64,000 nt of DNA from a virus: positions 96,001 to 160,000 of the IMG/VR virus record IMGVR_UViG_3300045988_082442. One strand, 5' to 3'. The notes below the pieces were generated by a model that did no database searches, was not told where the DNA came from, and saw only the letters and a list, made by a program, of their open reading frames with translations. Made by a program: the position numbers and the translations under genes. Numbering within the stretch: the first letter of the stretch is position 1; the number at the start of each line of letters is the position of its first letter. This document shows positions 1 to 64,000 of the stretch, piece by piece.

Positions 1-44
1 TGGTATGGCTAGATTTTAGACTAGATAAACCAGCTTGGGCATTT

Positions 45-542
45 ATGGATGGAAAGGAAGCACAAATGCTTACTAATAAAGAAAGGGAAGCATTCATTAA
101 TGAGATACCTAAATTCCAAAAAGGTGGTTCATATAGAAAGACACACCCAATAGCACGTTCTGAATCAGATGATATAAGATGTATGATAGAACAGAAAGAA
201 AAAGAGATACGTCAACTAAAGGAAAAATTAAACCAGGAAGAAGATAAACATATAGAAGAGTTGTCAGAGAGATATAAAAAGTATCTTGATAAGAATAAGT
301 TACAAACATTTAACAAGTGCCTAGAGAAACTTAAAAATACTACAGATTATGTATTGTCAAAGGATTGTTTTTATACAAGAATACTTGGAACTGGTGTAAT
401 TATACTAGATAAAACAAACAATATTCCAGTGGGTATTTTACAACAATATAATAATGAATGCTGTGTTGAATTATTAGATGATGACGATATTAAAAGTCTA
501 ATTAGAAATAATCCAAAAATAAGAAATATGTTAGAAGAGTAG
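45..542 (+). CDS. hypothetical protein
   Basis: 165-aa ATG ORF, codirectional with all other genes; no recognisable motif. Confidence 0.45.
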   Translation: MDGKEAQMLTNKEREAFINEIPKFQKGGSYRKTHPIARSESDDIRCMIEQKEKEIRQLKEKLNQEEDKHIEELSERYKKYLDKNKLQTFNKCLEKLKNTTDYVLSKDCFYTRILGTGVIILDKTNNIPVGILQQYNNECCVELLDDDDIKSLIRNNPKIRNMLEE

Positions 543-582
543 TGGATTTCACTACTCTTAAAATTTTCTTAAAATATTTTAT

Positions 583-619
583 AAAAATGCTTGACAGAAT
601 TTAAAACTTATAATACAAT
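583..619 (+). promoter_or_regulatory. class-1 conserved phage promoter copy
   Basis: AAAAATGCTTGACAGAATTTAAAACTTATAA then TACAAT; TTGACA at 591-596, 17-nt spacer, -10-like hexamer 614-619; same cassette recurs at least 10 times. Confidence 0.7.
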
Positions 620-651
620 ATCAGCAGTTAAACAAAGGGAGGATTTATAAA

Positions 652-1017
652 ATGAATACAAAAGTTAATTTAGAAAGAGATTTACAAATAAGAAGAAAGG
701 TAATAGAAAACAGAAGAAAGAAAAAGCAAAAGATGATGTTAAGAAGATTGATATTGAAATTAGTTATTTTTGCATTATTTATGTTAGGAACAGTAACTGT
801 ATTTGCAGATTATACAAGTAATGATATTCCAGTTAATTATGATGGAGAATACTATACATATTCTGTTTCAAAAGGTGATAGACTTTGGGATATAGCTGAG
901 AAATCTTCTGAGAATAGAGATGTAAGAGAAGTTGTATATATCATAGAAAAGGATAATAACTTAAATGATGCAAACTTACATATAGGACAAGAACTAAAAT
1001 TAAGAAATAATTATTAA
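652..1017 (+). CDS. LysM-domain membrane protein
   Basis: RBS GGGAGG upstream; basic N-terminus plus TM (LILKLVIFALFMLGTVTVFA); LysM-like YSVSKGDRLWDIAEK...LHIGQELKL. Confidence 0.65.
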   Translation: MNTKVNLERDLQIRRKVIENRRKKKQKMMLRRLILKLVIFALFMLGTVTVFADYTSNDIPVNYDGEYYTYSVSKGDRLWDIAEKSSENRDVREVVYIIEKDNNLNDANLHIGQELKLRNNY

Positions 1018-1030
1018 GGGGTAGGTTTAT

Positions 1031-2962
1031 ATGATAATATTAGAATATGGAAGTGCAGAGATGCAACAGTTGGAACTTAATAGTATGTTTATCTCATTTC
1101 CAAAGGGAAGCCCTACATTTAATGAAGATAGATTAAAGATAAGTGGCTACTGGAATAGAGTGTATAATGCACAGACACATGAATGGGAAGTTCCATATAA
1201 CGATAAAACATTTAAAGATATTACTGATATGTATGGTATGGATAATATATATTTTAGAAATCCAGACCAAAAGCCAAGTAGACCTAGCATTGAGAAATTG
1301 AATAAGTATTTTGATAACTTTGATTGGGGTACTTACAAGCCATTTCCTTATCAGTTAGAGGGTATTGGTTATGGCTTAACTAAAAAGAACTGGATACTTG
1401 GTGATACTATGGGTTTAGGAAAATCTTTTCAGACAATACAGTTAGCAAGGGTACATAAAAAGAGAAGAGGAATAAAACATTGTTTAGTTATATGTTGTGT
1501 AAACTCATTAAAATATAACTGGGCAAATGAAATCAGTAAGTTTACAGATGAAAGTTCAATAATATTAGGAACAAGACCAGGTAAAACAGAGAAAACAAAG
1601 AATAAATTATATAATATGACAATAGAGGAAACAAAGGAACAAATAAAGAGTTGTCCTAAGGAGTTTTTCTGGATAATAAATGTTGAAAAGATAAGAGCAA
1701 CTAAAAAGGAAGAAAAGGCAGGAGATACCATTGTAGACGCTTTTAATAAACATATAGAAGATGGGCAATTAGGTATGATAATAATAGATGAAATTCACAT
1801 GTGTAGAAACCCACAGGCTCAACAAAGTAATATGCTAATGAATTTAGGTGTAAAGATTACAAGGGAAGTTGGAAGAAATGGAAAGACTATGGAAACTAGA
1901 AGGAACATGAATGTAATTAAGGTTGGTATGTCTGGTACATTAGTTGTAAACAATCCATTGAATTTATATGTACCAATGAAAGTAGTAGGATTAGTAACAT
2001 CTAATTATTGGGTATTTTGTAAAAGATATGTTATAAAGGATATATTTGGAGGTGTTAGTGGATTTCAAAATGTAGGAGAATTACAAGACATATTACATGC
2101 TTCATTTATTAGAAGGACAAAAGAAGAGGTAGCAAAAGATTTACCACCAGTAATATTTAAGGATGAAATACTAGAAATGTCTCCAGAGGAAGAAAAAGTA
2201 TTTAATGAGCTACAGGATGGTGTAAAAGAAGAAATTACAAGTTTAGCAACAGCAGATGATAACACTTTAATACAGACAAAATCATCAGGAAGGATAAATG
2301 ATAAGATTGATATTCCAACAGCAATAACAGCAGTAATAACAAGAATAAGACAGTTTTCAACACATACTGGTTTATTAAGTTCTAAAATACAGAAATCTAC
2401 AAAGTTTGAAAGATTAAGAGATATATTAGAAGAAGCTAGAATGAATGGAGAAAAAGTATTAGTATTTTGTCAGTTTACACAGGCAATAGATATAGCAAAA
2501 GAATATTTTAAAGACTTCAACCCAAAAATTATTGTAGGAGGAATGGGAAGTGAGGTAATGAATGTTGTAGCAGAGCATGAAAATTCAGAAGGGTTTAGTG
2601 TTATATTTGCACAAACACAAACATTAGGTGTTGGACATTCTTTACCAAATACATCTCAGGTTGTATTTCTAACATTATTATGGGATTATGCAACATTTGA
2701 ACAATGCTTTAATAGATGTCATAGAATAACAAGTAAAAGAAGTGTAACAGTAACAAATTTAATTATGAAGGATACTTATGATGAAGTTATATATGATAAG
2801 ATATATGCTAAAAAAGCAATGGGAGATGTTATAATAGATGAAAAGGAAATAGATGCAGCTATGCAGTATTTATCTAAATTAGGAATTGTATTCCAGGCTG
2901 GTGAAATTAAACAAGCAAATACATTACTATTAGATGATATAAGTAATACTATACAACAATAA
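1031..2962 (+). CDS. SNF2-family helicase
   Basis: Motif I LGDTMGLGKSFQTI, DExH-like IIIDEIH, motif III MSGTLVVNNPLNLY, C-terminal helicase domain (VLVFCQF, QTLGVGHSLP, QCFNRCHRI). Confidence 0.85.
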   Translation: MIILEYGSAEMQQLELNSMFISFPKGSPTFNEDRLKISGYWNRVYNAQTHEWEVPYNDKTFKDITDMYGMDNIYFRNPDQKPSRPSIEKLNKYFDNFDWGTYKPFPYQLEGIGYGLTKKNWILGDTMGLGKSFQTIQLARVHKKRRGIKHCLVICCVNSLKYNWANEISKFTDESSIILGTRPGKTEKTKNKLYNMTIEETKEQIKSCPKEFFWIINVEKIRATKKEEKAGDTIVDAFNKHIEDGQLGMIIIDEIHMCRNPQAQQSNMLMNLGVKITREVGRNGKTMETRRNMNVIKVGMSGTLVVNNPLNLYVPMKVVGLVTSNYWVFCKRYVIKDIFGGVSGFQNVGELQDILHASFIRRTKEEVAKDLPPVIFKDEILEMSPEEEKVFNELQDGVKEEITSLATADDNTLIQTKSSGRINDKIDIPTAITAVITRIRQFSTHTGLLSSKIQKSTKFERLRDILEEARMNGEKVLVFCQFTQAIDIAKEYFKDFNPKIIVGGMGSEVMNVVAEHENSEGFSVIFAQTQTLGVGHSLPNTSQVVFLTLLWDYATFEQCFNRCHRITSKRSVTVTNLIMKDTYDEVIYDKIYAKKAMGDVIIDEKEIDAAMQYLSKLGIVFQAGEIKQANTLLLDDISNTIQQ

Positions 2963-3006
2963 AATGTCTTAAAATTGAATCTCATTTGAAATAAGGAGGA
3001 TATATT

Positions 3007-3189
3007 ATGAGTGATTATTCAGAAAAAGGAATTTGTAGCATTTGTGGTAAGGAATATACAAATTGGGGAAATAATGCTTACCCAATAAATGATGGAAGAT
3101 GTTGTAATGATTGTAACACATCAAAAGTTATTCCAGCCAGATTAGGAAAATTATTAAACAAGGAGGAAAACGAAAATGAAAAAATGTAG
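3007..3189 (+). CDS. small zinc-ribbon protein
   Basis: 60 aa; CSICG...CCNDCN; RBS AAGGAGG upstream. Confidence 0.6.
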   Translation: MSDYSEKGICSICGKEYTNWGNNAYPINDGRCCNDCNTSKVIPARLGKLLNKEENENEKM

Positions 3190-3325
3190 TATTTGTGGTG
3201 AATATTTTGAAGAGTTTGGAAATAATGCTTACCCAATAAATGATGGGACATGCTGTGGTAAATGTAACGAAGAAGTAGTTATTCCAGCTAGACTAGAGAA
3301 ATTACTAAACAAGGGGGATAAATAA
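3176..3325 (+). CDS. small zinc-ribbon protein, tandem paralog of 3007..3189 (below the ORF-track size cutoff)
   Basis: Hand-translated MKKCSICGEYFEEFGNNAYPINDGTCCGKCNEEVVIPARLEKLLNKGDK; shares GNNAYPINDG.CC..CN...VIPARL..LLNK with the upstream ORF; RBS AAGGAGG 3161-3167. Confidence 0.6.
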   Translation: MKKCSICGEYFEEFGNNAYPINDGTCCGKCNEEVVIPARLEKLLNKGDK

Positions 3326-3327
3326 CT

Positions 3328-3570
3328 ATGTCAATGCATGTAAACATATATGGTGTACCAGATATTGATAGAGTGAATAAAGCTAAAGAAGCAAGAGATA
3401 TTATGAACAATCTAGGTATTAAGTATCCAAAAGAGCTAGATGATATAATAGAATCTGAGATAAAAATACCAATAACAAAAATAAATTCAGAATGGTCAGA
3501 TGACTATGCAGTAAGTGTGAAAGATATCCCAGATAATGTTTCAGCAATAGTATTTAGTGTTAGTTATTAA
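3328..3570 (+). CDS. hypothetical protein
   Basis: 80-aa ATG ORF, tightly packed after the previous stop. Confidence 0.5.
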   Translation: MSMHVNIYGVPDIDRVNKAKEARDIMNNLGIKYPKELDDIIESEIKIPITKINSEWSDDYAVSVKDIPDNVSAIVFSVSY

Positions 3571-3579
3571 AATGTTTAT

Positions 3580-3629
3580 AAGGATAATTTTACAATCCTT
3601 GCAGGAAACTGCAAACTGTGTAATTTGAT
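3580..3629 (+). ncRNA. CRISPR leader module L1 (two-hairpin element)
   Basis: AAGGAT-aattttaca-ATCCTT then GCAG-gaaa-CTGC then AAACTGTGTAATTTGAT, abutting the first repeat; 7 copies in the window with compensatory changes. Confidence 0.7.
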
Positions 3630-3797
3630 GTTTTATAGCTATGTAAAATGACACAGATGTGAAAGAATCCAACCCAATATAAAGTAGAACAAGGCGTTTT
3701 ATAGCTATGTAAAATGACACAGATGTGAAAGTTCTTTCTAATTTTAATGTCCTTATCATTAGTTTTATAGCTATGTAAAATGACACAGATGTGAAAG
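3630..3797 (+). CRISPR. mini-array 1: 3 repeats, 2 internal spacers of 30 nt
   Basis: Three identical copies of GTTTTATAGCTATGTAAAATGACACAGATGTGAAAG at 3630-3665, 3696-3731 and 3762-3797; spacers AATCCAACCCAATATAAAGTAGAACAAGGC and TTCTTTCTAATTTTAATGTCCTTATCATTA. Confidence 0.9.
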
Positions 3798-3929
3798 ATT
3801 ATGATATGGGAACTATAATGTGGTGTAGTAAGTATAAGGAAGGTCAAGAAGAATTATGCAACAAAGAATGCAGAAAGAGATGGTCTTATGAGTTAAATAT
3901 TTGTAGACCAGATAAGGAGGAATTAGAAA

Positions 3930-4178
3930 ATGGAAAATAGAACAAGTGGTTATGTAAATACAGTATCTAATTACGGTTGGGTTTGTCCAATATGTGGTAG
4001 CGTTTATAGTCCTACAACAGTAGAGTGCTACAAATGTAATAAAAGTATGACATCAAGCAGTACAACCATCGATTGGACTGGACCATCAAAGATTACAACA
4101 ATAAATCAGGATGAGATAGCTAGATATAATAATGATGGTACAAAGCATAAGAGAAGTTTAATAAAAGGGGGAAACTAG
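3930..4178 (+). CDS. small zinc-ribbon protein
   Basis: CPICG...CYKC; RBS AAGGAGG upstream. Confidence 0.55.
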   Translation: MENRTSGYVNTVSNYGWVCPICGSVYSPTTVECYKCNKSMTSSSTTIDWTGPSKITTINQDEIARYNNDGTKHKRSLIKGGN

Positions 4179-4179
4179 A

Positions 4180-4767
4180 ATGAAATCTGGTTCAAATAAT
4201 AAATCTAATATGAGAAGTAATATAAAGTTAGGTTTAATAAGTTTAGGTATAATTTTAGGTGTTATACTATTATTTGCCTGTATATTTGCAGGGACTAACA
4301 ACACAGTAATCAGTCTTGAAGAACAAATAAGTGAGAGTAAATCTAGTATAGGAATACAAGAAAAGAGAAGAGCAGATTTAATATGTAATTTAGTTGACAC
4401 TGTTGAAAGTTATAATAAGCATGAACACAACACTTTAGTAGATGTTGTTGAAGCAAGAAGTAAAGCAAATAATGGTGATTTGGCAGAAGCACAGGTTATT
4501 ATAACAGCATTAGCAGAACAGTACCCAGAATTAAAATCTAATGAAAACTATAAATCATTAATGACTGAGTTATCTGTAACAGAAAACTTAATAGCAGAAT
4601 ATAGAAATAATTATAATACACAGGTAAGACAATATAATAAATATGTAAAAGGATTTCCAAGTAGAATGATTTTAAATATTATGGGTTATGAAAAGATAGA
4701 TGCCACATATTTAGAATATGATGGATATGAAGATGCACCTAAAAATTTATTTAAAAATGAGGATTAG
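4180..4767 (+). CDS. lemA: LemA-family membrane protein
   Basis: N-terminal TM, then the LemA-typical core EEQISESKSSIGIQEKRRADLICNLVDTVESYNKHEHNTLVDVVEARS...YPELKSNENY...EYRNNYN. Confidence 0.8.
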   Translation: MKSGSNNKSNMRSNIKLGLISLGIILGVILLFACIFAGTNNTVISLEEQISESKSSIGIQEKRRADLICNLVDTVESYNKHEHNTLVDVVEARSKANNGDLAEAQVIITALAEQYPELKSNENYKSLMTELSVTENLIAEYRNNYNTQVRQYNKYVKGFPSRMILNIMGYEKIDATYLEYDGYEDAPKNLFKNED

Positions 4768-4770
4768 ACA

Positions 4771-5526
4771 ATGGATAATATTGTAGTTACTAAAAGGGAA
4801 ATCTTAATTACAATTATAATATCTTGTATTTTAATTGGAATAGGGATTTTAATATCTAGTTCAATTAAAAGTAATGTATATGAAGATAATGAGTGTTATT
4901 ATAAGTCATTAAAAATAGATAATGATGAAAATATGTATCAGTATGCACTAAGAACAAATGTTGGATATACATTAGTATCAGGTAAGATAAAAGCTGTAAA
5001 CCCTGTAAGTTCTGAAAGAATAGACGGTCAGTACTATTATATTAGGGAAGAAAAAGAAAGATATACAGAACATTCAAGAAGAGTATCTCATACAAAAACA
5101 GTTCCAGATGGTAAGGGTGGTGTAAAAACAGAAACATATTATACCACAGAATACTACTGGACATGGGATAATATAGACACTAATACATATCACACAGATA
5201 TGTTTAACTTTTTAGGTACTAATTATAATTATGATAAGATAAGGTTTAGTAAAGAAGTATATAAAGATACAGTAAAAGAAAGTTCTAAAATAAGGTATGT
5301 ATATTATGTAACACCAATAGAATTTGATGTAACTTTATTTACATTTATAACAGATAATGATATAACAGATGTACATGTATATTACTCAAAGATACCAGAA
5401 ATTATAGAAAATAAGCAGAAAGCAGGGACAGGTGCAGTAGCAGGTTTTTGGATTGCTTGGGTATTCATTATAGCACTTATAGATTTTGTATATGTAAGTT
5501 TAGAAAATAAATATTTGGAGGGGTAA
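4771..5526 (+). CDS. membrane protein (N- and C-terminal TM)
   Basis: TM segments ILITIIISCILIGIGILISS and AVAGFWIAWVFIIALIDFVYV; starts 4 nt after the lemA stop. Confidence 0.55.
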   Translation: MDNIVVTKREILITIIISCILIGIGILISSSIKSNVYEDNECYYKSLKIDNDENMYQYALRTNVGYTLVSGKIKAVNPVSSERIDGQYYYIREEKERYTEHSRRVSHTKTVPDGKGGVKTETYYTTEYYWTWDNIDTNTYHTDMFNFLGTNYNYDKIRFSKEVYKDTVKESSKIRYVYYVTPIEFDVTLFTFITDNDITDVHVYYSKIPEIIENKQKAGTGAVAGFWIAWVFIIALIDFVYVSLENKYLEG

Positions 5527-5529
5527 ACA

Positions 5530-6048
5530 TTGAGTACAACATATTATATGAGATTAAAAGATAATGGTAAGTTAGACAAAGTAAGATACCTAATATCTAT
5601 CACAGAAAGAATGATAAATTCTATATTAGAAACACAAGCAAGAGAATTGCATAATATAATACAGATAGATTTAGAGGAAGTATTGAATAAAGATGATTTT
5701 AATAAACAATTCTGTAATGCAGCAGATTGGTATGCTAGTTATCCAGATGAACCAGAAGATTATCATTTAAAAAAGGTATTTATGGAAGATATACCTAGTA
5801 TAGAGGTTAATATAGGTACAAATACAGGTAGTGGATTTCATTGGCATTTAAGTAGCTTAAAAGATGGTTATTATGATACAGAAGAAGTGGATACAGGATT
5901 CTGGAAAGATAAGAAATGTTTTAATATGCCAAGAAGTAAAGAACAGTTAGTTTCATTTATGAATACCTATAAAGATAAGGTAGAAATAGTAGATGAATAC
6001 GGAGAAGTATATACAGTAAAACAATTCTTAAAAAAGGTAAATGAGTGA
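5530..6048 (+). CDS. hypothetical protein
   Basis: 172-aa ORF with TTG start after GGAGGGG. Confidence 0.5.
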   Translation: MSTTYYMRLKDNGKLDKVRYLISITERMINSILETQARELHNIIQIDLEEVLNKDDFNKQFCNAADWYASYPDEPEDYHLKKVFMEDIPSIEVNIGTNTGSGFHWHLSSLKDGYYDTEEVDTGFWKDKKCFNMPRSKEQLVSFMNTYKDKVEIVDEYGEVYTVKQFLKKVNE

Positions 6049-6077
6049 TAAATTATCACTCATTTTTAAATCCTTTT

Positions 6078-6092
6078 GTAAAATATTAATGA
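6078..6092 (+). promoter_or_regulatory. class-2 (late-type) motif GTAAAATATTAATGA
   Basis: Exact 15-mer; 9 copies in the window, always intergenic. Confidence 0.55.
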
Positions 6093-6120
6093 AGAGAAAA
6101 AAAATTATATAATTTTTAAG

Positions 6121-6157
6121 AAAAATGCTTGACAGAATTTAAAACTTATAGTAGACT
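6121..6157 (+). promoter_or_regulatory. class-1 conserved phage promoter copy
   Basis: AAAAATGCTTGACAGAATTTAAAACTTATAG then TAGACT. Confidence 0.7.
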
Positions 6158-6192
6158 AAGTATAGTTAAAAATAATTTAGGAGGTTATTATA

Positions 6193-6801
6193 ATGAAAGA
6201 TGAACAAGGAATAATTGATTTAGTAAATAGCTGGTTAGGTGATGACGAAGATATTAGATATAGGGACGCAGATGAAGTAGCATCTGAATATGCAGATACT
6301 ATAATGGCTAGTGAAGATTTAGAAAACTATGGATACACAGACGAAGATAGAGATGAGATATATGACATTGTATCAGAAGCTGTAAATTCATATATGGACG
6401 AAGTATCTGACATATATGCTTTAGCTGAGAACTGGGATGGTAATATGGCTACTGATAAATTAGAAGAGGACGAATGGGAAGAAATATACAATAATGCACC
6501 AGATGTATATATTGAAGCATTACATTCAAGAGAGGAATTTGTAGTAAATAATTTTGAATGGGCATCAATTCCAGACCATGTATGGGAATATATAGAGGAC
6601 TGTGTAAGAGATAATATAGGATTTACAAGCCCAGAACCAGAAGTAGTAATTGATAATATCATAGTTAATGGTTCTTACGGTGATTTTGATGAGTTTAAAG
6701 ATGAAGACCAATCTGACGAAGATTTTATAGCAGAAAGAGAAGAAGAGGGAGATTATATTGATATATTCCCAGAAGATAGATTTATCATATATAGTTTATA
6801 A
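6193..6801 (+). CDS. highly acidic hypothetical protein
   Basis: 202 aa, very rich in D/E; RBS AGGAGG upstream. Confidence 0.55.
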   Translation: MKDEQGIIDLVNSWLGDDEDIRYRDADEVASEYADTIMASEDLENYGYTDEDRDEIYDIVSEAVNSYMDEVSDIYALAENWDGNMATDKLEEDEWEEIYNNAPDVYIEALHSREEFVVNNFEWASIPDHVWEYIEDCVRDNIGFTSPEPEVVIDNIIVNGSYGDFDEFKDEDQSDEDFIAEREEEGDYIDIFPEDRFIIYSL

Positions 6802-6812
6802 AGGAGGATATT

Positions 6813-7004
6813 ATGCCAGATAATTTTGATTTAGAAATGGATGTATCAGAGCATCTATTTAATATCATAAGTAATAATTTTGAGGGTGTAGATTTAAAAT
6901 CTGCATCAGATAAAATAAAAGCATGTATAGATGAGATAATAGGTAATGCTCTAAAAGAAAACTGTAAAACAACAGAAGATTTTACAGATTGGATGATGGG
7001 CTAA
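6813..7004 (+). CDS. hypothetical protein
   Basis: 63-aa ORF, RBS AGGAGG upstream. Confidence 0.5.
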   Translation: MPDNFDLEMDVSEHLFNIISNNFEGVDLKSASDKIKACIDEIIGNALKENCKTTEDFTDWMMG

Positions 7005-7020
7005 TATAAGAATATAATTT

Positions 7021-7050
7021 GAGGAAAGCAATAATGCTTTCCTCTTTTTT
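7021..7050 (+). terminator. intrinsic terminator
   Basis: GAGGAAAGCA-ataa-TGCTTTCCTC followed by TTTTTT. Confidence 0.8.
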
Positions 7051-7062
7051 ATTGTTTTAAAA

Positions 7063-7077
7063 GTAAAATATTAATGA
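7063..7077 (+). promoter_or_regulatory. class-2 (late-type) motif GTAAAATATTAATGA
   Basis: Exact 15-mer upstream of the small ORF and the endolysin/holin genes. Confidence 0.55.
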
Positions 7078-7120
7078 GATACATAAGTGTGTCTACATTT
7101 TCCATGAGGAGGTAGAAAAT

Positions 7121-7273
7121 ATGGAAGATAAAAAGAATTGGCTAGAGCCATCAGAAGTTTTAGAGTATGACCCAGCATTAGGTCAAGTATGTATGGATGA
7201 CCCAGAGAATGATTGGTCAGGAAAAATCAGTGATGGTGTTGGTGTAGATAATGATGAAACACCAGAAGGATAA
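7121..7273 (+). CDS. small acidic hypothetical protein (below the ORF-track cutoff)
   Basis: Hand-translated MEDKKNWLEPSEVLEYDPALGQVCMDDPENDWSGKISDGVGVDNDETPEG; RBS GAGGAGG at 7106-7112. Confidence 0.45.
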   Translation: MEDKKNWLEPSEVLEYDPALGQVCMDDPENDWSGKISDGVGVDNDETPEG

Positions 7274-7335
7274 TTGATAAAGGTTTAAAAATAAAGTTAG
7301 AGGTAGGGAATTTTTATATAAGGAGAGATGATAAT

Positions 7336-8520
7336 ATGGAAATAATACAATTGTTATGCCCATCAGACAAATATTCAATAAAATGCCCATATAGTATGAT
7401 ACCCCAAGGTATTACAATTCATAACACAGCTAATGACGCAAGTGCAAAAAATGAAGTTTCATATATGCTAACAAATAACAATAAAGTATCATATCATTTT
7501 GCAGTAGATGATGTTAGAGCAGTACAAGGTATTCCACTAGATAGAAATGCTTGGCATGCTGGTGATGGAGGAAATGGATTTGGTAATAGATATACAATAG
7601 GAATTGAAATCTGTTATTCAAAATCAGGTGGTGATAGATTCCACGCAGCAGAAAGAAATGGAGCTGAATTAACAGCAAGATTAATGTTACAATATGGATG
7701 GGGTATTTCTACAATTGGAACAAAAGTAGTAAATACACATCAATCAAGAAGTGGTAAATATTGCCCACATAGAACATTAGATGAAGGATTAGAAAGATTC
7801 TGGAATATGGTTAGAGAAAAATATGCTGAATTGTCTGGTCAACCAATACCTACACCAGCACCTACACCATCTGCACCAGCAATAAGTGGTGATTCATATT
7901 TAGTAAGAGTTACAACAGGAGCATTAAATATAAGAGCAGGAGCTGGAACACAATATGATATAACAGGATGTATTAGGGACAGAGGAACATATACAATAGT
8001 AGAAACAAATGGAGATTGGGGAAGATTAAAATCTGGTGCAGGATGGATTTGCTTGAGATATACAAGTAAAGGTTCAGGAAGCACAGCACCATCAACTCCA
8101 ACACAACCAGCAGGACACTATGTTGGTGAAAGTGTTACTATAAATGGTGTATATACATCATCAATGTCAACTAAAAAATTGAACCCAGCAGTAAAAACAG
8201 GAACAATTACTAAAATAGTAAATGGGGCAAATAACCCATATCTATTGAACAATGGTAATATTGGTTGGGTAAATGATTCTTGTATAGTAGGTGGAAATGG
8301 TGGAGGTTCATCCCAACCAGCTACACCAGCAGGATTTAGTAAAGGACAAAGAGTAACATTACTATCATCAGCAACTAGATACTGTACTGGACAAACAATA
8401 CCAGGTTCAGTAAAAGGTAAGACATATACAATAATGCAAGTTGGAAGTGGAAATACACACCCAGACGGAGTATTATTAAAAGAGATTATGTCTTGGGTAT
8501 ATAAGAAAGATGTTAGATAG
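7336..8520 (+). CDS. N-acetylmuramoyl-L-alanine amidase endolysin with SH3b-like cell-wall-binding repeats
   Basis: Amidase_2/PGRP-type motifs GITIHNTAN, SYHFAVDD, AWHAGDG, GIEIC, CPHR; Pro/Thr linkers; SH3b-like YLVRVTTGALNIRAGAGTQY...GDWGRLKSGAGWI. Confidence 0.9.
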   Translation: MEIIQLLCPSDKYSIKCPYSMIPQGITIHNTANDASAKNEVSYMLTNNNKVSYHFAVDDVRAVQGIPLDRNAWHAGDGGNGFGNRYTIGIEICYSKSGGDRFHAAERNGAELTARLMLQYGWGISTIGTKVVNTHQSRSGKYCPHRTLDEGLERFWNMVREKYAELSGQPIPTPAPTPSAPAISGDSYLVRVTTGALNIRAGAGTQYDITGCIRDRGTYTIVETNGDWGRLKSGAGWICLRYTSKGSGSTAPSTPTQPAGHYVGESVTINGVYTSSMSTKKLNPAVKTGTITKIVNGANNPYLLNNGNIGWVNDSCIVGGNGGGSSQPATPAGFSKGQRVTLLSSATRYCTGQTIPGSVKGKTYTIMQVGSGNTHPDGVLLKEIMSWVYKKDVR

Positions 8521-8533
8521 GAGGTAATGATTT

Positions 8534-8953
8534 ATGGATAACTTAAATCAAATAATCAATGCAATAATGCCTTATGTAGTTACAATAGTTACAGCCATAT
8601 TTGCTTATTTAGCAGTAAGAATAAAAACAAAACTAGAAGAAAAATTAAATACACAAGCAAAGAAAGAAGTAGCAGAAGCAACAGTAAACTATATTCAACA
8701 AGTATATTCTACATTAGATGGTAAAGGGAAATTACAAAAAGCATTAGAAACAGCAACTGAATGGCTAGAATCAAAAGGCATAAAAGTATCAGAAGCTGAA
8801 ATGACAATATTAATAGAAGCAGCAATTAAAGGTGCAAAAGAAGGATGGGCTACACAAAAAATTGCTGAGAATGATTTAATTATATCATCTGCACAGGTAC
8901 AAGCATTAGAAACAGAAACAACAGAATCAGAAACAACAGAAGAAACAAAATAA
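8534..8953 (+). CDS. putative holin (LL-H-like layout)
   Basis: 139 aa, single N-terminal TM IMPYVVTIVTAIFAYLAV, charged C-terminal tail; immediately downstream of the endolysin. Confidence 0.6.
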   Translation: MDNLNQIINAIMPYVVTIVTAIFAYLAVRIKTKLEEKLNTQAKKEVAEATVNYIQQVYSTLDGKGKLQKALETATEWLESKGIKVSEAEMTILIEAAIKGAKEGWATQKIAENDLIISSAQVQALETETTESETTEETK

Positions 8954-8967
8954 TATAAAATAAAGAT

Positions 8968-9000
8968 AAGATGGTTGTTATGACCATCTTATTTAGTTTT
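8968..9000 (+). terminator. intrinsic terminator
   Basis: AAGATGGT-tgttatg-ACCATCTT followed by a T-rich tract. Confidence 0.7.
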
Positions 9001-9004
9001 CTGG

Positions 9005-9019
9005 GTAAAATATTAATGA
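9005..9019 (+). promoter_or_regulatory. class-2 (late-type) motif GTAAAATATTAATGA
   Basis: Exact 15-mer, 31 nt upstream of a class-1 promoter. Confidence 0.5.
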
Positions 9020-9041
9020 TGATAGGTTTATAAAAATACAT

Positions 9042-9078
9042 AAAAATGCTTGACAGAATTTAAAACTTATAATAAAAT
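9042..9078 (+). promoter_or_regulatory. class-1 conserved phage promoter copy
   Basis: AAAAATGCTTGACAGAATTTAAAACTTATAA then TAAAAT. Confidence 0.7.
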
Positions 9079-9118
9079 ACATAAAGTAAAAAGAAATAAG
9101 AGGTTAGGAGGATTTATA

Positions 9119-12100
9119 ATGGATATTGGAAACGGAAAACCATTACATGAGATTATGGCATCTATATTAGGTGGAAACAAAGAAGATAATATTATTGGAA
9201 AACAAAATACAACAATGAAAGTAGATAAAGAAGTAAAGAAACCAGAAGAGGAAAAAGTAGATACAGCTGATATAATAAAATCAGCACCTACAAGACCAGA
9301 CCCAAATAAAGAAGAACAAGATGTTGATGGAGTAGCAGACGGAATATTAGTAGTAACAGACCCAGAGATAACAAGCGAGGAGTTTGAAGAAGTAGCAGAT
9401 GAATTACAAGGAATAGTAGATAATTCAGAAGCAGGAGAATTACCATATACAGATAAATATAAAGGTGACTATATATTATCTTGTCCGATATGTGGTGGAA
9501 CATTTGTAAGTGAGACATTATTAGATAGTGGAGAGGATACTTGCCCAATATGTTGTAAAATACCAGACGCATTTGTAGTAAGTGGCAGAATAGAGGGAGA
9601 AGAATCAGCAGATAGCCATGAAGATATACAAGATGATATAGACAATGAAGAAAATTTAGAAGAACCAGCAGAGGGGGAAGAAGAGCTACAAGAAGTAGAA
9701 CCAGAAATGGAAGAACCAGTAGAGGAAGAAGAACCAAATAAAAAAGAGAGTGTAAATATGGAAGGTAACAAATTAGAGGAAACAAAGAAACTACAAGAAG
9801 ATGAATATGATGATTATATAGAAAATGAGAAAGCATTAGCAAAAGAGTATAGCGAAAGAGTAAAAGGAAATATAACACAAGAAGCAAGAACAGCTTTCTA
9901 TGATTTAAAGGATATATTAGATACTGAAAGCAATGATACATCTGTAGATGGTTTCTATTTCCCATCAAAGGCAGTTGCAGTAATTGAAAATTCAAAAGCA
10001 CAATATCATCTAAATGGAAATATGGACTTAACAGTTGCAAATATATTAAATATGGTTGATGATAATGATTCAATAGAAGAAGCTATTGATGAATTATTTA
10101 CAGACTATAAAGCTGATAGTGCATTTAGTTGGGCAGACAATTTTATATCAATATTAGGTAAATTAAGTTTTGATTTAATTGAAGATGAAGATTGGGAAAT
10201 TTATGATTGGAATTATAAAGAAGATAGTGATGGGGATATAATTGAAGGTGCAGGTAAAATTGGTAATCAAGAATTTGTATTTGAAGCATCAAGAGAAGAT
10301 AATATGATAGATTTCTACGATTTTGAATCAGGAGAAACACTAGATATAACTGATGATGAATTATGCAACTATATTCTAGACCTACTTAATGGACTAGAAG
10401 AAAGTAAAAAGGTTGAAGGAGATTTATCAAAAGACCTTTATGGTGCTGAAGCAGATAAAAGAACATATAATAGATTACAAAACCTAGATATATACCTAGA
10501 AGAATATGAACAAGCTGTTGCAGATAAAGATGAAAGTAGAATTGAAACAGCAAAATCAAAAATAATGGGAAATATAGGATACTTAATTCCAGCATTAAAT
10601 ATAAAAGGTGGTGCTAAAGGACTAGTAGAATATATAAAGAACACAGAATTTGATTTTGAAAATAAATTTAAGGAAACAATTAATACTTTAAATCAATTTG
10701 CAGAAGAGTACAGAAAAGAATACGAAGAAAGTAAAAAAGTAACAGAAGATGCAGACGATTATGATGAAGAAAGTCAACAAATGTTTGATAAAGATACAGA
10801 TTTAATTAATGGATATTGCCAACAACTTCATAAACTATGCAAGGAAGCAGTTAATAACTTAAATACAAGTAACGATATACCAAGAATGAGTAAGGCATTT
10901 ATTGAAATTATACAAATGTATGCAGCTCAATTAGGTATGCCATTTAAAGCAACACTAGATATGTCAAATGGAACTGTTGTATTGGGTGAAAGTAAAAAAG
11001 TTGAAGGGAAGAAACTAACAGAAGAATATTATGAAGATGGTATCTATGCAGAAATAGAAGATGCATTAAGAGATGCTGGTTTTGATATTCAAAGATATTC
11101 TGATGCTGGTGTACTTACAAGAAACTTAGGCTGGATAGTTTATAATGAAAATGGAGAAAGAGCTGACTTATCTTGTGATGGAACCTACTTAGATGAGAAT
11201 AAAAAACTAACAGAAGGTGCAGATACAAGAGAAGCAACAGAAATATTTATAAATGGTTTAGACAAAGCAGTAAATACACAATCAATAGTAAATGCAGAAT
11301 GTATGGACGAGTTTTTCCAAAATGCAAAAGGAATATTGATGGAAGTTGCAGAAAACTATGATGACTATAAAGATACTCAAAGAGCAAGTTCATTAACAGA
11401 AAGTAAAGACCCAACATATATAGTATGTTCATACTATGATGAAAAACTACATGGACTAGAAGATGAATTAAAAACAGATGACTGGTCAGAAGTAGAAGAT
11501 TTTGCACATAGAAAACTAATGCAAGGAAATATGTTAGAAATAGAAAATACCAAAACAGGTAAGTATAGAAGAATAAACCCAGATGAATATGATGAAACAT
11601 TTGATGGGGAATTTATAGTAAGACCAGAAGAATTAGATGAAGCTAAAAAAGTAGAAGAGCTTATAAACAATATGTATGATTTCAATAAGGTAGAAGAAAG
11701 TAAAGAAAAGAAAGAAGAAGCAAGAGTACACAGAGTATTAAATAAAGGTGATAGATTTCAAAATAAAAATGGTGTAATAGCAACAATAATAGATGTTGAT
11801 AACGAACATTTATTAGACGGTCAACCACAAGTAACATATAAGTTTAATGATGGGGCAGCAAAATGTTACCCAATGAATAGTGTTAATGATATGCTAAATG
11901 ATTGTGGATATACTAAAATGGAAGAAAGTGAAAAAAGAACAGTAAAGACAGAATCAAGAGATAGAGTAGCAGAAAAACTACCTAGATTTATATATAATTT
12001 AACAAGTGATGCTGATGTAAAAGCATTTGGGGAATCAGCTTGGAGTGCAAATGAACCAACATCAAATGGTTTAGGAATAGTAGTATATGAAGTATATAGA

Positions 12101-13306
12101 AATGGTAAATCTACATTTACATCAAAAGATATAGCAGATGCTGTAATAAAAGAGTTTCCAGAATTAAGAGTATATGGTTGGGTATATAATGATAAAGGTG
12201 TAGTATTTACAAAGAAAGATACTAAAAAAGATGAACCAGAAAAAGTTGAAGAAAAGAAACCATTAGAAAAAGGACCATCTGGTGTGTTTGAAGATGCAGA
12301 TGCAAAATCATTTATAAGAGATATAGCAAACGCAGTAGGAAAGGCAAAAGAAGAAGCAAAAGGAGCTTCAATAGAAATGCCAACAACATGGGAACTAATG
12401 AACAATAATAGTATTATAGTATATGAGTTACCAATTAAATTTACAGGTGATGTAATAGGTTTAGGAGAAGAAATAGCAAAACAATTATATAATATAATTG
12501 GAAGTGCAAAAGTAACAGAAGTAAAATGTGTTCCAGAATCAACTAAAAAAGGAACAGTACTAACATTATCAGTAATAGGACCAGATATAGTAGCACAAAG
12601 TAAAGGTAAGAAAGAAGAAAAAGAAGAAGTAAATCAAGAAAAAGAAGTAAATCAAGAAAAAGAAGTAGAATCAAAGAAATTGACTGAATCAGAAGTTGTA
12701 TGGGATTCAGAACCAACTTATGTAGATAGTATAGATGACCCAGACTTTGTAGAGTGGTTTGAAAATAACAACTATGACGAATACTTAGAAGGAGAAGACG
12801 AAGAAACACAATTAAAAATAAAACAAGATTATCTTGAATCATATAACGAAGATATGAACTCAGCAGTAATGGATGACTGGCAAGAAACTATAATTCCTAA
12901 AATAGAGAATCAATTAGATACAGACGATTTAATAATTTTACAAGGTATAGCACAAACATGGAGGGGACAAGGGGAAGCTTGTAAGATTTTAAGAGGTATG
13001 GATGAATTTGAGAACTTAGTTGCAGATTATGATAATGTTAGACTTGAAGCAAACGATGAAAATGATTTAACTATTGATTTAGTACATCATGATGGAACAC
13101 ATTCTATGGCATTATATACATTTAATGATGATGTAGAAGGTGTTTACAATAAACTTATAGAATTAAATATAGATGGATTTAGTAATGATGAGTATGAAGA
13201 TTTTGATGATGCTTATTCATACTATGATGCAGCTGATTTCTTAGATTGTTTAGCAGACGGACATCAAGAAGAGATGAGAAAATTCTTAATACCAATTAAA
13301 TGGTAA
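9119..13306 (+). CDS. giant acidic multi-module protein, function unknown
   Basis: Likely start ATG 9119 (MDIGNGK) after AGGAGG; the track start at 9050 lies inside the promoter. About 1395 aa, very D/E rich, Cys4 knuckle CPICGG...CPICC, recurring ESKKVEG-like linker motif. Confidence 0.7.
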   Translation: MDIGNGKPLHEIMASILGGNKEDNIIGKQNTTMKVDKEVKKPEEEKVDTADIIKSAPTRPDPNKEEQDVDGVADGILVVTDPEITSEEFEEVADELQGIVDNSEAGELPYTDKYKGDYILSCPICGGTFVSETLLDSGEDTCPICCKIPDAFVVSGRIEGEESADSHEDIQDDIDNEENLEEPAEGEEELQEVEPEMEEPVEEEEPNKKESVNMEGNKLEETKKLQEDEYDDYIENEKALAKEYSERVKGNITQEARTAFYDLKDILDTESNDTSVDGFYFPSKAVAVIENSKAQYHLNGNMDLTVANILNMVDDNDSIEEAIDELFTDYKADSAFSWADNFISILGKLSFDLIEDEDWEIYDWNYKEDSDGDIIEGAGKIGNQEFVFEASREDNMIDFYDFESGETLDITDDELCNYILDLLNGLEESKKVEGDLSKDLYGAEADKRTYNRLQNLDIYLEEYEQAVADKDESRIETAKSKIMGNIGYLIPALNIKGGAKGLVEYIKNTEFDFENKFKETINTLNQFAEEYRKEYEESKKVTEDADDYDEESQQMFDKDTDLINGYCQQLHKLCKEAVNNLNTSNDIPRMSKAFIEIIQMYAAQLGMPFKATLDMSNGTVVLGESKKVEGKKLTEEYYEDGIYAEIEDALRDAGFDIQRYSDAGVLTRNLGWIVYNENGERADLSCDGTYLDENKKLTEGADTREATEIFINGLDKAVNTQSIVNAECMDEFFQNAKGILMEVAENYDDYKDTQRASSLTESKDPTYIVCSYYDEKLHGLEDELKTDDWSEVEDFAHRKLMQGNMLEIENTKTGKYRRINPDEYDETFDGEFIVRPEELDEAKKVEELINNMYDFNKVEESKEKKEEARVHRVLNKGDRFQNKNGVIATIIDVDNEHLLDGQPQVTYKFNDGAAKCYPMNSVNDMLNDCGYTKMEESEKRTVKTESRDRVAEKLPRFIYNLTSDADVKAFGESAWSANEPTSNGLGIVVYEVYRNGKSTFTSKDIADAVIKEFPELRVYGWVYNDKGVVFTKKDTKKDEPEKVEEKKPLEKGPSGVFEDADAKSFIRDIANAVGKAKEEAKGASIEMPTTWELMNNNSIIVYELPIKFTGDVIGLGEEIAKQLYNIIGSAKVTEVKCVPESTKKGTVLTLSVIGPDIVAQSKGKKEEKEEVNQEKEVNQEKEVESKKLTESEVVWDSEPTYVDSIDDPDFVEWFENNNYDEYLEGEDEETQLKIKQDYLESYNEDMNSAVMDDWQETIIPKIENQLDTDDLIILQGIAQTWRGQGEACKILRGMDEFENLVADYDNVRLEANDENDLTIDLVHHDGTHSMALYTFNDDVEGVYNKLIELNIDGFSNDEYEDFDDAYSYYDAADFLDCLADGHQEEMRKFLIPIKW

Positions 13307-13354
13307 TATAGATGTTATAATATATAGATGTTATAATATATAGATGTTATAATA
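13307..13354. repeat. 3 x 16-bp perfect tandem repeat TATAGATGTTATAATA
   Basis: Copies at 13307, 13323 and 13339, followed by the partial copy TATAGAGGTGATATA; each unit contains TGTTATAAT (extended -10-like). Confidence 0.9.
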
Positions 13355-13436
13355 TATAGAGGTGATATATTATGTTGAGAAGAGGAACTGTTTTCTAGGC
13401 AGGTAGTAAAACCCTGCTAGAAAGTAGGTGGACAAT

Positions 13437-13769
13437 ATGTCTAGGAGTTATAAAAGGTTTCCATTGTTTAGAGATAATCTATGGGGAAAATCAATGAAAT
13501 CAGGAAAGCAATACAGTAACAGAAAAATAAGAAGAAAGTTAAAAGATACTTCTATTGATGTTGGTAATGGCTCTGATTTTAAAAGATTTGGTTTAGATAA
13601 ATGGGATTTATACGAGTATAAATCTTATGAAACTAAACAGGATGCTATAGATAGATGGGAAGAAGACCAAGCAGAGATAGCAAATGGAGTAAACAGCTGG
13701 AAATCAAAATATAATACAACATTAGAAGAATCTTTAGTAGAATGGAAGAAGTCTTATAAATGTAAATAA
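13437..13769 (+). CDS. hypothetical basic protein
   Basis: ATG 13437 (MSRSYKRF) preceded by GTAGGTGG; sits immediately upstream of the large terminase, the position small terminases often occupy, but no motif was recognised. Confidence 0.5.
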   Translation: MSRSYKRFPLFRDNLWGKSMKSGKQYSNRKIRRKLKDTSIDVGNGSDFKRFGLDKWDLYEYKSYETKQDAIDRWEEDQAEIANGVNSWKSKYNTTLEESLVEWKKSYKCK

Positions 13770-13807
13770 GATAAGGAGGTATAGAAATATATCTCCTTTA
13801 ATTTTTT

Positions 13808-13822
13808 GTAAAATATTAATGA
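13808..13822 (+). promoter_or_regulatory. class-2 (late-type) motif GTAAAATATTAATGA
   Basis: Exact 15-mer 47 nt upstream of the terminase start. Confidence 0.55.
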
Positions 13823-13868
13823 AGAGGAATTAGTATAAATAAATATATTGAGAAGAGGTAGGTATTAT

Positions 13869-16800
13869 ATGAATGAACAATTAGACTTAATGACATCTTT
13901 ATCAATGGAAGAGTTAGAAGCAGTAAAAGAGATACTAAATGAAATATCAACAACAGGAAGTTCAGAAATGTATGATGCAATAAATTTAGCAGACTATGAA
14001 GAAATACCTGTTGACCTATGGACTTTTCTATCAAGAGATGATTTATTAGGAAAATATACAAATGGTGGTAAGGATATATATCAAACTTGGGTTAATGAGT
14101 TAAAATATGTTCATAACCCAGCAAACTTTGTAGACCAATGGGCTATTACAGGAAGTACAGGAACTGGTAAATCAACAGTTGCTACATATTCATTATGTTA
14201 TGAATTATATAAGCTTATGTGTTTAAAGAATCCAAATAGATTTTACTTAGGGGCAAATGAAACTATATGGTTTTTATTCTTTAACCTTAATTTAAAATTA
14301 GCAGAGAAGACTATGTGGGGAAAATTCCAGAAAGCATTACAAATGTCTCCTTGGTTCCTAGAAAGAGGAACAGTATCTGGAAAAACAAACTTAGTATATC
14401 AACCAAATAAAGATATAAAACTAGATATAGGTTCTACTGAGGAGCATGCTTTATCAGTAGCAGTACAATTCGCAGCAATGGATGAGATGTCTTTTGGAAG
14501 CAATGATAATGTTGAATATTTACAAACAGGAATGATGGCAATATATAATCAGTTATATCTTCGTTTATCTTCTCGTTTCTTATCAGCAGGAAGAATACAA
14601 GGTAGAATGTATCTTATATCTTCAGCTAAATCTACAAATGCTGTTTTAGAATCATTTATAAAAGATAATGAGGGACAACCAGGAATGCATGTAAGTAGAT
14701 ACAAACAGTGGGAGGTATTACCAGCATCAAAGTTTAGTGGTAAGTGGTTTAAATTAGCAGTTGGAAATGAATTATTAGAAAGTTATATAATGGGTGTAGA
14801 TGTTAGTGATGAAGATGTTAAAAATGTAGAAATGCAAGGATACCAAGTAATAGATGTACCATTAGAAATGATGAGAAGATTTGAGATGGACTTAAATAGA
14901 ACACTGATAGATACCTGTGGTATAGCAGTACAATCATCATATAAGTTTATTCCATATAGAATAATAGAACCATGTTTAGGAGATGGAATAAATCCATTTA
15001 AACAAGAGATTATAAAAACAGGTATGAAAGATAATATGCAGATAAAAGATTTCTTTGAACCAGAAATAGTACCAGAAATATTATATTCTAAAAAGTTATA
15101 TATACACTGTGACTTATCAAAATCAGGAGATATGACAGGAATAAGTTGTGTAGCAGTACTAGGATATAAGAACCAAGAAAGATATGATGCAGAAGGGAAT
15201 TTGAGTACACTAAAAGAAATGGTATTTAGGCATGTATTTAGTATAGGTCTACAATGTCCAGCAAATGATGAGTTAAGTATGATAAAAGTAAAAGACTTTA
15301 TACATTATCTAAAATATGATTTAGGGTGGAACATAGCAGGAGTAAGTTGTGATGGTTATCAGTCTTTAATGCTATTACAATCATTGAGATTAGATGGATT
15401 TACAACAAGTGAAGTATCTATGGATATTTTAAAGAATAAAGAATGTGTAGGTTATACATCTTTTAGAAATGCTTTACTAGAAAAAAGAATATATTTATTA
15501 AAGCTACATGAACTAATAAGAGAAATAACTAATCTGGAAAAGAATGAAACAACAGGTAAAATAGACCACCCACGCCAATGTCTTACTGGGGATACAAAAG
15601 TAAGAATGCTAGATGGCACTTCAAAAACAATGACAGATTTATTATTGGATTATCAAAATAATATTCCAAATTATGTATATAGTTTTAATGAGACAACACA
15701 TAAAATTGAACCAAATCTTATAAAGAAAGTTTGGCAGACAAGGTATGAAAAGTGTATATATGAAATAACATTAGATAATGATGAAATAATAAGATGCACC
15801 GAAAATCACCCATTTATGTTAAGAGATGGTCAATATATTGAAGCAAAAAATTTAAAGACTGATGATGCTTTAATGCCTTTATATACAAAATTAGCTGGAA
15901 AAGGTGGATTAAAAGATTACAGAATATATTATGAACCTATGGAGGGGAGATGGCATTTTGAACATACAAGATTTGACCCAATAAGGAAATTAAAAAGAAT
16001 CAAGGGTAATGTTACTCATCATGCAAACTATAATAAGTTGGACAATAGACCTATAAATCTAAAATATATTACAAAGGCAAAACACAGATGGATACACAAT
16101 AGACATCCAGGTAAGTATGAGAATTTGAAGAGAAGCAAGACTATTACAGAGTGGCATGCTCAAAATAAAAATAGTGTAGAGTATAAAGCAAGAAATGAAA
16201 AGTGCAGAATTGGTGTAATAAATTATTATGTAAACAATCCAGCTATCATGAATAAAAAAGTTAGTTCATTTAAAAATACAATTTCTAAACTCTCTACAGA
16301 AGAGCTTAGTAAAAAATTTGGAAAGAATAAAGGAAGACATTGGTACACTAACGGAGTTAATAATATGTTGCTATACCCAACAGATTTGGTTCCTGATGGT
16401 TATTTTAAGGGTAAGACACAAGATGGTAAATGGTACACTAATGGTGCTAAGACAATACTTGTAAAGGCAGCTGATGATATACCAGATGGATTTTATGCAG
16501 GAAGAACACTTGAATATAAAAATCACAAAGTAAAGAGCATAAGGGTTAGATATGGCTATGAAAAGGTATATGATTTAGAGGTGGAAAACAATCCCAATTT
16601 TGCTTTAGATGCTGGTGTTTTTGTGCATAATAGCACAACTATCAATAAAGAAACAGGAGAAAAGGTAAAATCAGTAGGTAAGGATATTAGTGATAGTTTA
16701 GGTGGAGCTGTATATAATGCAATATTATCAGTAAACCTAGATGAACTAGATTATTTAGACCAAAAGATATTGACTAACGATGGACAAGGAAATACTTATA

Positions 16801-17030
16801 TAAGAAGTCTATCAACAGAAAATGCAATAAATAAGAAATTTGGATTTACAGTAGATAGAATGGGTGTAGTACATCTTCAAGATACAGAAAAGAAAGAAAC
16901 AGATAAGCAAGAAGATATAAATGCAATAATAAGTGATGAAATGGAAAAATTAAAAGAACATAAGTCAACAGTAGAAACTGTAGACCCTAATAAATATTGG
17001 GGTAATAAAAGTGGAATGATTATAATATAG
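13869..17030 (+). CDS. terL: terminase large subunit, interrupted in frame by an intein
   Basis: Walker A GSTGTGKST, Walker B-like AAMDEMSF, nuclease-domain motifs HCDLSKSGD, SCDGYQS, GKDISDSLGGAVYNA; likely start ATG 13869 after AGAGGTAGG. Confidence 0.85.
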   Translation: MNEQLDLMTSLSMEELEAVKEILNEISTTGSSEMYDAINLADYEEIPVDLWTFLSRDDLLGKYTNGGKDIYQTWVNELKYVHNPANFVDQWAITGSTGTGKSTVATYSLCYELYKLMCLKNPNRFYLGANETIWFLFFNLNLKLAEKTMWGKFQKALQMSPWFLERGTVSGKTNLVYQPNKDIKLDIGSTEEHALSVAVQFAAMDEMSFGSNDNVEYLQTGMMAIYNQLYLRLSSRFLSAGRIQGRMYLISSAKSTNAVLESFIKDNEGQPGMHVSRYKQWEVLPASKFSGKWFKLAVGNELLESYIMGVDVSDEDVKNVEMQGYQVIDVPLEMMRRFEMDLNRTLIDTCGIAVQSSYKFIPYRIIEPCLGDGINPFKQEIIKTGMKDNMQIKDFFEPEIVPEILYSKKLYIHCDLSKSGDMTGISCVAVLGYKNQERYDAEGNLSTLKEMVFRHVFSIGLQCPANDELSMIKVKDFIHYLKYDLGWNIAGVSCDGYQSLMLLQSLRLDGFTTSEVSMDILKNKECVGYTSFRNALLEKRIYLLKLHELIREITNLEKNETTGKIDHPRQCLTGDTKVRMLDGTSKTMTDLLLDYQNNIPNYVYSFNETTHKIEPNLIKKVWQTRYEKCIYEITLDNDEIIRCTENHPFMLRDGQYIEAKNLKTDDALMPLYTKLAGKGGLKDYRIYYEPMEGRWHFEHTRFDPIRKLKRIKGNVTHHANYNKLDNRPINLKYITKAKHRWIHNRHPGKYENLKRSKTITEWHAQNKNSVEYKARNEKCRIGVINYYVNNPAIMNKKVSSFKNTISKLSTEELSKKFGKNKGRHWYTNGVNNMLLYPTDLVPDGYFKGKTQDGKWYTNGAKTILVKAADDIPDGFYAGRTLEYKNHKVKSIRVRYGYEKVYDLEVENNPNFALDAGVFVHNSTTINKETGEKVKSVGKDISDSLGGAVYNAILSVNLDELDYLDQKILTNDGQGNTYIRSLSTENAINKKFGFTVDRMGVVHLQDTEKKETDKQEDINAIISDEMEKLKEHKSTVETVDPNKYWGNKSGMIII
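15579..16631 (+). mobile_element. intein with HNH-type homing endonuclease insert (351 codons)
   Basis: HPRQ|CLTGDTKVRMLDG (block A, Cys1), ...YDLEVENNPNFALDAGVFVHN|S (block G, His-Asn plus Ser+1); internal THHANYNKLDNRPINLKYITKAKHRWIHN and two WYTNG repeats. Confidence 0.85.
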
Positions 17031-17033
17031 ATT

Positions 17034-17066
17034 AGAGGGGTAAACTGATACCCCTCTTTATTTTTG
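17034..17066 (+). terminator. intrinsic terminator
   Basis: AGAGGGG-taaactgata-CCCCTCT followed by TTATTTTT. Confidence 0.75.
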
Positions 17067-17081
17067 GTAAAATATTAATGA
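17067..17081 (+). promoter_or_regulatory. class-2 (late-type) motif GTAAAATATTAATGA
   Basis: Exact 15-mer directly after the terminator. Confidence 0.55.
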
Positions 17082-17099
17082 GGAGGTCGATTTTGTTTT

Positions 17100-17705
17100 A
17101 TGGGCATGTTAGTGAGAAATGACACATTAAGATTTAGGCAATATTTTAAAGAAGCTGTAAAATTGGTAGGTCTTTCAGTAGCTTATCAATGGGTAACAAA
17201 GCAAGAATATACAATACACTCAGAAAAGAACTTTGAGTATTCACAACCAATAAGAATGGATATAATATTAGATGAAAATCCAACAATAGAAACATTAAAT
17301 ACTTATGGCTGGTTATCAGAATTAGGAGATACTCTACCAATAATAGCACATATACCATTTAATACACCTAATTTAAAAGTAGGTTGTAGAATAACATTAG
17401 CAACAATAAAGGGTACAGATAGACCTAGAATATTTGAAATAACAAAGATAGGCTCTAACCTAGAATACCCAGATAGCTATACAGTAGCTTTAGCACCAGT
17501 ACTAGACCAATTTCCTCAAAGAAATCAATATACATTGGTTAATAACGAGAAAGTTAGTCAAGAAAAGAGTGAGTTCACATCAAAAGAACAAAATTCATCA
17601 TATACAACTAATACAGAGATTATAGATACAACACCAAAACAATTTATAGAGTGGGAAAACAATTATGAACTTATTAGTGATGAACCAAGTTCTTATAGTG
17701 AATAG
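17100..17705 (+). CDS. hypothetical protein (late region)
   Basis: 201-aa ORF downstream of a late motif. Confidence 0.5.
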   Translation: MGMLVRNDTLRFRQYFKEAVKLVGLSVAYQWVTKQEYTIHSEKNFEYSQPIRMDIILDENPTIETLNTYGWLSELGDTLPIIAHIPFNTPNLKVGCRITLATIKGTDRPRIFEITKIGSNLEYPDSYTVALAPVLDQFPQRNQYTLVNNEKVSQEKSEFTSKEQNSSYTTNTEIIDTTPKQFIEWENNYELISDEPSSYSE

Positions 17706-17719
17706 ATTGGAGATATAAT

Positions 17720-18193
17720 ATGTTAGTTAGAATGAGATTTGAAAACATAACTGAGGCAGAGCAGAATATGATTAGGGGGTTTTTAAATTGGTTGTGCAGT
17801 AAAATATTCATTTATCTAAACAGACCAGCAAATAGAAAAAGAATAGAAGCAAGACTAGATTATATTAAAAAAGTAAAATGGATAAACTGGGTAGGACCAA
17901 AAGATATTACTATTGATGACTTAATGAGTTCTATAAAGAAATGCTTTAAAATTAGAAAGAAGAAGGAACTTTGGGAAATATACTTTGATGATAGAGTTAT
18001 GATACCAAATACAAGGACACCTGTAACAAGATTTTTAAGATTTATGGATAGTGGGGATAATCTGGTAAAAGGAACAGGGATGATACAGTTTATCAAAAGA
18101 AAATTTACACATATACAGCTAAATAAATGGTGGGTTACTTATGTTATGTTAAAGACATCAGTTTACACATCAGGTAGAATAATATCAGATTAA
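17720..18193 (+). CDS. hypothetical protein
   Basis: 157-aa ORF; RBS GGAG upstream. Confidence 0.5.
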   Translation: MLVRMRFENITEAEQNMIRGFLNWLCSKIFIYLNRPANRKRIEARLDYIKKVKWINWVGPKDITIDDLMSSIKKCFKIRKKKELWEIYFDDRVMIPNTRTPVTRFLRFMDSGDNLVKGTGMIQFIKRKFTHIQLNKWWVTYVMLKTSVYTSGRIISD

Positions 18194-18204
18194 TAAGGAG
18201 GTAG

Positions 18205-18975
18205 ATGTTAAGAATGTCAGAGGCAAATATAGACAATAAAAATTTGCAACAACCAAATATAAAAGAGAGAGATGTATCTGTTTATGCTTATGATATAGCA
18301 GTAGTAAATGATTTTAGAGCAAGATTTAAACAGCCACCTATAACAGACAGTGATGTAAATAGTAATGTAATAATGGCAACACCAGACCAAGCATTTAGAA
18401 TATTAGGTGAAATGAGTAATGATAATATTGTAATGCCATTTATAAGTGTTCAAAGACTAAGCTGGCAATTAAACCTAGATAGACAAATGAGCCAAACATT
18501 CGTGGGTGATAAGGTAGTAATACAAAATCCAGATAACCCAAAGGAAAAGCTTGAAGTAAGGGCTCAAGTAATTCCTATAACAATAAACTGGCAATTAGAT
18601 GTATGGACAAGAGATAGAATAACAAATGATGCACTTGTAAGAGAAATACTATGGTATTACCATTTAAGACCTACACTACTTGTTAAAGTCTTGCATGGGC
18701 TAAATATGCTTCATACATTTAACATTATGTTCAATAGCGAGATAGAGGATAATAGTGATATTTATAATTCAAATAATAAAGGTAACATTGTAAGGTCAAC
18801 TTTAACTTTCTATTCAGAAGATTGTTACTTATGGAAAGCACATCATGAACCAATAGTAGGAATTGATGTTAATACTAATTTCTATTATGATGCAGCAACA
18901 AAGGAATATGAGGAGTTATATGGTGTTGGAAATAAAGACATAAAGAGCATAACAGGTATAGATACATTATTATAG
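18205..18975 (+). CDS. hypothetical protein (possibly structural)
   Basis: 256-aa ORF; RBS AAGGAGG upstream. Confidence 0.5.
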   Translation: MLRMSEANIDNKNLQQPNIKERDVSVYAYDIAVVNDFRARFKQPPITDSDVNSNVIMATPDQAFRILGEMSNDNIVMPFISVQRLSWQLNLDRQMSQTFVGDKVVIQNPDNPKEKLEVRAQVIPITINWQLDVWTRDRITNDALVREILWYYHLRPTLLVKVLHGLNMLHTFNIMFNSEIEDNSDIYNSNNKGNIVRSTLTFYSEDCYLWKAHHEPIVGIDVNTNFYYDAATKEYEELYGVGNKDIKSITGIDTLL

Positions 18976-18986
18976 GGGGTATAATT

Positions 18987-20540
18987 TTGGAATACATCAA
19001 GGTATGTAAGATATGTGGTAAGGAATTTAAAGCTAATAGAAAAGACCAAGAAATATGTAAAGATGAACACTATGCAAATTGTAGTATTTGTGGAAAGCCA
19101 ACAAAGCTAACTACACGAAAGCTTAGAGATTATTTAAAAGGTAATATGATAACTTGTTCAACAGAGTGTGCAAAACAAAAATCTAAAATAACTTGCATGA
19201 ACAGATATGGAAGAAGTACAACATTTGATATAGAAAAATCAAAACAAACAAAATTAAAAAGATATGGCAGTGAAACATATAACAATAGAGATAAGGCTTC
19301 AAATACAGTATTAGAGAAATATGGTGTCAATAATGTAAGTAAAGCAGAAGATATTAAGAATAAGATAAAAGATACAATGATAAAGAATCATGGTGTTAGT
19401 TGTACCTTTGAAATAGATGGATTTACAAAGCAGTCAGCAGAGGTAAAAAAGAAAAGGTATGGAGAACATTATGAACTTATTGGTAAGAAAATTAGCAATA
19501 GTTGGAACAATAAATCAGAAGAGGAAAAGCTAGATATAATAAACAGAATAAAAGATATAAAGGTTAAAAAGTATGGTTATTCTTATTATAATCTAAAAGA
19601 GGCAAGTAAAACAATGAATAGGAAATATGGTGTACCTTATTACTGTATGACAGATGATTGTAAGAATGCTAATGGATATATAATATCAAAGATAAATAAA
19701 GAGTTTAGTAAATTACTTTCAGATAACAATATAAATAATACATTAGAGTTTAAGATACAAAATATGTCTTATGATATAAAGGTTGAACCTAATATACTTA
19801 TAGAAATAAATCCAACTTATACACATAATAGTACCTACGGACCTATATTCAATAATCATAATTTAGAACCAAAGGATAAGAACTATCATCTAAATAAATC
19901 AAACTTAGCAACAGATAATGGTTATCATTGCATACACATATTTGACTGGGATAACTGGGATAAGATAATCAATATGCTTTTACCAAAGAGTTCTATATAT
20001 GCAAGAAAGTGTGATATAAAAGAAGTTAGTAAAGAGGAATGCAGTAACTTTGAGAATGAATATCATTTACAAGGTTATTGTAATAATCAGCAAGTTATGT
20101 TAGGATTATATTATAATAATGAACTTGTAGAACTAATGACATTTGGAAAGCCAAGGTATAATAAAAACTATGAGTGGGAATTGTTAAGACTTTGTTCACA
20201 TAAAGATTATAAGATTATAGGTGGGGCAGAAAAATTATTTATTTATTTTATAAGGAACTATAACCCAAAATCAATAATATCATACTGTGATTATAGCAAA
20301 TTTAGTGGGGATGTATATAACAGATTAGGATTTAAAAAGATGAAGAATAGCACACCAAGTAAACATTGGTATAATGGGAAACAGCATATTACAGATAACC
20401 TGTTAAGGCAGAGGGGTTATGACCAATTATTCAATACACATTATGGAAAAGGTACATCAAATGAACAACTTATGCTAGATAATGGTTTTGTAGAGATATA
20501 TGACTGTGGACAAATGACATTTATATGGAGCAGTGATTAG
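18987..20540 (+). CDS. homing-endonuclease-like protein (KYG/RYG-repeat N-terminus plus YHLQG/GGxxKLF C-terminal domain)
   Basis: Cys clusters CKICG/CSICG; repeats MNRYGRSTT, LKRYGSETY, LEKYGVNNV, KKRYGEHY, VKKYGYSYY, NRKYGVPYY; C-terminal YHLQGYC...GGAEKLFIYF...SYCDYSKFSG; paralog of 62458..>64000. Confidence 0.55.
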   Translation: MEYIKVCKICGKEFKANRKDQEICKDEHYANCSICGKPTKLTTRKLRDYLKGNMITCSTECAKQKSKITCMNRYGRSTTFDIEKSKQTKLKRYGSETYNNRDKASNTVLEKYGVNNVSKAEDIKNKIKDTMIKNHGVSCTFEIDGFTKQSAEVKKKRYGEHYELIGKKISNSWNNKSEEEKLDIINRIKDIKVKKYGYSYYNLKEASKTMNRKYGVPYYCMTDDCKNANGYIISKINKEFSKLLSDNNINNTLEFKIQNMSYDIKVEPNILIEINPTYTHNSTYGPIFNNHNLEPKDKNYHLNKSNLATDNGYHCIHIFDWDNWDKIINMLLPKSSIYARKCDIKEVSKEECSNFENEYHLQGYCNNQQVMLGLYYNNELVELMTFGKPRYNKNYEWELLRLCSHKDYKIIGGAEKLFIYFIRNYNPKSIISYCDYSKFSGDVYNRLGFKKMKNSTPSKHWYNGKQHITDNLLRQRGYDQLFNTHYGKGTSNEQLMLDNGFVEIYDCGQMTFIWSSD

Positions 20541-20550
20541 GAGGTAATAT

Positions 20551-21285
20551 ATGAAAGCATTATTTATAGGTGATGTTCATAATCATTCATATATGTTTAA
20601 AGATATAGAAAGATTAGATAAGGAATACAAATTCGATAGAATAATATTTCTAGGTGATTATGTAGATGACTGGTTGACAGACAATCATAATTCATTAGAA
20701 ACACTAAATACATTATTTAAGCTAAAAGAAAAAGAACCAGATAAATATACAATGCTTATTGGTAACCATGAACTATCATACTTAGGATTTCCTTGTAGTG
20801 GACATCATAAAGAATTAGAAGATTTAGTAGAACAGAAACTAAAAGAGAATATACATAATTTAGAATATTATACAGAAATAGAACTAGGTAATAAGACTTT
20901 TGTATGTTCACATGCAGGATTTACAAATGACTATATATGTCAGGTATTAGATATGTATGGAGAATGGAAACCAGTACTAGATGACTTACAGAAAACAAAA
21001 TTACAAAATCTAGTATATTTAAGATACTGTTCAAGAGCAAGGGGTGGTATGGATAGTTGTAGCTCATTTGTATGGACAGATAGAAGAGAGTTAATGTATT
21101 GTCCAGATAATTTGATAATACCATATCAAATAGTAGGACATACACCAGCATCAACAGTAGGTTCTTATATATCAGAATCAGAAGAACTATATTTTGTAGA
21201 TACACACTCAACATATAGGAATGGAGAACCTTATGGTGATAAATCATATTTAATGTATGATAAAGAATTTAAAATAGTTTATTAA
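20551..21285 (+). CDS. metallophosphoesterase (Ser/Thr phosphatase-like)
   Basis: GDVHN, GDYVDDW, GNHE, SHAG, GHT motifs in canonical order. Confidence 0.8.
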   Translation: MKALFIGDVHNHSYMFKDIERLDKEYKFDRIIFLGDYVDDWLTDNHNSLETLNTLFKLKEKEPDKYTMLIGNHELSYLGFPCSGHHKELEDLVEQKLKENIHNLEYYTEIELGNKTFVCSHAGFTNDYICQVLDMYGEWKPVLDDLQKTKLQNLVYLRYCSRARGGMDSCSSFVWTDRRELMYCPDNLIIPYQIVGHTPASTVGSYISESEELYFVDTHSTYRNGEPYGDKSYLMYDKEFKIVY

Positions 21286-21304
21286 AATTTAGGAGGTATT
21301 TAAA

Positions 21305-21667
21305 ATGTTTAAGATTTATAATAAAAGTAATAGAATAGTAGAGGTTTGTAGTAAAGTAATTCCATCTCAAACAGCATCAGCACCAATGGTAGATGCTTAT
21401 TATGAAGATGAAAAAGCAAGAATTGATAAATTAGTATCAATGGGTATTATCCAAAAAATAGATATGCCAGAAGTAGACGAATTAGAATTACAAAAAAGAC
21501 AGGCTGAGGAAGCAAGAATAGCATTAGAACAACAAGAGGCAGAAAATAGAAGAGTAGAGGAAGAAACTAGAAGAGCAGAAGAGGAAGCAAGAAAGATAGA
21601 AGAAGAATTAGCTAAATCAGAAACTAAAAAAGAATCTAAAAAGGCATCAAAGAAAGAAGAAAAATAG
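21305..21667 (+). CDS. hypothetical protein with charged coiled-coil tail
   Basis: 120 aa; C-terminal E/R/K-rich helix. Confidence 0.5.
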   Translation: MFKIYNKSNRIVEVCSKVIPSQTASAPMVDAYYEDEKARIDKLVSMGIIQKIDMPEVDELELQKRQAEEARIALEQQEAENRRVEEETRRAEEEARKIEEELAKSETKKESKKASKKEEK

Positions 21668-21690
21668 TAATAAGTTAGGAGGTTATAATA

Positions 21691-23220
21691 TTGGGAAAAA
21701 TAACATTATATCATAACACATCTAACGATATTGCTGTTAAAATAAGCAAAGAGGGTATAAAAGGTGGTATGCGATTACAGGCTTATGGAAAAGGCAGTGA
21801 GGCAGAAGGAGCTGGTATATGGTGTACCACTGTCAGGGGTTACGGATATGGTGGTGCAACTATAACATTTGAAGTAGATGAAAACGATGAAGATTTAATA
21901 GCACAAAATGATGACGAATACATCATATATAGAGATGTAGCACCAGAAGAGATAATAGATATAGATTTGGTAGTATCAACAATACCATCTAATAGAAATA
22001 GAAGAGATGCTACCACAACTTTAGAAAGTGATATACCTGATGCAGTAAAGATATTTGGAAAAGATAGAATTATATCAGTTTTTGGAAGTCATTCAAATTC
22101 ATTTGTAGAGCCATATAACCTAGAACAGTTAAAGCAACTTATGGAAACTGGTAATAAATATTGTAAAGGTAAAATAAAGTTAGATGAAAGTAAGTATAAT
22201 TTTTTGGCATATACATTTATAAATCATGTAAAGGTACCAATAGATGGTGCTGATACCAGAGAAGAACTAGAAGATAGATATGAGTATAGTGATGAAGTAT
22301 TTGTTGATGAAAATGATGATATACCAAATGCAAATTATTCAAAACAACAGAAATTAGAAGAAGCAAGTAGAAATGAATTATTAGCAAAAGCAAAAGCAGA
22401 AACAATAACAAGATATAATAAATCAGCAGGATATAAAGGGTTTAGTCTGGTTGATATTGATACAACAGCAATAAAGACCAGAGATTCAATAGTAATAACT
22501 AATAGAGTAGGAAACTACTTTGATACAATAGAGCTAGAAGATATATTGTATTGGGTAGGATTAGAAGTAGATGAAACACCAGATAAGAAAATGAATTTAG
22601 AAACAGTAAGAAGAGCTTTATTGGGAGCAATGGATGGTATGGATATAAAAGTTGATTGTAATTGTGGTGATTTTGTTTACAGATTTGCTTATATGGCAAC
22701 AGTATTAGAGTATAAATATGGTAAACCAGAAAACAGACCATCTAATATAACAAATCCTAATGCTTATGGAGCATTATGTAAGCATTTAATATCTTTATTA
22801 TCAAATAAGTCTTGGGTAAAACAAGTAGCTTCAACATTACAACAATGGATAATAGATGAAATAGACTGGGTTAGAAAGTATCTAAATGTAAAAGAAGAAG
22901 ACTTCAAGTTACCAGATGAGTATGCTAGACAATTAGGTAGACATGGTGCAATGAAGAAGTTCTGGGATAAACAACCAGATACAGATAATACAGATAGTAC
23001 AGAAAATACAGAAAATGAAGATACTGAAAATGATAATGTAGATAACAATGAACCTGATAACAAAGATGATGGTGCAGATTCAAGTGAGGTTGCCCCAGAA
23101 ACAAATAATAGTGAAGAAACAACAAATAATACACCTGATGAGAAATCAACCCTAAATAATCAAACAAATATGCCAAAAACATTTAGGGGTAACTCAGATG
23201 AAGAGTTAGAAGAAAAATAG
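21691..23220 (+). CDS. SWIM zinc-finger protein
   Basis: CNCGDFVYRF...GALCKHLISLL (CxC...CxH SWIM pattern); N/D/E/T-rich tail; TTG start after AGGAGG. Confidence 0.55.
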   Translation: MGKITLYHNTSNDIAVKISKEGIKGGMRLQAYGKGSEAEGAGIWCTTVRGYGYGGATITFEVDENDEDLIAQNDDEYIIYRDVAPEEIIDIDLVVSTIPSNRNRRDATTTLESDIPDAVKIFGKDRIISVFGSHSNSFVEPYNLEQLKQLMETGNKYCKGKIKLDESKYNFLAYTFINHVKVPIDGADTREELEDRYEYSDEVFVDENDDIPNANYSKQQKLEEASRNELLAKAKAETITRYNKSAGYKGFSLVDIDTTAIKTRDSIVITNRVGNYFDTIELEDILYWVGLEVDETPDKKMNLETVRRALLGAMDGMDIKVDCNCGDFVYRFAYMATVLEYKYGKPENRPSNITNPNAYGALCKHLISLLSNKSWVKQVASTLQQWIIDEIDWVRKYLNVKEEDFKLPDEYARQLGRHGAMKKFWDKQPDTDNTDSTENTENEDTENDNVDNNEPDNKDDGADSSEVAPETNNSEETTNNTPDEKSTLNNQTNMPKTFRGNSDEELEEK

Positions 23221-23285
23221 TAACATATTCTAATATAAAGTAGTATATAATATAAATATACTACTTTATTTTTTACTCCACTTGA

Positions 23286-23322
23286 AAAAATGCTTGACAA
23301 AATTTAAAACTTATGGTAAGCT
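23286..23322 (+). promoter_or_regulatory. class-1 conserved phage promoter copy
   Basis: AAAAATGCTTGACAAAATTTAAAACTTATGG then TAAGCT; preceded by the terminator-like hairpin AAAGTAGTATAT...ATATACTACTTT plus a T-run. Confidence 0.65.
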
Positions 23323-23357
23323 AGGAGAAGATAGAGATAGTATTGGGGGTTTTAATT

Positions 23358-23657
23358 ATGAAAAAAGTTTATTATATTTGTCATTGTGGCTCAGGAACCA
23401 CAGTATTTGAAAACTTAATAGAACTAATAAAGGAAGAAGGAAATAAATTATTATTTCATATAAATACTTATGACTGGGATTTAAACAAAGTAAGAACAAT
23501 AACATTAAGAGCAAAAAGAGTGAAAGTAACAGATTGGGATGGAAACATGGTAGATAGAATAGATTTCAGAAGTAGTAAAGAGCAATTTAGATATTCTTTT
23601 ATAAGAAAATATGAAATTGAAGATGATGTAGTACCAGAAAAGAGTATAATAAGATAA
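23358..23657 (+). CDS. hypothetical protein
   Basis: ATG 23358 (MKKVYYICHCG) after GGGGG. Confidence 0.5.
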   Translation: MKKVYYICHCGSGTTVFENLIELIKEEGNKLLFHINTYDWDLNKVRTITLRAKRVKVTDWDGNMVDRIDFRSSKEQFRYSFIRKYEIEDDVVPEKSIIR

Positions 23658-23672
23658 TTTAGAAAATTTATA

Positions 23673-23709
23673 AAAAATGCTTGACAAAATTTAAAACTTA
23701 TAATAACAT
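23673..23709 (+). promoter_or_regulatory. class-1 conserved phage promoter copy
   Basis: AAAAATGCTTGACAAAATTTAAAACTTATAA then TAACAT. Confidence 0.7.
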
Positions 23710-23740
23710 GTCAGCAGATAATTTATTGGAGGGATTTAAA

Positions 23741-24067
23741 ATGGATTTATTAAAATTAGAGAATGATACAATACAAAGATTGTATGAGGCATTTAAAGAT
23801 AATGATGGATTTACAGTAAAGGAAGATGAAAAGTATAAAAAGGCAACTGAAGAAATATTAGAATTAAATAAGAAAACAGATATACAAGAATTGATATATT
23901 TAAGAGATAATTTTGTTTACACAATTTCAGATTTAACACAAGCATCAAGAACATTAGAATCAATGTCTGATAAATATAGAAAGATGACGAATGTATGGAT
24001 GAATATGCTACAATATGTAACAACAGAAATAGATTGTAAATTATTCAAGTTAGGAGCTGATGTATAA
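23741..24067 (+). CDS. hypothetical protein
   Basis: ATG 23741 (MDLLKLEND) after GGAGGG; the track start at 23681 is inside the promoter. Confidence 0.55.
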   Translation: MDLLKLENDTIQRLYEAFKDNDGFTVKEDEKYKKATEEILELNKKTDIQELIYLRDNFVYTISDLTQASRTLESMSDKYRKMTNVWMNMLQYVTTEIDCKLFKLGADV

Positions 24068-24498
24068 TGAAATTGGTAATTAGTGATGGTGGAAGAAGTA
24101 AATATTTTAAGAAACCAAATGTAAGGGATTGTGTATGTAGAGCAATATGTAACGCAACTGGAAGAGATTACAAAGAAGTATATGACCTAATAAATGAAGA
24201 GGCAGGTAATGAAAGACCAAGTAAGAAAAGAAAAGGTGTAAGTACAGCAAGGAATGGAGTTTATAAAGATACAACTAAAAGAGTTATAGAAAAACGAATA
24301 GGCTGGAAATGGCACCCATTAATGAATATAGGAAGTGGTTGTAAAGTACATCTAAATAAAGAAGAATTACCAGGAGGAATACTAATATTACGATTATCAA
24401 AACATTTAACCTGTGTAAAAGATGGAGTTATATATGATACATTTGACTGTAGCAGAGAAGGAACAAGATGTGTATATGGTTACTGGAGTAAAAATTAA
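24067..24498 (+). CDS. hypothetical protein
   Basis: 143 aa; start overlaps the upstream stop (TAATG). Confidence 0.5.
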   Translation: MKLVISDGGRSKYFKKPNVRDCVCRAICNATGRDYKEVYDLINEEAGNERPSKKRKGVSTARNGVYKDTTKRVIEKRIGWKWHPLMNIGSGCKVHLNKEELPGGILILRLSKHLTCVKDGVIYDTFDCSREGTRCVYGYWSKN

Positions 24499-24514
24499 GG
24501 GGGAGGTGTTTCAG

Positions 24515-25150
24515 ATGGAAGAACAAGTATTTAGCTTTGAATATGAAGGTATGACATATTATTACAATAGGGTTGATAAGCCAGATAATATAATTTTAGA
24601 AAAAGACAGTAATAATAAAGATAAATTTATTGGTAGATTCAAATGCCCTAGATGTGGTGGTAAAGGACAATCAACTTGGAGACCTAGTATGGGAATTTGT
24701 TATATGTGTAGGGGTAAAGGTTATTATACTAATATACTAAATGTAACAAAGAATATAGAAACAGCAAAAAGAAGAATTGCTAGTAAGGTAGCCAAAAGAA
24801 GTAAACAAGAAGAAGAGAAGAGACAAGAATTATTAAATAAGAATATGGAATATGCAGTAAAAAGATATAGCGATGAATTTTATATAATACTTGATACATT
24901 AGAAACATCAACTTATAAGACAAGGGAATATCTAAAATCTAAAAAGGCAATGTGGAACCCAGACTGGATATGCTGGTGGATAAAAGCAGAAATAATGAAT
25001 GAGGAAGATTTTAAAGATTATAAAATTTGTAAGATACCAGTTAATACAGTTTTAAATGAATATAATAGAGTTGATAATGATAAAGTAAGACTTGTAGTAA
25101 CAAACTATTTAGATTGGCTAGATAAAAAGAGAGGTAAGGTGATAGTATGA
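24515..25150 (+). CDS. zinc-finger protein (DnaJ-like CxxCxGxG pair)
   Basis: ATG 24515 after GGGGGAGG; CPRCGGKGQ...CYMCRGKGY. Confidence 0.55.
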   Translation: MEEQVFSFEYEGMTYYYNRVDKPDNIILEKDSNNKDKFIGRFKCPRCGGKGQSTWRPSMGICYMCRGKGYYTNILNVTKNIETAKRRIASKVAKRSKQEEEKRQELLNKNMEYAVKRYSDEFYIILDTLETSTYKTREYLKSKKAMWNPDWICWWIKAEIMNEEDFKDYKICKIPVNTVLNEYNRVDNDKVRLVVTNYLDWLDKKRGKVIV

Positions 25151-25548
25151 AAAAGTTAGAGGTTAATTCTATAAAATTATTTTTAGGAGAACCAGTTGTT
25201 GAGTTTAATAGACCAGATGGTGGCAGAAGCATAAAGACAATATCATTACTAGATGATGAAGAAATAAATTTAACAAGGGATGTTTTAATTACTAGACTAC
25301 TACCAAGGTTAAACCATAAGAGAGGTTTAACAGTAAGAAAATCAAATAGAAAAGAAGATTTTGCTACAAAGATAAATAGGATAATAAGTCATAGAGAGGA
25401 TTTAACAAATAAACAAATTGCAGCAAGAGCTTCTATTTCAGAAAGATATTTAATTAAATTAAGAAAAGGTGAAACAGCAAACCCATCATTAAAGGTAATC
25501 TATAAATTAGCAGATGCATTAGAGTGTGATGCTGTTGAATTAGTATAG
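25147..25548 (+). CDS. XRE-type helix-turn-helix DNA-binding protein
   Basis: C-terminal LTNKQIAARASISERYLIKLRKGETANPSLKVIYKLADAL. Confidence 0.7.
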   Translation: MKKLEVNSIKLFLGEPVVEFNRPDGGRSIKTISLLDDEEINLTRDVLITRLLPRLNHKRGLTVRKSNRKEDFATKINRIISHREDLTNKQIAARASISERYLIKLRKGETANPSLKVIYKLADALECDAVELV

Positions 25549-25557
25549 GAGGTCATA

Positions 25558-25851
25558 ATGGAAATAGTTAAGACTTATACAGATATGAAAGAATATTTAG
25601 AAGAAGTAAATAAATCAAAGATAGATAAGATGTATAAGGAAGCAGTAGATGGAGCTTTAGAATCAGAAGTAGTAGAAGAGATGATAGCAAGAGCAGTAAC
25701 AGAAGTAGCTGACTCTGAGGCTGAATTAGATATATTGGAAGATTTATTTGTACACGATAAAGTAGATAAAAAAGAAGTAACACAAGCAAAAAGGAGACAT
25801 ACTAAAGCAAAGAACAATTTAGAATTACTTTTAAAAGATAGAAAAGATTAG
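25558..25851 (+). CDS. hypothetical acidic protein
   Basis: 97-aa ORF, RBS AGGAGG. Confidence 0.5.
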   Translation: MEIVKTYTDMKEYLEEVNKSKIDKMYKEAVDGALESEVVEEMIARAVTEVADSEAELDILEDLFVHDKVDKKEVTQAKRRHTKAKNNLELLLKDRKD

Positions 25852-25924
25852 GCATATAGTTTGTTGGTTAAAATATAAAAATGCCTAGAAATCGAATCTC
25901 ATAATAGGGAAGGGAGTGATATTT

Positions 25925-26512
25925 ATGAGTAAGTGCATATATTGTGGAAAAGAGTTTGAACCCACATCAGAATATAAGAATAGAAAAGCTTGTAGCAGAA
26001 GATGTTATATTGAGTGGAGAAGATTGAACTTATCAAAAGGTTTTACAGACAACCAATTTGAAAAGGGGCATAAGACATTTAATAAGGGAGTACCCCAAAA
26101 GGAATGGATGTCCGAAGAAAGCATGAAGAAATGTAGTAAAACACAGATACAAAATCAGAAAACAGCAGCTTCAAAGTTAAGTGAAGAAGAAGGCAGATTC
26201 TTACCCTACAATACAATGCAAAAAGGAACTGTTGTAAAAAGAGCAACAGTACATAAAGTAGGTAAGAATAAAGGTAAAATTGAATATAACTATTTTATAA
26301 ATATAGATTGGAAAGGTAATAGAAAGCCTGGAAATTTATACAAAAGGTATTTATGGGAGTTATATCATCAACAGGATTTACCAAAGGGTTATGTAGTTAT
26401 AACTGTTGATGGAGACCCAGATAATTTAGTTATAGATAATTTAGATATAATATCACGAAAAGAACTGTTAAGAAGAAACAATGGTGGTAAATTAGGAAGG
26501 AGATGGAATTAG
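25925..26512 (+). CDS. HNH homing endonuclease (HNH_3-like)
   Basis: ATG 25925 (MSKCIYCGKEF); C-terminal VITVDGDPDNLVIDNLDIISRKELL. Confidence 0.65.
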   Translation: MSKCIYCGKEFEPTSEYKNRKACSRRCYIEWRRLNLSKGFTDNQFEKGHKTFNKGVPQKEWMSEESMKKCSKTQIQNQKTAASKLSEEEGRFLPYNTMQKGTVVKRATVHKVGKNKGKIEYNYFINIDWKGNRKPGNLYKRYLWELYHQQDLPKGYVVITVDGDPDNLVIDNLDIISRKELLRRNNGGKLGRRWN

Positions 26513-27177
26513 TGAATAATTTAAAGTTTGCACAGTCAATAATAGACTTATTTAATGATAATTGGAAGCATAGTGCCAAGGTAGTGAATAAGGATATGAA
26601 TTTTATGTTTATAAACAATCCTACAGCAAAGGTGGAACTAAAGGAAGGTACATATCTAAATATAAACTGTGGAGATTGGATAAAAAATTCAGTAAGATAT
26701 TTTGATACAAAGATAACTGATAGTAAATCATTCCAAGAAGGATTTGATAATCTATGTAAATCTGTAATAGGAAGAGATTTTAAAATGTTTAGAGATGATG
26801 GAGAAACACATAGAGATTGGTTAGAATCATTTATCAATGAACAACATGGTAGTGGTGTATCATCATTGTTCTGGTTATATTATAATATAAAGGCATCAGA
26901 TATAAAGAATATAGTTATTGATAATATAGATGGGTTTTTACATTTTCTATCAATGAGGCAATTAGGACATACACTAAGAGAATTTGGTAAAGATTACAAA
27001 TTTATATTTTTAATGAATGAGTATGTACTATTTACAACTAGCATATTCGATATAGAAGATTTATATGTACTACGTGGGGATAAAATATCAAATATACAGG
27101 ATTGCACAGATAAAAAACTAACATTAGCACATAATATGGAAGCAATATTAAGAGCGATAGATAATAATGTTTTATAA
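26503..27177 (+). CDS. hypothetical protein
   Basis: 224-aa ORF. Confidence 0.5.
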   Translation: MELVNNLKFAQSIIDLFNDNWKHSAKVVNKDMNFMFINNPTAKVELKEGTYLNINCGDWIKNSVRYFDTKITDSKSFQEGFDNLCKSVIGRDFKMFRDDGETHRDWLESFINEQHGSGVSSLFWLYYNIKASDIKNIVIDNIDGFLHFLSMRQLGHTLREFGKDYKFIFLMNEYVLFTTSIFDIEDLYVLRGDKISNIQDCTDKKLTLAHNMEAILRAIDNNVL

Positions 27178-27206
27178 TAAAATAAAGTTTAGAGGGGGGA
27201 TTTAAA

Positions 27207-27383
27207 ATGGCAAAGAAAGTTACTGAAATAAAATTAACAGCTGCATCTATCTATGATAAGTTTGCAGATTCAAATGGGTTTGTTAGCCTAAGTTGTATAG
27301 AAAAATTAGGTTGGACAAAAGCAAAAGCAGAGGAAGAAGGACTAGTTATAAAAGAAACATATAAGACTTGTGAAAGGATATAA
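27207..27383 (+). CDS. small hypothetical protein (below the ORF-track cutoff)
   Basis: Hand-translated MAKKVTEIKLTAASIYDKF...TYKTCERI, 58 aa; RBS GAGGGGGG upstream. Confidence 0.5.
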   Translation: MAKKVTEIKLTAASIYDKFADSNGFVSLSCIEKLGWTKAKAEEEGLVIKETYKTCERI

Positions 27384-27385
27384 TT

Positions 27386-27682
27386 ATGAATAATGTTATA
27401 GATATTTCAAAAGCTAAGAATTTAGTACATAAAAAATCAAAGGAAGATGTTGTTAAAGAAGAACCCATTGGTAGTAATCCAATAACACCAGAAGATTTAA
27501 GAGAAGAAATTGAGGATGCTTTTCTAATGGGAAAACAAGAAGCAATTTATCAAACTGTTGCAACATTTTTATCTACACCAGAAGCAATAAATAATCATAT
27601 AACTGGTGTAAGGATTGCAGTTGAGAATGGTTATGTGAATTGTTATTGGGAATTTAACGGAGGTAATACAGATGGAAAATGA
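27386..27682 (+). CDS. hypothetical protein
   Basis: 98-aa ORF. Confidence 0.5.
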   Translation: MNNVIDISKAKNLVHKKSKEDVVKEEPIGSNPITPEDLREEIEDAFLMGKQEAIYQTVATFLSTPEAINNHITGVRIAVENGYVNCYWEFNGGNTDGK

Positions 27683-27992
27683 TGAAGTAAAAGATAGCGG
27701 AATTATAGGATGTTCCGAATTAGAAAGTCTACAACTAGAAGTAGAAGAACTTAGAAAAGACAAAAAAGGTTTACAAGAAGAAGTAGACAGTCTTGAAGAT
27801 GATTTGACTTATACAAGAGAAGAATTAGAAGATGCTGAGAATAAATTAGAGAAACTAGAATGTTTACCAGAAGAAATAAAGTCTGATTTATTCAATAATA
27901 TTCAGTTAAGATTAAGACAAGATGGCTTAATGACATCAGAATTAGAAGACTGGTTTGAGTTATATGATAAATTTTATATAGATAAAGTATAG
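27672..27992 (+). CDS. coiled-coil hypothetical protein
   Basis: 106 aa, heptad-like LQLEVEELRKDKKGLQEEVDSLEDDL. Confidence 0.5.
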   Translation: MENDEVKDSGIIGCSELESLQLEVEELRKDKKGLQEEVDSLEDDLTYTREELEDAENKLEKLECLPEEIKSDLFNNIQLRLRQDGLMTSELEDWFELYDKFYIDKV

Positions 27993-27995
27993 GAG

Positions 27996-28535
27996 TTGTT
28001 TGATTTGAATACAAAGGTAATAAACTTATTTGGCAATCCAGGAAGTGGTAAATCAACAACAGCTTCCTATTTATTTTCTGAGATGAAAGCATTAGGGATA
28101 GAAGTAGAATTGGTCACAGAAGTAGCAAAAGATTTAGTATGGGATGAAGATTGGAAAAGATTAAATAATCAAGTTTATATATTTAGCACACAGCTACAGA
28201 GAATAGATAGATTAGTAGGTAAGGTAGAATATATAATAACGGATTCACCTTTATTATTACAAATAGGTTATTATAAGCAAAGAGGTTTACCAGCACCAAA
28301 GCATTTCAAGAAATTATGTATAGCATACAATAAAAGATATAATAACATAAATATATGGTTGAAGAGTAATAAAGAGTTATCACAGATAGGAAGAGCAGAA
28401 TTAGATTTGGACCCAATGAAATATCTATCTACTATGGAATTTGATTATAAGACAGATTGTAGACATAGAAAAGAGATTTTAGAGTACATATTAGGAGGAA
28501 ATCAAGATGAGAAAGATAAGATTAGGATGGGCTAG
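27996..28535 (+). CDS. P-loop NTPase (AAA_28/dNK-like)
   Basis: Walker A GNPGSGKST, Walker B-like EYIITDSP. Confidence 0.65.
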   Translation: MFDLNTKVINLFGNPGSGKSTTASYLFSEMKALGIEVELVTEVAKDLVWDEDWKRLNNQVYIFSTQLQRIDRLVGKVEYIITDSPLLLQIGYYKQRGLPAPKHFKKLCIAYNKRYNNINIWLKSNKELSQIGRAELDLDPMKYLSTMEFDYKTDCRHRKEILEYILGGNQDEKDKIRMG

Positions 28536-28890
28536 AACATCAGAAGGTGGATTTTATGGTGTTGATATACAAGGTGATGATGCAATATTATTATGTTGTA
28601 ACAAATCAATATATGACGATGTTTCTGGTGATGAAAAAGTATTAAATGTAGTAGATGCTGAAGATATATGTGATATATTGAAACCTGGGGACTATGTAAA
28701 TGGTTGCAGAGTAGATGAAATAAATGTTAATGCTTTTGGTGGAACTATTTACTGCAATAATTATAAAGTTGTAATTCAGCCATCAGATGTTAAACAAGTT
28801 GTAACAAGGGAAAAGTTTAGTCAACAGACATTTGAACTTGAAAGAGCTTATAATAGGGTGAAAGAATTAGAATCTGGAAATGATGACTAA
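28507..28890 (+). CDS. hypothetical protein
   Basis: 127 aa; ATG 28507 after AGGAGGA. Confidence 0.5.
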   Translation: MRKIRLGWARTSEGGFYGVDIQGDDAILLCCNKSIYDDVSGDEKVLNVVDAEDICDILKPGDYVNGCRVDEINVNAFGGTIYCNNYKVVIQPSDVKQVVTREKFSQQTFELERAYNRVKELESGNDD

Positions 28891-28941
28891 AGTGCAATTT
28901 TATATTTTAAAGTGCAAAAATTGCACTTTAAAAATTTATTC

Positions 28942-28978
28942 AAAAATGCTTGACATAATTTAAAACTTATAATATACT
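28942..28978 (+). promoter_or_regulatory. class-1 conserved phage promoter copy driving CRISPR array 2
   Basis: AAAAATGCTTGACATAATTTAAAACTTATAA then TATACT; no ORF between it and the leader/array. Confidence 0.7.
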
Positions 28979-29008
28979 TATATAAGTTAAAGAATTTATA
29001 ATAAATAT

Positions 29009-29058
29009 AGAGGTAATTTTACAACCTCTGCAGAAAACTGCGAACTGTGTATTTTGAT
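29009..29058 (+). ncRNA. CRISPR leader module L2
   Basis: AGAGGT-aattttaca-ACCTCT, GCAG-aaaa-CTGC, GAACTGTGTATTTTGAT. Confidence 0.7.
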
Positions 29059-29160
29059 GTTTTATAGCTATATAGAATGGCACAGGTGTAAAAGTATACC
29101 ATTTTGGGCTTTCCAAATCTTCCTGTTTTATAGCTATATAGAATGGCACAGGTGTAAAAG
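29059..29160 (+). CRISPR. mini-array 2: 2 repeats, 1 internal 30-nt spacer (plus a degenerate repeat remnant near 29191-29220)
   Basis: GTTTTATAGCTATATAGAATGGCACAGGTGTAAAAG at 29059-29094 and 29125-29160; spacer TATACCATTTTGGGCTTTCCAAATCTTCCT; downstream ...ACATAGAATGGAATAG resembles the repeat core. Confidence 0.85.
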
Positions 29161-29215
29161 AAATTAGTTTCATGAGTTGTAGATATTTGGAATAAAACAT
29201 AGAATGGAATAGATT

Positions 29216-29773
29216 ATGAGTGATTTTAAATTTATATTGTATTTAGATATGGATGGTGTAACAGCATCATCAAGTTATATAATAAAGATACATAATTACA
29301 TAATAAATAAGGAAGATGAAAATAAAGACTGGGAATATAGAAACTTTATGCAAAATTGGTGTTTTCAGAAGGAAGCAGTAGAATGCTTAAATTCTATATA
29401 TGATATAATACCATATAAAATAGTTCTATCAACTACAAGAAGATTTGAACTGGATATAAATGGATGGAACACAGTATTTAAGATAAATAAGATTAAAGCA
29501 AAAATAATAGGAAGAACATCTAAATGTGCATTTGATAAGAATAAATATACTTGGAGAGAAGATGAGATATATAAATATCATTATATAGACCATGACCTAA
29601 AGGACGTACCATTGATAATAATAGATGACGATAGCTTTGATTTACAGAAGTTTGAAGATAAACTAATAAAGGTAGATGGTACAGAAGGACTAACAATGAA
29701 ATACTATAAAGAAATATTAGATAAATTATATAAACAAGGTATTATGTATAAGGGGGATAGTAATGAGTATTGA
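29216..29773 (+). CDS. HAD-superfamily hydrolase-like protein
   Basis: Motif I LDMDGV, motif II LSTTRR, acidic IIIDDD. Confidence 0.5.
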   Translation: MSDFKFILYLDMDGVTASSSYIIKIHNYIINKEDENKDWEYRNFMQNWCFQKEAVECLNSIYDIIPYKIVLSTTRRFELDINGWNTVFKINKIKAKIIGRTSKCAFDKNKYTWREDEIYKYHYIDHDLKDVPLIIIDDDSFDLQKFEDKLIKVDGTEGLTMKYYKEILDKLYKQGIMYKGDSNEY

Positions 29774-30041
29774 ACAAAAAGTTAAAGAGTATATAGATAA
29801 CTGGAATTTAGGAGAATTGTCTGAAAGAGAACTTATAGATTTTATAAATTCATCTGAATCAGATTTATTTACTGGAAAAGATGTTGAGGATAATGACATA
29901 TCTATAATTATAAATAAAGGTGTAAACATAGAGTATAGAACATATCAGTCAAATGGCTGGATAAGAATAAATAGATATGAATTAGCAGAAGATGATGAGG
30001 GAAATACTATAATTGTCGAATCAGAGTCTTATGATAAATAA
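29763..30041 (+). CDS. hypothetical protein
   Basis: 92-aa ORF. Confidence 0.5.
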   Translation: MSIEQKVKEYIDNWNLGELSERELIDFINSSESDLFTGKDVEDNDISIIINKGVNIEYRTYQSNGWIRINRYELAEDDEGNTIIVESESYDK

Positions 30042-30048
30042 TAAATAT

Positions 30049-30099
30049 AAGGGTAGTTTTACAATCCTTGCAAGAAATTGTGAACTGTGATATTTTGAT
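30049..30099 (+). ncRNA. CRISPR leader module L3
   Basis: AAGGGT-agttttaca-ATCCTT, GCAA-gaaa-TTGT, GAACTGTGATATTTTGAT. Confidence 0.7.
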
Positions 30100-30325
30100 G
30101 TTTTATAGCTATATAAAATGACACAGATGTGAAAGACACAATTGTTTAAATCTTTTAAAATTTGATGTTTTAGAGCTGTATAAAATAACACAGGTGTGAA
30201 AGGAACGATGTAACTTCTAACAATGAAAAGAGGTTTTAGAGCTGTATAAAATAACACAGGTGTGAAAGGCATTAGTTACTGTGTGTTTTGTTTTAGAGCT
30301 GTATAAAATAACACAAGCGTGAAAG
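30100..30325 (+). CRISPR. mini-array 3: 4 repeats of two subtypes; spacers 31, 30 and 21 nt (degenerate terminal repeat near 30353-30388)
   Basis: R1 GTTTTATAGCTATATAAAATGACACAGATGTGAAAG (30100); R2-R3 GTTTTAGAGCTGTATAAAATAACACAGGTGTGAAAG (30167, 30233); R4 differs only in its tail, ...ACACAAGCGTGAAAG (30290). Confidence 0.85.
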
Positions 30326-30390
30326 TATTTTGAAGATAGTGATGATGTTTTTTGTTTTATAAATATACAAAATATAATAAAATAATTTAA

Positions 30391-30427
30391 TAAAATACTT
30401 GACAAAATTTAAAACTTATTATAGAAT
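30391..30427 (+). promoter_or_regulatory. class-1 conserved phage promoter copy
   Basis: TAAAATACTTGACAAAATTTAAAACTTATTA then TAGAAT. Confidence 0.65.
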
Positions 30428-30455
30428 AGATACAGTTAAAAGAAGGAGGTGCTTT

Positions 30456-32003
30456 ATGGAAGATAGAGATAGAACAGAGCATGTATTCAAGAGTATAAAA
30501 TATCATTTGAATAAACTAAAAGACGCAAGACCAGAATATGAATTTTTAATGATAGCAGCACAGGGTAGTCAGAACTATAATTTAGATTTATATACAGAAG
30601 AATATAAATCAGATGTAGATACAGTAGCAATAGTATTACCCCCAGTAGAAGATATTATAAATAATGCACCATTTGTTAGTGAGACAATAATCTTAGGAAA
30701 TAATGAACATATAGATGTAAAAGATTTAAGACAAATAATAGAGTTATTTAAGAAACAGAATATTAAATACTTAGAGATATTATTTACTAAATTTAGAATA
30801 ATCAATAGTAAATATAAAGATGAAGTACTAGAGTTATTGAATAATGCTGATAATATAGCTAAATTAAACCCAAAGAAATTAGTAACTAGCTCATTTGGAA
30901 TGCAGTTAGAAAAGCATAAAGCATTAGAACATCCTTATGAGGGATTAAAAGAGAAAATATCTAAATATGGGTATGATGGAAAGCAATTACACCATATAAT
31001 AAGACTAACACATTTTGTAAATAGGTATATTAAAGACTTAGATTTTAGAAATGCAATGAACTTTGAAGATATAGATGATAATATATATAATGATTTAATA
31101 AAAGCTAAGTTAAATAAATATAGTTTAGATATGGCAAGAAGTGAGGCATTAACACAGACACAAAGATTAATGAACATAAAAGATGAGTTTGTATTATCTT
31201 ATAAAGACCTAGATACATCTAATACATTAGAGTTTCTAAGTACAATAAAGAATAAAATATTTAATAAATATCTTGAATACAAATTTACACCAGAAGATAA
31301 GATAGAAAAACCTATACTAATACCATCAGCAGATAGAATATTTGTAACATCTGATTTACATTTTGGGCATTCAAATATATTAAAATATGAACCTAAAAGA
31401 TGGGAACTAACAGGTACAACTGAATTAAAAGCAATAAGTGAAACATTAATAGATGAAGGATTTACAAATGAAGAAATATCTAATATGCCAGATGATTTAT
31501 GGGATAAATATAGAAATATAACCTGTAATAAATATATGGAAAAACATGATAAAGAACTTATTAGAAGATGGAATGAGAGAGTAAAAGAAGATGACCTTGT
31601 ATTTATATTAGGTGATTTATCTTTCAGAACTGGTACAGAAACAAATAAAATATTAAAACAGTTAAAAGGTAGAAAGGTATTGATAAAAGGTAATCATGAG
31701 AATATCTGGATGAATAAGAATGCTGACCTATCATTATTTGAAGAAATAGTCGATTATAAAGAGATAAAGGTAGATAAATGTATGTTTTGCATGTCACATT
31801 ATCCATTTAGAGTATGGAACCAACAGCATAATGGCTCAATACAATTATTTGGACATATACATAGTAATGAAACAACAAGCCATCCAATGAAAGAAGAAAT
31901 ACCTTATTCATATAATGTAGGTGTAGATGTAAATAATTATTATCCAGTAAGTCTAAAAGACTATGTAGTGACATCTAACTACTGTAATGAATTAGAGATA
32001 TAA
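30456..32003 (+). CDS. fusion protein: RlaP-like nucleotidyltransferase plus metallophosphoesterase
   Basis: ATG 30456 after AAGGAGG; N-terminal AAQGSQNYNLDL...SDVDT (PF10127-like); C-terminal SDLHFGH, LGDLS, GNHE, GHIH. Confidence 0.6.
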   Translation: MEDRDRTEHVFKSIKYHLNKLKDARPEYEFLMIAAQGSQNYNLDLYTEEYKSDVDTVAIVLPPVEDIINNAPFVSETIILGNNEHIDVKDLRQIIELFKKQNIKYLEILFTKFRIINSKYKDEVLELLNNADNIAKLNPKKLVTSSFGMQLEKHKALEHPYEGLKEKISKYGYDGKQLHHIIRLTHFVNRYIKDLDFRNAMNFEDIDDNIYNDLIKAKLNKYSLDMARSEALTQTQRLMNIKDEFVLSYKDLDTSNTLEFLSTIKNKIFNKYLEYKFTPEDKIEKPILIPSADRIFVTSDLHFGHSNILKYEPKRWELTGTTELKAISETLIDEGFTNEEISNMPDDLWDKYRNITCNKYMEKHDKELIRRWNERVKEDDLVFILGDLSFRTGTETNKILKQLKGRKVLIKGNHENIWMNKNADLSLFEEIVDYKEIKVDKCMFCMSHYPFRVWNQQHNGSIQLFGHIHSNETTSHPMKEEIPYSYNVGVDVNNYYPVSLKDYVVTSNYCNELEI

Positions 32004-32073
32004 AAATGTTCAGTAAGATGTTAATAAGAATGTAAGTAAGTTTTCTGGTATCTTGATAAAAACCAGAATATAT

Positions 32074-32146
32074 CTCCTTATGGTGTAATAGGCAAACACG
32101 CTACTGAGTGGTGGTAGAATTATAGGTTCGAGCCCTGTTGGGGAGG
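32074..32146 (+). ncRNA. tRNA-like element A (non-canonical anticodon loop, no encoded CCA)
   Basis: Acceptor CTCCTTA/TGGGGAG, D arm GTGT/ACAC, T arm ATAGG-TTCGAGC-CCTGT are good; anticodon stem CTACT/GGTAG closes the loop GAGTGGT, which lacks U33. Confidence 0.5.
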
Positions 32147-32180
32147 ATAAATTCTATATATAGAATAATGTGTTACGCAG

Positions 32181-32266
32181 TATCTGTATTATAAGGTGAC
32201 AAGTACACAGGACGCTGTGGAGGGTTTCAATTCCTGGTAGTTGATTAGGTCTACAAAATACAGATA
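32181..32266 (+). ncRNA. unassigned structured element B (10-bp closing stem)
   Basis: TATCTGTATT (32181-90) pairs with AATACAGATA (32257-66); internal hairpins CACAG-gacg-CTGTG and GTAG...CTAC; not foldable by eye as a tRNA. Confidence 0.35.
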
Positions 32267-32272
32267 TAATAT

Positions 32273-32344
32273 CAGGTGGTAGTTGATAGGAAAACACTTC
32301 TACTAATGTATGAAGAGATGCTGGTTCGAATCCAGCCCTCCTGA
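32273..32344 (+). ncRNA. tRNA-like element C (acceptor/T-arm minihelix intact, D and anticodon arms degenerate)
   Basis: Acceptor CAGGTGG/CCTCCTG (one U-U), T arm GCTGG-TTCGAAT-CCAGC; no convincing 5-bp anticodon stem or 7-nt loop. Confidence 0.45.
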
Positions 32345-32357
32345 CCTTTTCAAAAAT

Positions 32358-32443
32358 GCAAGTATATCTCAACGGCAGAGCAGCCTCCAGTTGGGGGTGA
32401 AAAGTAGCATACGATTGTGTAGGTTCGAATCCTACTACTTGCA
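32358..32443 (+). ncRNA. tRNA-like element D (long variable region, non-canonical anticodon arm, no CCA)
   Basis: Perfect acceptor GCAAGTA/TACTTGC, T arm GTAGG-TTCGAAT-CCTAC, D arm CTC-aacggca-GAG; the central region does not give a standard anticodon arm. Confidence 0.5.
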
Positions 32444-32446
32444 ACC

Positions 32447-32489
32447 TAAAAATGACACAGATGTAAAAGAATATATTCATAGGTTATAT
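32447..32489 (+). CRISPR. solitary crRNA-like unit: repeat 3' handle (23 nt) plus a 20-nt guide, flanked by tRNA-like D and tRNA-Trp
   Basis: TAAAAATGACACAGATGTAAAAG (32447-32469) matches the 3' part of the array repeats; followed by AATATATTCATAGGTTATAT, ending one base before tRNA-Trp position 1. Confidence 0.65.
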
Positions 32490-32564
32490 AGGAGCTTGGT
32501 GTCAATGGTAGCACGACAGTCTCCAAAACTGTGAGTGAGAGTTCAAATCTTTCAGCTCCTGCCA
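32490..32564 (+). tRNA. tRNA-Trp (anticodon CCA), CCA encoded
   Basis: Acceptor AGGAGCT/AGCTCCT, D arm GTGT/GCAC, anticodon arm ACAGT-CTCCAAA-ACTGT, T arm GAGAG-TTCAAAT-CTTTC, G73, CCA. Confidence 0.85.
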
Positions 32565-32778
32565 ACATATCAATAATTCTAAATAAAATAAAAATAATCA
32601 GATTGGGTTTGGTACACCTGTAAGTTTGGGTATAGATATGGTCCTAAAAGGTCAGTCTTGATTATGCACAGAGATGTGCTGGCGAACGGTGAATTATTGA
32701 TATAAACAGATTGGATTATAACCTCTATAAGTTCAAGATAGAATGGGCTTGAAATACAATCTGTCAGTAATTTAATAT

Positions 32779-32864
32779 GGGTAGTTGGGTGAGTGGCTAA
32801 AACCATCAGACTGTAAATCTGACCTCATTTGAGTTCCCTAGTTCGAATCTAGGACTACCCACCA
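32779..32864 (+). tRNA. tRNA-Tyr (anticodon GTA), long variable arm, CCA encoded
   Basis: Acceptor GGGTAGT/ACTACCC, anticodon arm TCAGA-CTGTAAA-TCTGA, variable arm CCTCATTTGAGTTC, T arm CCTAG-TTCGAAT-CTAGG, A73, CCA. Confidence 0.85.
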
Positions 32865-32868
32865 GTAA

Positions 32869-32918
32869 AAGGGCAATTTTACAGCCCTTGCAGGAAACTG
32901 TGAACTGTGTATTCTGAT
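32869..32918 (+). ncRNA. CRISPR leader module L4
   Basis: AAGGGC-aattttaca-GCCCTT, GCAG-gaaa-CTGT, GAACTGTGTATTCTGAT; begins 5 nt after the tRNA-Tyr CCA. Confidence 0.7.
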
Positions 32919-32919
32919 A

Positions 32920-33144
32920 TTTTTATAGCTATATGAAATAATACAGGTGTAAAAGTGTTCTAACTGTTTTAGAGTATAATCGTTTGTTTTACAGATATAT
33001 GAAATAACACAGGTGTAAAAGCTAGACTGTAAATCTGGTCTCATTTGAGTTACTTTGTAGTTATATGAAATAGCACAGATGTAAAATTGGATAATATGTT
33101 CTGAATTGTTTTATAGCTATACAGAAATGACATGGATGTAAGAG
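32920..33144 (+). CRISPR. mini-array 4: 4 diverged repeats; spacers 30, 30 and 20 nt; directly upstream of the effector gene
   Basis: R1 TTTTTATAGCTATATGAAATAATACAGGTGTAAAAG (32920), R2 GTTTTACAGATATATGAAATAACACAGGTGTAAAAG (32986), R3 ACTTTGTAGTTATATGAAATAGCACAGATGTAAAAT (33052), R4 GTTTTATAGCTATACAGAAATGACATGGATGTAAGAG (33108). Confidence 0.8.
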
Positions 33145-33201
33145 TTACGGCTAGGTATAGACATCAATAGTGATAAATAATTTATTTGGGGGTTAAAAAA
33201 A

Positions 33202-35007
33202 ATGAAAAGAAAAGAGTTAAACGAAGGAGTTCACTGTGTAGAATATGCTTTAATGCACATACCAGATGAATATAAGGAATTGTTAGAAAGACAATATAAT
33301 TATATGGAAGATTTCAAGAATGGCTTTATTAGTTATATGTGGAGATATATTTCAAAGCAACGAAAGGAAAACGAAGAATTTGATAAAGCCATGGCTGAAG
33401 TTAGATACTTAAATACAAAGGAAGGAAGAATTATAAAGAAGGATGAACGCTCTAATAGACTAAGTAAAGCATATACAACAATAGGTAATTTTGTAAAAGA
33501 AACAAAGTTATTAGATTCTGGAAGTAGACGAAAAGAATACTACAGTACAGTAAAAAATGTTTATTATGCTTGGATACCAGATGATAGTAGGTCTTATGCA
33601 ATAGATGATGTTTTATCAGCATTTGAAGTATTCTTCTTTGATAGGGGTAAAGCAGTATTCCAAAAGAAATATGGTCATACAAAAATATTACAATTTAAAC
33701 CAGCATACAGTAGAATGAAGAGTACTGGTGAAATCAATACAATAGTACAAACACCTAGCAGAGTTGTATTTGAAAATGGAAATCCTTATTTTGAAATGTG
33801 GGATTTAAGAGATTTAAAAGATATACCAGAAGAAGAATGTCAAAAAGGTAAAAGACATAGTAAGATAAGATTTAGAATGTATTGTAATGATAAAGATGAG
33901 TTACAAAGTTATATAAAAACAAACCCATACATAGGTGGAACTAAGTTATTAAGATACTGGAAGAAGGGAAAATGGAGATATAGAGTTCAATTAAACTTTG
34001 AAGCAATATCACCAGCAGTAAAACAAATGAGCAACGAAGAGCATATAATGGGAATAGACTTAGGTACAGAAACAATAGCTTGGGTAAGAGATGATGGAGA
34101 ACAAGCAATATGGGAGTTATCACCAGATACACCAAGGGTAACAGAAGAAATAAAGGAAATAGATGTATATTTAGATAATTCAAGAAGGGCTATGAATCCA
34201 GAATTATTTAGGGAAGATGGTACTAGAATAAGTAATAGGGAAGCTAGGGAATTAGGATTAGAAGAAAAGCATTCAAAAAGATATATAAAAGCAGCAGCAA
34301 GAAGAAAAGAATGTTTTAGATATTTAGGAGAAAAAAGAAAACTAAATAACAGAATCCTAGCTAAAAAGTTATTTGAATTAGGTAATGAGTTTCATATAGA
34401 AAATAATAAGGTTTCATCTTGGATGTTAAAAAGATGTCACATGGCTCTTAAAACAGCAATGAAATATGCTTCTGGAGCAAGAGCAAGTGATTATGGGAAA
34501 GTTGTAGCAGATAGAGCCCCAGGAATGATAGATGCAAGATTATCTCAATTAGCAGGACAAAAAGGACTTTCATACCATAAAATTGAGAAGATAGAAGGTT
34601 TTAAATGCACAGAATATAATCATTTTACGGATAAGAATGATTTATTCCAATATCTAAATGACAGAATTGTAGTATTAGATGTTGACAGTGTAAATGATGT
34701 CTATAAAGAGTTTATTACTGATTTTGGTGATACAATTACTGATTTAAAAATAGACGGAAAAGACATAATACTACAAAGAGATTTATATGCAGCAGCAAAA
34801 TTAGTTTATTGCACACCATATAAAGAAACTATTGTGAATAGTAAAGGTAGAAAGGTAGAAGTAACAAGATATAAATTTGATAGAGAAGGGTTTAGCAAAT
34901 TCTTTGTTGAGAAATTTTATCCAAAACATTTAGAGTATATAATGAATCTAAGGGCTGAGTTAGCTAATGGTAAGAAGCTAAGTGGTACTGTATTTGGTAA
35001 TATTTAA
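33202..35007 (+). CDS. compact TnpB/Cas12-like RuvC nuclease (putative type V-like single effector, 601 aa)
   Basis: RuvC-I HIMGIDLGTETIAW (D286), RuvC-II GNEFHIENNKVSSWM (E400), RuvC-III DIILQRDLYAAAKL (D527); TnpB-like order of basic helices between motifs; no CxxC zinc finger in the lid/Nuc region; flanked by array 4 and a solo leader. Confidence 0.75.
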   Translation: MKRKELNEGVHCVEYALMHIPDEYKELLERQYNYMEDFKNGFISYMWRYISKQRKENEEFDKAMAEVRYLNTKEGRIIKKDERSNRLSKAYTTIGNFVKETKLLDSGSRRKEYYSTVKNVYYAWIPDDSRSYAIDDVLSAFEVFFFDRGKAVFQKKYGHTKILQFKPAYSRMKSTGEINTIVQTPSRVVFENGNPYFEMWDLRDLKDIPEEECQKGKRHSKIRFRMYCNDKDELQSYIKTNPYIGGTKLLRYWKKGKWRYRVQLNFEAISPAVKQMSNEEHIMGIDLGTETIAWVRDDGEQAIWELSPDTPRVTEEIKEIDVYLDNSRRAMNPELFREDGTRISNREARELGLEEKHSKRYIKAAARRKECFRYLGEKRKLNNRILAKKLFELGNEFHIENNKVSSWMLKRCHMALKTAMKYASGARASDYGKVVADRAPGMIDARLSQLAGQKGLSYHKIEKIEGFKCTEYNHFTDKNDLFQYLNDRIVVLDVDSVNDVYKEFITDFGDTITDLKIDGKDIILQRDLYAAAKLVYCTPYKETIVNSKGRKVEVTRYKFDREGFSKFFVEKFYPKHLEYIMNLRAELANGKKLSGTVFGNI

Positions 35008-35017
35008 TATAAATTAT

Positions 35018-35089
35018 AGGGTAATTTTACAGCCCTTGCAGGAAACTGCAAATAAAATATCATTTTAAAGCTCTATGATATTGTAAAAG
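35018..35089 (+). ncRNA. solo leader module L5 plus truncated degenerate repeat
   Basis: AGGGT-aattttaca-GCCCT, GCAG-gaaa-CTGC, then ATTTTAAAGCTCTATGATATTGTAAAAG (35062-35089), which resembles the repeat ends. Confidence 0.6.
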
Positions 35090-35124
35090 AAACTGATTTA
35101 AAAATCAGTTTGTATATTCTTTTT
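35090..35124 (+). terminator. intrinsic terminator
   Basis: AAACTGATTT-aa-AAATCAGTTT followed by GTATATTCTTTTT. Confidence 0.65.
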
Positions 35125-35156
35125 ATATTTTTTGAATATTTTTTCATTTTAATTTC

Positions 35157-35192
35157 TTTCTATAGCTATTTAAAATACTATAGATATAGAGT
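35157..35192 (+). repeat. isolated degenerate CRISPR repeat
   Basis: TTTCTATAGCTATTTAAAATACTATAGATATAGAGT compared with GTTTTATAGCTATGTAAAATGACACAGATGTGAAAG (about three quarters identical by eye). Confidence 0.5.
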
Positions 35193-35228
35193 TAAAGACA
35201 TCCTATATACAAAGAAATATTCTAATTT

Positions 35229-35252
35229 AAAGGCAGAGAAATCTGCCTTTTT
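35229..35252 (+). terminator. intrinsic terminator
   Basis: AAAGGCAGA-gaaa-TCTGCCTTT continuing into TTTTT. Confidence 0.8.
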
Positions 35253-35261
35253 AATTTATTA

Positions 35262-35298
35262 AAAAATGCTTGACAAAATTTAAAACTTATACTATACT
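35262..35298 (+). promoter_or_regulatory. class-1 conserved phage promoter copy
   Basis: AAAAATGCTTGACAAAATTTAAAACTTATAC then TATACT. Confidence 0.7.
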
Positions 35299-35338
35299 TA
35301 TTATAATAAGATGTTAATATATAGGAGGGGTGATTATA

Positions 35339-35797
35339 ATGACAAATGATTTAATAATTAGAAAAATAAATAATATTGATATATACGATTTAGAAGATGA
35401 GCAGATATTTGAATTAAAAGATACAATAGTTAAAAATGTAAATTTAAAACAGTTAAGAGAATCAGTAAATAAAGCAGTCTTAAATTTATCAGGGGTTGGG
35501 GACCCTACTTGGAATGCAGACTTAAACTTCATAGCATTAGATAACCAGAAAAGATTAAATATAGTCTATATGCTTATAAGCAATTTGGAGATGTTTGAAA
35601 TTAGTGTTTCTAATATCAAGAAGAATAAATATGGTTGTGCAATGGATTCAGAACAGTCATTGAGATTTTTAGGAATAACAAAAGATTTAGTAGATACAGT
35701 CATCAAGTTTGGAGAGTTTAAAATAGATGAAGCATACCAGAATAAGCTAGAACTAGAAGAAAACAAGAGATTAGAATTAGAAGGAGGGAATAACTAA
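35339..35797 (+). CDS. hypothetical protein
   Basis: ATG 35339 (MTNDLIIRK) after AGGAGGGG. Confidence 0.5.
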   Translation: MTNDLIIRKINNIDIYDLEDEQIFELKDTIVKNVNLKQLRESVNKAVLNLSGVGDPTWNADLNFIALDNQKRLNIVYMLISNLEMFEISVSNIKKNKYGCAMDSEQSLRFLGITKDLVDTVIKFGEFKIDEAYQNKLELEENKRLELEGGNN

Positions 35798-35927
35798 TAG
35801 AACCAGATATGAAGAAGTTAGATTATGCTTACAAAGAAAATCAAAGAAAGAAGAATGTTAAAGAATATCAAGATAAGTTCTTTAAGAAAATAACAAAGAA
35901 TAAATACCAAGGAAAGAGGGTGTAAAT

Positions 35928-36146
35928 ATGCAGACATTGAATAAAATATTAAAATTAAAAGAAGATACTTATAATAAACTATTACAATCAGGAATTACAG
36001 TTGATTTAGCAAAGCAAGCATCTGAACTAACATATCAAATAAATGTATTAAGTGCAACACCAGAAGATTTAAAGAATGATGCTAATCTAAAAGCAGAATT
36101 TGAAAGATTTTGTAGGGAGGCACAAAATGATGAAAATAGGGGATAG
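35928..36146 (+). CDS. hypothetical protein
   Basis: 72-aa ORF. Confidence 0.45.
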   Translation: MQTLNKILKLKEDTYNKLLQSGITVDLAKQASELTYQINVLSATPEDLKNDANLKAEFERFCREAQNDENRG

Positions 36147-36312
36147 AATAATATCAGTAAGAACAGGTGAAACTGGTACTGTTGTTACAGGACCAGAAGA
36201 GATACTAGGTATAATAAATTACGGTATTGAGTTTGATAACCCAGAAGCAAGAAAGTTATTCAATCCATTTTATGTACCAGAAGAATTATTAGTAAGTTTA
36301 AAAGAATATTAG
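36127..36312 (+). CDS. hypothetical protein
   Basis: ATG 36127 (MMKIGDRIISV) after GGGAGG. Confidence 0.45.
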   Translation: MMKIGDRIISVRTGETGTVVTGPEEILGIINYGIEFDNPEARKLFNPFYVPEELLVSLKEY

Positions 36313-36325
36313 GGGGGGTATTGTT

Positions 36326-36703
36326 ATGATAATAGAAACAACATTTAATGATAATGATTTCACACATATATTAGATGAATATTGGAGTAGGTTTAGATTT
36401 GTAAATTATTACTATGGACTAGATAGAATAGAAGACCCAGCAGTATATAGAGATGCAAGAATAGATATGGAAAGCTTAATTGAAAAAGCAGTGTATAATG
36501 ATTTAGACCAAGAAGAATCAAAAAGGTTTTTATTATATATTAAAACCAGCATATTGGAATTTATAAAGGATAACTATCGAGATGATTATATATATTTAAG
36601 TGATAATTTTAAAGTTGCAATTAAGAAGTCAGTAGAAGATAAAAATTATAATGGAGAAATAGTATATTATTTCTTAACTAATAATGTATATATAACTATG
36701 TAG
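36326..36703 (+). CDS. hypothetical protein
   Basis: 125-aa ORF after GGGGGG. Confidence 0.5.
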   Translation: MIIETTFNDNDFTHILDEYWSRFRFVNYYYGLDRIEDPAVYRDARIDMESLIEKAVYNDLDQEESKRFLLYIKTSILEFIKDNYRDDYIYLSDNFKVAIKKSVEDKNYNGEIVYYFLTNNVYITM

Positions 36704-36743
36704 ATGTTATACTTATTAGATAAATAATATTGGAGGTAGAAAA

Positions 36744-37916
36744 GTGAATTTATTAGATAGTGTAGAAATTCAGAAATTAGAAGAGGATATAAAAAGATAT
36801 GCAAAAGCGTACTACGAGGGAAAAGCTCAAATCTCTGACTATGAGTTCGACAAACTTACAGATAGATTAAGAGATTTAAAACCAGACTCAACTGTATTAA
36901 GAACACCGGGATGGGGATATGAACAAACTGGTACAAAAGTAAAACATAAATATCAAATAGTTAAAAGTTTGGATAAGTGCAGAACATTTGATGAAATTCC
37001 AGAAAGATTTACAAATAAATCAGTAGCATTATCACCAAAACTAGATGGTCTTACAGGTGTATTCTATTATAAAAATGGTAGACTTATAAAAGCAATAACA
37101 AGAGGAAATGGAACAGAAGGCAAGGATATTACAGATAAAGCAAGACTAATAGTAGGTAATGAAATATTAGATAAGAACTTTACAGGTGGTGTTAGAGGTG
37201 AACTTGAAATTTCTAATACTAACTGGGAAATAATAAAGAGCAAATACCCAGAAGCTAAGAATGCAAGGAACTTATGTGCAGGTTGGATAAATTCAAAAGA
37301 CTATAATCCAGATGAAATAAAAATGATAGATTTTATTACTTATAAGGTAACTGGACAAGAAAGAGAAGAAGGAAAAGAAGATATATTTTATGATTTATCA
37401 AAAGTAGATAATATTGGTGAGATATGCTTTAATAGCAATCCAACTAAGTTTAATGTTATAGACTGGCTATCATATAACTTTAAAAATACAATACCAAAGG
37501 TACAAGCAACATTAACAAGAGATGGGTTTCAAGAATTTATGCAAAAGGTATTTACTGAATTTAAAACAAGTGATAGATATAATTTAGATTACGAACTAGA
37601 TGGTATTGTTATATCTGATATAGATGTAATATATCATAGAGCAGAAAATTCATATATTTATGATGAGTGTGCCTTTAAATTTGCAGCTGAATCTGCTGAG
37701 GCTAAGGTTACAGGAATTACTTGGAATATGACAAGAACACAAAGATTAGTTCCCATTGTTCAGTTTGAACCTGTATTTTTATCTGGTGCTGTTTTACAAA
37801 ATGCTACTGGACACAATGCAAAGTTTATATTAGATAATGAAATAAAAATTGGTTCTACTATTGAGATTTGCAGAAGTAATGAAGTAATTCCTTATATAAA
37901 GAAGGTAGTTGATTAA
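36744..37916 (+). CDS. ligA: NAD-dependent DNA ligase, N-terminal fragment (Ia, adenylation, OB domains)
   Basis: YYEGKAQISDYEFDKL (Ia), motif I SPKLDGLTGV, later ELDGIVI, OB end SNEVIPYIKKV; stops exactly before the expected Zn finger. Confidence 0.8.
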   Translation: MNLLDSVEIQKLEEDIKRYAKAYYEGKAQISDYEFDKLTDRLRDLKPDSTVLRTPGWGYEQTGTKVKHKYQIVKSLDKCRTFDEIPERFTNKSVALSPKLDGLTGVFYYKNGRLIKAITRGNGTEGKDITDKARLIVGNEILDKNFTGGVRGELEISNTNWEIIKSKYPEAKNARNLCAGWINSKDYNPDEIKMIDFITYKVTGQEREEGKEDIFYDLSKVDNIGEICFNSNPTKFNVIDWLSYNFKNTIPKVQATLTRDGFQEFMQKVFTEFKTSDRYNLDYELDGIVISDIDVIYHRAENSYIYDECAFKFAAESAEAKVTGITWNMTRTQRLVPIVQFEPVFLSGAVLQNATGHNAKFILDNEIKIGSTIEICRSNEVIPYIKKVVD

Positions 37917-37917
37917 T

Positions 37918-38679
37918 ATGTATGGTTATATCTATTTAGTGCATGACAGTCTAAATAATAGACATTATATAGGACAACACAAATGGACAAAGTATGAATT
38001 ATTAGACGAAGATTACACAAGAGGGTCTGAAAAAGCATTTAGAGATTCCCATGGATTTGATTTATTTAAGATAGACCCAAATTATTTAGGTTCAGGAAAA
38101 CATTTACAAAATGCAATTAAAAAATATGGTAAGAATTATTTTTATATACAAGATATACTTGATATTGCAGAAACAAAACAGGAGTTGAATAAAAAAGAGA
38201 AAGAATGTATTAGACATTATAAATATGTATTAGGTTATAATCTATACAATATTAGTGAGGGTGGTGATGGAGGATATACTGGTAAAGATATTAGTGGTAA
38301 GAATAACCCAATGTATGGAAAACATCATACAGAAGAAACTAAACAGAAATTAAGAGAAATTATGAAATCTAAGGATTTTGAATATTTTAAAACAGACCCT
38401 AGATTTAGACATTATGGCAAAGATAATGGAATGTATGGTAAAAATCATACTGAAGAATCAAAGGAGAGAAACAGGAAAAAACATTTAGGAAAGAAAGTAT
38501 CTGATGAAACAAGAAATAAAATGAGAAAATCACATAACCCAAATAATATGCCCCCAAATCTACAAGGATATAGAGGAATGAATAATGGAATAATATATAC
38601 AAAAATACCACCAGATAAAATAGATAAATACTTGAGTGATGGTTGGAAGTTTGGAAGAATTAAAAAGGAGGATAAATAA
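37918..38679 (+). mobile_element. free-standing GIY-YIG homing endonuclease gene splitting ligA
   Basis: MYGYIYLVHD...HYIGQ, YNISEGG, NUMOD3-like GKNNPMYGKHHTEETKQKL and GKDNGMYGKNHTEESKERN. Confidence 0.85.
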
Positions 38680-39566
38680 TGAATAGATGTGTAAATTTAG
38701 AAGAGAGTGAATATTTACCTACACAATGCCCAGCCTGTGGACATAATTTGGAGTGGGTTGGTGTTGATTTAAAATGTGTAAACACAGAATGTCCACATAT
38801 AGCAGAGAGTGATTTGGAACAGTGGTGTACTATTGTAGGAGAAACAGATGGGTTAGCATGGGTAACAATGAAGCAATATTTAGATAAATTCAATATACAT
38901 AATACAGATGATTTATATAAGAATATAAATACAATGATAGCTACATTACAAGGTGGTAATGCTTCTATAACAGATAAAAAGATTGTAGAGTTTCTAAATA
39001 AGTTATATAAAGATATGATACCAGTAGAAAAAGCATTGATGGGATTAAATATACCAAGATTAAGTGAACAGACAGCAAAATTATTAAATAAAGAGAAAGA
39101 GTTAGTACATGATTTAATGACAATAGGTTCTCAATATACTACTGTAAAGGATAGAGATATGATTTCTATTCCAGATACATTAAAGAATAAACTATTAGGA
39201 TTAGTTAAAGAAGCAACAACAGAATCTATATTAAGTAATTTAGGAAAGTTGAACACACTACATTATTTATATGAACAAGATACACCTAGAATTATATTCA
39301 ATGACAATACTGATGAAATTATAAAGGTTGCTGTTACTGGCTCATTAGAGAGTATGAAAAGAAGTGCTTTTGAGAAGTATATACAAAGTTATGGATATGA
39401 ATTATCTAGTAGTATTAAATCTTGTAAATATTTAATAACTAATAATCCGAACAGTGGTTCAAGCAAGAATAAAGATGCCCAAAAATATGGTGTTGAAATC
39501 ATAACTGAAAAAGAATTTTTAGATAAATTAGGTAAGGTAACTACTAAATCTAATACATTGTTTTAA
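38679..39566 (+). CDS. ligA: NAD-dependent DNA ligase, C-terminal fragment (Zn finger, HhH, BRCT)
   Basis: CPACGHNLEW...CVNTECPH, then a helical region, then BRCT-like VAVTGSLESMKR...YLITNNPNSGSSKNKDAQKYGVEIITEKEF. Confidence 0.8.
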   Translation: MNRCVNLEESEYLPTQCPACGHNLEWVGVDLKCVNTECPHIAESDLEQWCTIVGETDGLAWVTMKQYLDKFNIHNTDDLYKNINTMIATLQGGNASITDKKIVEFLNKLYKDMIPVEKALMGLNIPRLSEQTAKLLNKEKELVHDLMTIGSQYTTVKDRDMISIPDTLKNKLLGLVKEATTESILSNLGKLNTLHYLYEQDTPRIIFNDNTDEIIKVAVTGSLESMKRSAFEKYIQSYGYELSSSIKSCKYLITNNPNSGSSKNKDAQKYGVEIITEKEFLDKLGKVTTKSNTLF

Positions 39567-39575
39567 GGTATAAAG

Positions 39576-39626
39576 AGGGTTTTTACAAATTTATAACAAT
39601 TTTATAACAAATTTTGTAAAAACCCT
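39576..39626 (+). terminator. long hairpin (14-bp stem) after ligA, overlapping the next promoter's -35
   Basis: AGGGTTTTTACAAA ... TTTGTAAAAACCCT; the loop carries the direct repeat TTATAACA x2. Confidence 0.5.
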
Positions 39627-39654
39627 TGACATTTTTTAAAACTTATAATAATAT
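39618..39654 (+). promoter_or_regulatory. class-1 promoter variant
   Basis: AAAAACCCTTGACATTTTTTAAAACTTATAA then TAATAT. Confidence 0.6.
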
Positions 39655-39681
39655 AAGCAAAGAGGTAGGAGGTGTAACACA

Positions 39682-42432
39682 ATGGGAAATTTATTTAATT
39701 TATTGAACAATCCACCTAAAAGTGAGTTACCAAAGTATTTGAAAGGAATTACAAAATCAGTTGATATTGAAAACTGTAGAACAATGGTAAATACATTTGT
39801 AGAAGGAGTTAATTTTACAGGGGATAAGTTAATTCAATATTGTATATCAAATAACATACCTTATTTTACAAGAGGTGAATATGATGTATTTACACTAGAA
39901 GAAGTTGAATATATAATAAATGATTTGAATACATTAAAAGCTTTAGAACTCGTTTTTGATGATTTTAAAAAGAAATTTCCAAAAAGACATATAGATATGT
40001 CATTAGAACAGTTTAAGAAGAAACTGTTAAAACTAGATTTAATAAAAGATGGAGAGGAGTTGAACAAATATATGAGGTACACAAATGATACAGTAGAGTA
40101 TGTCAGAAGATTAGGTACAGAACATACAATAGAAGAATGTTTGGAAATAATAAAAGTAGACAAACCTGAATTATCAATGACAGCAGATAGACTAAATGAG
40201 ATGAAGGATAGATACTTAATCAAATTTGTTAAAGATGAGGGGATGTTTACAGAATCACAGATTGAAATGATAAAAGTATTAGCAAGAACAGAAACAGTCA
40301 AAAATACATATTTAAGAATGAGAGAGTTATATGGAATACCATGTGGATACTTAGAGTTTATTGAACAAATAAGTAGATTAAAGGCATTATCAATATATAA
40401 CATTGGTACTATAACTACACATTTAACACCATTTGAAGAAGCATATATAGAGGAATTATTAGTTTCAGAAGATAGTAATGCTGTACTATATTCTAAATTT
40501 AATAAAGCATTTCCTAATAAATATCAATATCTACAATTTGTGAAATATTTAAACGAAATTAAAACATCAAAATACAGTAATAATGAAAGCACAAACAATG
40601 ATAAATATAAAGATTTAGAAAAACTTTTAGAATCATTTAAAGGGGAAAAGACAATACAAGAATGTTTAGATGAAGCACAGAAAGATGAAAGATTTAAAGA
40701 TTGTAATTATAAATCTATTTACAACTTTATACACAGAAGAAATATACCATTTAAACAAGCAAAAAAAGGAAGAGTAGCAGGTACAAAGAATATAGATAAA
40801 AAGGATAAGACAGTATCAAGAGCTAAGGGCAGAAAGAGCATACTAGATGATATTTATGATGATTTAGTTGAAACTTTAAGTAGGGTATCAATACCAAAAA
40901 CAATTATAGAATTAAAAGAAAGATATCCAGAGAAAGCAGATAGATTAAGTTATGGTTTAATAATGCACTATGCAAAAAATCATAATATTAAAACTAAAAA
41001 GGAGACACCAGAGGAAAGACAAGATAGAATGAATAAGATGAGAGGCATAAGGGGAACAAAGAAACAGGAACAGACACAATCAAAAGATGGTAAAGTAGAT
41101 GGTAGACAAGAATTGTCTAATAAGATTTATGATGACTTAAAATCATTGTGTAAAGATTATACAAAAATGGAATGCTTAAATATTATTCGTAAGAAATACA
41201 ATGTAGACTATACTGAGACTTATATACCAAATCTAATGAATAGAAAAGGAAAACTAAAATTTAAAGTATATACAGAGTTTACAGATGATATGAAAAAGAC
41301 AATAAGTGAATTAGAAGGAACAGTAGGAAATAAGGTAAATTTATATAGGAAATTTGCAAAAGTATATCCAGGTGCTGTGTCATTAAGACAATTTTGTAAT
41401 ATGTATAATGACATGGAAAAGGCATCAGAGGAAGATACAATACATAATACAGATACTATTGGGGTATCTGCAGATGAAATTGAAAGTAAACCTATTGTAG
41501 AACCAGTTACAGAACATATAGATACAATACCAGTTAAGGAAGAAGAGCATACTGAATTTGTTGAATCAATCCAACAAAAACAACCAGTACCTGTGGAAAA
41601 ATATCAACCAATAATAGATGAGGTAAATGCAACATTTGAAAGAAAATGTAGACAGTTAGGAGTATCAGAAGATACACATCAACATACAGATGAAATCATA
41701 AAAGCATTAGGTACTATTATACAATATGCAGATAGCAAGAAACTAAACAGAATATTAAATGACCATGAAGATATATTAGAGCAATATAGAAGAGAAGTGG
41801 AACATGAAATTGAAATAGAACCTTGGTCAGATGGTGATTCTTATTGTCATAATAAATTAAAAGCAATAGGAATGAGAAGAAGAGAAGTTAAATATGCTAG
41901 AGATGACATTAATGTAATGAAAGAATTACTTGACAATATAAATACTAATATTGAACTTTATAAAAAGACATTAGAAGATTTAGAGGAGAAAAAGTTACAA
42001 AGAGAGAACTCAATATTTATTCCATTGGTGGATTCATCAATGGTAGACAGACTAGATTGGTGTAAACATGCATCTTTAAGAAGCAAAAGAGCTTATACCC
42101 CAATACTAACAACTAATGCAAAGGAAGATAGAATAAAAAGATATAAAGCACAAGGAGACAGAGATTTATGGGTAGAAAAAGAACAGACACAACCTGTATT
42201 TCAAGATAATGTAAGTAAGTCAAATAAAAATTCCCATTTAAAATCAACATATAGAGTTAAGGCAGAATTTATGGTTTTAAAAGGAAACCCTTTTGTAAAT
42301 AAATATTATGATGTTGTAACAACTAATGAAGATTTAGCAAAGGACAAAGCAATAGAGTATTTTGACTTAATAAGCTCAAATAATAATAATGCAAAATATC
42401 AAATAGTATCTGTAACAAGATTAAATAGATAA
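39682..42432 (+). CDS. large hypothetical protein (916 aa)
   Basis: RBS AGGAGG; recurrent short module T(I/M)(E/Q)ECL..(I/A); no catalytic motif recognised. Confidence 0.6.
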   Translation: MGNLFNLLNNPPKSELPKYLKGITKSVDIENCRTMVNTFVEGVNFTGDKLIQYCISNNIPYFTRGEYDVFTLEEVEYIINDLNTLKALELVFDDFKKKFPKRHIDMSLEQFKKKLLKLDLIKDGEELNKYMRYTNDTVEYVRRLGTEHTIEECLEIIKVDKPELSMTADRLNEMKDRYLIKFVKDEGMFTESQIEMIKVLARTETVKNTYLRMRELYGIPCGYLEFIEQISRLKALSIYNIGTITTHLTPFEEAYIEELLVSEDSNAVLYSKFNKAFPNKYQYLQFVKYLNEIKTSKYSNNESTNNDKYKDLEKLLESFKGEKTIQECLDEAQKDERFKDCNYKSIYNFIHRRNIPFKQAKKGRVAGTKNIDKKDKTVSRAKGRKSILDDIYDDLVETLSRVSIPKTIIELKERYPEKADRLSYGLIMHYAKNHNIKTKKETPEERQDRMNKMRGIRGTKKQEQTQSKDGKVDGRQELSNKIYDDLKSLCKDYTKMECLNIIRKKYNVDYTETYIPNLMNRKGKLKFKVYTEFTDDMKKTISELEGTVGNKVNLYRKFAKVYPGAVSLRQFCNMYNDMEKASEEDTIHNTDTIGVSADEIESKPIVEPVTEHIDTIPVKEEEHTEFVESIQQKQPVPVEKYQPIIDEVNATFERKCRQLGVSEDTHQHTDEIIKALGTIIQYADSKKLNRILNDHEDILEQYRREVEHEIEIEPWSDGDSYCHNKLKAIGMRRREVKYARDDINVMKELLDNINTNIELYKKTLEDLEEKKLQRENSIFIPLVDSSMVDRLDWCKHASLRSKRAYTPILTTNAKEDRIKRYKAQGDRDLWVEKEQTQPVFQDNVSKSNKNSHLKSTYRVKAEFMVLKGNPFVNKYYDVVTTNEDLAKDKAIEYFDLISSNNNNAKYQIVSVTRLNR

Positions 42433-42494
42433 TGTGAATACATCTAACAGTACATATTTGTTAGATGTATATTTTATATATAGGAGGATTTAAT

Positions 42495-43289
42495 ATGGGA
42501 ATAGATTATAAAACAATAAGTCATGAATTACCAGACAATTTATTATGGCTGGAAGATAGAACAATATTACTAACAAAGGCAGGTTCATACATATATGGGA
42601 CAAACATAGAAACATCAGATACAGACTATAAAGGTGTTTGTATCCCACCAAAAGAATATTATTTAGGTTTAAAATCAATAAATGAATATAATAAATCTGG
42701 TGGTAAAAACTTTGGTGAAAGAAATACCAAAGATGATATAGATATAGTTGTATGTCATATAAATAAGTTTGTAAGAGATGCTATGAATGGTATTCCAAAT
42801 AATTTAGATATACTATTTTGTAGAGATGAGGATGTAATTTATATGGATGATTTTGGTAAGGAGTTAAGAGATTTTAGACATGAGTTCTTATCAAAAGAAG
42901 TATTCAAAAAGTTCTCAGGTTACGCTTTATCACAAAAACATAAAATAGAGACTAAAAAGAATCATGGAACTGGAAGAAGAGAATTAGTAGAAGAATTTGG
43001 GTATGACTGTAAATTTGCTTATCATGCTGTAAGACTAATATTAGGTGCAACAGAAATATTAGAAACACATGATTATCATTCATATAGACCAGAAAGGGAA
43101 TGGTTAGTAGAAATAAGAAAAGGTAAATATACACTAGAAGAAATATTTGATATAATAGAAGATTTAGATGCAAAACTAAAAAGTGCTTATGAAACAAGTA
43201 CATTAAGAGAAAAACCAGATTATCATAAAATAAATAAATGGCTAATAGGTTTAAATGAAAGAGCATTGAATTATGACTTTAAAAGGTAG
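42495..43289 (+). CDS. RlaP-like nucleotidyltransferase (PF10127-type)
   Basis: ATG 42495 after AGGAGG; KAGSYIYGTNIETSDTDYKGVCIPP... Confidence 0.6.
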   Translation: MGIDYKTISHELPDNLLWLEDRTILLTKAGSYIYGTNIETSDTDYKGVCIPPKEYYLGLKSINEYNKSGGKNFGERNTKDDIDIVVCHINKFVRDAMNGIPNNLDILFCRDEDVIYMDDFGKELRDFRHEFLSKEVFKKFSGYALSQKHKIETKKNHGTGRRELVEEFGYDCKFAYHAVRLILGATEILETHDYHSYRPEREWLVEIRKGKYTLEEIFDIIEDLDAKLKSAYETSTLREKPDYHKINKWLIGLNERALNYDFKR

Positions 43290-43380
43290 TCAGCTGCCGT
43301 CAGGATTCCCTAGAAATGATTTTAAATGTTTAGACATAAAATTATAAGGTTGTAAATAAAATAGTCTTAAATATTGTTCA

Positions 43381-43417
43381 AAAAATGCTTGACAAAACTT
43401 AAAACTTATAGTATATT
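43381..43417 (+). promoter_or_regulatory. class-1 conserved phage promoter copy
   Basis: AAAAATGCTTGACAAAACTTAAAACTTATAG then TATATT. Confidence 0.7.
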
Positions 43418-43445
43418 TATAGAAACGAAGGGAGATGGGTTTTAA

Positions 43446-44213
43446 ATGGGAAATTCAAGAATAAAAACATTAAGTGATAGAATGAAAGATTATGAGTTAG
43501 CATCTGATTACAGACTAACAAAGAAAACACCTGTAATAGTGAGAATAGATGGTAAATCATTTCACACCTTTACAAAAGGATTAGATAAACCTTTTGATAG
43601 TATATTATCAGAAGCAATGAACTATGTTTGTAGAAAATTAGTAGAAACAGTACAGGGCTGTAAGTTTGCATATACACAATCAGATGAGATAAGTTTATTA
43701 TTAACAGATTGGGATAAATCAACAACAGATTGTTATTTTGATTATAGGGTACAGAAAATGGTATCAGTATTAGCTTCAGCAGCAACTATGTATTTTAATC
43801 AGTATATAGTATCAAGAGTTTTATACTGGCAAAAAGGAGAGTCAGAATTATCAGAAAAGTTATTTGATAAATGGGCTGCAAAAGCTGGTTGTGCAATGTT
43901 TGATGCAAGAGCATATAATTTGCCAAAAGAAGAAGTATGTAATTACTTTATATGGAGACAAGAAGATGCAAGCAGAAATTCTATACAGTCATTAGGCAGA
44001 AGTAGATTTTCATTTAAGCAAATGTTAAATAAAAAGAACAATGAAGTACAAGATATGCTGTTTAATGAATATGGTATAAATTGGAATCGTATAGATACTA
44101 AATGGAAAAGAGGATTTGCAGTATGTAGAGATAAAGATGGTATAAAATCAGACTTTGAGATACCATTATTTAAAAAAGATAGAGCATTTATAGACAAATA
44201 TCTTATAGTATAA
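43446..44213 (+). CDS. Thg1-like protein (tRNA-His guanylyltransferase family, 3'-5' nucleotidyltransferase)
   Basis: VIVRIDGKSFHTFTKG, AYTQSDEISLLL, and the later FDARAYNLP...NYFIWRQEDASRNS typical of Thg1/TLP. Confidence 0.8.
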   Translation: MGNSRIKTLSDRMKDYELASDYRLTKKTPVIVRIDGKSFHTFTKGLDKPFDSILSEAMNYVCRKLVETVQGCKFAYTQSDEISLLLTDWDKSTTDCYFDYRVQKMVSVLASAATMYFNQYIVSRVLYWQKGESELSEKLFDKWAAKAGCAMFDARAYNLPKEEVCNYFIWRQEDASRNSIQSLGRSRFSFKQMLNKKNNEVQDMLFNEYGINWNRIDTKWKRGFAVCRDKDGIKSDFEIPLFKKDRAFIDKYLIV

Positions 44214-44242
44214 GATGTTTATAATGATGAAAGGATATAAAA

Positions 44243-44392
44243 ATGTTTATATGTGATAAATGTAGAACTTGTAGTAAGTTTCCATTTTGCACAGTAACAG
44301 AGAGTAAAGATGGAAATTGTGGTGAATATTCCAAAAGAAATATTTACAAGTTTATAGAAGATAAATTAAAAGATATTGAGAATAAGAGGTAG
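44243..44392 (+). CDS. small Cys-rich protein (below the ORF-track cutoff)
   Basis: Hand-translated MFICDKCRTCSKFPFCTVTESKDGNCGEYSKRN..., 49 aa. Confidence 0.4.
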   Translation: MFICDKCRTCSKFPFCTVTESKDGNCGEYSKRNIYKFIEDKLKDIENKR

Positions 44393-44395
44393 AAC

Positions 44396-45013
44396 ATGCT
44401 TGAATTAGAGTTATATGGACGTTGTTATAAAAAGAATAACAATATAAAAATAAATAAAGGTATTACAGTTTTAACTGGACCAAATGGGTGTGGTAAATCT
44501 TATGCTTGTCAGCAAATAAGAGATTACCTAAAAGAAAATAATAAGAAAGTATATTTTGTAGATGTATATTCAGAGGGTAAAACTATATCACAACAATATT
44601 TAGAATATGGAGATATGGAATCATTAGCAAAGCATACAGTAGCATCAGAAGGTCAAAGAGTATTTGATACACTTATAGATAATCATGCATCAAAATTAGG
44701 GGAATTTGTTAGACAACTAATAGATAATAACCTAAAAGAAGGATATATAATTATAGATGGTGCTGATAGTGGTGTTAGTATTGATTTAATGATGTCATTG
44801 AGAAGTTTATTTAGTATGATAGAAGAGGATTGTGTAGACAGTGGAATAGATATATACATAATTATAACTTCAAATAGTTTTGAATTATGTAGAAATTACG
44901 ACTGTATCTGGATACCTACAATGGAACATTATAAAAGAGGAGATGAAGCAGATGCCTATGATTTGTGGAGACACCAATATGAAAAAATCTACAAAGAAAG
45001 AAACAAGAAATAA
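44396..45013 (+). CDS. P-loop ATPase
   Basis: Walker A GPNGCGKS, Walker B-like YIIIDGADSG. Confidence 0.6.
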   Translation: MLELELYGRCYKKNNNIKINKGITVLTGPNGCGKSYACQQIRDYLKENNKKVYFVDVYSEGKTISQQYLEYGDMESLAKHTVASEGQRVFDTLIDNHASKLGEFVRQLIDNNLKEGYIIIDGADSGVSIDLMMSLRSLFSMIEEDCVDSGIDIYIIITSNSFELCRNYDCIWIPTMEHYKRGDEADAYDLWRHQYEKIYKERNKK

Positions 45014-45269
45014 GATTGTAGAAGAATATAAAAGAATATACAGTAGAAAGTATAGAAGAGCTCATTATAAGAGTAAATGGGTATTACAATCTGGTAATCA
45101 ACTAGCAGAAGAAGATTTTAAATCTTGGTGTCAAGAATCAAAAGTTATAATGAGAAAGCATAAAGTTGGATTAATTACTGATGATGATATGTTGGGGTAT
45201 ATAAATAAATGGATAGAACAAGATGTTAAGATAAAAGAAGAAATAGATATACTTGCTTTGAGCAAGTAA
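44979..45269 (+). CDS. basic hypothetical protein
   Basis: Probable start ATG 44979 (MKKSTKKETRNK); the track start at 44880 would overlap the upstream gene by 134 nt. Confidence 0.45.
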   Translation: MKKSTKKETRNKIVEEYKRIYSRKYRRAHYKSKWVLQSGNQLAEEDFKSWCQESKVIMRKHKVGLITDDDMLGYINKWIEQDVKIKEEIDILALSK

Positions 45270-45276
45270 TAGATAT

Positions 45277-45309
45277 AAGGGTAATTTTATAACCCTTGCA
45301 GGAAACTGC
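45277..45309 (+). ncRNA. solo leader module L6 (no intact repeat follows)
   Basis: AAGGGT-aattttata-ACCCTT, GCAG-gaaa-CTGC; then GAACTATTTTTAATAGATATAAAAGC, only a faint repeat remnant. Confidence 0.6.
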
Positions 45310-45390
45310 GAACTATTTTTAATAGATATAAAAGCTTTTTTCGATACCCCAATTTATAAGATAAATAAAACAGAATAGAGGTAGGAAGTT

Positions 45391-47859
45391 ATGAGAAATT
45401 TAGTAGTATTAAGAGGATGCCCAGGTGCAGGGAAATCAACTTGGATAAAAGAAAATGGTTTAGAGCCTTATACATTATGTCCAGATACAATAAGGACAAT
45501 GGTAAGTGCTCCAGTATATACAGAAGAACATGATACTGAGATGACTATATCTCAGCAAAATGAAACTTATACATGGAATTTATTATTTGAATTACTTGAA
45601 AATAGAATGAAGAATGGTGATTTTACAGTAATAGATGCAACACATAGCAGGTCATCAGATTTTAGTAGATATAACGATTTATGTTCTACATATAGATATA
45701 GAAGATATACTGTATCATTTACAGATGTACCAGAAGAAGTATGTAAACAAAGAAATCTGGAAAGAGATGCCTATAAACAGGTACCACCTGAAGTTATAGA
45801 AAAGATGTATGCTAGATTTGCAACACAAAATAAAACAAGTGGATGGACAGAAATTCCAAGAGATAAATTCTGGGAAGTATTTAGTAATAAAGTGTTTGAT
45901 TTTAATAAGTATGAAAAAGTTCATATATTTGGTGATATTCATGGATGTTATGACCCACTAGAACAATATATAGTAGATAGCTATAATGGAGATGATGTAC
46001 ATGAAGATTTAAGCCCAGAAACATTAAAGAATTTATTAAATAAAGATGAGGCTTATATATTTGTAGGTGATTACTTAGATAGAGGATTACAAAATAAAGA
46101 AGTTTTAAAATTTATGATTTCAATATGTCAATTAGATAATGTTTTATGCTTAGAGGGAAATCACGAAAGATATTTATGGTATTGGGCTAATGAACAAGAT
46201 AATGAAATAAGAAGTAAAGAGTTCTTTAATCATACAGTACCACAAATAAGAGGTATATCTCCATCTGATATAAGACAATTTTATAGAAAATTAGGACAAA
46301 TGGCATTATTTACATTTAATAATGAAACATATTTTGTAACACATGGTGGATTATCATTATTACCAGAACACTTACCATTAGTATCAACAAATTGTCTAAT
46401 AAATGGTACAGGAAGATTTAAGTTTCCAATAGATGAAAGATATACAGAAAATATGCAAGGTAAAAATGTATTACAAGTACATGGTCATAGAAATATGGAA
46501 TGTGATTATAAAGGAAAACTACCTTTATCATTCTCACTAGAAGATAGAGTTGAGTTTGGTGGTAATTTTGTAGTATTAGAAATAAATGAGAAAGGTAATT
46601 ACTTCCATAGAATAAAGAATGATACATTTAGGGAACCTGATTATGACAATAAAGAAGAAGAAATAATACCAGCATTTGATATGACAATGGACAATATTGT
46701 AGAAAGAATGAGATTGAATAAGAACATAAAAGAAACAGTGCTACCAGATGGTATATCATCTTTTAACTTTACTAGACAAGCATTTGAAAAAGATAGATGG
46801 AACTCAGAAACAGTTAAAGCAAGGGGATTATTTATAGATACTGAAAACAATAAAATAGTTGCAAGAGGATATGAGAAGTTCTTTAATATAAATGAACAAG
46901 AAAACTGTAAATTATTTAATCTAAAATCATTATTTAATACAGGATTACCTGTAATTGCATATAAGAAGTATAATGGATTTTTAGGAATATTAAGTTATTA
47001 TCATGATGAGTTAAAATTCCATTCAAAATCTACTAATATAGGTGATTATGCAAACTACTTTAAAGACCTATTTTATAAAAGATTTACTGACAAACAAATA
47101 GATATGATTACAGATTATTTAAAGAATAATAATGTATCAATGGTATTTGAAGTTATAGACATAGACAATGACCCACATATCATAGAAGAAAAAGAAAGCA
47201 GAGTAGTTTTATTAGATATAATCAGAAATGAAGTAGAGTTTAGCAGATTACCTTATGACCAGTTATTACTTTTAGCAAACTTATGGGGAATAAAAGAAGA
47301 TGGTGTAAAACAAATATATAAAGAATTTACATCATACAGAGAGTTGACTGAGTTCTATGAAATACATAAAGATGATAAAAACTTTAATGATATTGATATA
47401 GAAGGAGTTGTAATAGAATGTGGTAACTTTATGACAAAGCTTAAATTTAATTATTATAGATTCTGGAAGGGTATGAGAAGTGTTGCAGAAAAATTACAAA
47501 GTGGAAGAGATAATGTAAAATTAAGTATGTTATACAATGCAACTGCAAACTATTTCTATAAGTTTGTAAAAGATATGGTAGAAGAAAAACAGTTAGAACT
47601 TCTAAAAATAAAAGATACATTAGGATTGGGAGATATAAATGCTGGTGATTTAAGAAGAGCAGAATTAGACTTTGAAAATAATATGATTACAATTCATAAA
47701 AGAGATAGAAGAGCTTATTATATAGGAAATGATATTACAGCAGAAAATGTTATTACAGCAACAACAACCCCAGAAATAATGAACAAACTATCAGAACTAC
47801 AAAAATCAAAGGATATAATAACATTAAGAAACGAATATTATAGAAATGGTGGTGTTTAA
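45391..47859 (+). CDS. Pnkp-like RNA repair enzyme (polynucleotide kinase, metallophosphatase, RNA ligase)
   Basis: Walker A GCPGAGKST; GDIHGC, GDYLDRG, GNHE, HGH; ligase motif I AYKKYNGFLG; the same domain order as bacterial Pnkp. Confidence 0.75.
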   Translation: MRNLVVLRGCPGAGKSTWIKENGLEPYTLCPDTIRTMVSAPVYTEEHDTEMTISQQNETYTWNLLFELLENRMKNGDFTVIDATHSRSSDFSRYNDLCSTYRYRRYTVSFTDVPEEVCKQRNLERDAYKQVPPEVIEKMYARFATQNKTSGWTEIPRDKFWEVFSNKVFDFNKYEKVHIFGDIHGCYDPLEQYIVDSYNGDDVHEDLSPETLKNLLNKDEAYIFVGDYLDRGLQNKEVLKFMISICQLDNVLCLEGNHERYLWYWANEQDNEIRSKEFFNHTVPQIRGISPSDIRQFYRKLGQMALFTFNNETYFVTHGGLSLLPEHLPLVSTNCLINGTGRFKFPIDERYTENMQGKNVLQVHGHRNMECDYKGKLPLSFSLEDRVEFGGNFVVLEINEKGNYFHRIKNDTFREPDYDNKEEEIIPAFDMTMDNIVERMRLNKNIKETVLPDGISSFNFTRQAFEKDRWNSETVKARGLFIDTENNKIVARGYEKFFNINEQENCKLFNLKSLFNTGLPVIAYKKYNGFLGILSYYHDELKFHSKSTNIGDYANYFKDLFYKRFTDKQIDMITDYLKNNNVSMVFEVIDIDNDPHIIEEKESRVVLLDIIRNEVEFSRLPYDQLLLLANLWGIKEDGVKQIYKEFTSYRELTEFYEIHKDDKNFNDIDIEGVVIECGNFMTKLKFNYYRFWKGMRSVAEKLQSGRDNVKLSMLYNATANYFYKFVKDMVEEKQLELLKIKDTLGLGDINAGDLRRAELDFENNMITIHKRDRRAYYIGNDITAENVITATTTPEIMNKLSELQKSKDIITLRNEYYRNGGV

Positions 47860-47860
47860 T

Positions 47861-48076
47861 ATGGGGTTAATAGGATACTATATATCTAACCTATTGTGTA
47901 ATATACTTATACTAGCAATGGTTGTAGTGGTGTTGATTATTTCAATACCACTTGCAGTTATAATATCATTATGTGAGGTTGTAGGTACATTAGGTATATT
48001 CCTAAATAAGTTATTAGATAGCCTTATTCAGAAAACAGATAATTTAATAAAAGTATTAAAAACAAAGGAGAATTAG
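47861..48076 (+). CDS. small membrane protein
   Basis: ATG 47861; two hydrophobic segments. Confidence 0.5.
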   Translation: MGLIGYYISNLLCNILILAMVVVVLIISIPLAVIISLCEVVGTLGIFLNKLLDSLIQKTDNLIKVLKTKEN

Positions 48077-48078
48077 AA

Positions 48079-48258
48079 ATGGAAGATTGGTTAAATAGAA
48101 TTGTAAAATGTCCATGGTGTAAGCAAGATGTTAGAGATGGTGATAGAATTTGGTTAGATGGGGAATGCCTATGTCCAGAATGCTATCAGCATAAAAGACA
48201 GAAATATGATGACTTAAAAAGAAGTGGTTATGAACAAGCAAAGAAAGAATCAAGGTAA
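48079..48258 (+). CDS. small zinc-ribbon protein (below the ORF-track cutoff)
   Basis: Hand-translated MEDWLNRIVKCPWCKQ...CLCPECYQHK..., 59 aa; RBS AAGGAG. Confidence 0.5.
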   Translation: MEDWLNRIVKCPWCKQDVRDGDRIWLDGECLCPECYQHKRQKYDDLKRSGYEQAKKESR

Positions 48259-48275
48259 TACAGAGGAGTGATATT

Positions 48276-48815
48276 ATGTTTATAGGAAAAGAGTTAAGAA
48301 GTGTAAAAACTGGAAAACAAATATTAGTACCATTTTGTAATGAATGTAATTCACAGAATATAGAAACTATACAAGTATGTCGTAACTGTGGCTCGCATAA
48401 TATAAAGGTAGACTGGCAAGATGATAGAAGCATAAAAGATGAATATGAGGATAGATGTGCTTATATCTATAAATGTGATTCATGTGGGGAAGAATATGAT
48501 GGATTACAACATGCTAATGTTATATCTTATTCAACAGGTGAATTTATAAGTGGGGAATCTGAATATTCAGAAAAGAAATACAGCATGAAGAGAGATTTAT
48601 GTCCAAAGTGTACTAAAATGCTTATCAACACATTAAATGCTAGAATAGAAGAAATTATAGATGAGGATAATGTTATGAATATAGCAGATAATATCACAGA
48701 TAAAACAGAAACTAAAGAAAGTGAACAATGTCAAACCTGTGCAAAATATGAATATTGCACAATGAGAAAAGATAAAGAGTTCTGTTATGAATATGATAGA
48801 GAGGGTGATTTATAA
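48276..48815 (+). CDS. multi-zinc-ribbon protein
   Basis: CNECN...CRNCG, CDSCG, CPKC, CQTC. Confidence 0.5.
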   Translation: MFIGKELRSVKTGKQILVPFCNECNSQNIETIQVCRNCGSHNIKVDWQDDRSIKDEYEDRCAYIYKCDSCGEEYDGLQHANVISYSTGEFISGESEYSEKKYSMKRDLCPKCTKMLINTLNARIEEIIDEDNVMNIADNITDKTETKESEQCQTCAKYEYCTMRKDKEFCYEYDREGDL

Positions 48816-49186
48816 TGAGTTTTGCAGTAACTGGTTTGACACATTGTTCTAGTTGTGGAACACCATTAGGCATGAACGAATATGGATATTGTGCAAGTTG
48901 TCAGGAAAAGATAGATAAACAAAAAGAAAAGGATAAAAAACAACATGAGAAAGATATGTTTAAAGCAGAAATTTTAGGCGAGGTTAAAGAAGTTCTAAAC
49001 AAGAACATATTAGATGAATTAGCTAAAATGAGAGGTACTATAAATGAGATGAATATACCAACTAGAAAACCAGATGATATAGATTGGGATAGATGGTATG
49101 CAGATATTGGGCAACAGGTAGTATCAGAATCATTAAAAGGTAATAAATGTATCTTAGTAAATTTTATCAATAATAAAAATAAATAA
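48815..49186 (+). CDS. zinc-ribbon protein
   Basis: CSSCG...CASCQ. Confidence 0.5.
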   Translation: MSFAVTGLTHCSSCGTPLGMNEYGYCASCQEKIDKQKEKDKKQHEKDMFKAEILGEVKEVLNKNILDELAKMRGTINEMNIPTRKPDDIDWDRWYADIGQQVVSESLKGNKCILVNFINNKNK

Positions 49187-49193
49187 TAAATAT

Positions 49194-49243
49194 AAGGATA
49201 ATTTTACAATCCTTACAGGAAACTGTGAACTGTGTAATTTAAT
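49194..49243 (+). ncRNA. CRISPR leader module L7
   Basis: AAGGAT-aattttaca-ATCCTT, ACAG-gaaa-CTGT (compensatory relative to GCAG/CTGC), GAACTGTGTAATTTAAT. Confidence 0.7.
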
Positions 49244-49673
49244 ATCCTATAGCTATATAAAATGACACAGATGTGAAAGTATTGCAACATTAAAATACCC
49301 TATTTTTGGGGTTTTATGGCTATATAAAATAACACAGATGTGAAAGAGGGATTTTGTTTTGTTAGCATTTATTTCTGTTTTATAGCTATATAAAATGACA
49401 CAGATGTGAAAGTCTGGAACAAATCTTGAAAAGTCCAGCTTTGTTTTATGGCTATATAAAATAACACAGGTGTGAAATAATTCAAAGTATTGTTCAAATA
49501 GTTTCTGTGTTTTATAGTTATATAAAATGACACAGATGTGAAAGGAATACTAAAATAAAGTAGCAATTGAGCTAGTTCTATAGCTATATAAAATGACACA
49601 GATATGAAAGTTAAGCTCATGAATGATAGCAACAATAGTTTTATAGATATATAAGAAGCAGAAAGGAGAAAAT
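49244..49673 (+). CRISPR. mini-array 5: 6 good repeats plus a degenerate terminal repeat; spacers 31, 30, 30, 30, 30 and 27 nt
   Basis: Repeats at 49244, 49311, 49377, 49443, 49509, 49575 (for example GTTTTATAGCTATATAAAATGACACAGATGTGAAAG at 49377); terminal GTTTTATAGATATATAAGAAGCAGAAAGGAGAAAAT at 49638. Confidence 0.9.
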
Positions 49674-49676
49674 TAA

Positions 49677-50111
49677 ATGAAAGAAAGATTAATATGTGAT
49701 TTAAAGGAAGCAATGAAGAATAAAGATGTAATTGCTAAAAATACAATACAAAGTATTAGGGCTTCTATACTACAGTATGAAAAAGATAATCATACAGAAG
49801 CAACTAATAAACAAATAGAGGATATATTGGTTAAAGAAAGGAAGAAAAGAGTAGATGCATTAGAACAATTCCAAAAAGCAAATAGGGAAGATTTAATACA
49901 TCAAACAGAAATGGAAATACAAATAATAGAGGGATATTTACCAGAGCAAATGTCAGAAGAAGAAATAAGAGAAAGACTATCTGAAACAATATCTCAAATG
50001 AATGCTGATAAATCAATGTTTGGACAAATAATGAAAATGGCAAAAGAAGAATTTGGAAATACAGCAGATGGTAAGACACTTAGTACAATATTGAAAGAAT
50101 TATTAAACTAA
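49677..50111 (+). CDS. GatB/YqeY-domain protein
   Basis: Full-length YqeY-like pattern: LKEAMKNKD...IRASILQYEKD...VKERKKRVDALEQFQKANREDL...EIQIIEGYLP...MFGQIMKMAKEEFGNTADGKTLSTILKELL. Confidence 0.8.
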   Translation: MKERLICDLKEAMKNKDVIAKNTIQSIRASILQYEKDNHTEATNKQIEDILVKERKKRVDALEQFQKANREDLIHQTEMEIQIIEGYLPEQMSEEEIRERLSETISQMNADKSMFGQIMKMAKEEFGNTADGKTLSTILKELLN

Positions 50112-50133
50112 TAAATATTGAGGGGGTTAAATA

Positions 50134-51057
50134 ATGAGTGAAGATGCAGTAAGTAAGATGAGGGATATAATGGATAGATTTGCAAAAATTTATACACCAG
50201 AATATCTAGCAGAATTAAGCTTAAGGAGTTATATAGAAGATAGAGAATATCCAGAAAACTTCTCAAACTGGTACCCACATATATTAAATTTTGGAAAATT
50301 TAGTAATGCAGAGGTTATATCTAATCAAATATTGACACATGGGCAAGTAGAAATATTACAAGAAACAGATGATATAAACAATGTAAATTGGGATAAATGT
50401 GCAGAAGTATTTAAACCTACATTGGATGTAATGAAACCAAATGTAATATATAGTATAAAGAATGGTTGCTTTTCAAATAAGTTTGACTTTGAAACCTGTG
50501 TTACAGATAAGAGAGACTTTGTAGAGAAAATGTGGAAAATAAATTATGCATCATCAATGTTTGAAACAGGTGGATATACAGAAGTAGTAGTTAGAAAATA
50601 TATACCATCAGACCCAAGTAAGTATTTAACTATATATAATGGTATGCCTTTAAGAACAGAGGTTAGAGTATTTTATAATATGATAACAAAGAAAATAGAA
50701 TACATAAAAGATTACTGGGATTATGATTACTGTGTTGACAATATACATAACTTAACAGATAAAGTAGCCTTTAACTATTTTCATAATAAAATGGCTATGA
50801 GTAGTGATTTGGTTATAAATCTTTTTAGACATGAGGCAGAACTAGATAAAGTAAAAGATTTCATAATAGACAATATTGAAACATTAAGATTTGATGGGGA
50901 GCTAGGTAAGATAGAACCTATATGGAGTATTGACTTTATGTATGATGCTGATACAGAAGATGTTTATTTAATTGATATGGCAAGAGGGTTTAGGTCAGCA
51001 TATTGGGATGTAAATCTATTAAGTAAAGAAACACAGGAGGAATTACAAAAGAGGTAG
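50134..51057 (+). CDS. hypothetical protein, possibly ATP-grasp-like
   Basis: C-terminal WSIDFMYDADTEDVYLIDMARG resembles phage ATP-grasp (R2K-type) ends; weak. Confidence 0.4.
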   Translation: MSEDAVSKMRDIMDRFAKIYTPEYLAELSLRSYIEDREYPENFSNWYPHILNFGKFSNAEVISNQILTHGQVEILQETDDINNVNWDKCAEVFKPTLDVMKPNVIYSIKNGCFSNKFDFETCVTDKRDFVEKMWKINYASSMFETGGYTEVVVRKYIPSDPSKYLTIYNGMPLRTEVRVFYNMITKKIEYIKDYWDYDYCVDNIHNLTDKVAFNYFHNKMAMSSDLVINLFRHEAELDKVKDFIIDNIETLRFDGELGKIEPIWSIDFMYDADTEDVYLIDMARGFRSAYWDVNLLSKETQEELQKR

Positions 51058-51086
51058 AATAATATACTAAAATGGAGGTAATTTAT

Positions 51087-52088
51087 ATGAGTAAGGGTAT
51101 TGAAGAAAGTAAAAGTATTGAAGAAGTAAAAGATACTAGAGATAACAGAAAGTCTAAAATAAATATGACAAAACTGTTAGGCAGTATTAGTGGAATTAAG
51201 GTAAATCAAAACAGGAGTGAGAAAGTTTCAGTTTATAGAATTACTGGGAAAGATGGTAAAAAGGTGATTTTATCATCAAGACAGCTAGTTTCAAATAGCA
51301 TATCTAAGTTTAAAGAAACTTATTCTTATTTTTGGAGTAAGTTAGCTGAGTATGGACCTAAAGAATTTAAGGCAGAGGTTATAGCAGAATTTCCAGCAAA
51401 GTATCCAGATAGTGATACAAAAAATGTAAGAGGTATAAAAAGTAGGATAGAAAAGATTATCTGGGATGAATTAGCATTTTATAATTTAAATCCCAATTAT
51501 GTTGTAAGGGGGAGCAACAGAACTGGTTATACACCCCTATTTATTAGTGTTGTAAATTATCACAAAACAGATATGCAAGAAGAGTCTAAGGTTATAGCAG
51601 ATAAAGCAGGTATAAGTGAATCTGAGATAAGTTTAATAGTAAATGGTAAAAAGGGTAATTGTCAACCTATGGAACTTATATCAAATAATGGTAACATACC
51701 TTATTGTTATATAAAAACAGCGTTAAATAATACCAAATCTAGTGAGGTAGATAATAATGCAGATAGTACTGAGGTTATAAATGCTAGTAATGAAGCAGAT
51801 ATTAAAATAAGTCAGACACCAGATAAGTTTATATATGAGGTTAAAGATGGTGCAATATCTGAATATAGGGTATTAAATAAAAAACAATGTACCTTATATT
51901 ATTTAGATAGACCATTAAATGGAAAAACAATATTAGAGGAAGATAAGATATTAGAAAATGCTTTATTATTTACAAATAGGGAAGAAGCTGAGAATATGTT
52001 AAATAATCAAATTGATGAATTTAATAAAAGAATAAGTGGTTTGCCAAGGTGGTTTGTAAAGAAAGCATTATCAAAGGAGGAAAACTAA
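51087..52088 (+). CDS. hypothetical protein
   Basis: ATG 51087 (MSKGIEESK) after GGAGG. Confidence 0.5.
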   Translation: MSKGIEESKSIEEVKDTRDNRKSKINMTKLLGSISGIKVNQNRSEKVSVYRITGKDGKKVILSSRQLVSNSISKFKETYSYFWSKLAEYGPKEFKAEVIAEFPAKYPDSDTKNVRGIKSRIEKIIWDELAFYNLNPNYVVRGSNRTGYTPLFISVVNYHKTDMQEESKVIADKAGISESEISLIVNGKKGNCQPMELISNNGNIPYCYIKTALNNTKSSEVDNNADSTEVINASNEADIKISQTPDKFIYEVKDGAISEYRVLNKKQCTLYYLDRPLNGKTILEEDKILENALLFTNREEAENMLNNQIDEFNKRISGLPRWFVKKALSKEEN

Positions 52089-52345
52089 TGTCAAAGAACA
52101 ATTCATATAAAATAGGTGATAAGTTTTATAGATATAATAAAAAGACAAAAGAATTAGAAGAATTAGAGATAGCCAACATACAATATGTCTTTAATAAGAA
52201 AATAGGTTCTAGGGCGAATTTCACAACAGATGAAATACATAAATTGTTAGAGGATGGAGTAGTAACAAATAATATTGATATTCTAAAAAGAGAGGCAATA
52301 TCAAAATTAGAGGAACAGTTTGGAATAAAACTAAAAGAAGTATAA
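52088..52345 (+). CDS. hypothetical protein
   Basis: ATG 52088 (MSKNNSYKIG) after AAGGAGG. Confidence 0.5.
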   Translation: MSKNNSYKIGDKFYRYNKKTKELEELEIANIQYVFNKKIGSRANFTTDEIHKLLEDGVVTNNIDILKREAISKLEEQFGIKLKEV

Positions 52346-52358
52346 GGGGGTTATAATT

Positions 52359-52820
52359 ATGAGTGATTCAAAAGTATGGGTAAATTTAAAAGAAGTATGT
52401 GATATAGCAGAATTAAAACCAGACCAAATGATATGGTGTATAGGAGATGATGGAGATTTTCTAACAGAAGCACACTCTATAAAAGAAACAATAGGAAGTT
52501 TTGATTGGAATGGTATTCAATTTGCATTAGTATCATCAGGTAATGAAAAAGATGAAGGTGAAAAAGTAATAGCAGAGGAAAACCCAGATAAAACAGTAGA
52601 ACCAAGTGCAGATGGATTTCAAATATCTAAAAGAAGAACCAGACAGGCAGTAAAGATATTTAAAGGTGCAGATAGTGAAATATTAGAAGAGAAGATAAAT
52701 GAGTTCTTAGATACTTTATCAGAAGTAGTAAATATAAAATATTCAACATCTGTTGCATCAAGAGGAAATGTAGATGTTATGATGTATTCTGTTTTAATTC
52801 ACTATCTAAAGGAGGATTAA
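52359..52820 (+). CDS. hypothetical protein
   Basis: 153-aa ORF. Confidence 0.5.
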   Translation: MSDSKVWVNLKEVCDIAELKPDQMIWCIGDDGDFLTEAHSIKETIGSFDWNGIQFALVSSGNEKDEGEKVIAEENPDKTVEPSADGFQISKRRTRQAVKIFKGADSEILEEKINEFLDTLSEVVNIKYSTSVASRGNVDVMMYSVLIHYLKED

Positions 52821-52823
52821 TCA

Positions 52824-53273
52824 ATGGGGATGTATGATACAATAAACCCTGCATTAGCAAAAAGAATAATAACACATTGTCCTATTTGTGATAAGTACCT
52901 ATATAATAGTGATGATGTAGAATGGCAAACAAAATGTTTTAGTAATATTTTAAAAGAAATAAATTTAGAGGATATACATCGTGATACATTTGAAATGCAT
53001 GTAATATGCCCTAATTGTAATCAATATTTTAGTATAGACGTAAATTTAAAAGAAGGTAATTTTACTGCACAGAGTAACTTTGATTTTGATGTAGGGGATA
53101 CCTATATTAGACCTTTTGAAGATACATCTTTAACATCAGATTATATAGTTTTAAAAAGTCAAAGGCTATTCAATAATGGTATTAAAGAATGGCTAGAGTT
53201 AAATTCAGTAGATATATGTGATATGGAAGGATTTTATATTATACCTAAATCAGTATTAAATAAAAATGCTTGA
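52824..53273 (+). CDS. zinc-ribbon protein
   Basis: CPICD...CPNCN; RBS AAGGAGGA. Confidence 0.5.
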   Translation: MGMYDTINPALAKRIITHCPICDKYLYNSDDVEWQTKCFSNILKEINLEDIHRDTFEMHVICPNCNQYFSIDVNLKEGNFTAQSNFDFDVGDTYIRPFEDTSLTSDYIVLKSQRLFNNGIKEWLELNSVDICDMEGFYIIPKSVLNKNA

Positions 53274-53328
53274 CAGAAAAATACTTGACAAAAAAATGCT
53301 TGACATAATATCAAATTTATTATATAAT
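53262..53328 (+). promoter_or_regulatory. triple TGCTTGACA / ACTTGACA -35 cluster ending in a consensus TTGACA-17-TATAAT promoter
   Basis: TTGACA at 53270, 53285 and 53300 (15-nt phasing); the third is followed by 17 nt and TATAAT at 53323-53328. Confidence 0.7.
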
Positions 53329-53412
53329 ACAATTAGGGAATGTAAATCCCCAAGAAATGATATTATATAAGTATATAGAATACTATGTCAGATGTAAGGA
53401 GGTGTAATACAA

Positions 53413-53928
53413 ATGGAAGGAAAAAGAGGTAGACCTAGAAAAGGTGTCATCATAGAAAAGGATATAGAATATTCTAATGCAAGAGTAAAAATAGCACATT
53501 ATGTAAGAAGAAACAATATAGAAAAGAAATGTGTAATATGTGGTAAAGAAGGAGAAATAATGCACAATAGAGAAAATCCATATATGATAGCATTTATCTG
53601 TAACGAATGTAGAAAAGACCCAAAGAAAGAAAAGTTAGCAGAGAAAAGAAGATTTGATATTAGAAATAAAGTATCTAAAAAAGGTACACATATATTAAAA
53701 ACAAGTACAGATGAGTATATTACAAAAGTAGTGGACGATTATCTAAAAGATGTATTACCAATTAGAGAATATTGTGATAAAATAGGGGTTTCTAATAGAC
53801 AATTCCATACAATATTAAACAGATATAAAGAGATACATCCAAATCAACCAGTAGATGACTTTATAAAAAGTCATAGAAATACAGTACACAGAAAGAGAAT
53901 AGAAGCATATAAACAAGTAGATGTATAA
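53413..53928 (+). CDS. putative DNA-binding regulator (AT-hook-like N-terminus, Zn ribbon, C-terminal HTH)
   Basis: KRGRPRKG; CVICG...CNECR; IREYCDKIGVSNRQFHTILNRYKE. Confidence 0.5.
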   Translation: MEGKRGRPRKGVIIEKDIEYSNARVKIAHYVRRNNIEKKCVICGKEGEIMHNRENPYMIAFICNECRKDPKKEKLAEKRRFDIRNKVSKKGTHILKTSTDEYITKVVDDYLKDVLPIREYCDKIGVSNRQFHTILNRYKEIHPNQPVDDFIKSHRNTVHRKRIEAYKQVDV

Positions 53929-53937
53929 TTAGATAAA

Positions 53938-53969
53938 ATTGTAGATAAAAAATATCTACAATTTTTTTA
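53938..53969 (+). terminator. intrinsic terminator
   Basis: ATTGTAGATA-aaaaa-TATCTACAAT followed by TTTTTTT. Confidence 0.8.
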
Positions 53970-53978
53970 TTTTATCTA

Positions 53979-54007
53979 TTGACAAATAAAAATATCTATT
54001 ATATAAT
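53979..54007 (+). promoter_or_regulatory. consensus sigma-A-type promoter with flanking AAATATC/GATATTT palindromes
   Basis: TTGACA (53979-84), 17 nt, TATAAT (54002-07); downstream AAATATCTAAAAAGATATTTAAGATATTT. Confidence 0.7.
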
Positions 54008-54067
54008 ACAACCAGAGTTAAAAATATCTAAAAAGATATTTAAGATATTTATTAGGAGGTAGTATTT

Positions 54068-54976
54068 ATGAAAGAAAAGAAATTAGTGATTACGCCAGAA
54101 AAGTATAATTGGAGAGAGGAAGGATTTAACTTTACAAAGGTATTAAAATTAGAGTGTTTTAGAGAGGATAAACCTTTAATAATAGTAAAACAACCAAAGA
54201 CATGGGCAGGATTAGCAAGGGAAGTAATAAGAACATTTGACTATATAATAGAAGCAGAAGTTCAAAACAATCAAATGCTATTTATGGACAAGTTTAATGA
54301 AGCATTACATGGGGTAATAAAAGAATCAGGAGTAAGACCAAATACAAGTTTTTCAGAAGATTTATTTATATTTCCAACTAATGCAGAAATAAATACATCA
54401 AGAGGAATATATCCAGACCATTTACATAGTACAGTTTATATGAATAATGCAAATAGCTTATTAAAGATATTTGAAATACCAGATTCAACATTGTCAGCAT
54501 ATATAACAGCAGTATATAGTGGAGAAGTTGTGTGGGTTATAAATGCACTTATAAAAGCATTAGCTCAATATGATGTTAAAGTAGTAATAACATATATGGA
54601 TAGAGAAAAAGTAAACACAGAAAAACCAGTTCAAATGAGTATAGATGAGATAGAAACAAATAATGAGGAAAAAGTAGAAGATAAATCATTGAAAGAACAA
54701 CTAAATGATATAATAACAACACTAGAAATAGTAGCAGATGCATCTAGTGAAAAACTAAAAAGAACAGTAACATCAGCTAATGAGATAGACTTAGCAAATA
54801 GGGAGATGAGATTAGCATTAAGCCATCCAGAAGAAACAGACAATGAACTATTAAATGAGTATCAAAAATCAATAGATGAGGGAAGTATATCAATGTTAGA
54901 AAATATGGCATATTTAAGGGCATCAATATATTGTATTAAGACTAATTTAAACAATATAAAAGAACTTCTTTCTTAA
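54068..54976 (+). CDS. hypothetical protein
   Basis: 302-aa ORF after AGGAGG. Confidence 0.55.
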   Translation: MKEKKLVITPEKYNWREEGFNFTKVLKLECFREDKPLIIVKQPKTWAGLAREVIRTFDYIIEAEVQNNQMLFMDKFNEALHGVIKESGVRPNTSFSEDLFIFPTNAEINTSRGIYPDHLHSTVYMNNANSLLKIFEIPDSTLSAYITAVYSGEVVWVINALIKALAQYDVKVVITYMDREKVNTEKPVQMSIDEIETNNEEKVEDKSLKEQLNDIITTLEIVADASSEKLKRTVTSANEIDLANREMRLALSHPEETDNELLNEYQKSIDEGSISMLENMAYLRASIYCIKTNLNNIKELLS

Positions 54977-54996
54977 TCATAGATAATATAAAGTTG

Positions 54997-55011
54997 GTAA
55001 AATATTAATGA
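54997..55011 (+). promoter_or_regulatory. class-2 (late-type) motif GTAAAATATTAATGA
   Basis: Exact 15-mer upstream of the tail-fibre gene. Confidence 0.55.
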
Positions 55012-55046
55012 GGAATATGTAAAACCTCATTAATATTTTTTATTTT
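55004..55046 (+). terminator. intrinsic terminator whose 5' arm is the late motif
   Basis: ATTAATGAGG-aatatgtaaaa-CCTCATTAAT followed by ATTTTTTATTTT. Confidence 0.65.
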
Positions 55047-55063
55047 GTAAAGGAGAGTGTAGA

Positions 55064-58000
55064 ATGGCATCAGTTACAACACCAACTATAAATAAGATAA
55101 TTAGATTAAAGAATTATGATTTACTAGGTACACAATGTAAGAAATACAATATGTATATGTGCCTAGATACACTTCAATTATGGTATGACGAATCTGATTC
55201 AAAGAGAGTATTATATGCCTATGTAGGGGTAGACACAGTAAATGATTTACAGAAAAATTTAATACCAGAATTAGGAACAACATATTACTGTTGGGAGAGT
55301 AATTCATTATGGTTATGGATGAACAGATGGATATGTTTATATACAGATGGTAAATACCCTAGTGCATATAGAACAGATAACGGTTATATAGAAGAAGTAT
55401 ATTTAAGTGATGACCAACCAACAATAGTAGATAATAATGGATTATTGAGAGATGGCTCTGTTGTTGTTAGGGATGCTAATAGAATAATCAAAGGTAGATT
55501 ATATATAAGTGATAGCATGGATAATCTAGTTATATCATCATATTTAGGTGGTGGTGTAAGAATACTTCCAAATGGTGCATTCTCAAGTGATGGGGAATTA
55601 TACATAGATGATGATGCTAGAGCATATATTAGGGGAGAATGGAATGTAAGAAACCATGAAATTTATGTAGACTATACAGAAAAGCCAAATGAGGATAAAA
55701 ATGAATATAGAGATAGTACACATAGATATAGAGTATGGCATGAAGGAAACCTAAAATTATCTAGCTTTGATTTAACAGGAGAGAATATTTATAATAAGAT
55801 TATAGATGCACAAAAGAATGGAACATTACCAGACCCATTAGTATTAAATGTAGATAGATTAAATGGATTACATTCAACAGATTTTGCATTGAAGAGTCAT
55901 GTGCATACAACTAGCGAAATATCAGACTTTAAGGAAGCAACAGAAGCAGCAGCAGAAGCAGTATTAAAGAATAGATTAACAAATATGATATTCAAAGGTG
56001 CAAAAATAACATGGGTAGAAGCATCAAAGAAGTTTATGTTAAGTACAGATAACTTCATATTAACATTAACAGGTGGAGTTACAGGACAAGGTACTGTTAC
56101 AAATAATACAAATACAACAATAGCAGTAACAGTAGACCCAAATAAACATAAGCACAAAGATATAACTGATAGATTAGATAAATTAGAAAAAGGTGGAGGA
56201 GCAGACTTATCAAACTACTATAATAAACAAGAGGTAGATAAAAATATAAGTGATATGTTCTCAGCAACACCAATACAAGGAAAAGCATTATTAGTAGATA
56301 AAAATAAGAATTTACCAGGAAATGCTTTAACAGCAAGTGATTTAGACCATGATACGGAATTAGAATTAGATGGAGATATAACAGGAGCAGTTACATTTGG
56401 TTATGATTTAACTAGATTAACATTAACAACAGATGCATCAAAAATAGTATCAGATACAGCAACAGCAGGAAAAGCATTAAAATTAGATAGTAATGCAGAA
56501 TTACCAGCAACCTCATATAAAGCGAAACAATTAGACCATGATATAGAATTTAATATAGCAGGAGCAGTAACTGGAAGAGCAACATTAGATACATCTCAAT
56601 CATCATTTACAATAAATACAACAATACCAGCAGGCTCAAAGATACTAACAAAAGATGATTTAGGTGTAACAGTAGCATCATTAGGAAGTGATGGAAAAGT
56701 ATTAAGTTCACAATTACCAGATACAGCAATAGGTGGTATGAAAATAGTAGATACATGGTCAGGAGGAATAGCACCAAGTACAAAGCCAGGAGAAGGTAAT
56801 GTATGGTATGTAGATACAGACTGCACATTTAATGGAAAGAGCTATAAAGCAGGGGACTGGATTTATTATCATAATTCAAGTTGGAATAGAGCAGACTTAG
56901 GAGTAAGTGTTAAATCTGTAAATGGAAAATCAGGAGAAAGTATTACACTAACACCAGCAGATGTAAAAGCAATATCAGAAGATTATATAGACTATACAAT
57001 AGGTGCAGATATACCACAAAATAAAATAGTAGTCACAGATAAAGATAGGCATATAGCAGGAGCAACAGTTGATAAATTAACAAAAGAATTTTCAATAGGA
57101 AGTACTAATGGGGATGTTTCAATAAGTGCAACAAAGAGTACAAATTTAAAAACAGATGGCTCAAAGAACTTAAATTTAACAATGGAAATAACACAGGATG
57201 GATATGATAACATAGCAAAAAATGTTAGAAGAGATATAAAAAACAATAATTCAAATGTACCATTTAGAAAGAATTTGAACTTTGTTGACTTTGCCATAGC
57301 AGATGATAGTGGAACGAATACAGTTACAATTAAACCTGATTATACTAATGTTGATGAAATATTATATTTTAATGGAACGCTTACAGATGATTTTAAGAAA
57401 AGATTAACTAATAACTATTATAATAAAAATGACAGACCTTTTTATATAGCATATAGAGATGCTAACAATAGAATACAATTAGTTGGAATAAATGGAAGTA
57501 TTGCAGACGCAGCAGATAATACAACTATTTCTATACCAACAGGAGAATACTCTACAGTATTAGAAAGTAATAAAGTTATAACTAAAGTAGCAACAGCTAA
57601 TATAACATTTGATTCTGGTGGGAATATATCTAATTTTACAATAACAAGAACTAATTCAACAGAGGCATTACCAATATCTGGTGGTACATTAACAGGAAAT
57701 ATAACATTATCAAAATCATCAGGAGATGTAAGTTATTATGCCAAAAGAAGTGATACAGGAACTCAAGTTTGGATGGGTATAGGTTCAGGTGGTGTTAATC
57801 ATGGATTATACTCTAATAAGTTAAATAAATGGATGGTATATGCAGATGCAACAAATGTTTATCTAAATGGAAATGCCACATCAGCAACAAAAGCAACTCA
57901 AGATAGTGATGGAAATGCAATAAATACAACATATTTGAAAAAGTCAGGTGGCACAATGACAGGTACTATTACAACAAGAGCACTAACACCATCAGCAAAC

Positions 58001-58159
58001 AATACTTATAGTGTAGGAACAAGTAGTGCGAGATATAGTAATGGTTACTTTACAAATACAAATACAACAAATCTAATTGTAAATGGAAGAAAAGTATTTC
58101 TACAAAGTGGTACACCATCAGGAGCATCAAATGGTGATATATGGATAGTAACAAAGTAG
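55064..58159 (+). CDS. tail fibre protein
   Basis: 1031 aa, G/T/N/S-rich; internal repeats LDHDTELELDGDITGAVT / LDHDIEFNIAGAVTG; late motif upstream. Confidence 0.65.
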   Translation: MASVTTPTINKIIRLKNYDLLGTQCKKYNMYMCLDTLQLWYDESDSKRVLYAYVGVDTVNDLQKNLIPELGTTYYCWESNSLWLWMNRWICLYTDGKYPSAYRTDNGYIEEVYLSDDQPTIVDNNGLLRDGSVVVRDANRIIKGRLYISDSMDNLVISSYLGGGVRILPNGAFSSDGELYIDDDARAYIRGEWNVRNHEIYVDYTEKPNEDKNEYRDSTHRYRVWHEGNLKLSSFDLTGENIYNKIIDAQKNGTLPDPLVLNVDRLNGLHSTDFALKSHVHTTSEISDFKEATEAAAEAVLKNRLTNMIFKGAKITWVEASKKFMLSTDNFILTLTGGVTGQGTVTNNTNTTIAVTVDPNKHKHKDITDRLDKLEKGGGADLSNYYNKQEVDKNISDMFSATPIQGKALLVDKNKNLPGNALTASDLDHDTELELDGDITGAVTFGYDLTRLTLTTDASKIVSDTATAGKALKLDSNAELPATSYKAKQLDHDIEFNIAGAVTGRATLDTSQSSFTINTTIPAGSKILTKDDLGVTVASLGSDGKVLSSQLPDTAIGGMKIVDTWSGGIAPSTKPGEGNVWYVDTDCTFNGKSYKAGDWIYYHNSSWNRADLGVSVKSVNGKSGESITLTPADVKAISEDYIDYTIGADIPQNKIVVTDKDRHIAGATVDKLTKEFSIGSTNGDVSISATKSTNLKTDGSKNLNLTMEITQDGYDNIAKNVRRDIKNNNSNVPFRKNLNFVDFAIADDSGTNTVTIKPDYTNVDEILYFNGTLTDDFKKRLTNNYYNKNDRPFYIAYRDANNRIQLVGINGSIADAADNTTISIPTGEYSTVLESNKVITKVATANITFDSGGNISNFTITRTNSTEALPISGGTLTGNITLSKSSGDVSYYAKRSDTGTQVWMGIGSGGVNHGLYSNKLNKWMVYADATNVYLNGNATSATKATQDSDGNAINTTYLKKSGGTMTGTITTRALTPSANNTYSVGTSSARYSNGYFTNTNTTNLIVNGRKVFLQSGTPSGASNGDIWIVTK

Positions 58160-58172
58160 GAGGTAGGTAAAT

Positions 58173-58928
58173 ATGGCTTTACAAGAAGTAACTACATTTG
58201 GAGCAACAGGTTATACACCTTATCATAATCATGCATCTACAACTACCTATGATGTACAAAGTAATTTAAGGGTTAGAAATGGACCAGGAGTTAATTACAC
58301 ACAATTATATTACAGATACCCAGGAGATTGGTGGACAGTTGCAGAAAACTATAATGGATGGTGTAGGGTACCAAATGCAAATGAATGGACATCTAATTCA
58401 TATATGAGTAACCCAAACCCATCTCAGCCAACACCAGGTGAGTTTAGAGTAAATTCATTTAAAGTAACAGCAACCAGAGAAACTGCAAGTACAAAGCAAA
58501 TATCTGTAAAGTATGAATGGTGGTGGAATAATGTAGGTGGTACAACAGAAACTTATTATCATTGGAGAGTATATTGCTTTGCACGTAAAAATGGTGGTGA
58601 GGCACAGTATAATATTCACGGAGATACACAAAGCATAGGTAGAGATGGTAGTGGTTATTTTACAGAAACATGGACAATGGACGAAACATCTGGAAATACT
58701 ACATTACACTTTGGTAATTATGGTGTATGGTACACAAGTTATGGTGGTTATTGGAATCCTGGGGGTGGTGTAGGAAATAGCTTTACATTTAATATACCAA
58801 AGTACCAACCAAGCCCAGTAAGACAATTAGTAAATGGTACCTGGGAAACAATACCTATTAGACATACATCAGATAATTCAAATGTAGTAATAAAACAATT
58901 CAATGGTTCAAGTTGGATAGATTTATAG
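58173..58928 (+). CDS. SH3b-like domain protein (tail/host-binding associated)
   Basis: N-terminal LRVRNGPGVNYTQLYYRYPGDWWTVAENYNGWCRV. Confidence 0.5.
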   Translation: MALQEVTTFGATGYTPYHNHASTTTYDVQSNLRVRNGPGVNYTQLYYRYPGDWWTVAENYNGWCRVPNANEWTSNSYMSNPNPSQPTPGEFRVNSFKVTATRETASTKQISVKYEWWWNNVGGTTETYYHWRVYCFARKNGGEAQYNIHGDTQSIGRDGSGYFTETWTMDETSGNTTLHFGNYGVWYTSYGGYWNPGGGVGNSFTFNIPKYQPSPVRQLVNGTWETIPIRHTSDNSNVVIKQFNGSSWIDL

Positions 58929-58936
58929 AATATGAA

Positions 58937-58967
58937 AAAGACTACAAATAATGTAGTCTTTATTTTT
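58937..58967 (+). terminator. intrinsic terminator
   Basis: AAAGACTACA-aataa-TGTAGTCTTT followed by ATTTTT. Confidence 0.8.
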
Positions 58968-58968
58968 A

Positions 58969-58983
58969 GTAAAATATTAATGA
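58969..58983 (+). promoter_or_regulatory. class-2 (late-type) motif GTAAAATATTAATGA
   Basis: Exact 15-mer, 2 nt after the terminator. Confidence 0.55.
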
Positions 58984-59013
58984 GTAATAAGTATTATAGA
59001 AAGGAGATTATAT

Positions 59014-61218
59014 ATGGCAGATGTTTGGTGTGATAATGGTTGGCATACTGGTGGAGCACCTAGAAGAAAAGTATCTGGAACTTTAAGTGCTAATTATTCA
59101 GGTTTAACCATAAGTGCTTCTTTTAGTGGAAATCAAGTATTAACTGCTTCAGGTTTCTCTTCAATGTCAGATACAGCAAGACTTTACATAGATGGTAATC
59201 AGGTTGGCAGTACAACAGTTGCAATGACTGGTGGTGGAATATCTATGTCAGGTTCTTTAAATGTAGGTGCTGGAAATCATACAATTTCAGTAACTATGGA
59301 ATGTCCTGATGTTACAAATGGAAGACATTGTTCTGCCAGTCTAAGGGGACCTATAACTATTGGTTCATTAACATTATATGTACCAGACCCATATTCTCCC
59401 CCTTCTTATGATATATGGAGTGCTACCCAAATTGTAAAGGTTGATAGGGATAAAGTAGATGTAAACTATAAAATAGATGGTGGTACAAATGGACTTGATT
59501 GGGTTATTGCAAGAGTAGACGGTGTAAAGGATTTTAATGCAAGTAAAAATAAAGGTGGTTCTTTATGGACATCTTTCTACCCAACATGGGGTGATGGCTT
59601 TAGACATGGAAGCTCTTATAATGTTAGAATAAGATTTAGCGATAATCATGCAGAATATCAAACAGGACATAAGACCTTTTATACATATCAAGAACCTAAA
59701 CTTACAGGAGTATCTGTAAGTCCATCATCTGCAAATGCACAAAACCAATCTATAACATTTACACAATCAGGAATAAACGATAGAGCTTGGTCAACATTAG
59801 AACAAAAATTCTATACATTAGCACATTGTACAGCTGGTGGTTCAAATGTAGGTAATGGATGGACACAAGTAGGTACAGTGGGAAACAATGCTTCATTTAC
59901 ATTAAACGGAGCATCATTAAGGGGATTTGTACCAAAGGCTTATGATAATCAAACAGTAACAATGCATGTTAAAAGAAGGAACAGTTCAGCAAACTGGGAA
60001 AGTGCAGAGCAAACTTGCACATTTAAAGTTATATATAGACCTCAAAAAGGTGTAACCTGTGCTAATACATCATACAAGAAGAATAACTCATTTGGTGCTG
60101 CAGTAGGTAAGGGGGCATTAGTAATAAATGATAATACTACAACTGGAATACATATATCTTGGAATTATGATACAACAACATCTGATGCAGGATATACACA
60201 GGGTTATAGAATAAGATTATATAATACATCTAAAGTAGTAGTAAAAACATATTATACATCTAGCAAGAACTATACAATACCTAAAGCAGATATACCTAAA
60301 ATGCAGAATACTTATATAGATATAACTCCATATTTTGCAAATGACCAAAGTAGTGTTGCTTCATCAGCTGTTGCAGGAAATTATTGGTATTTTGCAAACC
60401 CAGTTAAATGTGATTTTGTAGTGTTGGCTACTAAATTGAGCAAACCAACAATAACATACCCAGTAGAAGGAAGTGAGTGGATAAATACAAAATTTAGAGT
60501 TTGTTTCCAATTACCATCAGATGGAGATAAGGGTGCAGAACTAGAAACATATCATTATGAGGATATAGAGGTAAGTGTAAATGGAAAAGTATTTAGAATG
60601 ACATCAAATCCAGAAGGTTTAACATCTGGTGGAGTTCAAGCAGCTGGAGCATTTAGTTCAACAGCATCAAATTTAACATATACAAAAAAGATAGTTGTTG
60701 CACCATTTAAAGCATCTAATTTCCCTACAGCATCAACATATCAAATAAGGGTAAGAGTTAAAAAGAAATATACAACAGTAAAGAATAACTGGAGCCCATG
60801 GAGTGATGTTAGAACATTTAGAGTAAAGACAGCTACATTTACACCAGCAGTAGGAGATATAATTTATGCTTCCCACTATAATGATTCTAAAAAGGTTATA
60901 GATAGGGTAAGAAAAACATATAGTGTAGCTTGGAATACAAAACCATCAGATGTAGCAAGAGGAACAGAGATATTAAGAACACAATATCCATATACAAATT
61001 TATATAGTATTATTGTTGATACTAAAAAGAAAGTAAATAACTATGCAACATTTGATTCTTCTCAAACATCTGTAAAATTTGATAGCACAAATGCAATACA
61101 AGAAAACTTTACACAATATGTTGAATTGGTAACAGCAGCGAGTAATGAAAGCAAGTCTGATGCAAGTGGTAGAAACTATATGAGAATAGTTTACGATAGA
61201 TGCAACAAGTTAATTTAG
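59014..61218 (+). CDS. large structural protein (Ig/FN3-like repeats likely; receptor-binding candidate)
   Basis: 734 aa, beta-rich composition, late motif upstream. Confidence 0.5.
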   Translation: MADVWCDNGWHTGGAPRRKVSGTLSANYSGLTISASFSGNQVLTASGFSSMSDTARLYIDGNQVGSTTVAMTGGGISMSGSLNVGAGNHTISVTMECPDVTNGRHCSASLRGPITIGSLTLYVPDPYSPPSYDIWSATQIVKVDRDKVDVNYKIDGGTNGLDWVIARVDGVKDFNASKNKGGSLWTSFYPTWGDGFRHGSSYNVRIRFSDNHAEYQTGHKTFYTYQEPKLTGVSVSPSSANAQNQSITFTQSGINDRAWSTLEQKFYTLAHCTAGGSNVGNGWTQVGTVGNNASFTLNGASLRGFVPKAYDNQTVTMHVKRRNSSANWESAEQTCTFKVIYRPQKGVTCANTSYKKNNSFGAAVGKGALVINDNTTTGIHISWNYDTTTSDAGYTQGYRIRLYNTSKVVVKTYYTSSKNYTIPKADIPKMQNTYIDITPYFANDQSSVASSAVAGNYWYFANPVKCDFVVLATKLSKPTITYPVEGSEWINTKFRVCFQLPSDGDKGAELETYHYEDIEVSVNGKVFRMTSNPEGLTSGGVQAAGAFSSTASNLTYTKKIVVAPFKASNFPTASTYQIRVRVKKKYTTVKNNWSPWSDVRTFRVKTATFTPAVGDIIYASHYNDSKKVIDRVRKTYSVAWNTKPSDVARGTEILRTQYPYTNLYSIIVDTKKKVNNYATFDSSQTSVKFDSTNAIQENFTQYVELVTAASNESKSDASGRNYMRIVYDRCNKLI

Positions 61219-61232
61219 TAAAATATTAATGA
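61218..61232 (+). promoter_or_regulatory. class-2 (late-type) motif GTAAAATATTAATGA
   Basis: Exact 15-mer overlapping the upstream stop codon. Confidence 0.55.
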
Positions 61233-61260
61233 ATGAAATTTTAATAAAGGAGAGGTTGAA

Positions 61261-62301
61261 ATGATAAAAGATTATAGTAAAGTACCTCGTACATTTAGTG
61301 TTACAAATAACACAGGAGCAGACAAGGAGATAGATTTAAGATTTATCAAATTAGTAGTTAAAAATGAAGAAACAATATCTGTAAAAGTAGAGGTAAGCGA
61401 ACACCTTGCATTATTTACAGCAAGAGCAAATGAATTAGGTTTAGAGTTAGGAGAACCAGCAACAGAAGTAACTGATGAAGCTTCTATGAAAGAAGCATTA
61501 GTAGATGAAAATGTTAAAGAAGTTGTATTGTCAGCAGATTTAGAATTAGCAGAAGCATTAGTACCTACACATGATATAACAATAGATGGTAATGGAAAAA
61601 CAATAACATCTACTAAAAGAATCGCAAATGCTGAAGGTGTTACAGTTGAATTAAAAAATGTTAATGTAAATGTTACAGAAGACACAGCAGTTAGAGCATC
61701 AAAAGGTGGAAAAGTAATTATAGGAAGTGATGCTAAAATAACTAACACAAAAGGTTGGGGTGTAACAGCATTTGAAGAAGGAACAACAGTAGAAATAAAT
61801 GGAACTATTGAAACTGGTTCAGAACCTTGTATTGCAGGAAATGGTTCAGCAGGTAAAGGAAATACAAATATAGTAATAAATGAAGGAGCTAAATTAGTGT
61901 CTGATGATATAACTATATTCATACCACAAGACGGAACAGTTACAATCAATGGTGGTGAAATAGTAGGTAAAACTGCAATAGGTATAAAAGCAGGTACACT
62001 TAACATAAATGGTGGTACATTGACAGCAAATGGTGAAAAAGTAGAAACACCAAAAGCAAATAACAATGGTATGGCTGCTTGGGGAGATACAATAGCAATA
62101 GAAGTAAATAAAGGATATGCTGGTGGAAAAACAGATAAGAACATCAAAGTAAATGTATCAGACAAAGCAGTATTAACTTCAGCAAACGCAGAAGTAATAA
62201 GAGAATTCAACCCACTAAAAGAAACAATATCAACAGAAGTAACAGGTGCTTATGCAAATAAAGAAGAAGTTGCAGAAAACATATTTGTATATACAAAATA
62301 A
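61261..62301 (+). CDS. structural protein with beta-helix-like G/N/T repeats
   Basis: IDGNGKTITST, VEINGTIETG, VTINGGEIVG, LNINGGTLTANG periodicity; RBS AAGGAGAGG. Confidence 0.55.
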   Translation: MIKDYSKVPRTFSVTNNTGADKEIDLRFIKLVVKNEETISVKVEVSEHLALFTARANELGLELGEPATEVTDEASMKEALVDENVKEVVLSADLELAEALVPTHDITIDGNGKTITSTKRIANAEGVTVELKNVNVNVTEDTAVRASKGGKVIIGSDAKITNTKGWGVTAFEEGTTVEINGTIETGSEPCIAGNGSAGKGNTNIVINEGAKLVSDDITIFIPQDGTVTINGGEIVGKTAIGIKAGTLNINGGTLTANGEKVETPKANNNGMAAWGDTIAIEVNKGYAGGKTDKNIKVNVSDKAVLTSANAEVIREFNPLKETISTEVTGAYANKEEVAENIFVYTK

Positions 62302-62319
62302 TAATGAAATAGATATATG

Positions 62320-62356
62320 AACAAGGGATATGTAATAGTATCCCTTGTTTTATTAT
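62320..62356 (+). terminator. intrinsic terminator
   Basis: AACAAGGGA-tatgtaatagta-TCCCTTGTT followed by TTATTATTT. Confidence 0.7.
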
Positions 62357-62359
62357 TTG

Positions 62360-62374
62360 GTAAAATACTAATGT
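62360..62374 (+). promoter_or_regulatory. class-2 motif variant GTAAAATACTAATGT
   Basis: 13/15 match to the late motif. Confidence 0.4.
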
Positions 62375-62457
62375 AAAGGAAATTTAAGGAGGAGGTAATC
62401 AAATGGCAAATTCAGTAGCATATTATGCTAAGATGTTGTAGTAAGTAGGAGGAAGAG

Positions 62458-64000
62458 ATGGGTAATAATAGAGTAAAGCTAAATGACAAGATTTTGTCAG
62501 ATGAGGAGTTAAAGAACGAGATAATAAAATATTATATAAATAATAATCATACAATACAAGAAACAGCAGATTACTTTGACGTGAATATAACAACCATTAC
62601 TAGAAAGTTAAAGAAGTTCAAAATTAGAAAATCAAAAGAACTTATAGAAGAATCTAAAAAGATGAGAAATAGAGAAAAATATGGTGTAGATTACCCTCTA
62701 CAATTAGAAGAGACTACAAGGAAAAGGGAGCAAACCAATTTAGAGAAATATGGTTATAAAAATCAATTTCAAAGACCAGATATAATAGAAGATATACAAG
62801 ATGCTAGAAGTGAAAAGATGGACAAGATTGTATCTAAAACAAAAGATACTTGGAATAAAAGATACGGTGGGCATCCATTATCAAATAAAGGGGTACAGCT
62901 TAAAGCAAAACAAACTAACTTAAAAAGATATGGTGTAGAATATTCATCCCAAAATGATGATATAAAGAAGAGGAAGAAAATTTCCAGAATAAAATACTTT
63001 GAGGAAAATTCAGAAGAATATAATCTGTTAAGAGATAAAGAGAGATTTAAACAAATAGTATTAAGTATTCCTTACGAAGAAAGAACATCAACATCATGTG
63101 CAGAAAAAATGGGCATACATACAACTACATTTAATAAGTGGTTTAAGCTTCATAATCTTAAAGAAGAGATTTCAATGAACTTTCAAAGAAGTAGACAGGA
63201 ACAAGAAATAACAGAATATATAAAATCATTTTATACAGGTATTGTAATAAATAACTATAAGCTAGATATGGAACTAGACATTTATTTACCAGAATTAAAA
63301 TTAGGAATAGAGTTTAATGGAACATATTATCATGATGTGGAACATAAAGGAAAAGGTTACCATCAAGAGAAATCATTCTATTTTAAAGAAAAAGGAATAT
63401 TTGTATATCATATATATGAATGGGAATGGGAAGATGATATAAAAAGAGAAATAATAAAAAATAGTTTAAGAAGAATGATACTAAACGATAACAAAGTTAT
63501 CTATGCAAGAAAATGTGAACTTAAAGAAGTAGGTTCATCTGAATCATCTAAATTCTTAAATCAATATCATATACAAGGTAATGTAAATGCAACTATAAGA
63601 TATGGTTTATATTATGAAGATACCCTTGTAGAGATAATGACATTTTCAAAAGCAAGATATACAGACGGATATGAAATAATAAGATTGTGTTCTAAATCAG
63701 ATATAAATGTAGTAGGTGGAACAGAAAGATTATTTAAGCATTTTATAGAACAATATAATCCTAGTAGAATTATCTCATATTGTAACATAGATAAGTTTAA
63801 GGGAACAATATATGAGAAAGTAGGCATGAAGCTGGACAAGATAAATCCACCAAATTATAAATGGGTAAATTGTAATGATAATGATGTTAAGTCAAGATAC
63901 CAATGTCAAAAGCATCTAATAAGGGAAGATGAAAATGATACTAGAACTGAATCAGAAATTATGAAATCAAGAGGATATATAAAAGTAGAAGACGCTGGGA
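62458..64000 (+). CDS. homing-endonuclease-like protein, paralog of 18987..20540 (3' partial, runs off the window)
   Basis: Frame hand-checked open from ATG 62458 (after AGGAGG) to the window end; HTH-like IQETADYFDVNITTITRKLKK, KYG/RYG repeats, LDIYLPELKLGIEFNG...H, YHIQGN...GGTERLFKHF...SYCNIDKFKG. Confidence 0.6.
   Translation, partial: MGNNRVKLNDKILSDEELKNEIIKYYINNNHTIQETADYFDVNITTITRKLKKFKIRKSKELIEESKKMRNREKYGVDYPLQLEETTRKREQTNLEKYGYKNQFQRPDIIEDIQDARSEKMDKIVSKTKDTWNKRYGGHPLSNKGVQLKAKQTNLKRYGVEYSSQNDDIKKRKKISRIKYFEENSEEYNLLRDKERFKQIVLSIPYEERTSTSCAEKMGIHTTTFNKWFKLHNLKEEISMNFQRSRQEQEITEYIKSFYTGIVINNYKLDMELDIYLPELKLGIEFNGTYYHDVEHKGKGYHQEKSFYFKEKGIFVYHIYEWEWEDDIKREIIKNSLRRMILNDNKVIYARKCELKEVGSSESSKFLNQYHIQGNVNATIRYGLYYEDTLVEIMTFSKARYTDGYEIIRLCSKSDINVVGGTERLFKHFIEQYNPSRIISYCNIDKFKGTIYEKVGMKLDKINPPNYKWVNCNDNDVKSRYQCQKHLIREDENDTRTESEIMKSRGYIKVEDAG

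Follow-up and report, generated by a model that had tools for sequence, protein, structure and literature searches.

Short structured leaders of dispersed repeat-spacer arrays in a phage genome co-vary with their repeats and may act as cis-fused guide scaffolds

Results

Leader copies and their genomic surroundings

The window, by which we mean the whole 64-kb stretch of viral DNA that was analysed, contains a gene for a 601-aa nuclease, a tRNA-Tyr gene and a number of repeat-spacer arrays headed by a short leader element. A pattern search located exactly seven copies of this leader, all on the + strand, with a chance expectation of 0.08 (loop starts at 3586, 29015, 30055, 32875, 35023, 45283 and 49200). 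The same seven copies, and nothing else in the window, were recovered by a leader-only covariance model with scores of 57-68 bits (E <= 1e-15). Both searches agree with the count given in the initial annotation of this DNA, and the covariance-model scan of the window and related genomes that it had proposed yielded these seven together with further copies in related phage loci. The features of the window that are relevant to our analysis are as follows.

3578..3627, + strand: L1 leader (upstream ORF end 3570, leader start 3580), with stem 1 at 3580-3585 / 3595-3600 and stem 2 at 3601-3604 / 3609-3612
3616-3627, + strand: L1 anti-repeat, followed by array 1 with repeats at 3630, 3696 and 3762
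29007..29056, + strand: L2 leader, with array 2 repeats at 29059 and 29125 and a promoter motif (28950-28970) just upstream
30047..30096, + strand: L3 leader (ORF end 30041, leader start 30049), with array 3 repeats at 30100, 30167, 30233 and 30290
32779..32864, + strand: tRNA-Tyr, its 3' end 3-5 nt upstream of L4
32867..32916, + strand: L4 leader, beginning 3-5 nt after the tRNA-Tyr 3' end
32920 and 32986, + strand: repeats of array 4, behind L4, partly degenerate, with remnants to about 33144
33202..35007, + strand: gene for the 601-aa nuclease, whose RuvC domain is Cas12f/TnpB-like and which presumably binds the leader RNA
35015..35089, + strand: L5 leader plus half-repeat unit, directly behind the nuclease stop codon (ORF end 35007, leader start 35017)
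35056-35062, + strand: L5 anti-repeat AAUAUCA, pairing with UGAUAUU at 35076-35082
35082-35088, + strand: L5 pseudoknot 3' strand, UGUAAAA
35090-35111: terminator-like hairpin 3' of L5, followed by a T-rich stretch
45275..45334, + strand: L6 compact scaffold, covariance-model match of 66.8 bits (ORF end 45269, leader start 45277)
45277-45282 / 45292-45297, + strand: L6 stem 1 with loop AAUUUUAUA at 45283-45291, read from the sequence
45298-45301 / 45306-45309, + strand: L6 stem 2 with a GAAA loop, likewise read from the sequence
45313-45317, + strand: L6 anti-repeat CUAUU, pairing with AAUAG at 45321-45325, likewise read from the sequence
45327-45333, + strand: L6 pseudoknot 3' strand UAUAAAA, with a putative guide from 45335
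49192..49241, + strand: L7 leader (ORF end 49186, leader start 49194), with array 7 of six repeats between 49244 and 49610

As had been reported, five of the copies (L1, L3, L5, L6 and L7) begin shortly after an upstream stop codon, the distance being 7-10 nt, and L3 and L7 have the upstream sequence ATAAATAATAAATATAAGG in common. The window arrays have one leader per 2-6 repeats.

Two hairpins are maintained by compensatory changes

The stem sequences quoted for the seven copies in the initial annotation are correct, and RNAalifold independently predicts the same two hairpins. Both hairpins are maintained by compensatory changes in the window and 13 related phage loci. For example, in a set of 23 copies drawn from 11 loci, pairing reaches 98.6% in stem 1 and 100% in stem 2, every pair of both stems has double-sided changes, and nine hold-out copies give the same stem result as the main set. 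This pairing and the double-sided changes, seen in the 23 copies and again in the nine hold-outs, uphold the earlier proposal that the leader is a folded element under selection and more than a shared integration leader. That proposal had left the choice between a folded RNA and a DNA hairpin. G-U pairs are frequent on the + strand, with GU at 9-10 copies of one stem-1 pair and 5 of one stem-2 pair, and this points to a + strand RNA more than to a DNA cruciform. Stem 2 is mostly capped by a GNRA-type loop. Rfam covariance models identified only tRNAs at the gathering score in the window, with nothing relevant around L1 and L6 at E <= 1.

The leader makes two contacts with the repeat

The 3' tail of the leader is an anti-repeat that is complementary to repeat positions 16-27, giving a duplex of 9-11 bp, and is located 2-3 nt from the first repeat. 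Additionally, the stem-1 loop UUUUACA is complementary to the repeat end UGUAAAA (positions 29/30-35), which adjoins the spacer, so that a pseudoknot would result. Both contacts define the identity of the element and both had been missed when the hairpins were first described. The loops had been called nearly invariant at that time; the loop AAUUUUACA is indeed conserved, but the reason, which is that it pairs with the 3' end of the repeat, had gone unrecognized.

Alignment of full leader-to-repeat units with MAFFT split the anti-repeat columns, and we consequently used fixed-register constructs with linkers removed and N padding. In the 23-copy set (11 loci), the paired cells amount to 89.6% versus 34-49% with slid partners, in counts that lean toward the model since the anti-repeat register was set by eye and the alignment was fitted to the model. 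Both sides vary at 21 of the 29 pairs, although the copies are kin and independent events are thus fewer than counted cells, and none of 500 shuffles equalled the observed values on any of five measures. The nine hold-out copies, which were recovered only via the leader-only covariance model or protein homology, behave similarly: 88.8% of cells are paired versus 33-51% with slid partners, 14 of 29 pairs have double changes and none of 500 shuffles equalled the observed result.

When the two contacts are considered separately, the anti-repeat helix has 79-83% of its cells paired; pairing is nearly constant at positions 2-8, and changes on both sides are seen at 9 of 12 pairs. The pseudoknot helix, as judged by complementarity and covariation between the loop and repeat positions 30-35, has 86-93% of its cells paired. 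For example, loop position 16 and repeat position 30 are present as CG, UA, GC or UG and are paired in 23/23 copies, whereas the repeat 5' end is unpaired with repeat position 30 in 12/21 copies and exhibits no covariation with it. Leaders are also matched to their own arrays. Locus L001 has two repeat variants, each with a matching leader tail (UAUGUAAAAU/AUUUUACAUA and CUGUGU/AUACAG), and copy L005_5847 has the matching tail and repeat UAUAUAAU/AUUAUAUA. Cognate leader-repeat sets form 15.8 of 19 pairs versus 14.7 when permuted, a value that none of 20000 permutations equalled.

The minimum-free-energy structure that RNAfold predicts for a transcript composed of the leader and first repeat includes the tail-repeat duplex. 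Internal repeats in the window also match their own leader, with 8-11 of 12 anti-repeat pairs and 6-7 of 7 pseudoknot pairs in all repeats, and it is possible, as far as complementarity can tell, that leaders pair in trans with these downstream repeats. No hairpin that might act as a tracr-less handle is conserved within the repeat itself. Neither an intra-repeat 5' hairpin nor pairing of the repeat termini exhibits covariation, and a 3-bp hairpin at the repeat 3' end has one of its three positions unpaired in 16/23 copies. There is no rival tracrRNA in the form of another anti-repeat within the window. By comparative evidence, all four helices (stem 1, the pseudoknot, stem 2 and the anti-repeat duplex) can be formed by an RNA of the + strand and co-vary.

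Compact units and tRNA junctions

L5 and L6 had been labelled as array-less, a description that does not hold because both are self-contained scaffold plus half-repeat units that keep their pairing partners. L6 does lack an intact repeat, as was noted, in that its repeat is shortened, but it is not a bare leader as the remnant retains the pairing partners. The same scaffold plus half-repeat layout is present in L001_9937 and L153_1372. In L5, L6 and L153_1372 both leader-repeat pairings are retained through compensated changes, and the guide position is directly 3' of the scaffold. For example, a C-to-U change in the L6 loop is offset by a G-to-A change in its 3' partner (row W_L6 of alignment A4), and at one pseudoknot pair a compact unit has C-G where each of the 31 remaining copies has U-A. 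In L6 the adapter hairpin is cut down to 5 bp. The "guide" positions of L5 and L6 resemble a terminator hairpin and U-run, and no convincing second site for the guides of compact units was found in any locus examined.

In five cases a leader starts at, or no more than 5 nt from, the 3' end of a tRNA or tmRNA. A junction between tRNA and leader like that of L4 is also present in L001, L005, L146 and L153, and we infer that the 5' end of the L4 leader would be made by tRNA 3'-end processing. In L153, tRNA-Cys and tRNA-Phe are separated by a compact scaffold of 67 nt and a 22-nt guide and by nothing else.

The 601-aa nuclease

The protein encoded upstream of L5 matches PADLOC profiles for Cas12f (4e-7, covering only residues 222-415) and Cas12u3 (6e-6) as well as an NCBIfam TnpB profile (0.003), and its tblastn matches are to TnpB of IS200/IS605 elements. 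The top Foldseek matches of its predicted structure are AsCas12f, Cas12m2 and TnpB. The best of these is Cas12f with E 3.6e-8, but with TM-scores of 0.25-0.35 and 11-13% identity, and the C-terminal half of the model is poor (pLDDT < 50 for residues 393-539). GIDLG, IENN and QRDLY are conserved motifs, and the RuvC D/E/D residues are intact in most members of the nuclease family. Nothing was found for the protein in Pfam, in a phmmer search of the PDB or in a search of the PDB with a family profile (hmmsearch, E <= 10). A DNA megablast against phage records gave no match, and a protein-based scan of 185,579 species genomes gave no relatives of the nuclease. The 601-aa ORF is a member of a rare family, with a predicted Cas12f/TnpB-like fold and no described match found. 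Two described families were considered and rejected. Cas12p was rejected on the basis of no PDB sequence match, differences in tracrRNA length (118-185 nt) and catalytic positions, and a fold match to 9jfs that ranks only 25th. Cas-delta was rejected since it comprises 867-936 aa and needs no tracrRNA.

Wherever a nuclease relative was found with sufficient sequence around it, leaders are present too. In at least nine genomes, those of the window and of loci L001, L005, L022, L023, L145, L146, L152 and L153, a leader begins 7-16 nt past the nuclease stop codon, which is the location expected for an omegaRNA or tracrRNA.

Promoters, spacers and wider searches

Among 11 copies of a phage promoter motif in the window, only one (28950, before L2) is within 60 nt upstream of a leader, and no convincing sigma-70-like site was found at L6. 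Neither Cas1 nor Cas2 was detected among eight ORFs compared with Pfam and five compared with NCBIfam and PADLOC. Spacers are common to phages whose nucleases share only about 40-55% identity, and this conservation across distant relatives argues against active leader-end or rapid acquisition. A search for spacer targets gave no match in 50,697 phage records.

When IMG/VR was searched with an exact pattern of the leader core, 15 matches were obtained, all of which are coding and without the hairpin and are thus considered to be chance. A loose pattern applied to metagenome contigs gave at least 120 matches, and a hairpin filter retained no genuine leader among the matches listed; L092, L099 and L109, the only metagenome matches in that list to pass the filter, are one repeated sequence and not a leader.

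Discussion

A probable guide scaffold in cis

Covariation of the leader with its own repeats leads us to conclude that a phage type V-like CRISPR system probably uses the leader as a small tracrRNA fused in cis, comparable to an omegaRNA scaffold. Under this reading, which we favour, the ~48-50-nt leader would be a miniature tracrRNA that is still attached to the 5' end of each array and that is bound by the 601-aa Cas12f/TnpB-like nuclease, a possibility already raised in the initial annotation. The leader, first repeat and first spacer would constitute a natural single-guide RNA in cis, with later repeats either pairing with leader copies in trans or being sites at which such duplexes direct processing of the pre-crRNA. 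The 5' ends would arise from tRNA or tmRNA 3'-end processing or from cleavage of the upstream mRNA. Units of the L5/L6 type may be self-contained single guides in which the adapter hairpin has shrunk and both pairings have been retained. Pairing of the tracrRNA with the 3' end of the repeat in a pseudoknot has been described as a general feature of Cas12 and TnpB guides (bioRxiv 10.1101/2025.01.20.633832).

Several observations count against a scaffold role. Cas12m is among the best fold matches of the nuclease, and Cas12m works without a tracrRNA. A leader of 48 nt is far below the length of published Cas12f and Cas12p tracrRNAs (118-185 nt for Cas12p), and the "guides" of L5 and L6 resemble a terminator hairpin and a U-run. 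Additionally, purely regulatory pairing of a leader with its first repeat exists in other CRISPR types (PMC13187072).

This last observation is the basis of the alternative that survives best, which we nonetheless regard as unlikely, in which the leader is not a guide scaffold and instead pairs only with the first repeat as a regulatory hairpin that blocks or prioritises the first crRNA. Such a role has precedent in type VI-B and type II-A leaders (PMC13187072) and is compatible with a tail that ends 2-3 nt short of the first repeat, fits the array behind it and forms a duplex with that repeat in the RNAfold minimum-free-energy structure. However, it leaves unexplained the two covarying extra hairpins and the second contact with its pseudoknot topology. 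Furthermore, the polarity of type V guides implies that a Cas12-type first repeat precedes a genuine spacer, so that there would be no extraneous crRNA to block. L5, L6 and L153_1372 are without an array yet keep both pairings, with L153_1372 bounded exactly by two tRNAs.

Less probable still is that the leader is an RNA processing or insulation module whose hairpins are signals for host RNases (RNase III, Y, E or Z), separating the array from an upstream mRNA or tRNA and protecting the pre-crRNA 5' end, with complementarity to the repeat being secondary. The location of five window copies 7-10 nt past stop codons, and of others at tRNA or tmRNA ends, would suit this role, as would the presence of a promoter of its own at a single copy, from which it follows that most arrays must be released from longer transcripts. 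However, a generic processing signal does not require that the loop and tail co-vary with the repeat of their own array, and it is the stem sequences that vary freely while the segments that match the repeat follow it.

We consider it very improbable that the element is a conventional DNA-level CRISPR leader, serving as promoter and/or spacer-integration signal, with hairpins that are incidental or DNA cruciforms. The element is AT-rich, is always upstream of the first repeat and has been copied through the genome along with the arrays, as such a leader might be. Against this, the + strand G-U pairs would be A-C mismatches on the other strand, 6/7 copies have no promoter motif inside or just before them and array-less copies exist. 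Spacers held in common by phages with nucleases about 40-55% identical, and the lack of Cas1 or Cas2 among the few ORFs scanned, also do not fit a DNA-level role. Finally, a role for L5 and L6 as guide-less decoys that titrate a competitor's or host's Cas12-like effector (an RNA anti-CRISPR) is scarcely credible: terminator-like sequence in place of an obvious spacer follows both, and phage-encoded repeat or sgRNA mimics are already known to judge from two 2026 bioRxiv titles, but the matching nuclease is phage-encoded and adjoins L5, the same scaffold heads real arrays, and no host system with this repeat was found, with 0 nuclease relatives in 185,579 species genomes.

Implications

If the leader is a cis-fused scaffold, then a broader picture can be proposed that we hold tentatively and rate as somewhat short of probable. 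In this picture, gut phages of ~200 kb have a type V subtype, so far undescribed, whose tracrRNA was never split from the array. A 48-nt omegaRNA-like scaffold would head each dispersed array, with the first unit being a natural single-guide RNA, with ends cut by tRNA machinery and with some units collapsed to a scaffold, half-repeat and one fixed guide, thereby constituting a living intermediate between TnpB omegaRNA and CRISPR. One genome family would then display proposed steps from the TnpB omegaRNA to CRISPR arrays and tracrRNAs: a fused scaffold, full arrays beside half-repeat units, and a scaffold that co-evolves with its own repeats. With 48 nt from the leader and 21 nt from the repeat, the whole guide scaffold would come to about 70 nt, far below the 118-185 nt given for the Cas12p tracrRNA by itself, and would be a very short natural single guide for a ~600-aa nuclease. 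Nature would also have indicated which parts can be deleted, such as the adapter hairpin reduced to 5 bp in L6, which is relevant to compact genome editors. The tRNA-guide-tRNA layout and the conserved spacers would suggest fixed, inherited guides, which may include one resembling a tRNA-Tyr gene. Fixed guides would in turn point to phage-host or phage-phage conflict and not to classical adaptive immunity.

Comparison with known systems

Cas12f (type V-F) provides the best HMM and fold matches of the nuclease. Its guide is also similar in that an upstream segment forms a pseudoknot with the repeat end next to the spacer (R:AR-1) with stems in between, and the anti-repeat on the 3' side pairs with the central part of the repeat in a second duplex (R:AR-2). 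Cas12f tracrRNAs are well over 100 nt. In contrast, the leader is about 48 nt and adjoins its array, with only 2-3 nt before the first repeat, in place of being encoded as a separate gene; there is one copy per array, with seven in 64 kb. The nuclease has about 10-13% identity to solved Cas12f structures and no sequence-level match in the PDB.

The order of elements described here, which is pseudoknot strand, stems, adapter hairpin, pseudoknot strand and guide, is that of both the TnpB omegaRNA and the Cas12f tracrRNA:crRNA. Like the leader units, a TnpB omegaRNA unites a 5' scaffold and a 3' guide in one molecule and has a pseudoknot and a "guide adapter hairpin". Copies of the L5 type start at the 3' end of the nuclease gene (nine loci including the window), tblastn and NCBIfam tie the nuclease to TnpB, and L5, L6 and L153_1372 resemble small omegaRNAs. 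However, most copies head true repeat-spacer arrays, the scaffold is much shorter, and the copies are dispersed among unrelated phage genes, whereas a TnpB omegaRNA belongs to a transposon end.

Cas12p ("Cas12 hacker"; PDB 9jfs) shares a phage origin, a size of 500-700 aa, membership of a rare family, placement as an early TnpB-to-Cas12 intermediate and a tracrRNA pseudoknot with the repeat 3' end. Its tracrRNA is 118-185 nt with six stems and an AAAC:UUUG pseudoknot, and the protein has catalytic residues D378, E478 and D582 as well as zinc-finger and thioredoxin-binding domains (bioRxiv 10.1101/2025.01.20.633832). The 601-aa protein and its family profile differ in matching no PDB chain by sequence, where the PDB copy is assumed to include Cas12p, and the Foldseek match to 9jfs is at rank 25 (E 2.3e-4).

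For the Cas12f-derived sigma-TnpB, the array is described as having been minimised to a half direct repeat, fused with the tracrRNA into a new omegaRNA and then duplicated (PMC10691335; PMC13472631). L5, L6, L001_9937 and L153_1372 have exactly such a layout. The sigma-TnpB nucleases lack catalytic activity and act together with a sigma factor, whereas RuvC D/E/D is intact in most members of the present family and full arrays coexist with fused units in one genome.

The leader-repeat hairpins of type VI-B (PMC13187072) and type II-A systems are similar in that the leader RNA pairs with its own first repeat, but the present element has two more covarying hairpins, a pseudoknot, array-less copies and a post-nuclease position. 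In engineered polycistronic tRNA-gRNA arrays, tRNA-flanked guides are released by RNase P and RNase Z. Leaders at or just past tRNA or tmRNA 3' ends, and L153_1372 between two tRNAs, are reminiscent of this design, although the arrangement here is natural and its processing putative.

The leader element and its setting

The window belongs to a large AT-rich phage genome in which nearly all genes lie on the + strand, and it contains five tRNAs and five CRISPR-like arrays with the 36-nt repeat GTTTTATAGCTATGTAAAATGACACAGATGTGAAAG, of which 17 recognisable copies were counted.

Features of the window
591, 6129, 9050, 23294, 23681, 28950, 30399, 35270, 39626, 43389, 53300, + strand: phage-wide promoter-like motif TTGACAWAAYTTAAAACTTAT, 11 occurrences vs 0.11 expected
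13306-13360: perfect tandem 16-mer ATATAGATGTTATAAT, 3.4 copies, directly after a 1418-aa ORF, 5' of the terminase gene
13848-17030: terminase large subunit
30399-32003: 534-aa ORF, weak metallophosphoesterase-like match at best (E 0.001)
32357-32446: tRNA with ambiguous anticodon, in the tRNA cluster
32779-32864: tRNA-Tyr
33202-35007, + strand: 601-aa ORF (the nuclease)
45250-45268: palindromic 8-bp hairpin TACTTGCT-TTG-AGCAAGTA, overlapping the stop codon of the ORF that immediately precedes L6
45275-45334, + strand: L6, the leader copy under study

A pattern search located seven leader copies (L1-L7), all on the + strand, where 0.08 would be expected by chance. A covariance model built from the leaders alone recovered the same seven and nothing else in the window, as the initial annotation had claimed, and found extra copies in three related phage loci (L005, L023 and L146); no Rfam family matched the leader copies. 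The stem sequences quoted in that annotation were correct on re-reading, and its proposal of a folded element with pairing-preserving stem changes is borne out by RNAalifold, which unguided gives the same two hairpins with changes on both sides at 7/10 pairs. Five copies start 7-10 nt after an upstream stop codon, in agreement with what had been noted, while L2 is preceded by the promoter motif at 28950 and L4 by tRNA-Tyr. Most leader-array units are located at the ends of transcription units delimited by TTGACAWAAYTTAAAACTTAT sites.

Pairing of the leader with the repeat

When related leaders are read beside their first repeats, the leader 3' tail is seen to change together with the repeat.

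Leader tails and the repeat segments that pair with them
Window: CUGUGUAAUUU with AAAUGACACAG
L145: UAUGUUAUUUU with AAAAUAACAUA
L005: UAUGUAAUUU with AAAUUACAUA
L001_4988: UAUGUAAAAU with AUUUUACAUA

Repeat positions 16-27 are the constant partner of this anti-repeat tail. Additionally, the stem-1 loop UUUUACA is complementary to repeat positions 29-35 (UGUAAAA or UGUGAAA), directly 5' of the spacer. The loop had been described as nearly invariant, but it varies in step with those repeat positions. For example, C, U or G at loop position 16 accompanies G, A or C, respectively, at repeat position 30, and in L145 a C at loop position 14 pairs with G at repeat position 32. Repeat variants within one genome have matching leaders (L001_4988 vs L001_9339; L005_5847 vs the other L005 arrays), and cognate leader-repeat sets form 15.8/19 pairs vs 14.7/19 when permuted, a value reached in 0/20000 permutations. 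Every internal repeat in the window remains complementary to its own leader, so pairing in trans is possible; the window has no other anti-repeat.

Some relatives carry elaborations of the leader. Tandem duplication of the anti-repeat segment UAUGUAAUUU gives three copies in L005_7817 (L005 7853-7886) and two in L153_7828 (L153 7864-7897). The most divergent leaders, those of L152, have an additional hairpin between stem 2 and the anti-repeat (1986-2010 and 4121-4145); this covarying stem 3 reads GAACGC/GCGUUC in one copy and GAAUAU/AUAUUC in the other, wholly different sequences that are both paired.

Covariation was counted in fixed-register constructs from 23 copies at 11 loci, each running from 2 nt before stem 1 through the loop and stem 2 to the 12-nt anti-repeat, followed by the 36-nt first repeat, with linkers removed and shortened units padded with N. 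Standard pairs fill 89.6% of 653 cells in the four-helix model, vs 34-49% when partners are slid 1-3 columns, although the copies are related, so that independent events are fewer than cells. Both sides change at 21/29 pairs, a count to be read with the anti-repeat register having been fitted by eye and linkers removed. On five measures, including two that are rarely false-positive, 0/500 shuffles reached the observed value on any.

Pairing by helix in the main set
Stem 1: 98.6% of cells paired; both-side changes at 6/6 pairs
Stem 2: 100%; 4/4
Pseudoknot (loop with repeat): 93.1%; 2/7
Anti-repeat duplex: 79.1%; 9/12

Nine copies unused in forming the hypothesis served as a hold-out under the same structure string. 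They came from the leader-only covariance model, which contains no repeat information, and from L153, an unrelated locus found by protein search of IMG/VR that adds five copies. Here 88.8% of cells were paired vs 33-51% slid, with double changes at 14/29 pairs and 0/500 shuffles. The hold-out brought new stem-2 sequences (GCGC/GCGC, ACGG/CCGU, ACGC/GCGU, GCGG/CCGC and UGGA/UCCA) and, at one pseudoknot position, a C-G where the 31 other copies all have U-A.

The repeat lacks a conserved handle of its own because every candidate within it fails. Its 5' hairpin shows no covariation; nor does pairing of its 5' and 3' ends, which fails at position 30 in 12/21 copies, whereas that position pairs with the leader loop in 23/23; and a 3-bp hairpin in its 3' half has one of three positions unpaired in 16/23. 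In known tracr-less Cas12 systems, by contrast, the repeat has its own conserved handle.

Compact units and tRNA junctions

L5 and L6 had been regarded as array-less. A full array is absent from both, but each is a scaffold with half a repeat and not a bare leader, and their pairings keep the register seen in full arrays. L6 has both hairpins and a 5-bp CUAUU/AAUAG duplex capped by a 3-nt loop, followed by UAUAAAAG, which matches its own changed loop UUUUAUA. L5, which follows the nuclease stop codon directly, carries AAUAUCA/UGAUAUU, then UGUAAAAG and a terminator-like hairpin. In L153, tRNA-Cys (1296-1371) and tRNA-Phe (1461-1536) are separated by precisely one such unit, a 67-nt scaffold with a 22-nt guide, which argues that compact units are meant for excision and use and are not decaying remnants. 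Engineered tRNA-gRNA arrays have a natural counterpart in this tRNA-scaffold-guide-tRNA layout.

Leaders also begin at, or no more than 5 nt from, tRNA or tmRNA 3' ends in the window (tRNA-Tyr end 32864, L4 at 32867), L001 (9327, leader 9328), L005 (4627, leader 4628; 5842, leader 5847) and L146 (tmRNA end 931, leader 932). Separately, these phages invest heavily in RNA repair and translation (window 45391-47859, 29216-29773 and 32073-32864; L005, L022, L146 and L153). The repair set includes a kinase-phosphatase-RNA ligase fusion and a HAD 'Swiss army knife' RNA-repair domain protein; relatives have a tmRNA and 11-19 tRNAs.

Spacers

Spacers are common to distant phages (window 33088-33108 and 49413-49442; L001 9888; L152 2263; L145 1592), with mismatches of 2/21 nt and 1/24, while the nucleases of these phages are only ~40-55% identical. 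Conservation across such divergence suggests guides that are inherited and fixed and not fast-turnover immunity; no target of the conserved spacers was found in phage records. Another spacer, at 33022-33054 in the array after L4, resembles the anticodon-arm region of the phage's own tRNA-Tyr (4 mismatches/24 nt), a segment that L145 carries too. The spacer could direct the nuclease to the tRNA-Tyr gene of a host or rival, the phage's own copy escaping, or could reflect local duplication.

The nuclease family

Pfam and PDB sequence searches returned no match to the nuclease, which does match PADLOC Cas12f (4e-7) and Cas12u3 and, weakly, NCBIfam TnpB; tblastn links it to IS200/IS605 TnpB genes of Clostridium phages. 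Its AlphaFold model (mean pLDDT 65) is good over the N-terminal two thirds and poor at residues 393-539. By fold, its top PDB matches are AsCas12f, Cas12m2, CnCas12f1 and TnpB (10-13% identity), with Cas12p only 25th; one of these top matches, Cas12m, needs no tracrRNA, a caveat for a tracrRNA reading of the leader. The RuvC motifs GIDLG, IENN and QRDLY are kept across the family, with N replacing the first D in one member.

The family is rare: a word search found 8 proteins among 5.8 billion, and ~28 clusters (50% identity) score <1e-30 among 1.84 billion representatives, below which there is a gap and then ordinary TnpB-like proteins. One member occurs in IMG/VR and none in 185,579 species genomes. 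Contigs carrying it are phage-like, several of 195-209 kb and at least one from gut. No publication on the family turned up in the literature searched, though one may exist. L001, L148 and L150 all have an ORF of 519-596 aa in the same place, 5' of the nuclease gene; this type, represented in the window by the 534-aa ORF, may encode an accessory protein for the CRISPR-like system.

Interpretation and comparison with known systems

Our reading is that the leader is a miniature tracrRNA that has stayed joined to its array. The nuclease would bind it, the leader and array RNA would be processed, and the first unit (leader, first repeat and spacer) would constitute a natural single guide, with the leader perhaps also acting in trans. 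The main rival is a regulatory hairpin between leader and first repeat, as shown for Cas13b (PMC13187072), but this leaves the extra hairpins, the pseudoknot and the array-free units unexplained. Covariation with the repeat is still harder to explain by a pure processing signal or by a leader acting at the DNA level, and the many G-U pairs point away from DNA to a + strand RNA.

The miniature-tracrRNA reading draws on layout, position and precedent. From 5' to 3' the order is a pseudoknot strand within stem 1, stem 2 (plus stem 3 in L152), the anti-repeat:repeat adapter hairpin, the second pseudoknot strand and the guide, the same layout as described for the TnpB omegaRNA and for Cas12 tracrRNA:crRNA pairs; the Cas12p paper describes a tracrRNA pseudoknot with the repeat 3' end as general (10.1101/2025.01.20.633832). 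In the window and in eight relatives, the nuclease stop codon is immediately followed by a leader, and the omegaRNA of TnpB has the same position, right after the nuclease gene. Finally, for the Cas12f-derived sigma-TnpB systems it has been proposed that a tracrRNA fused with half a repeat, re-creating an omegaRNA (PMC10691335).
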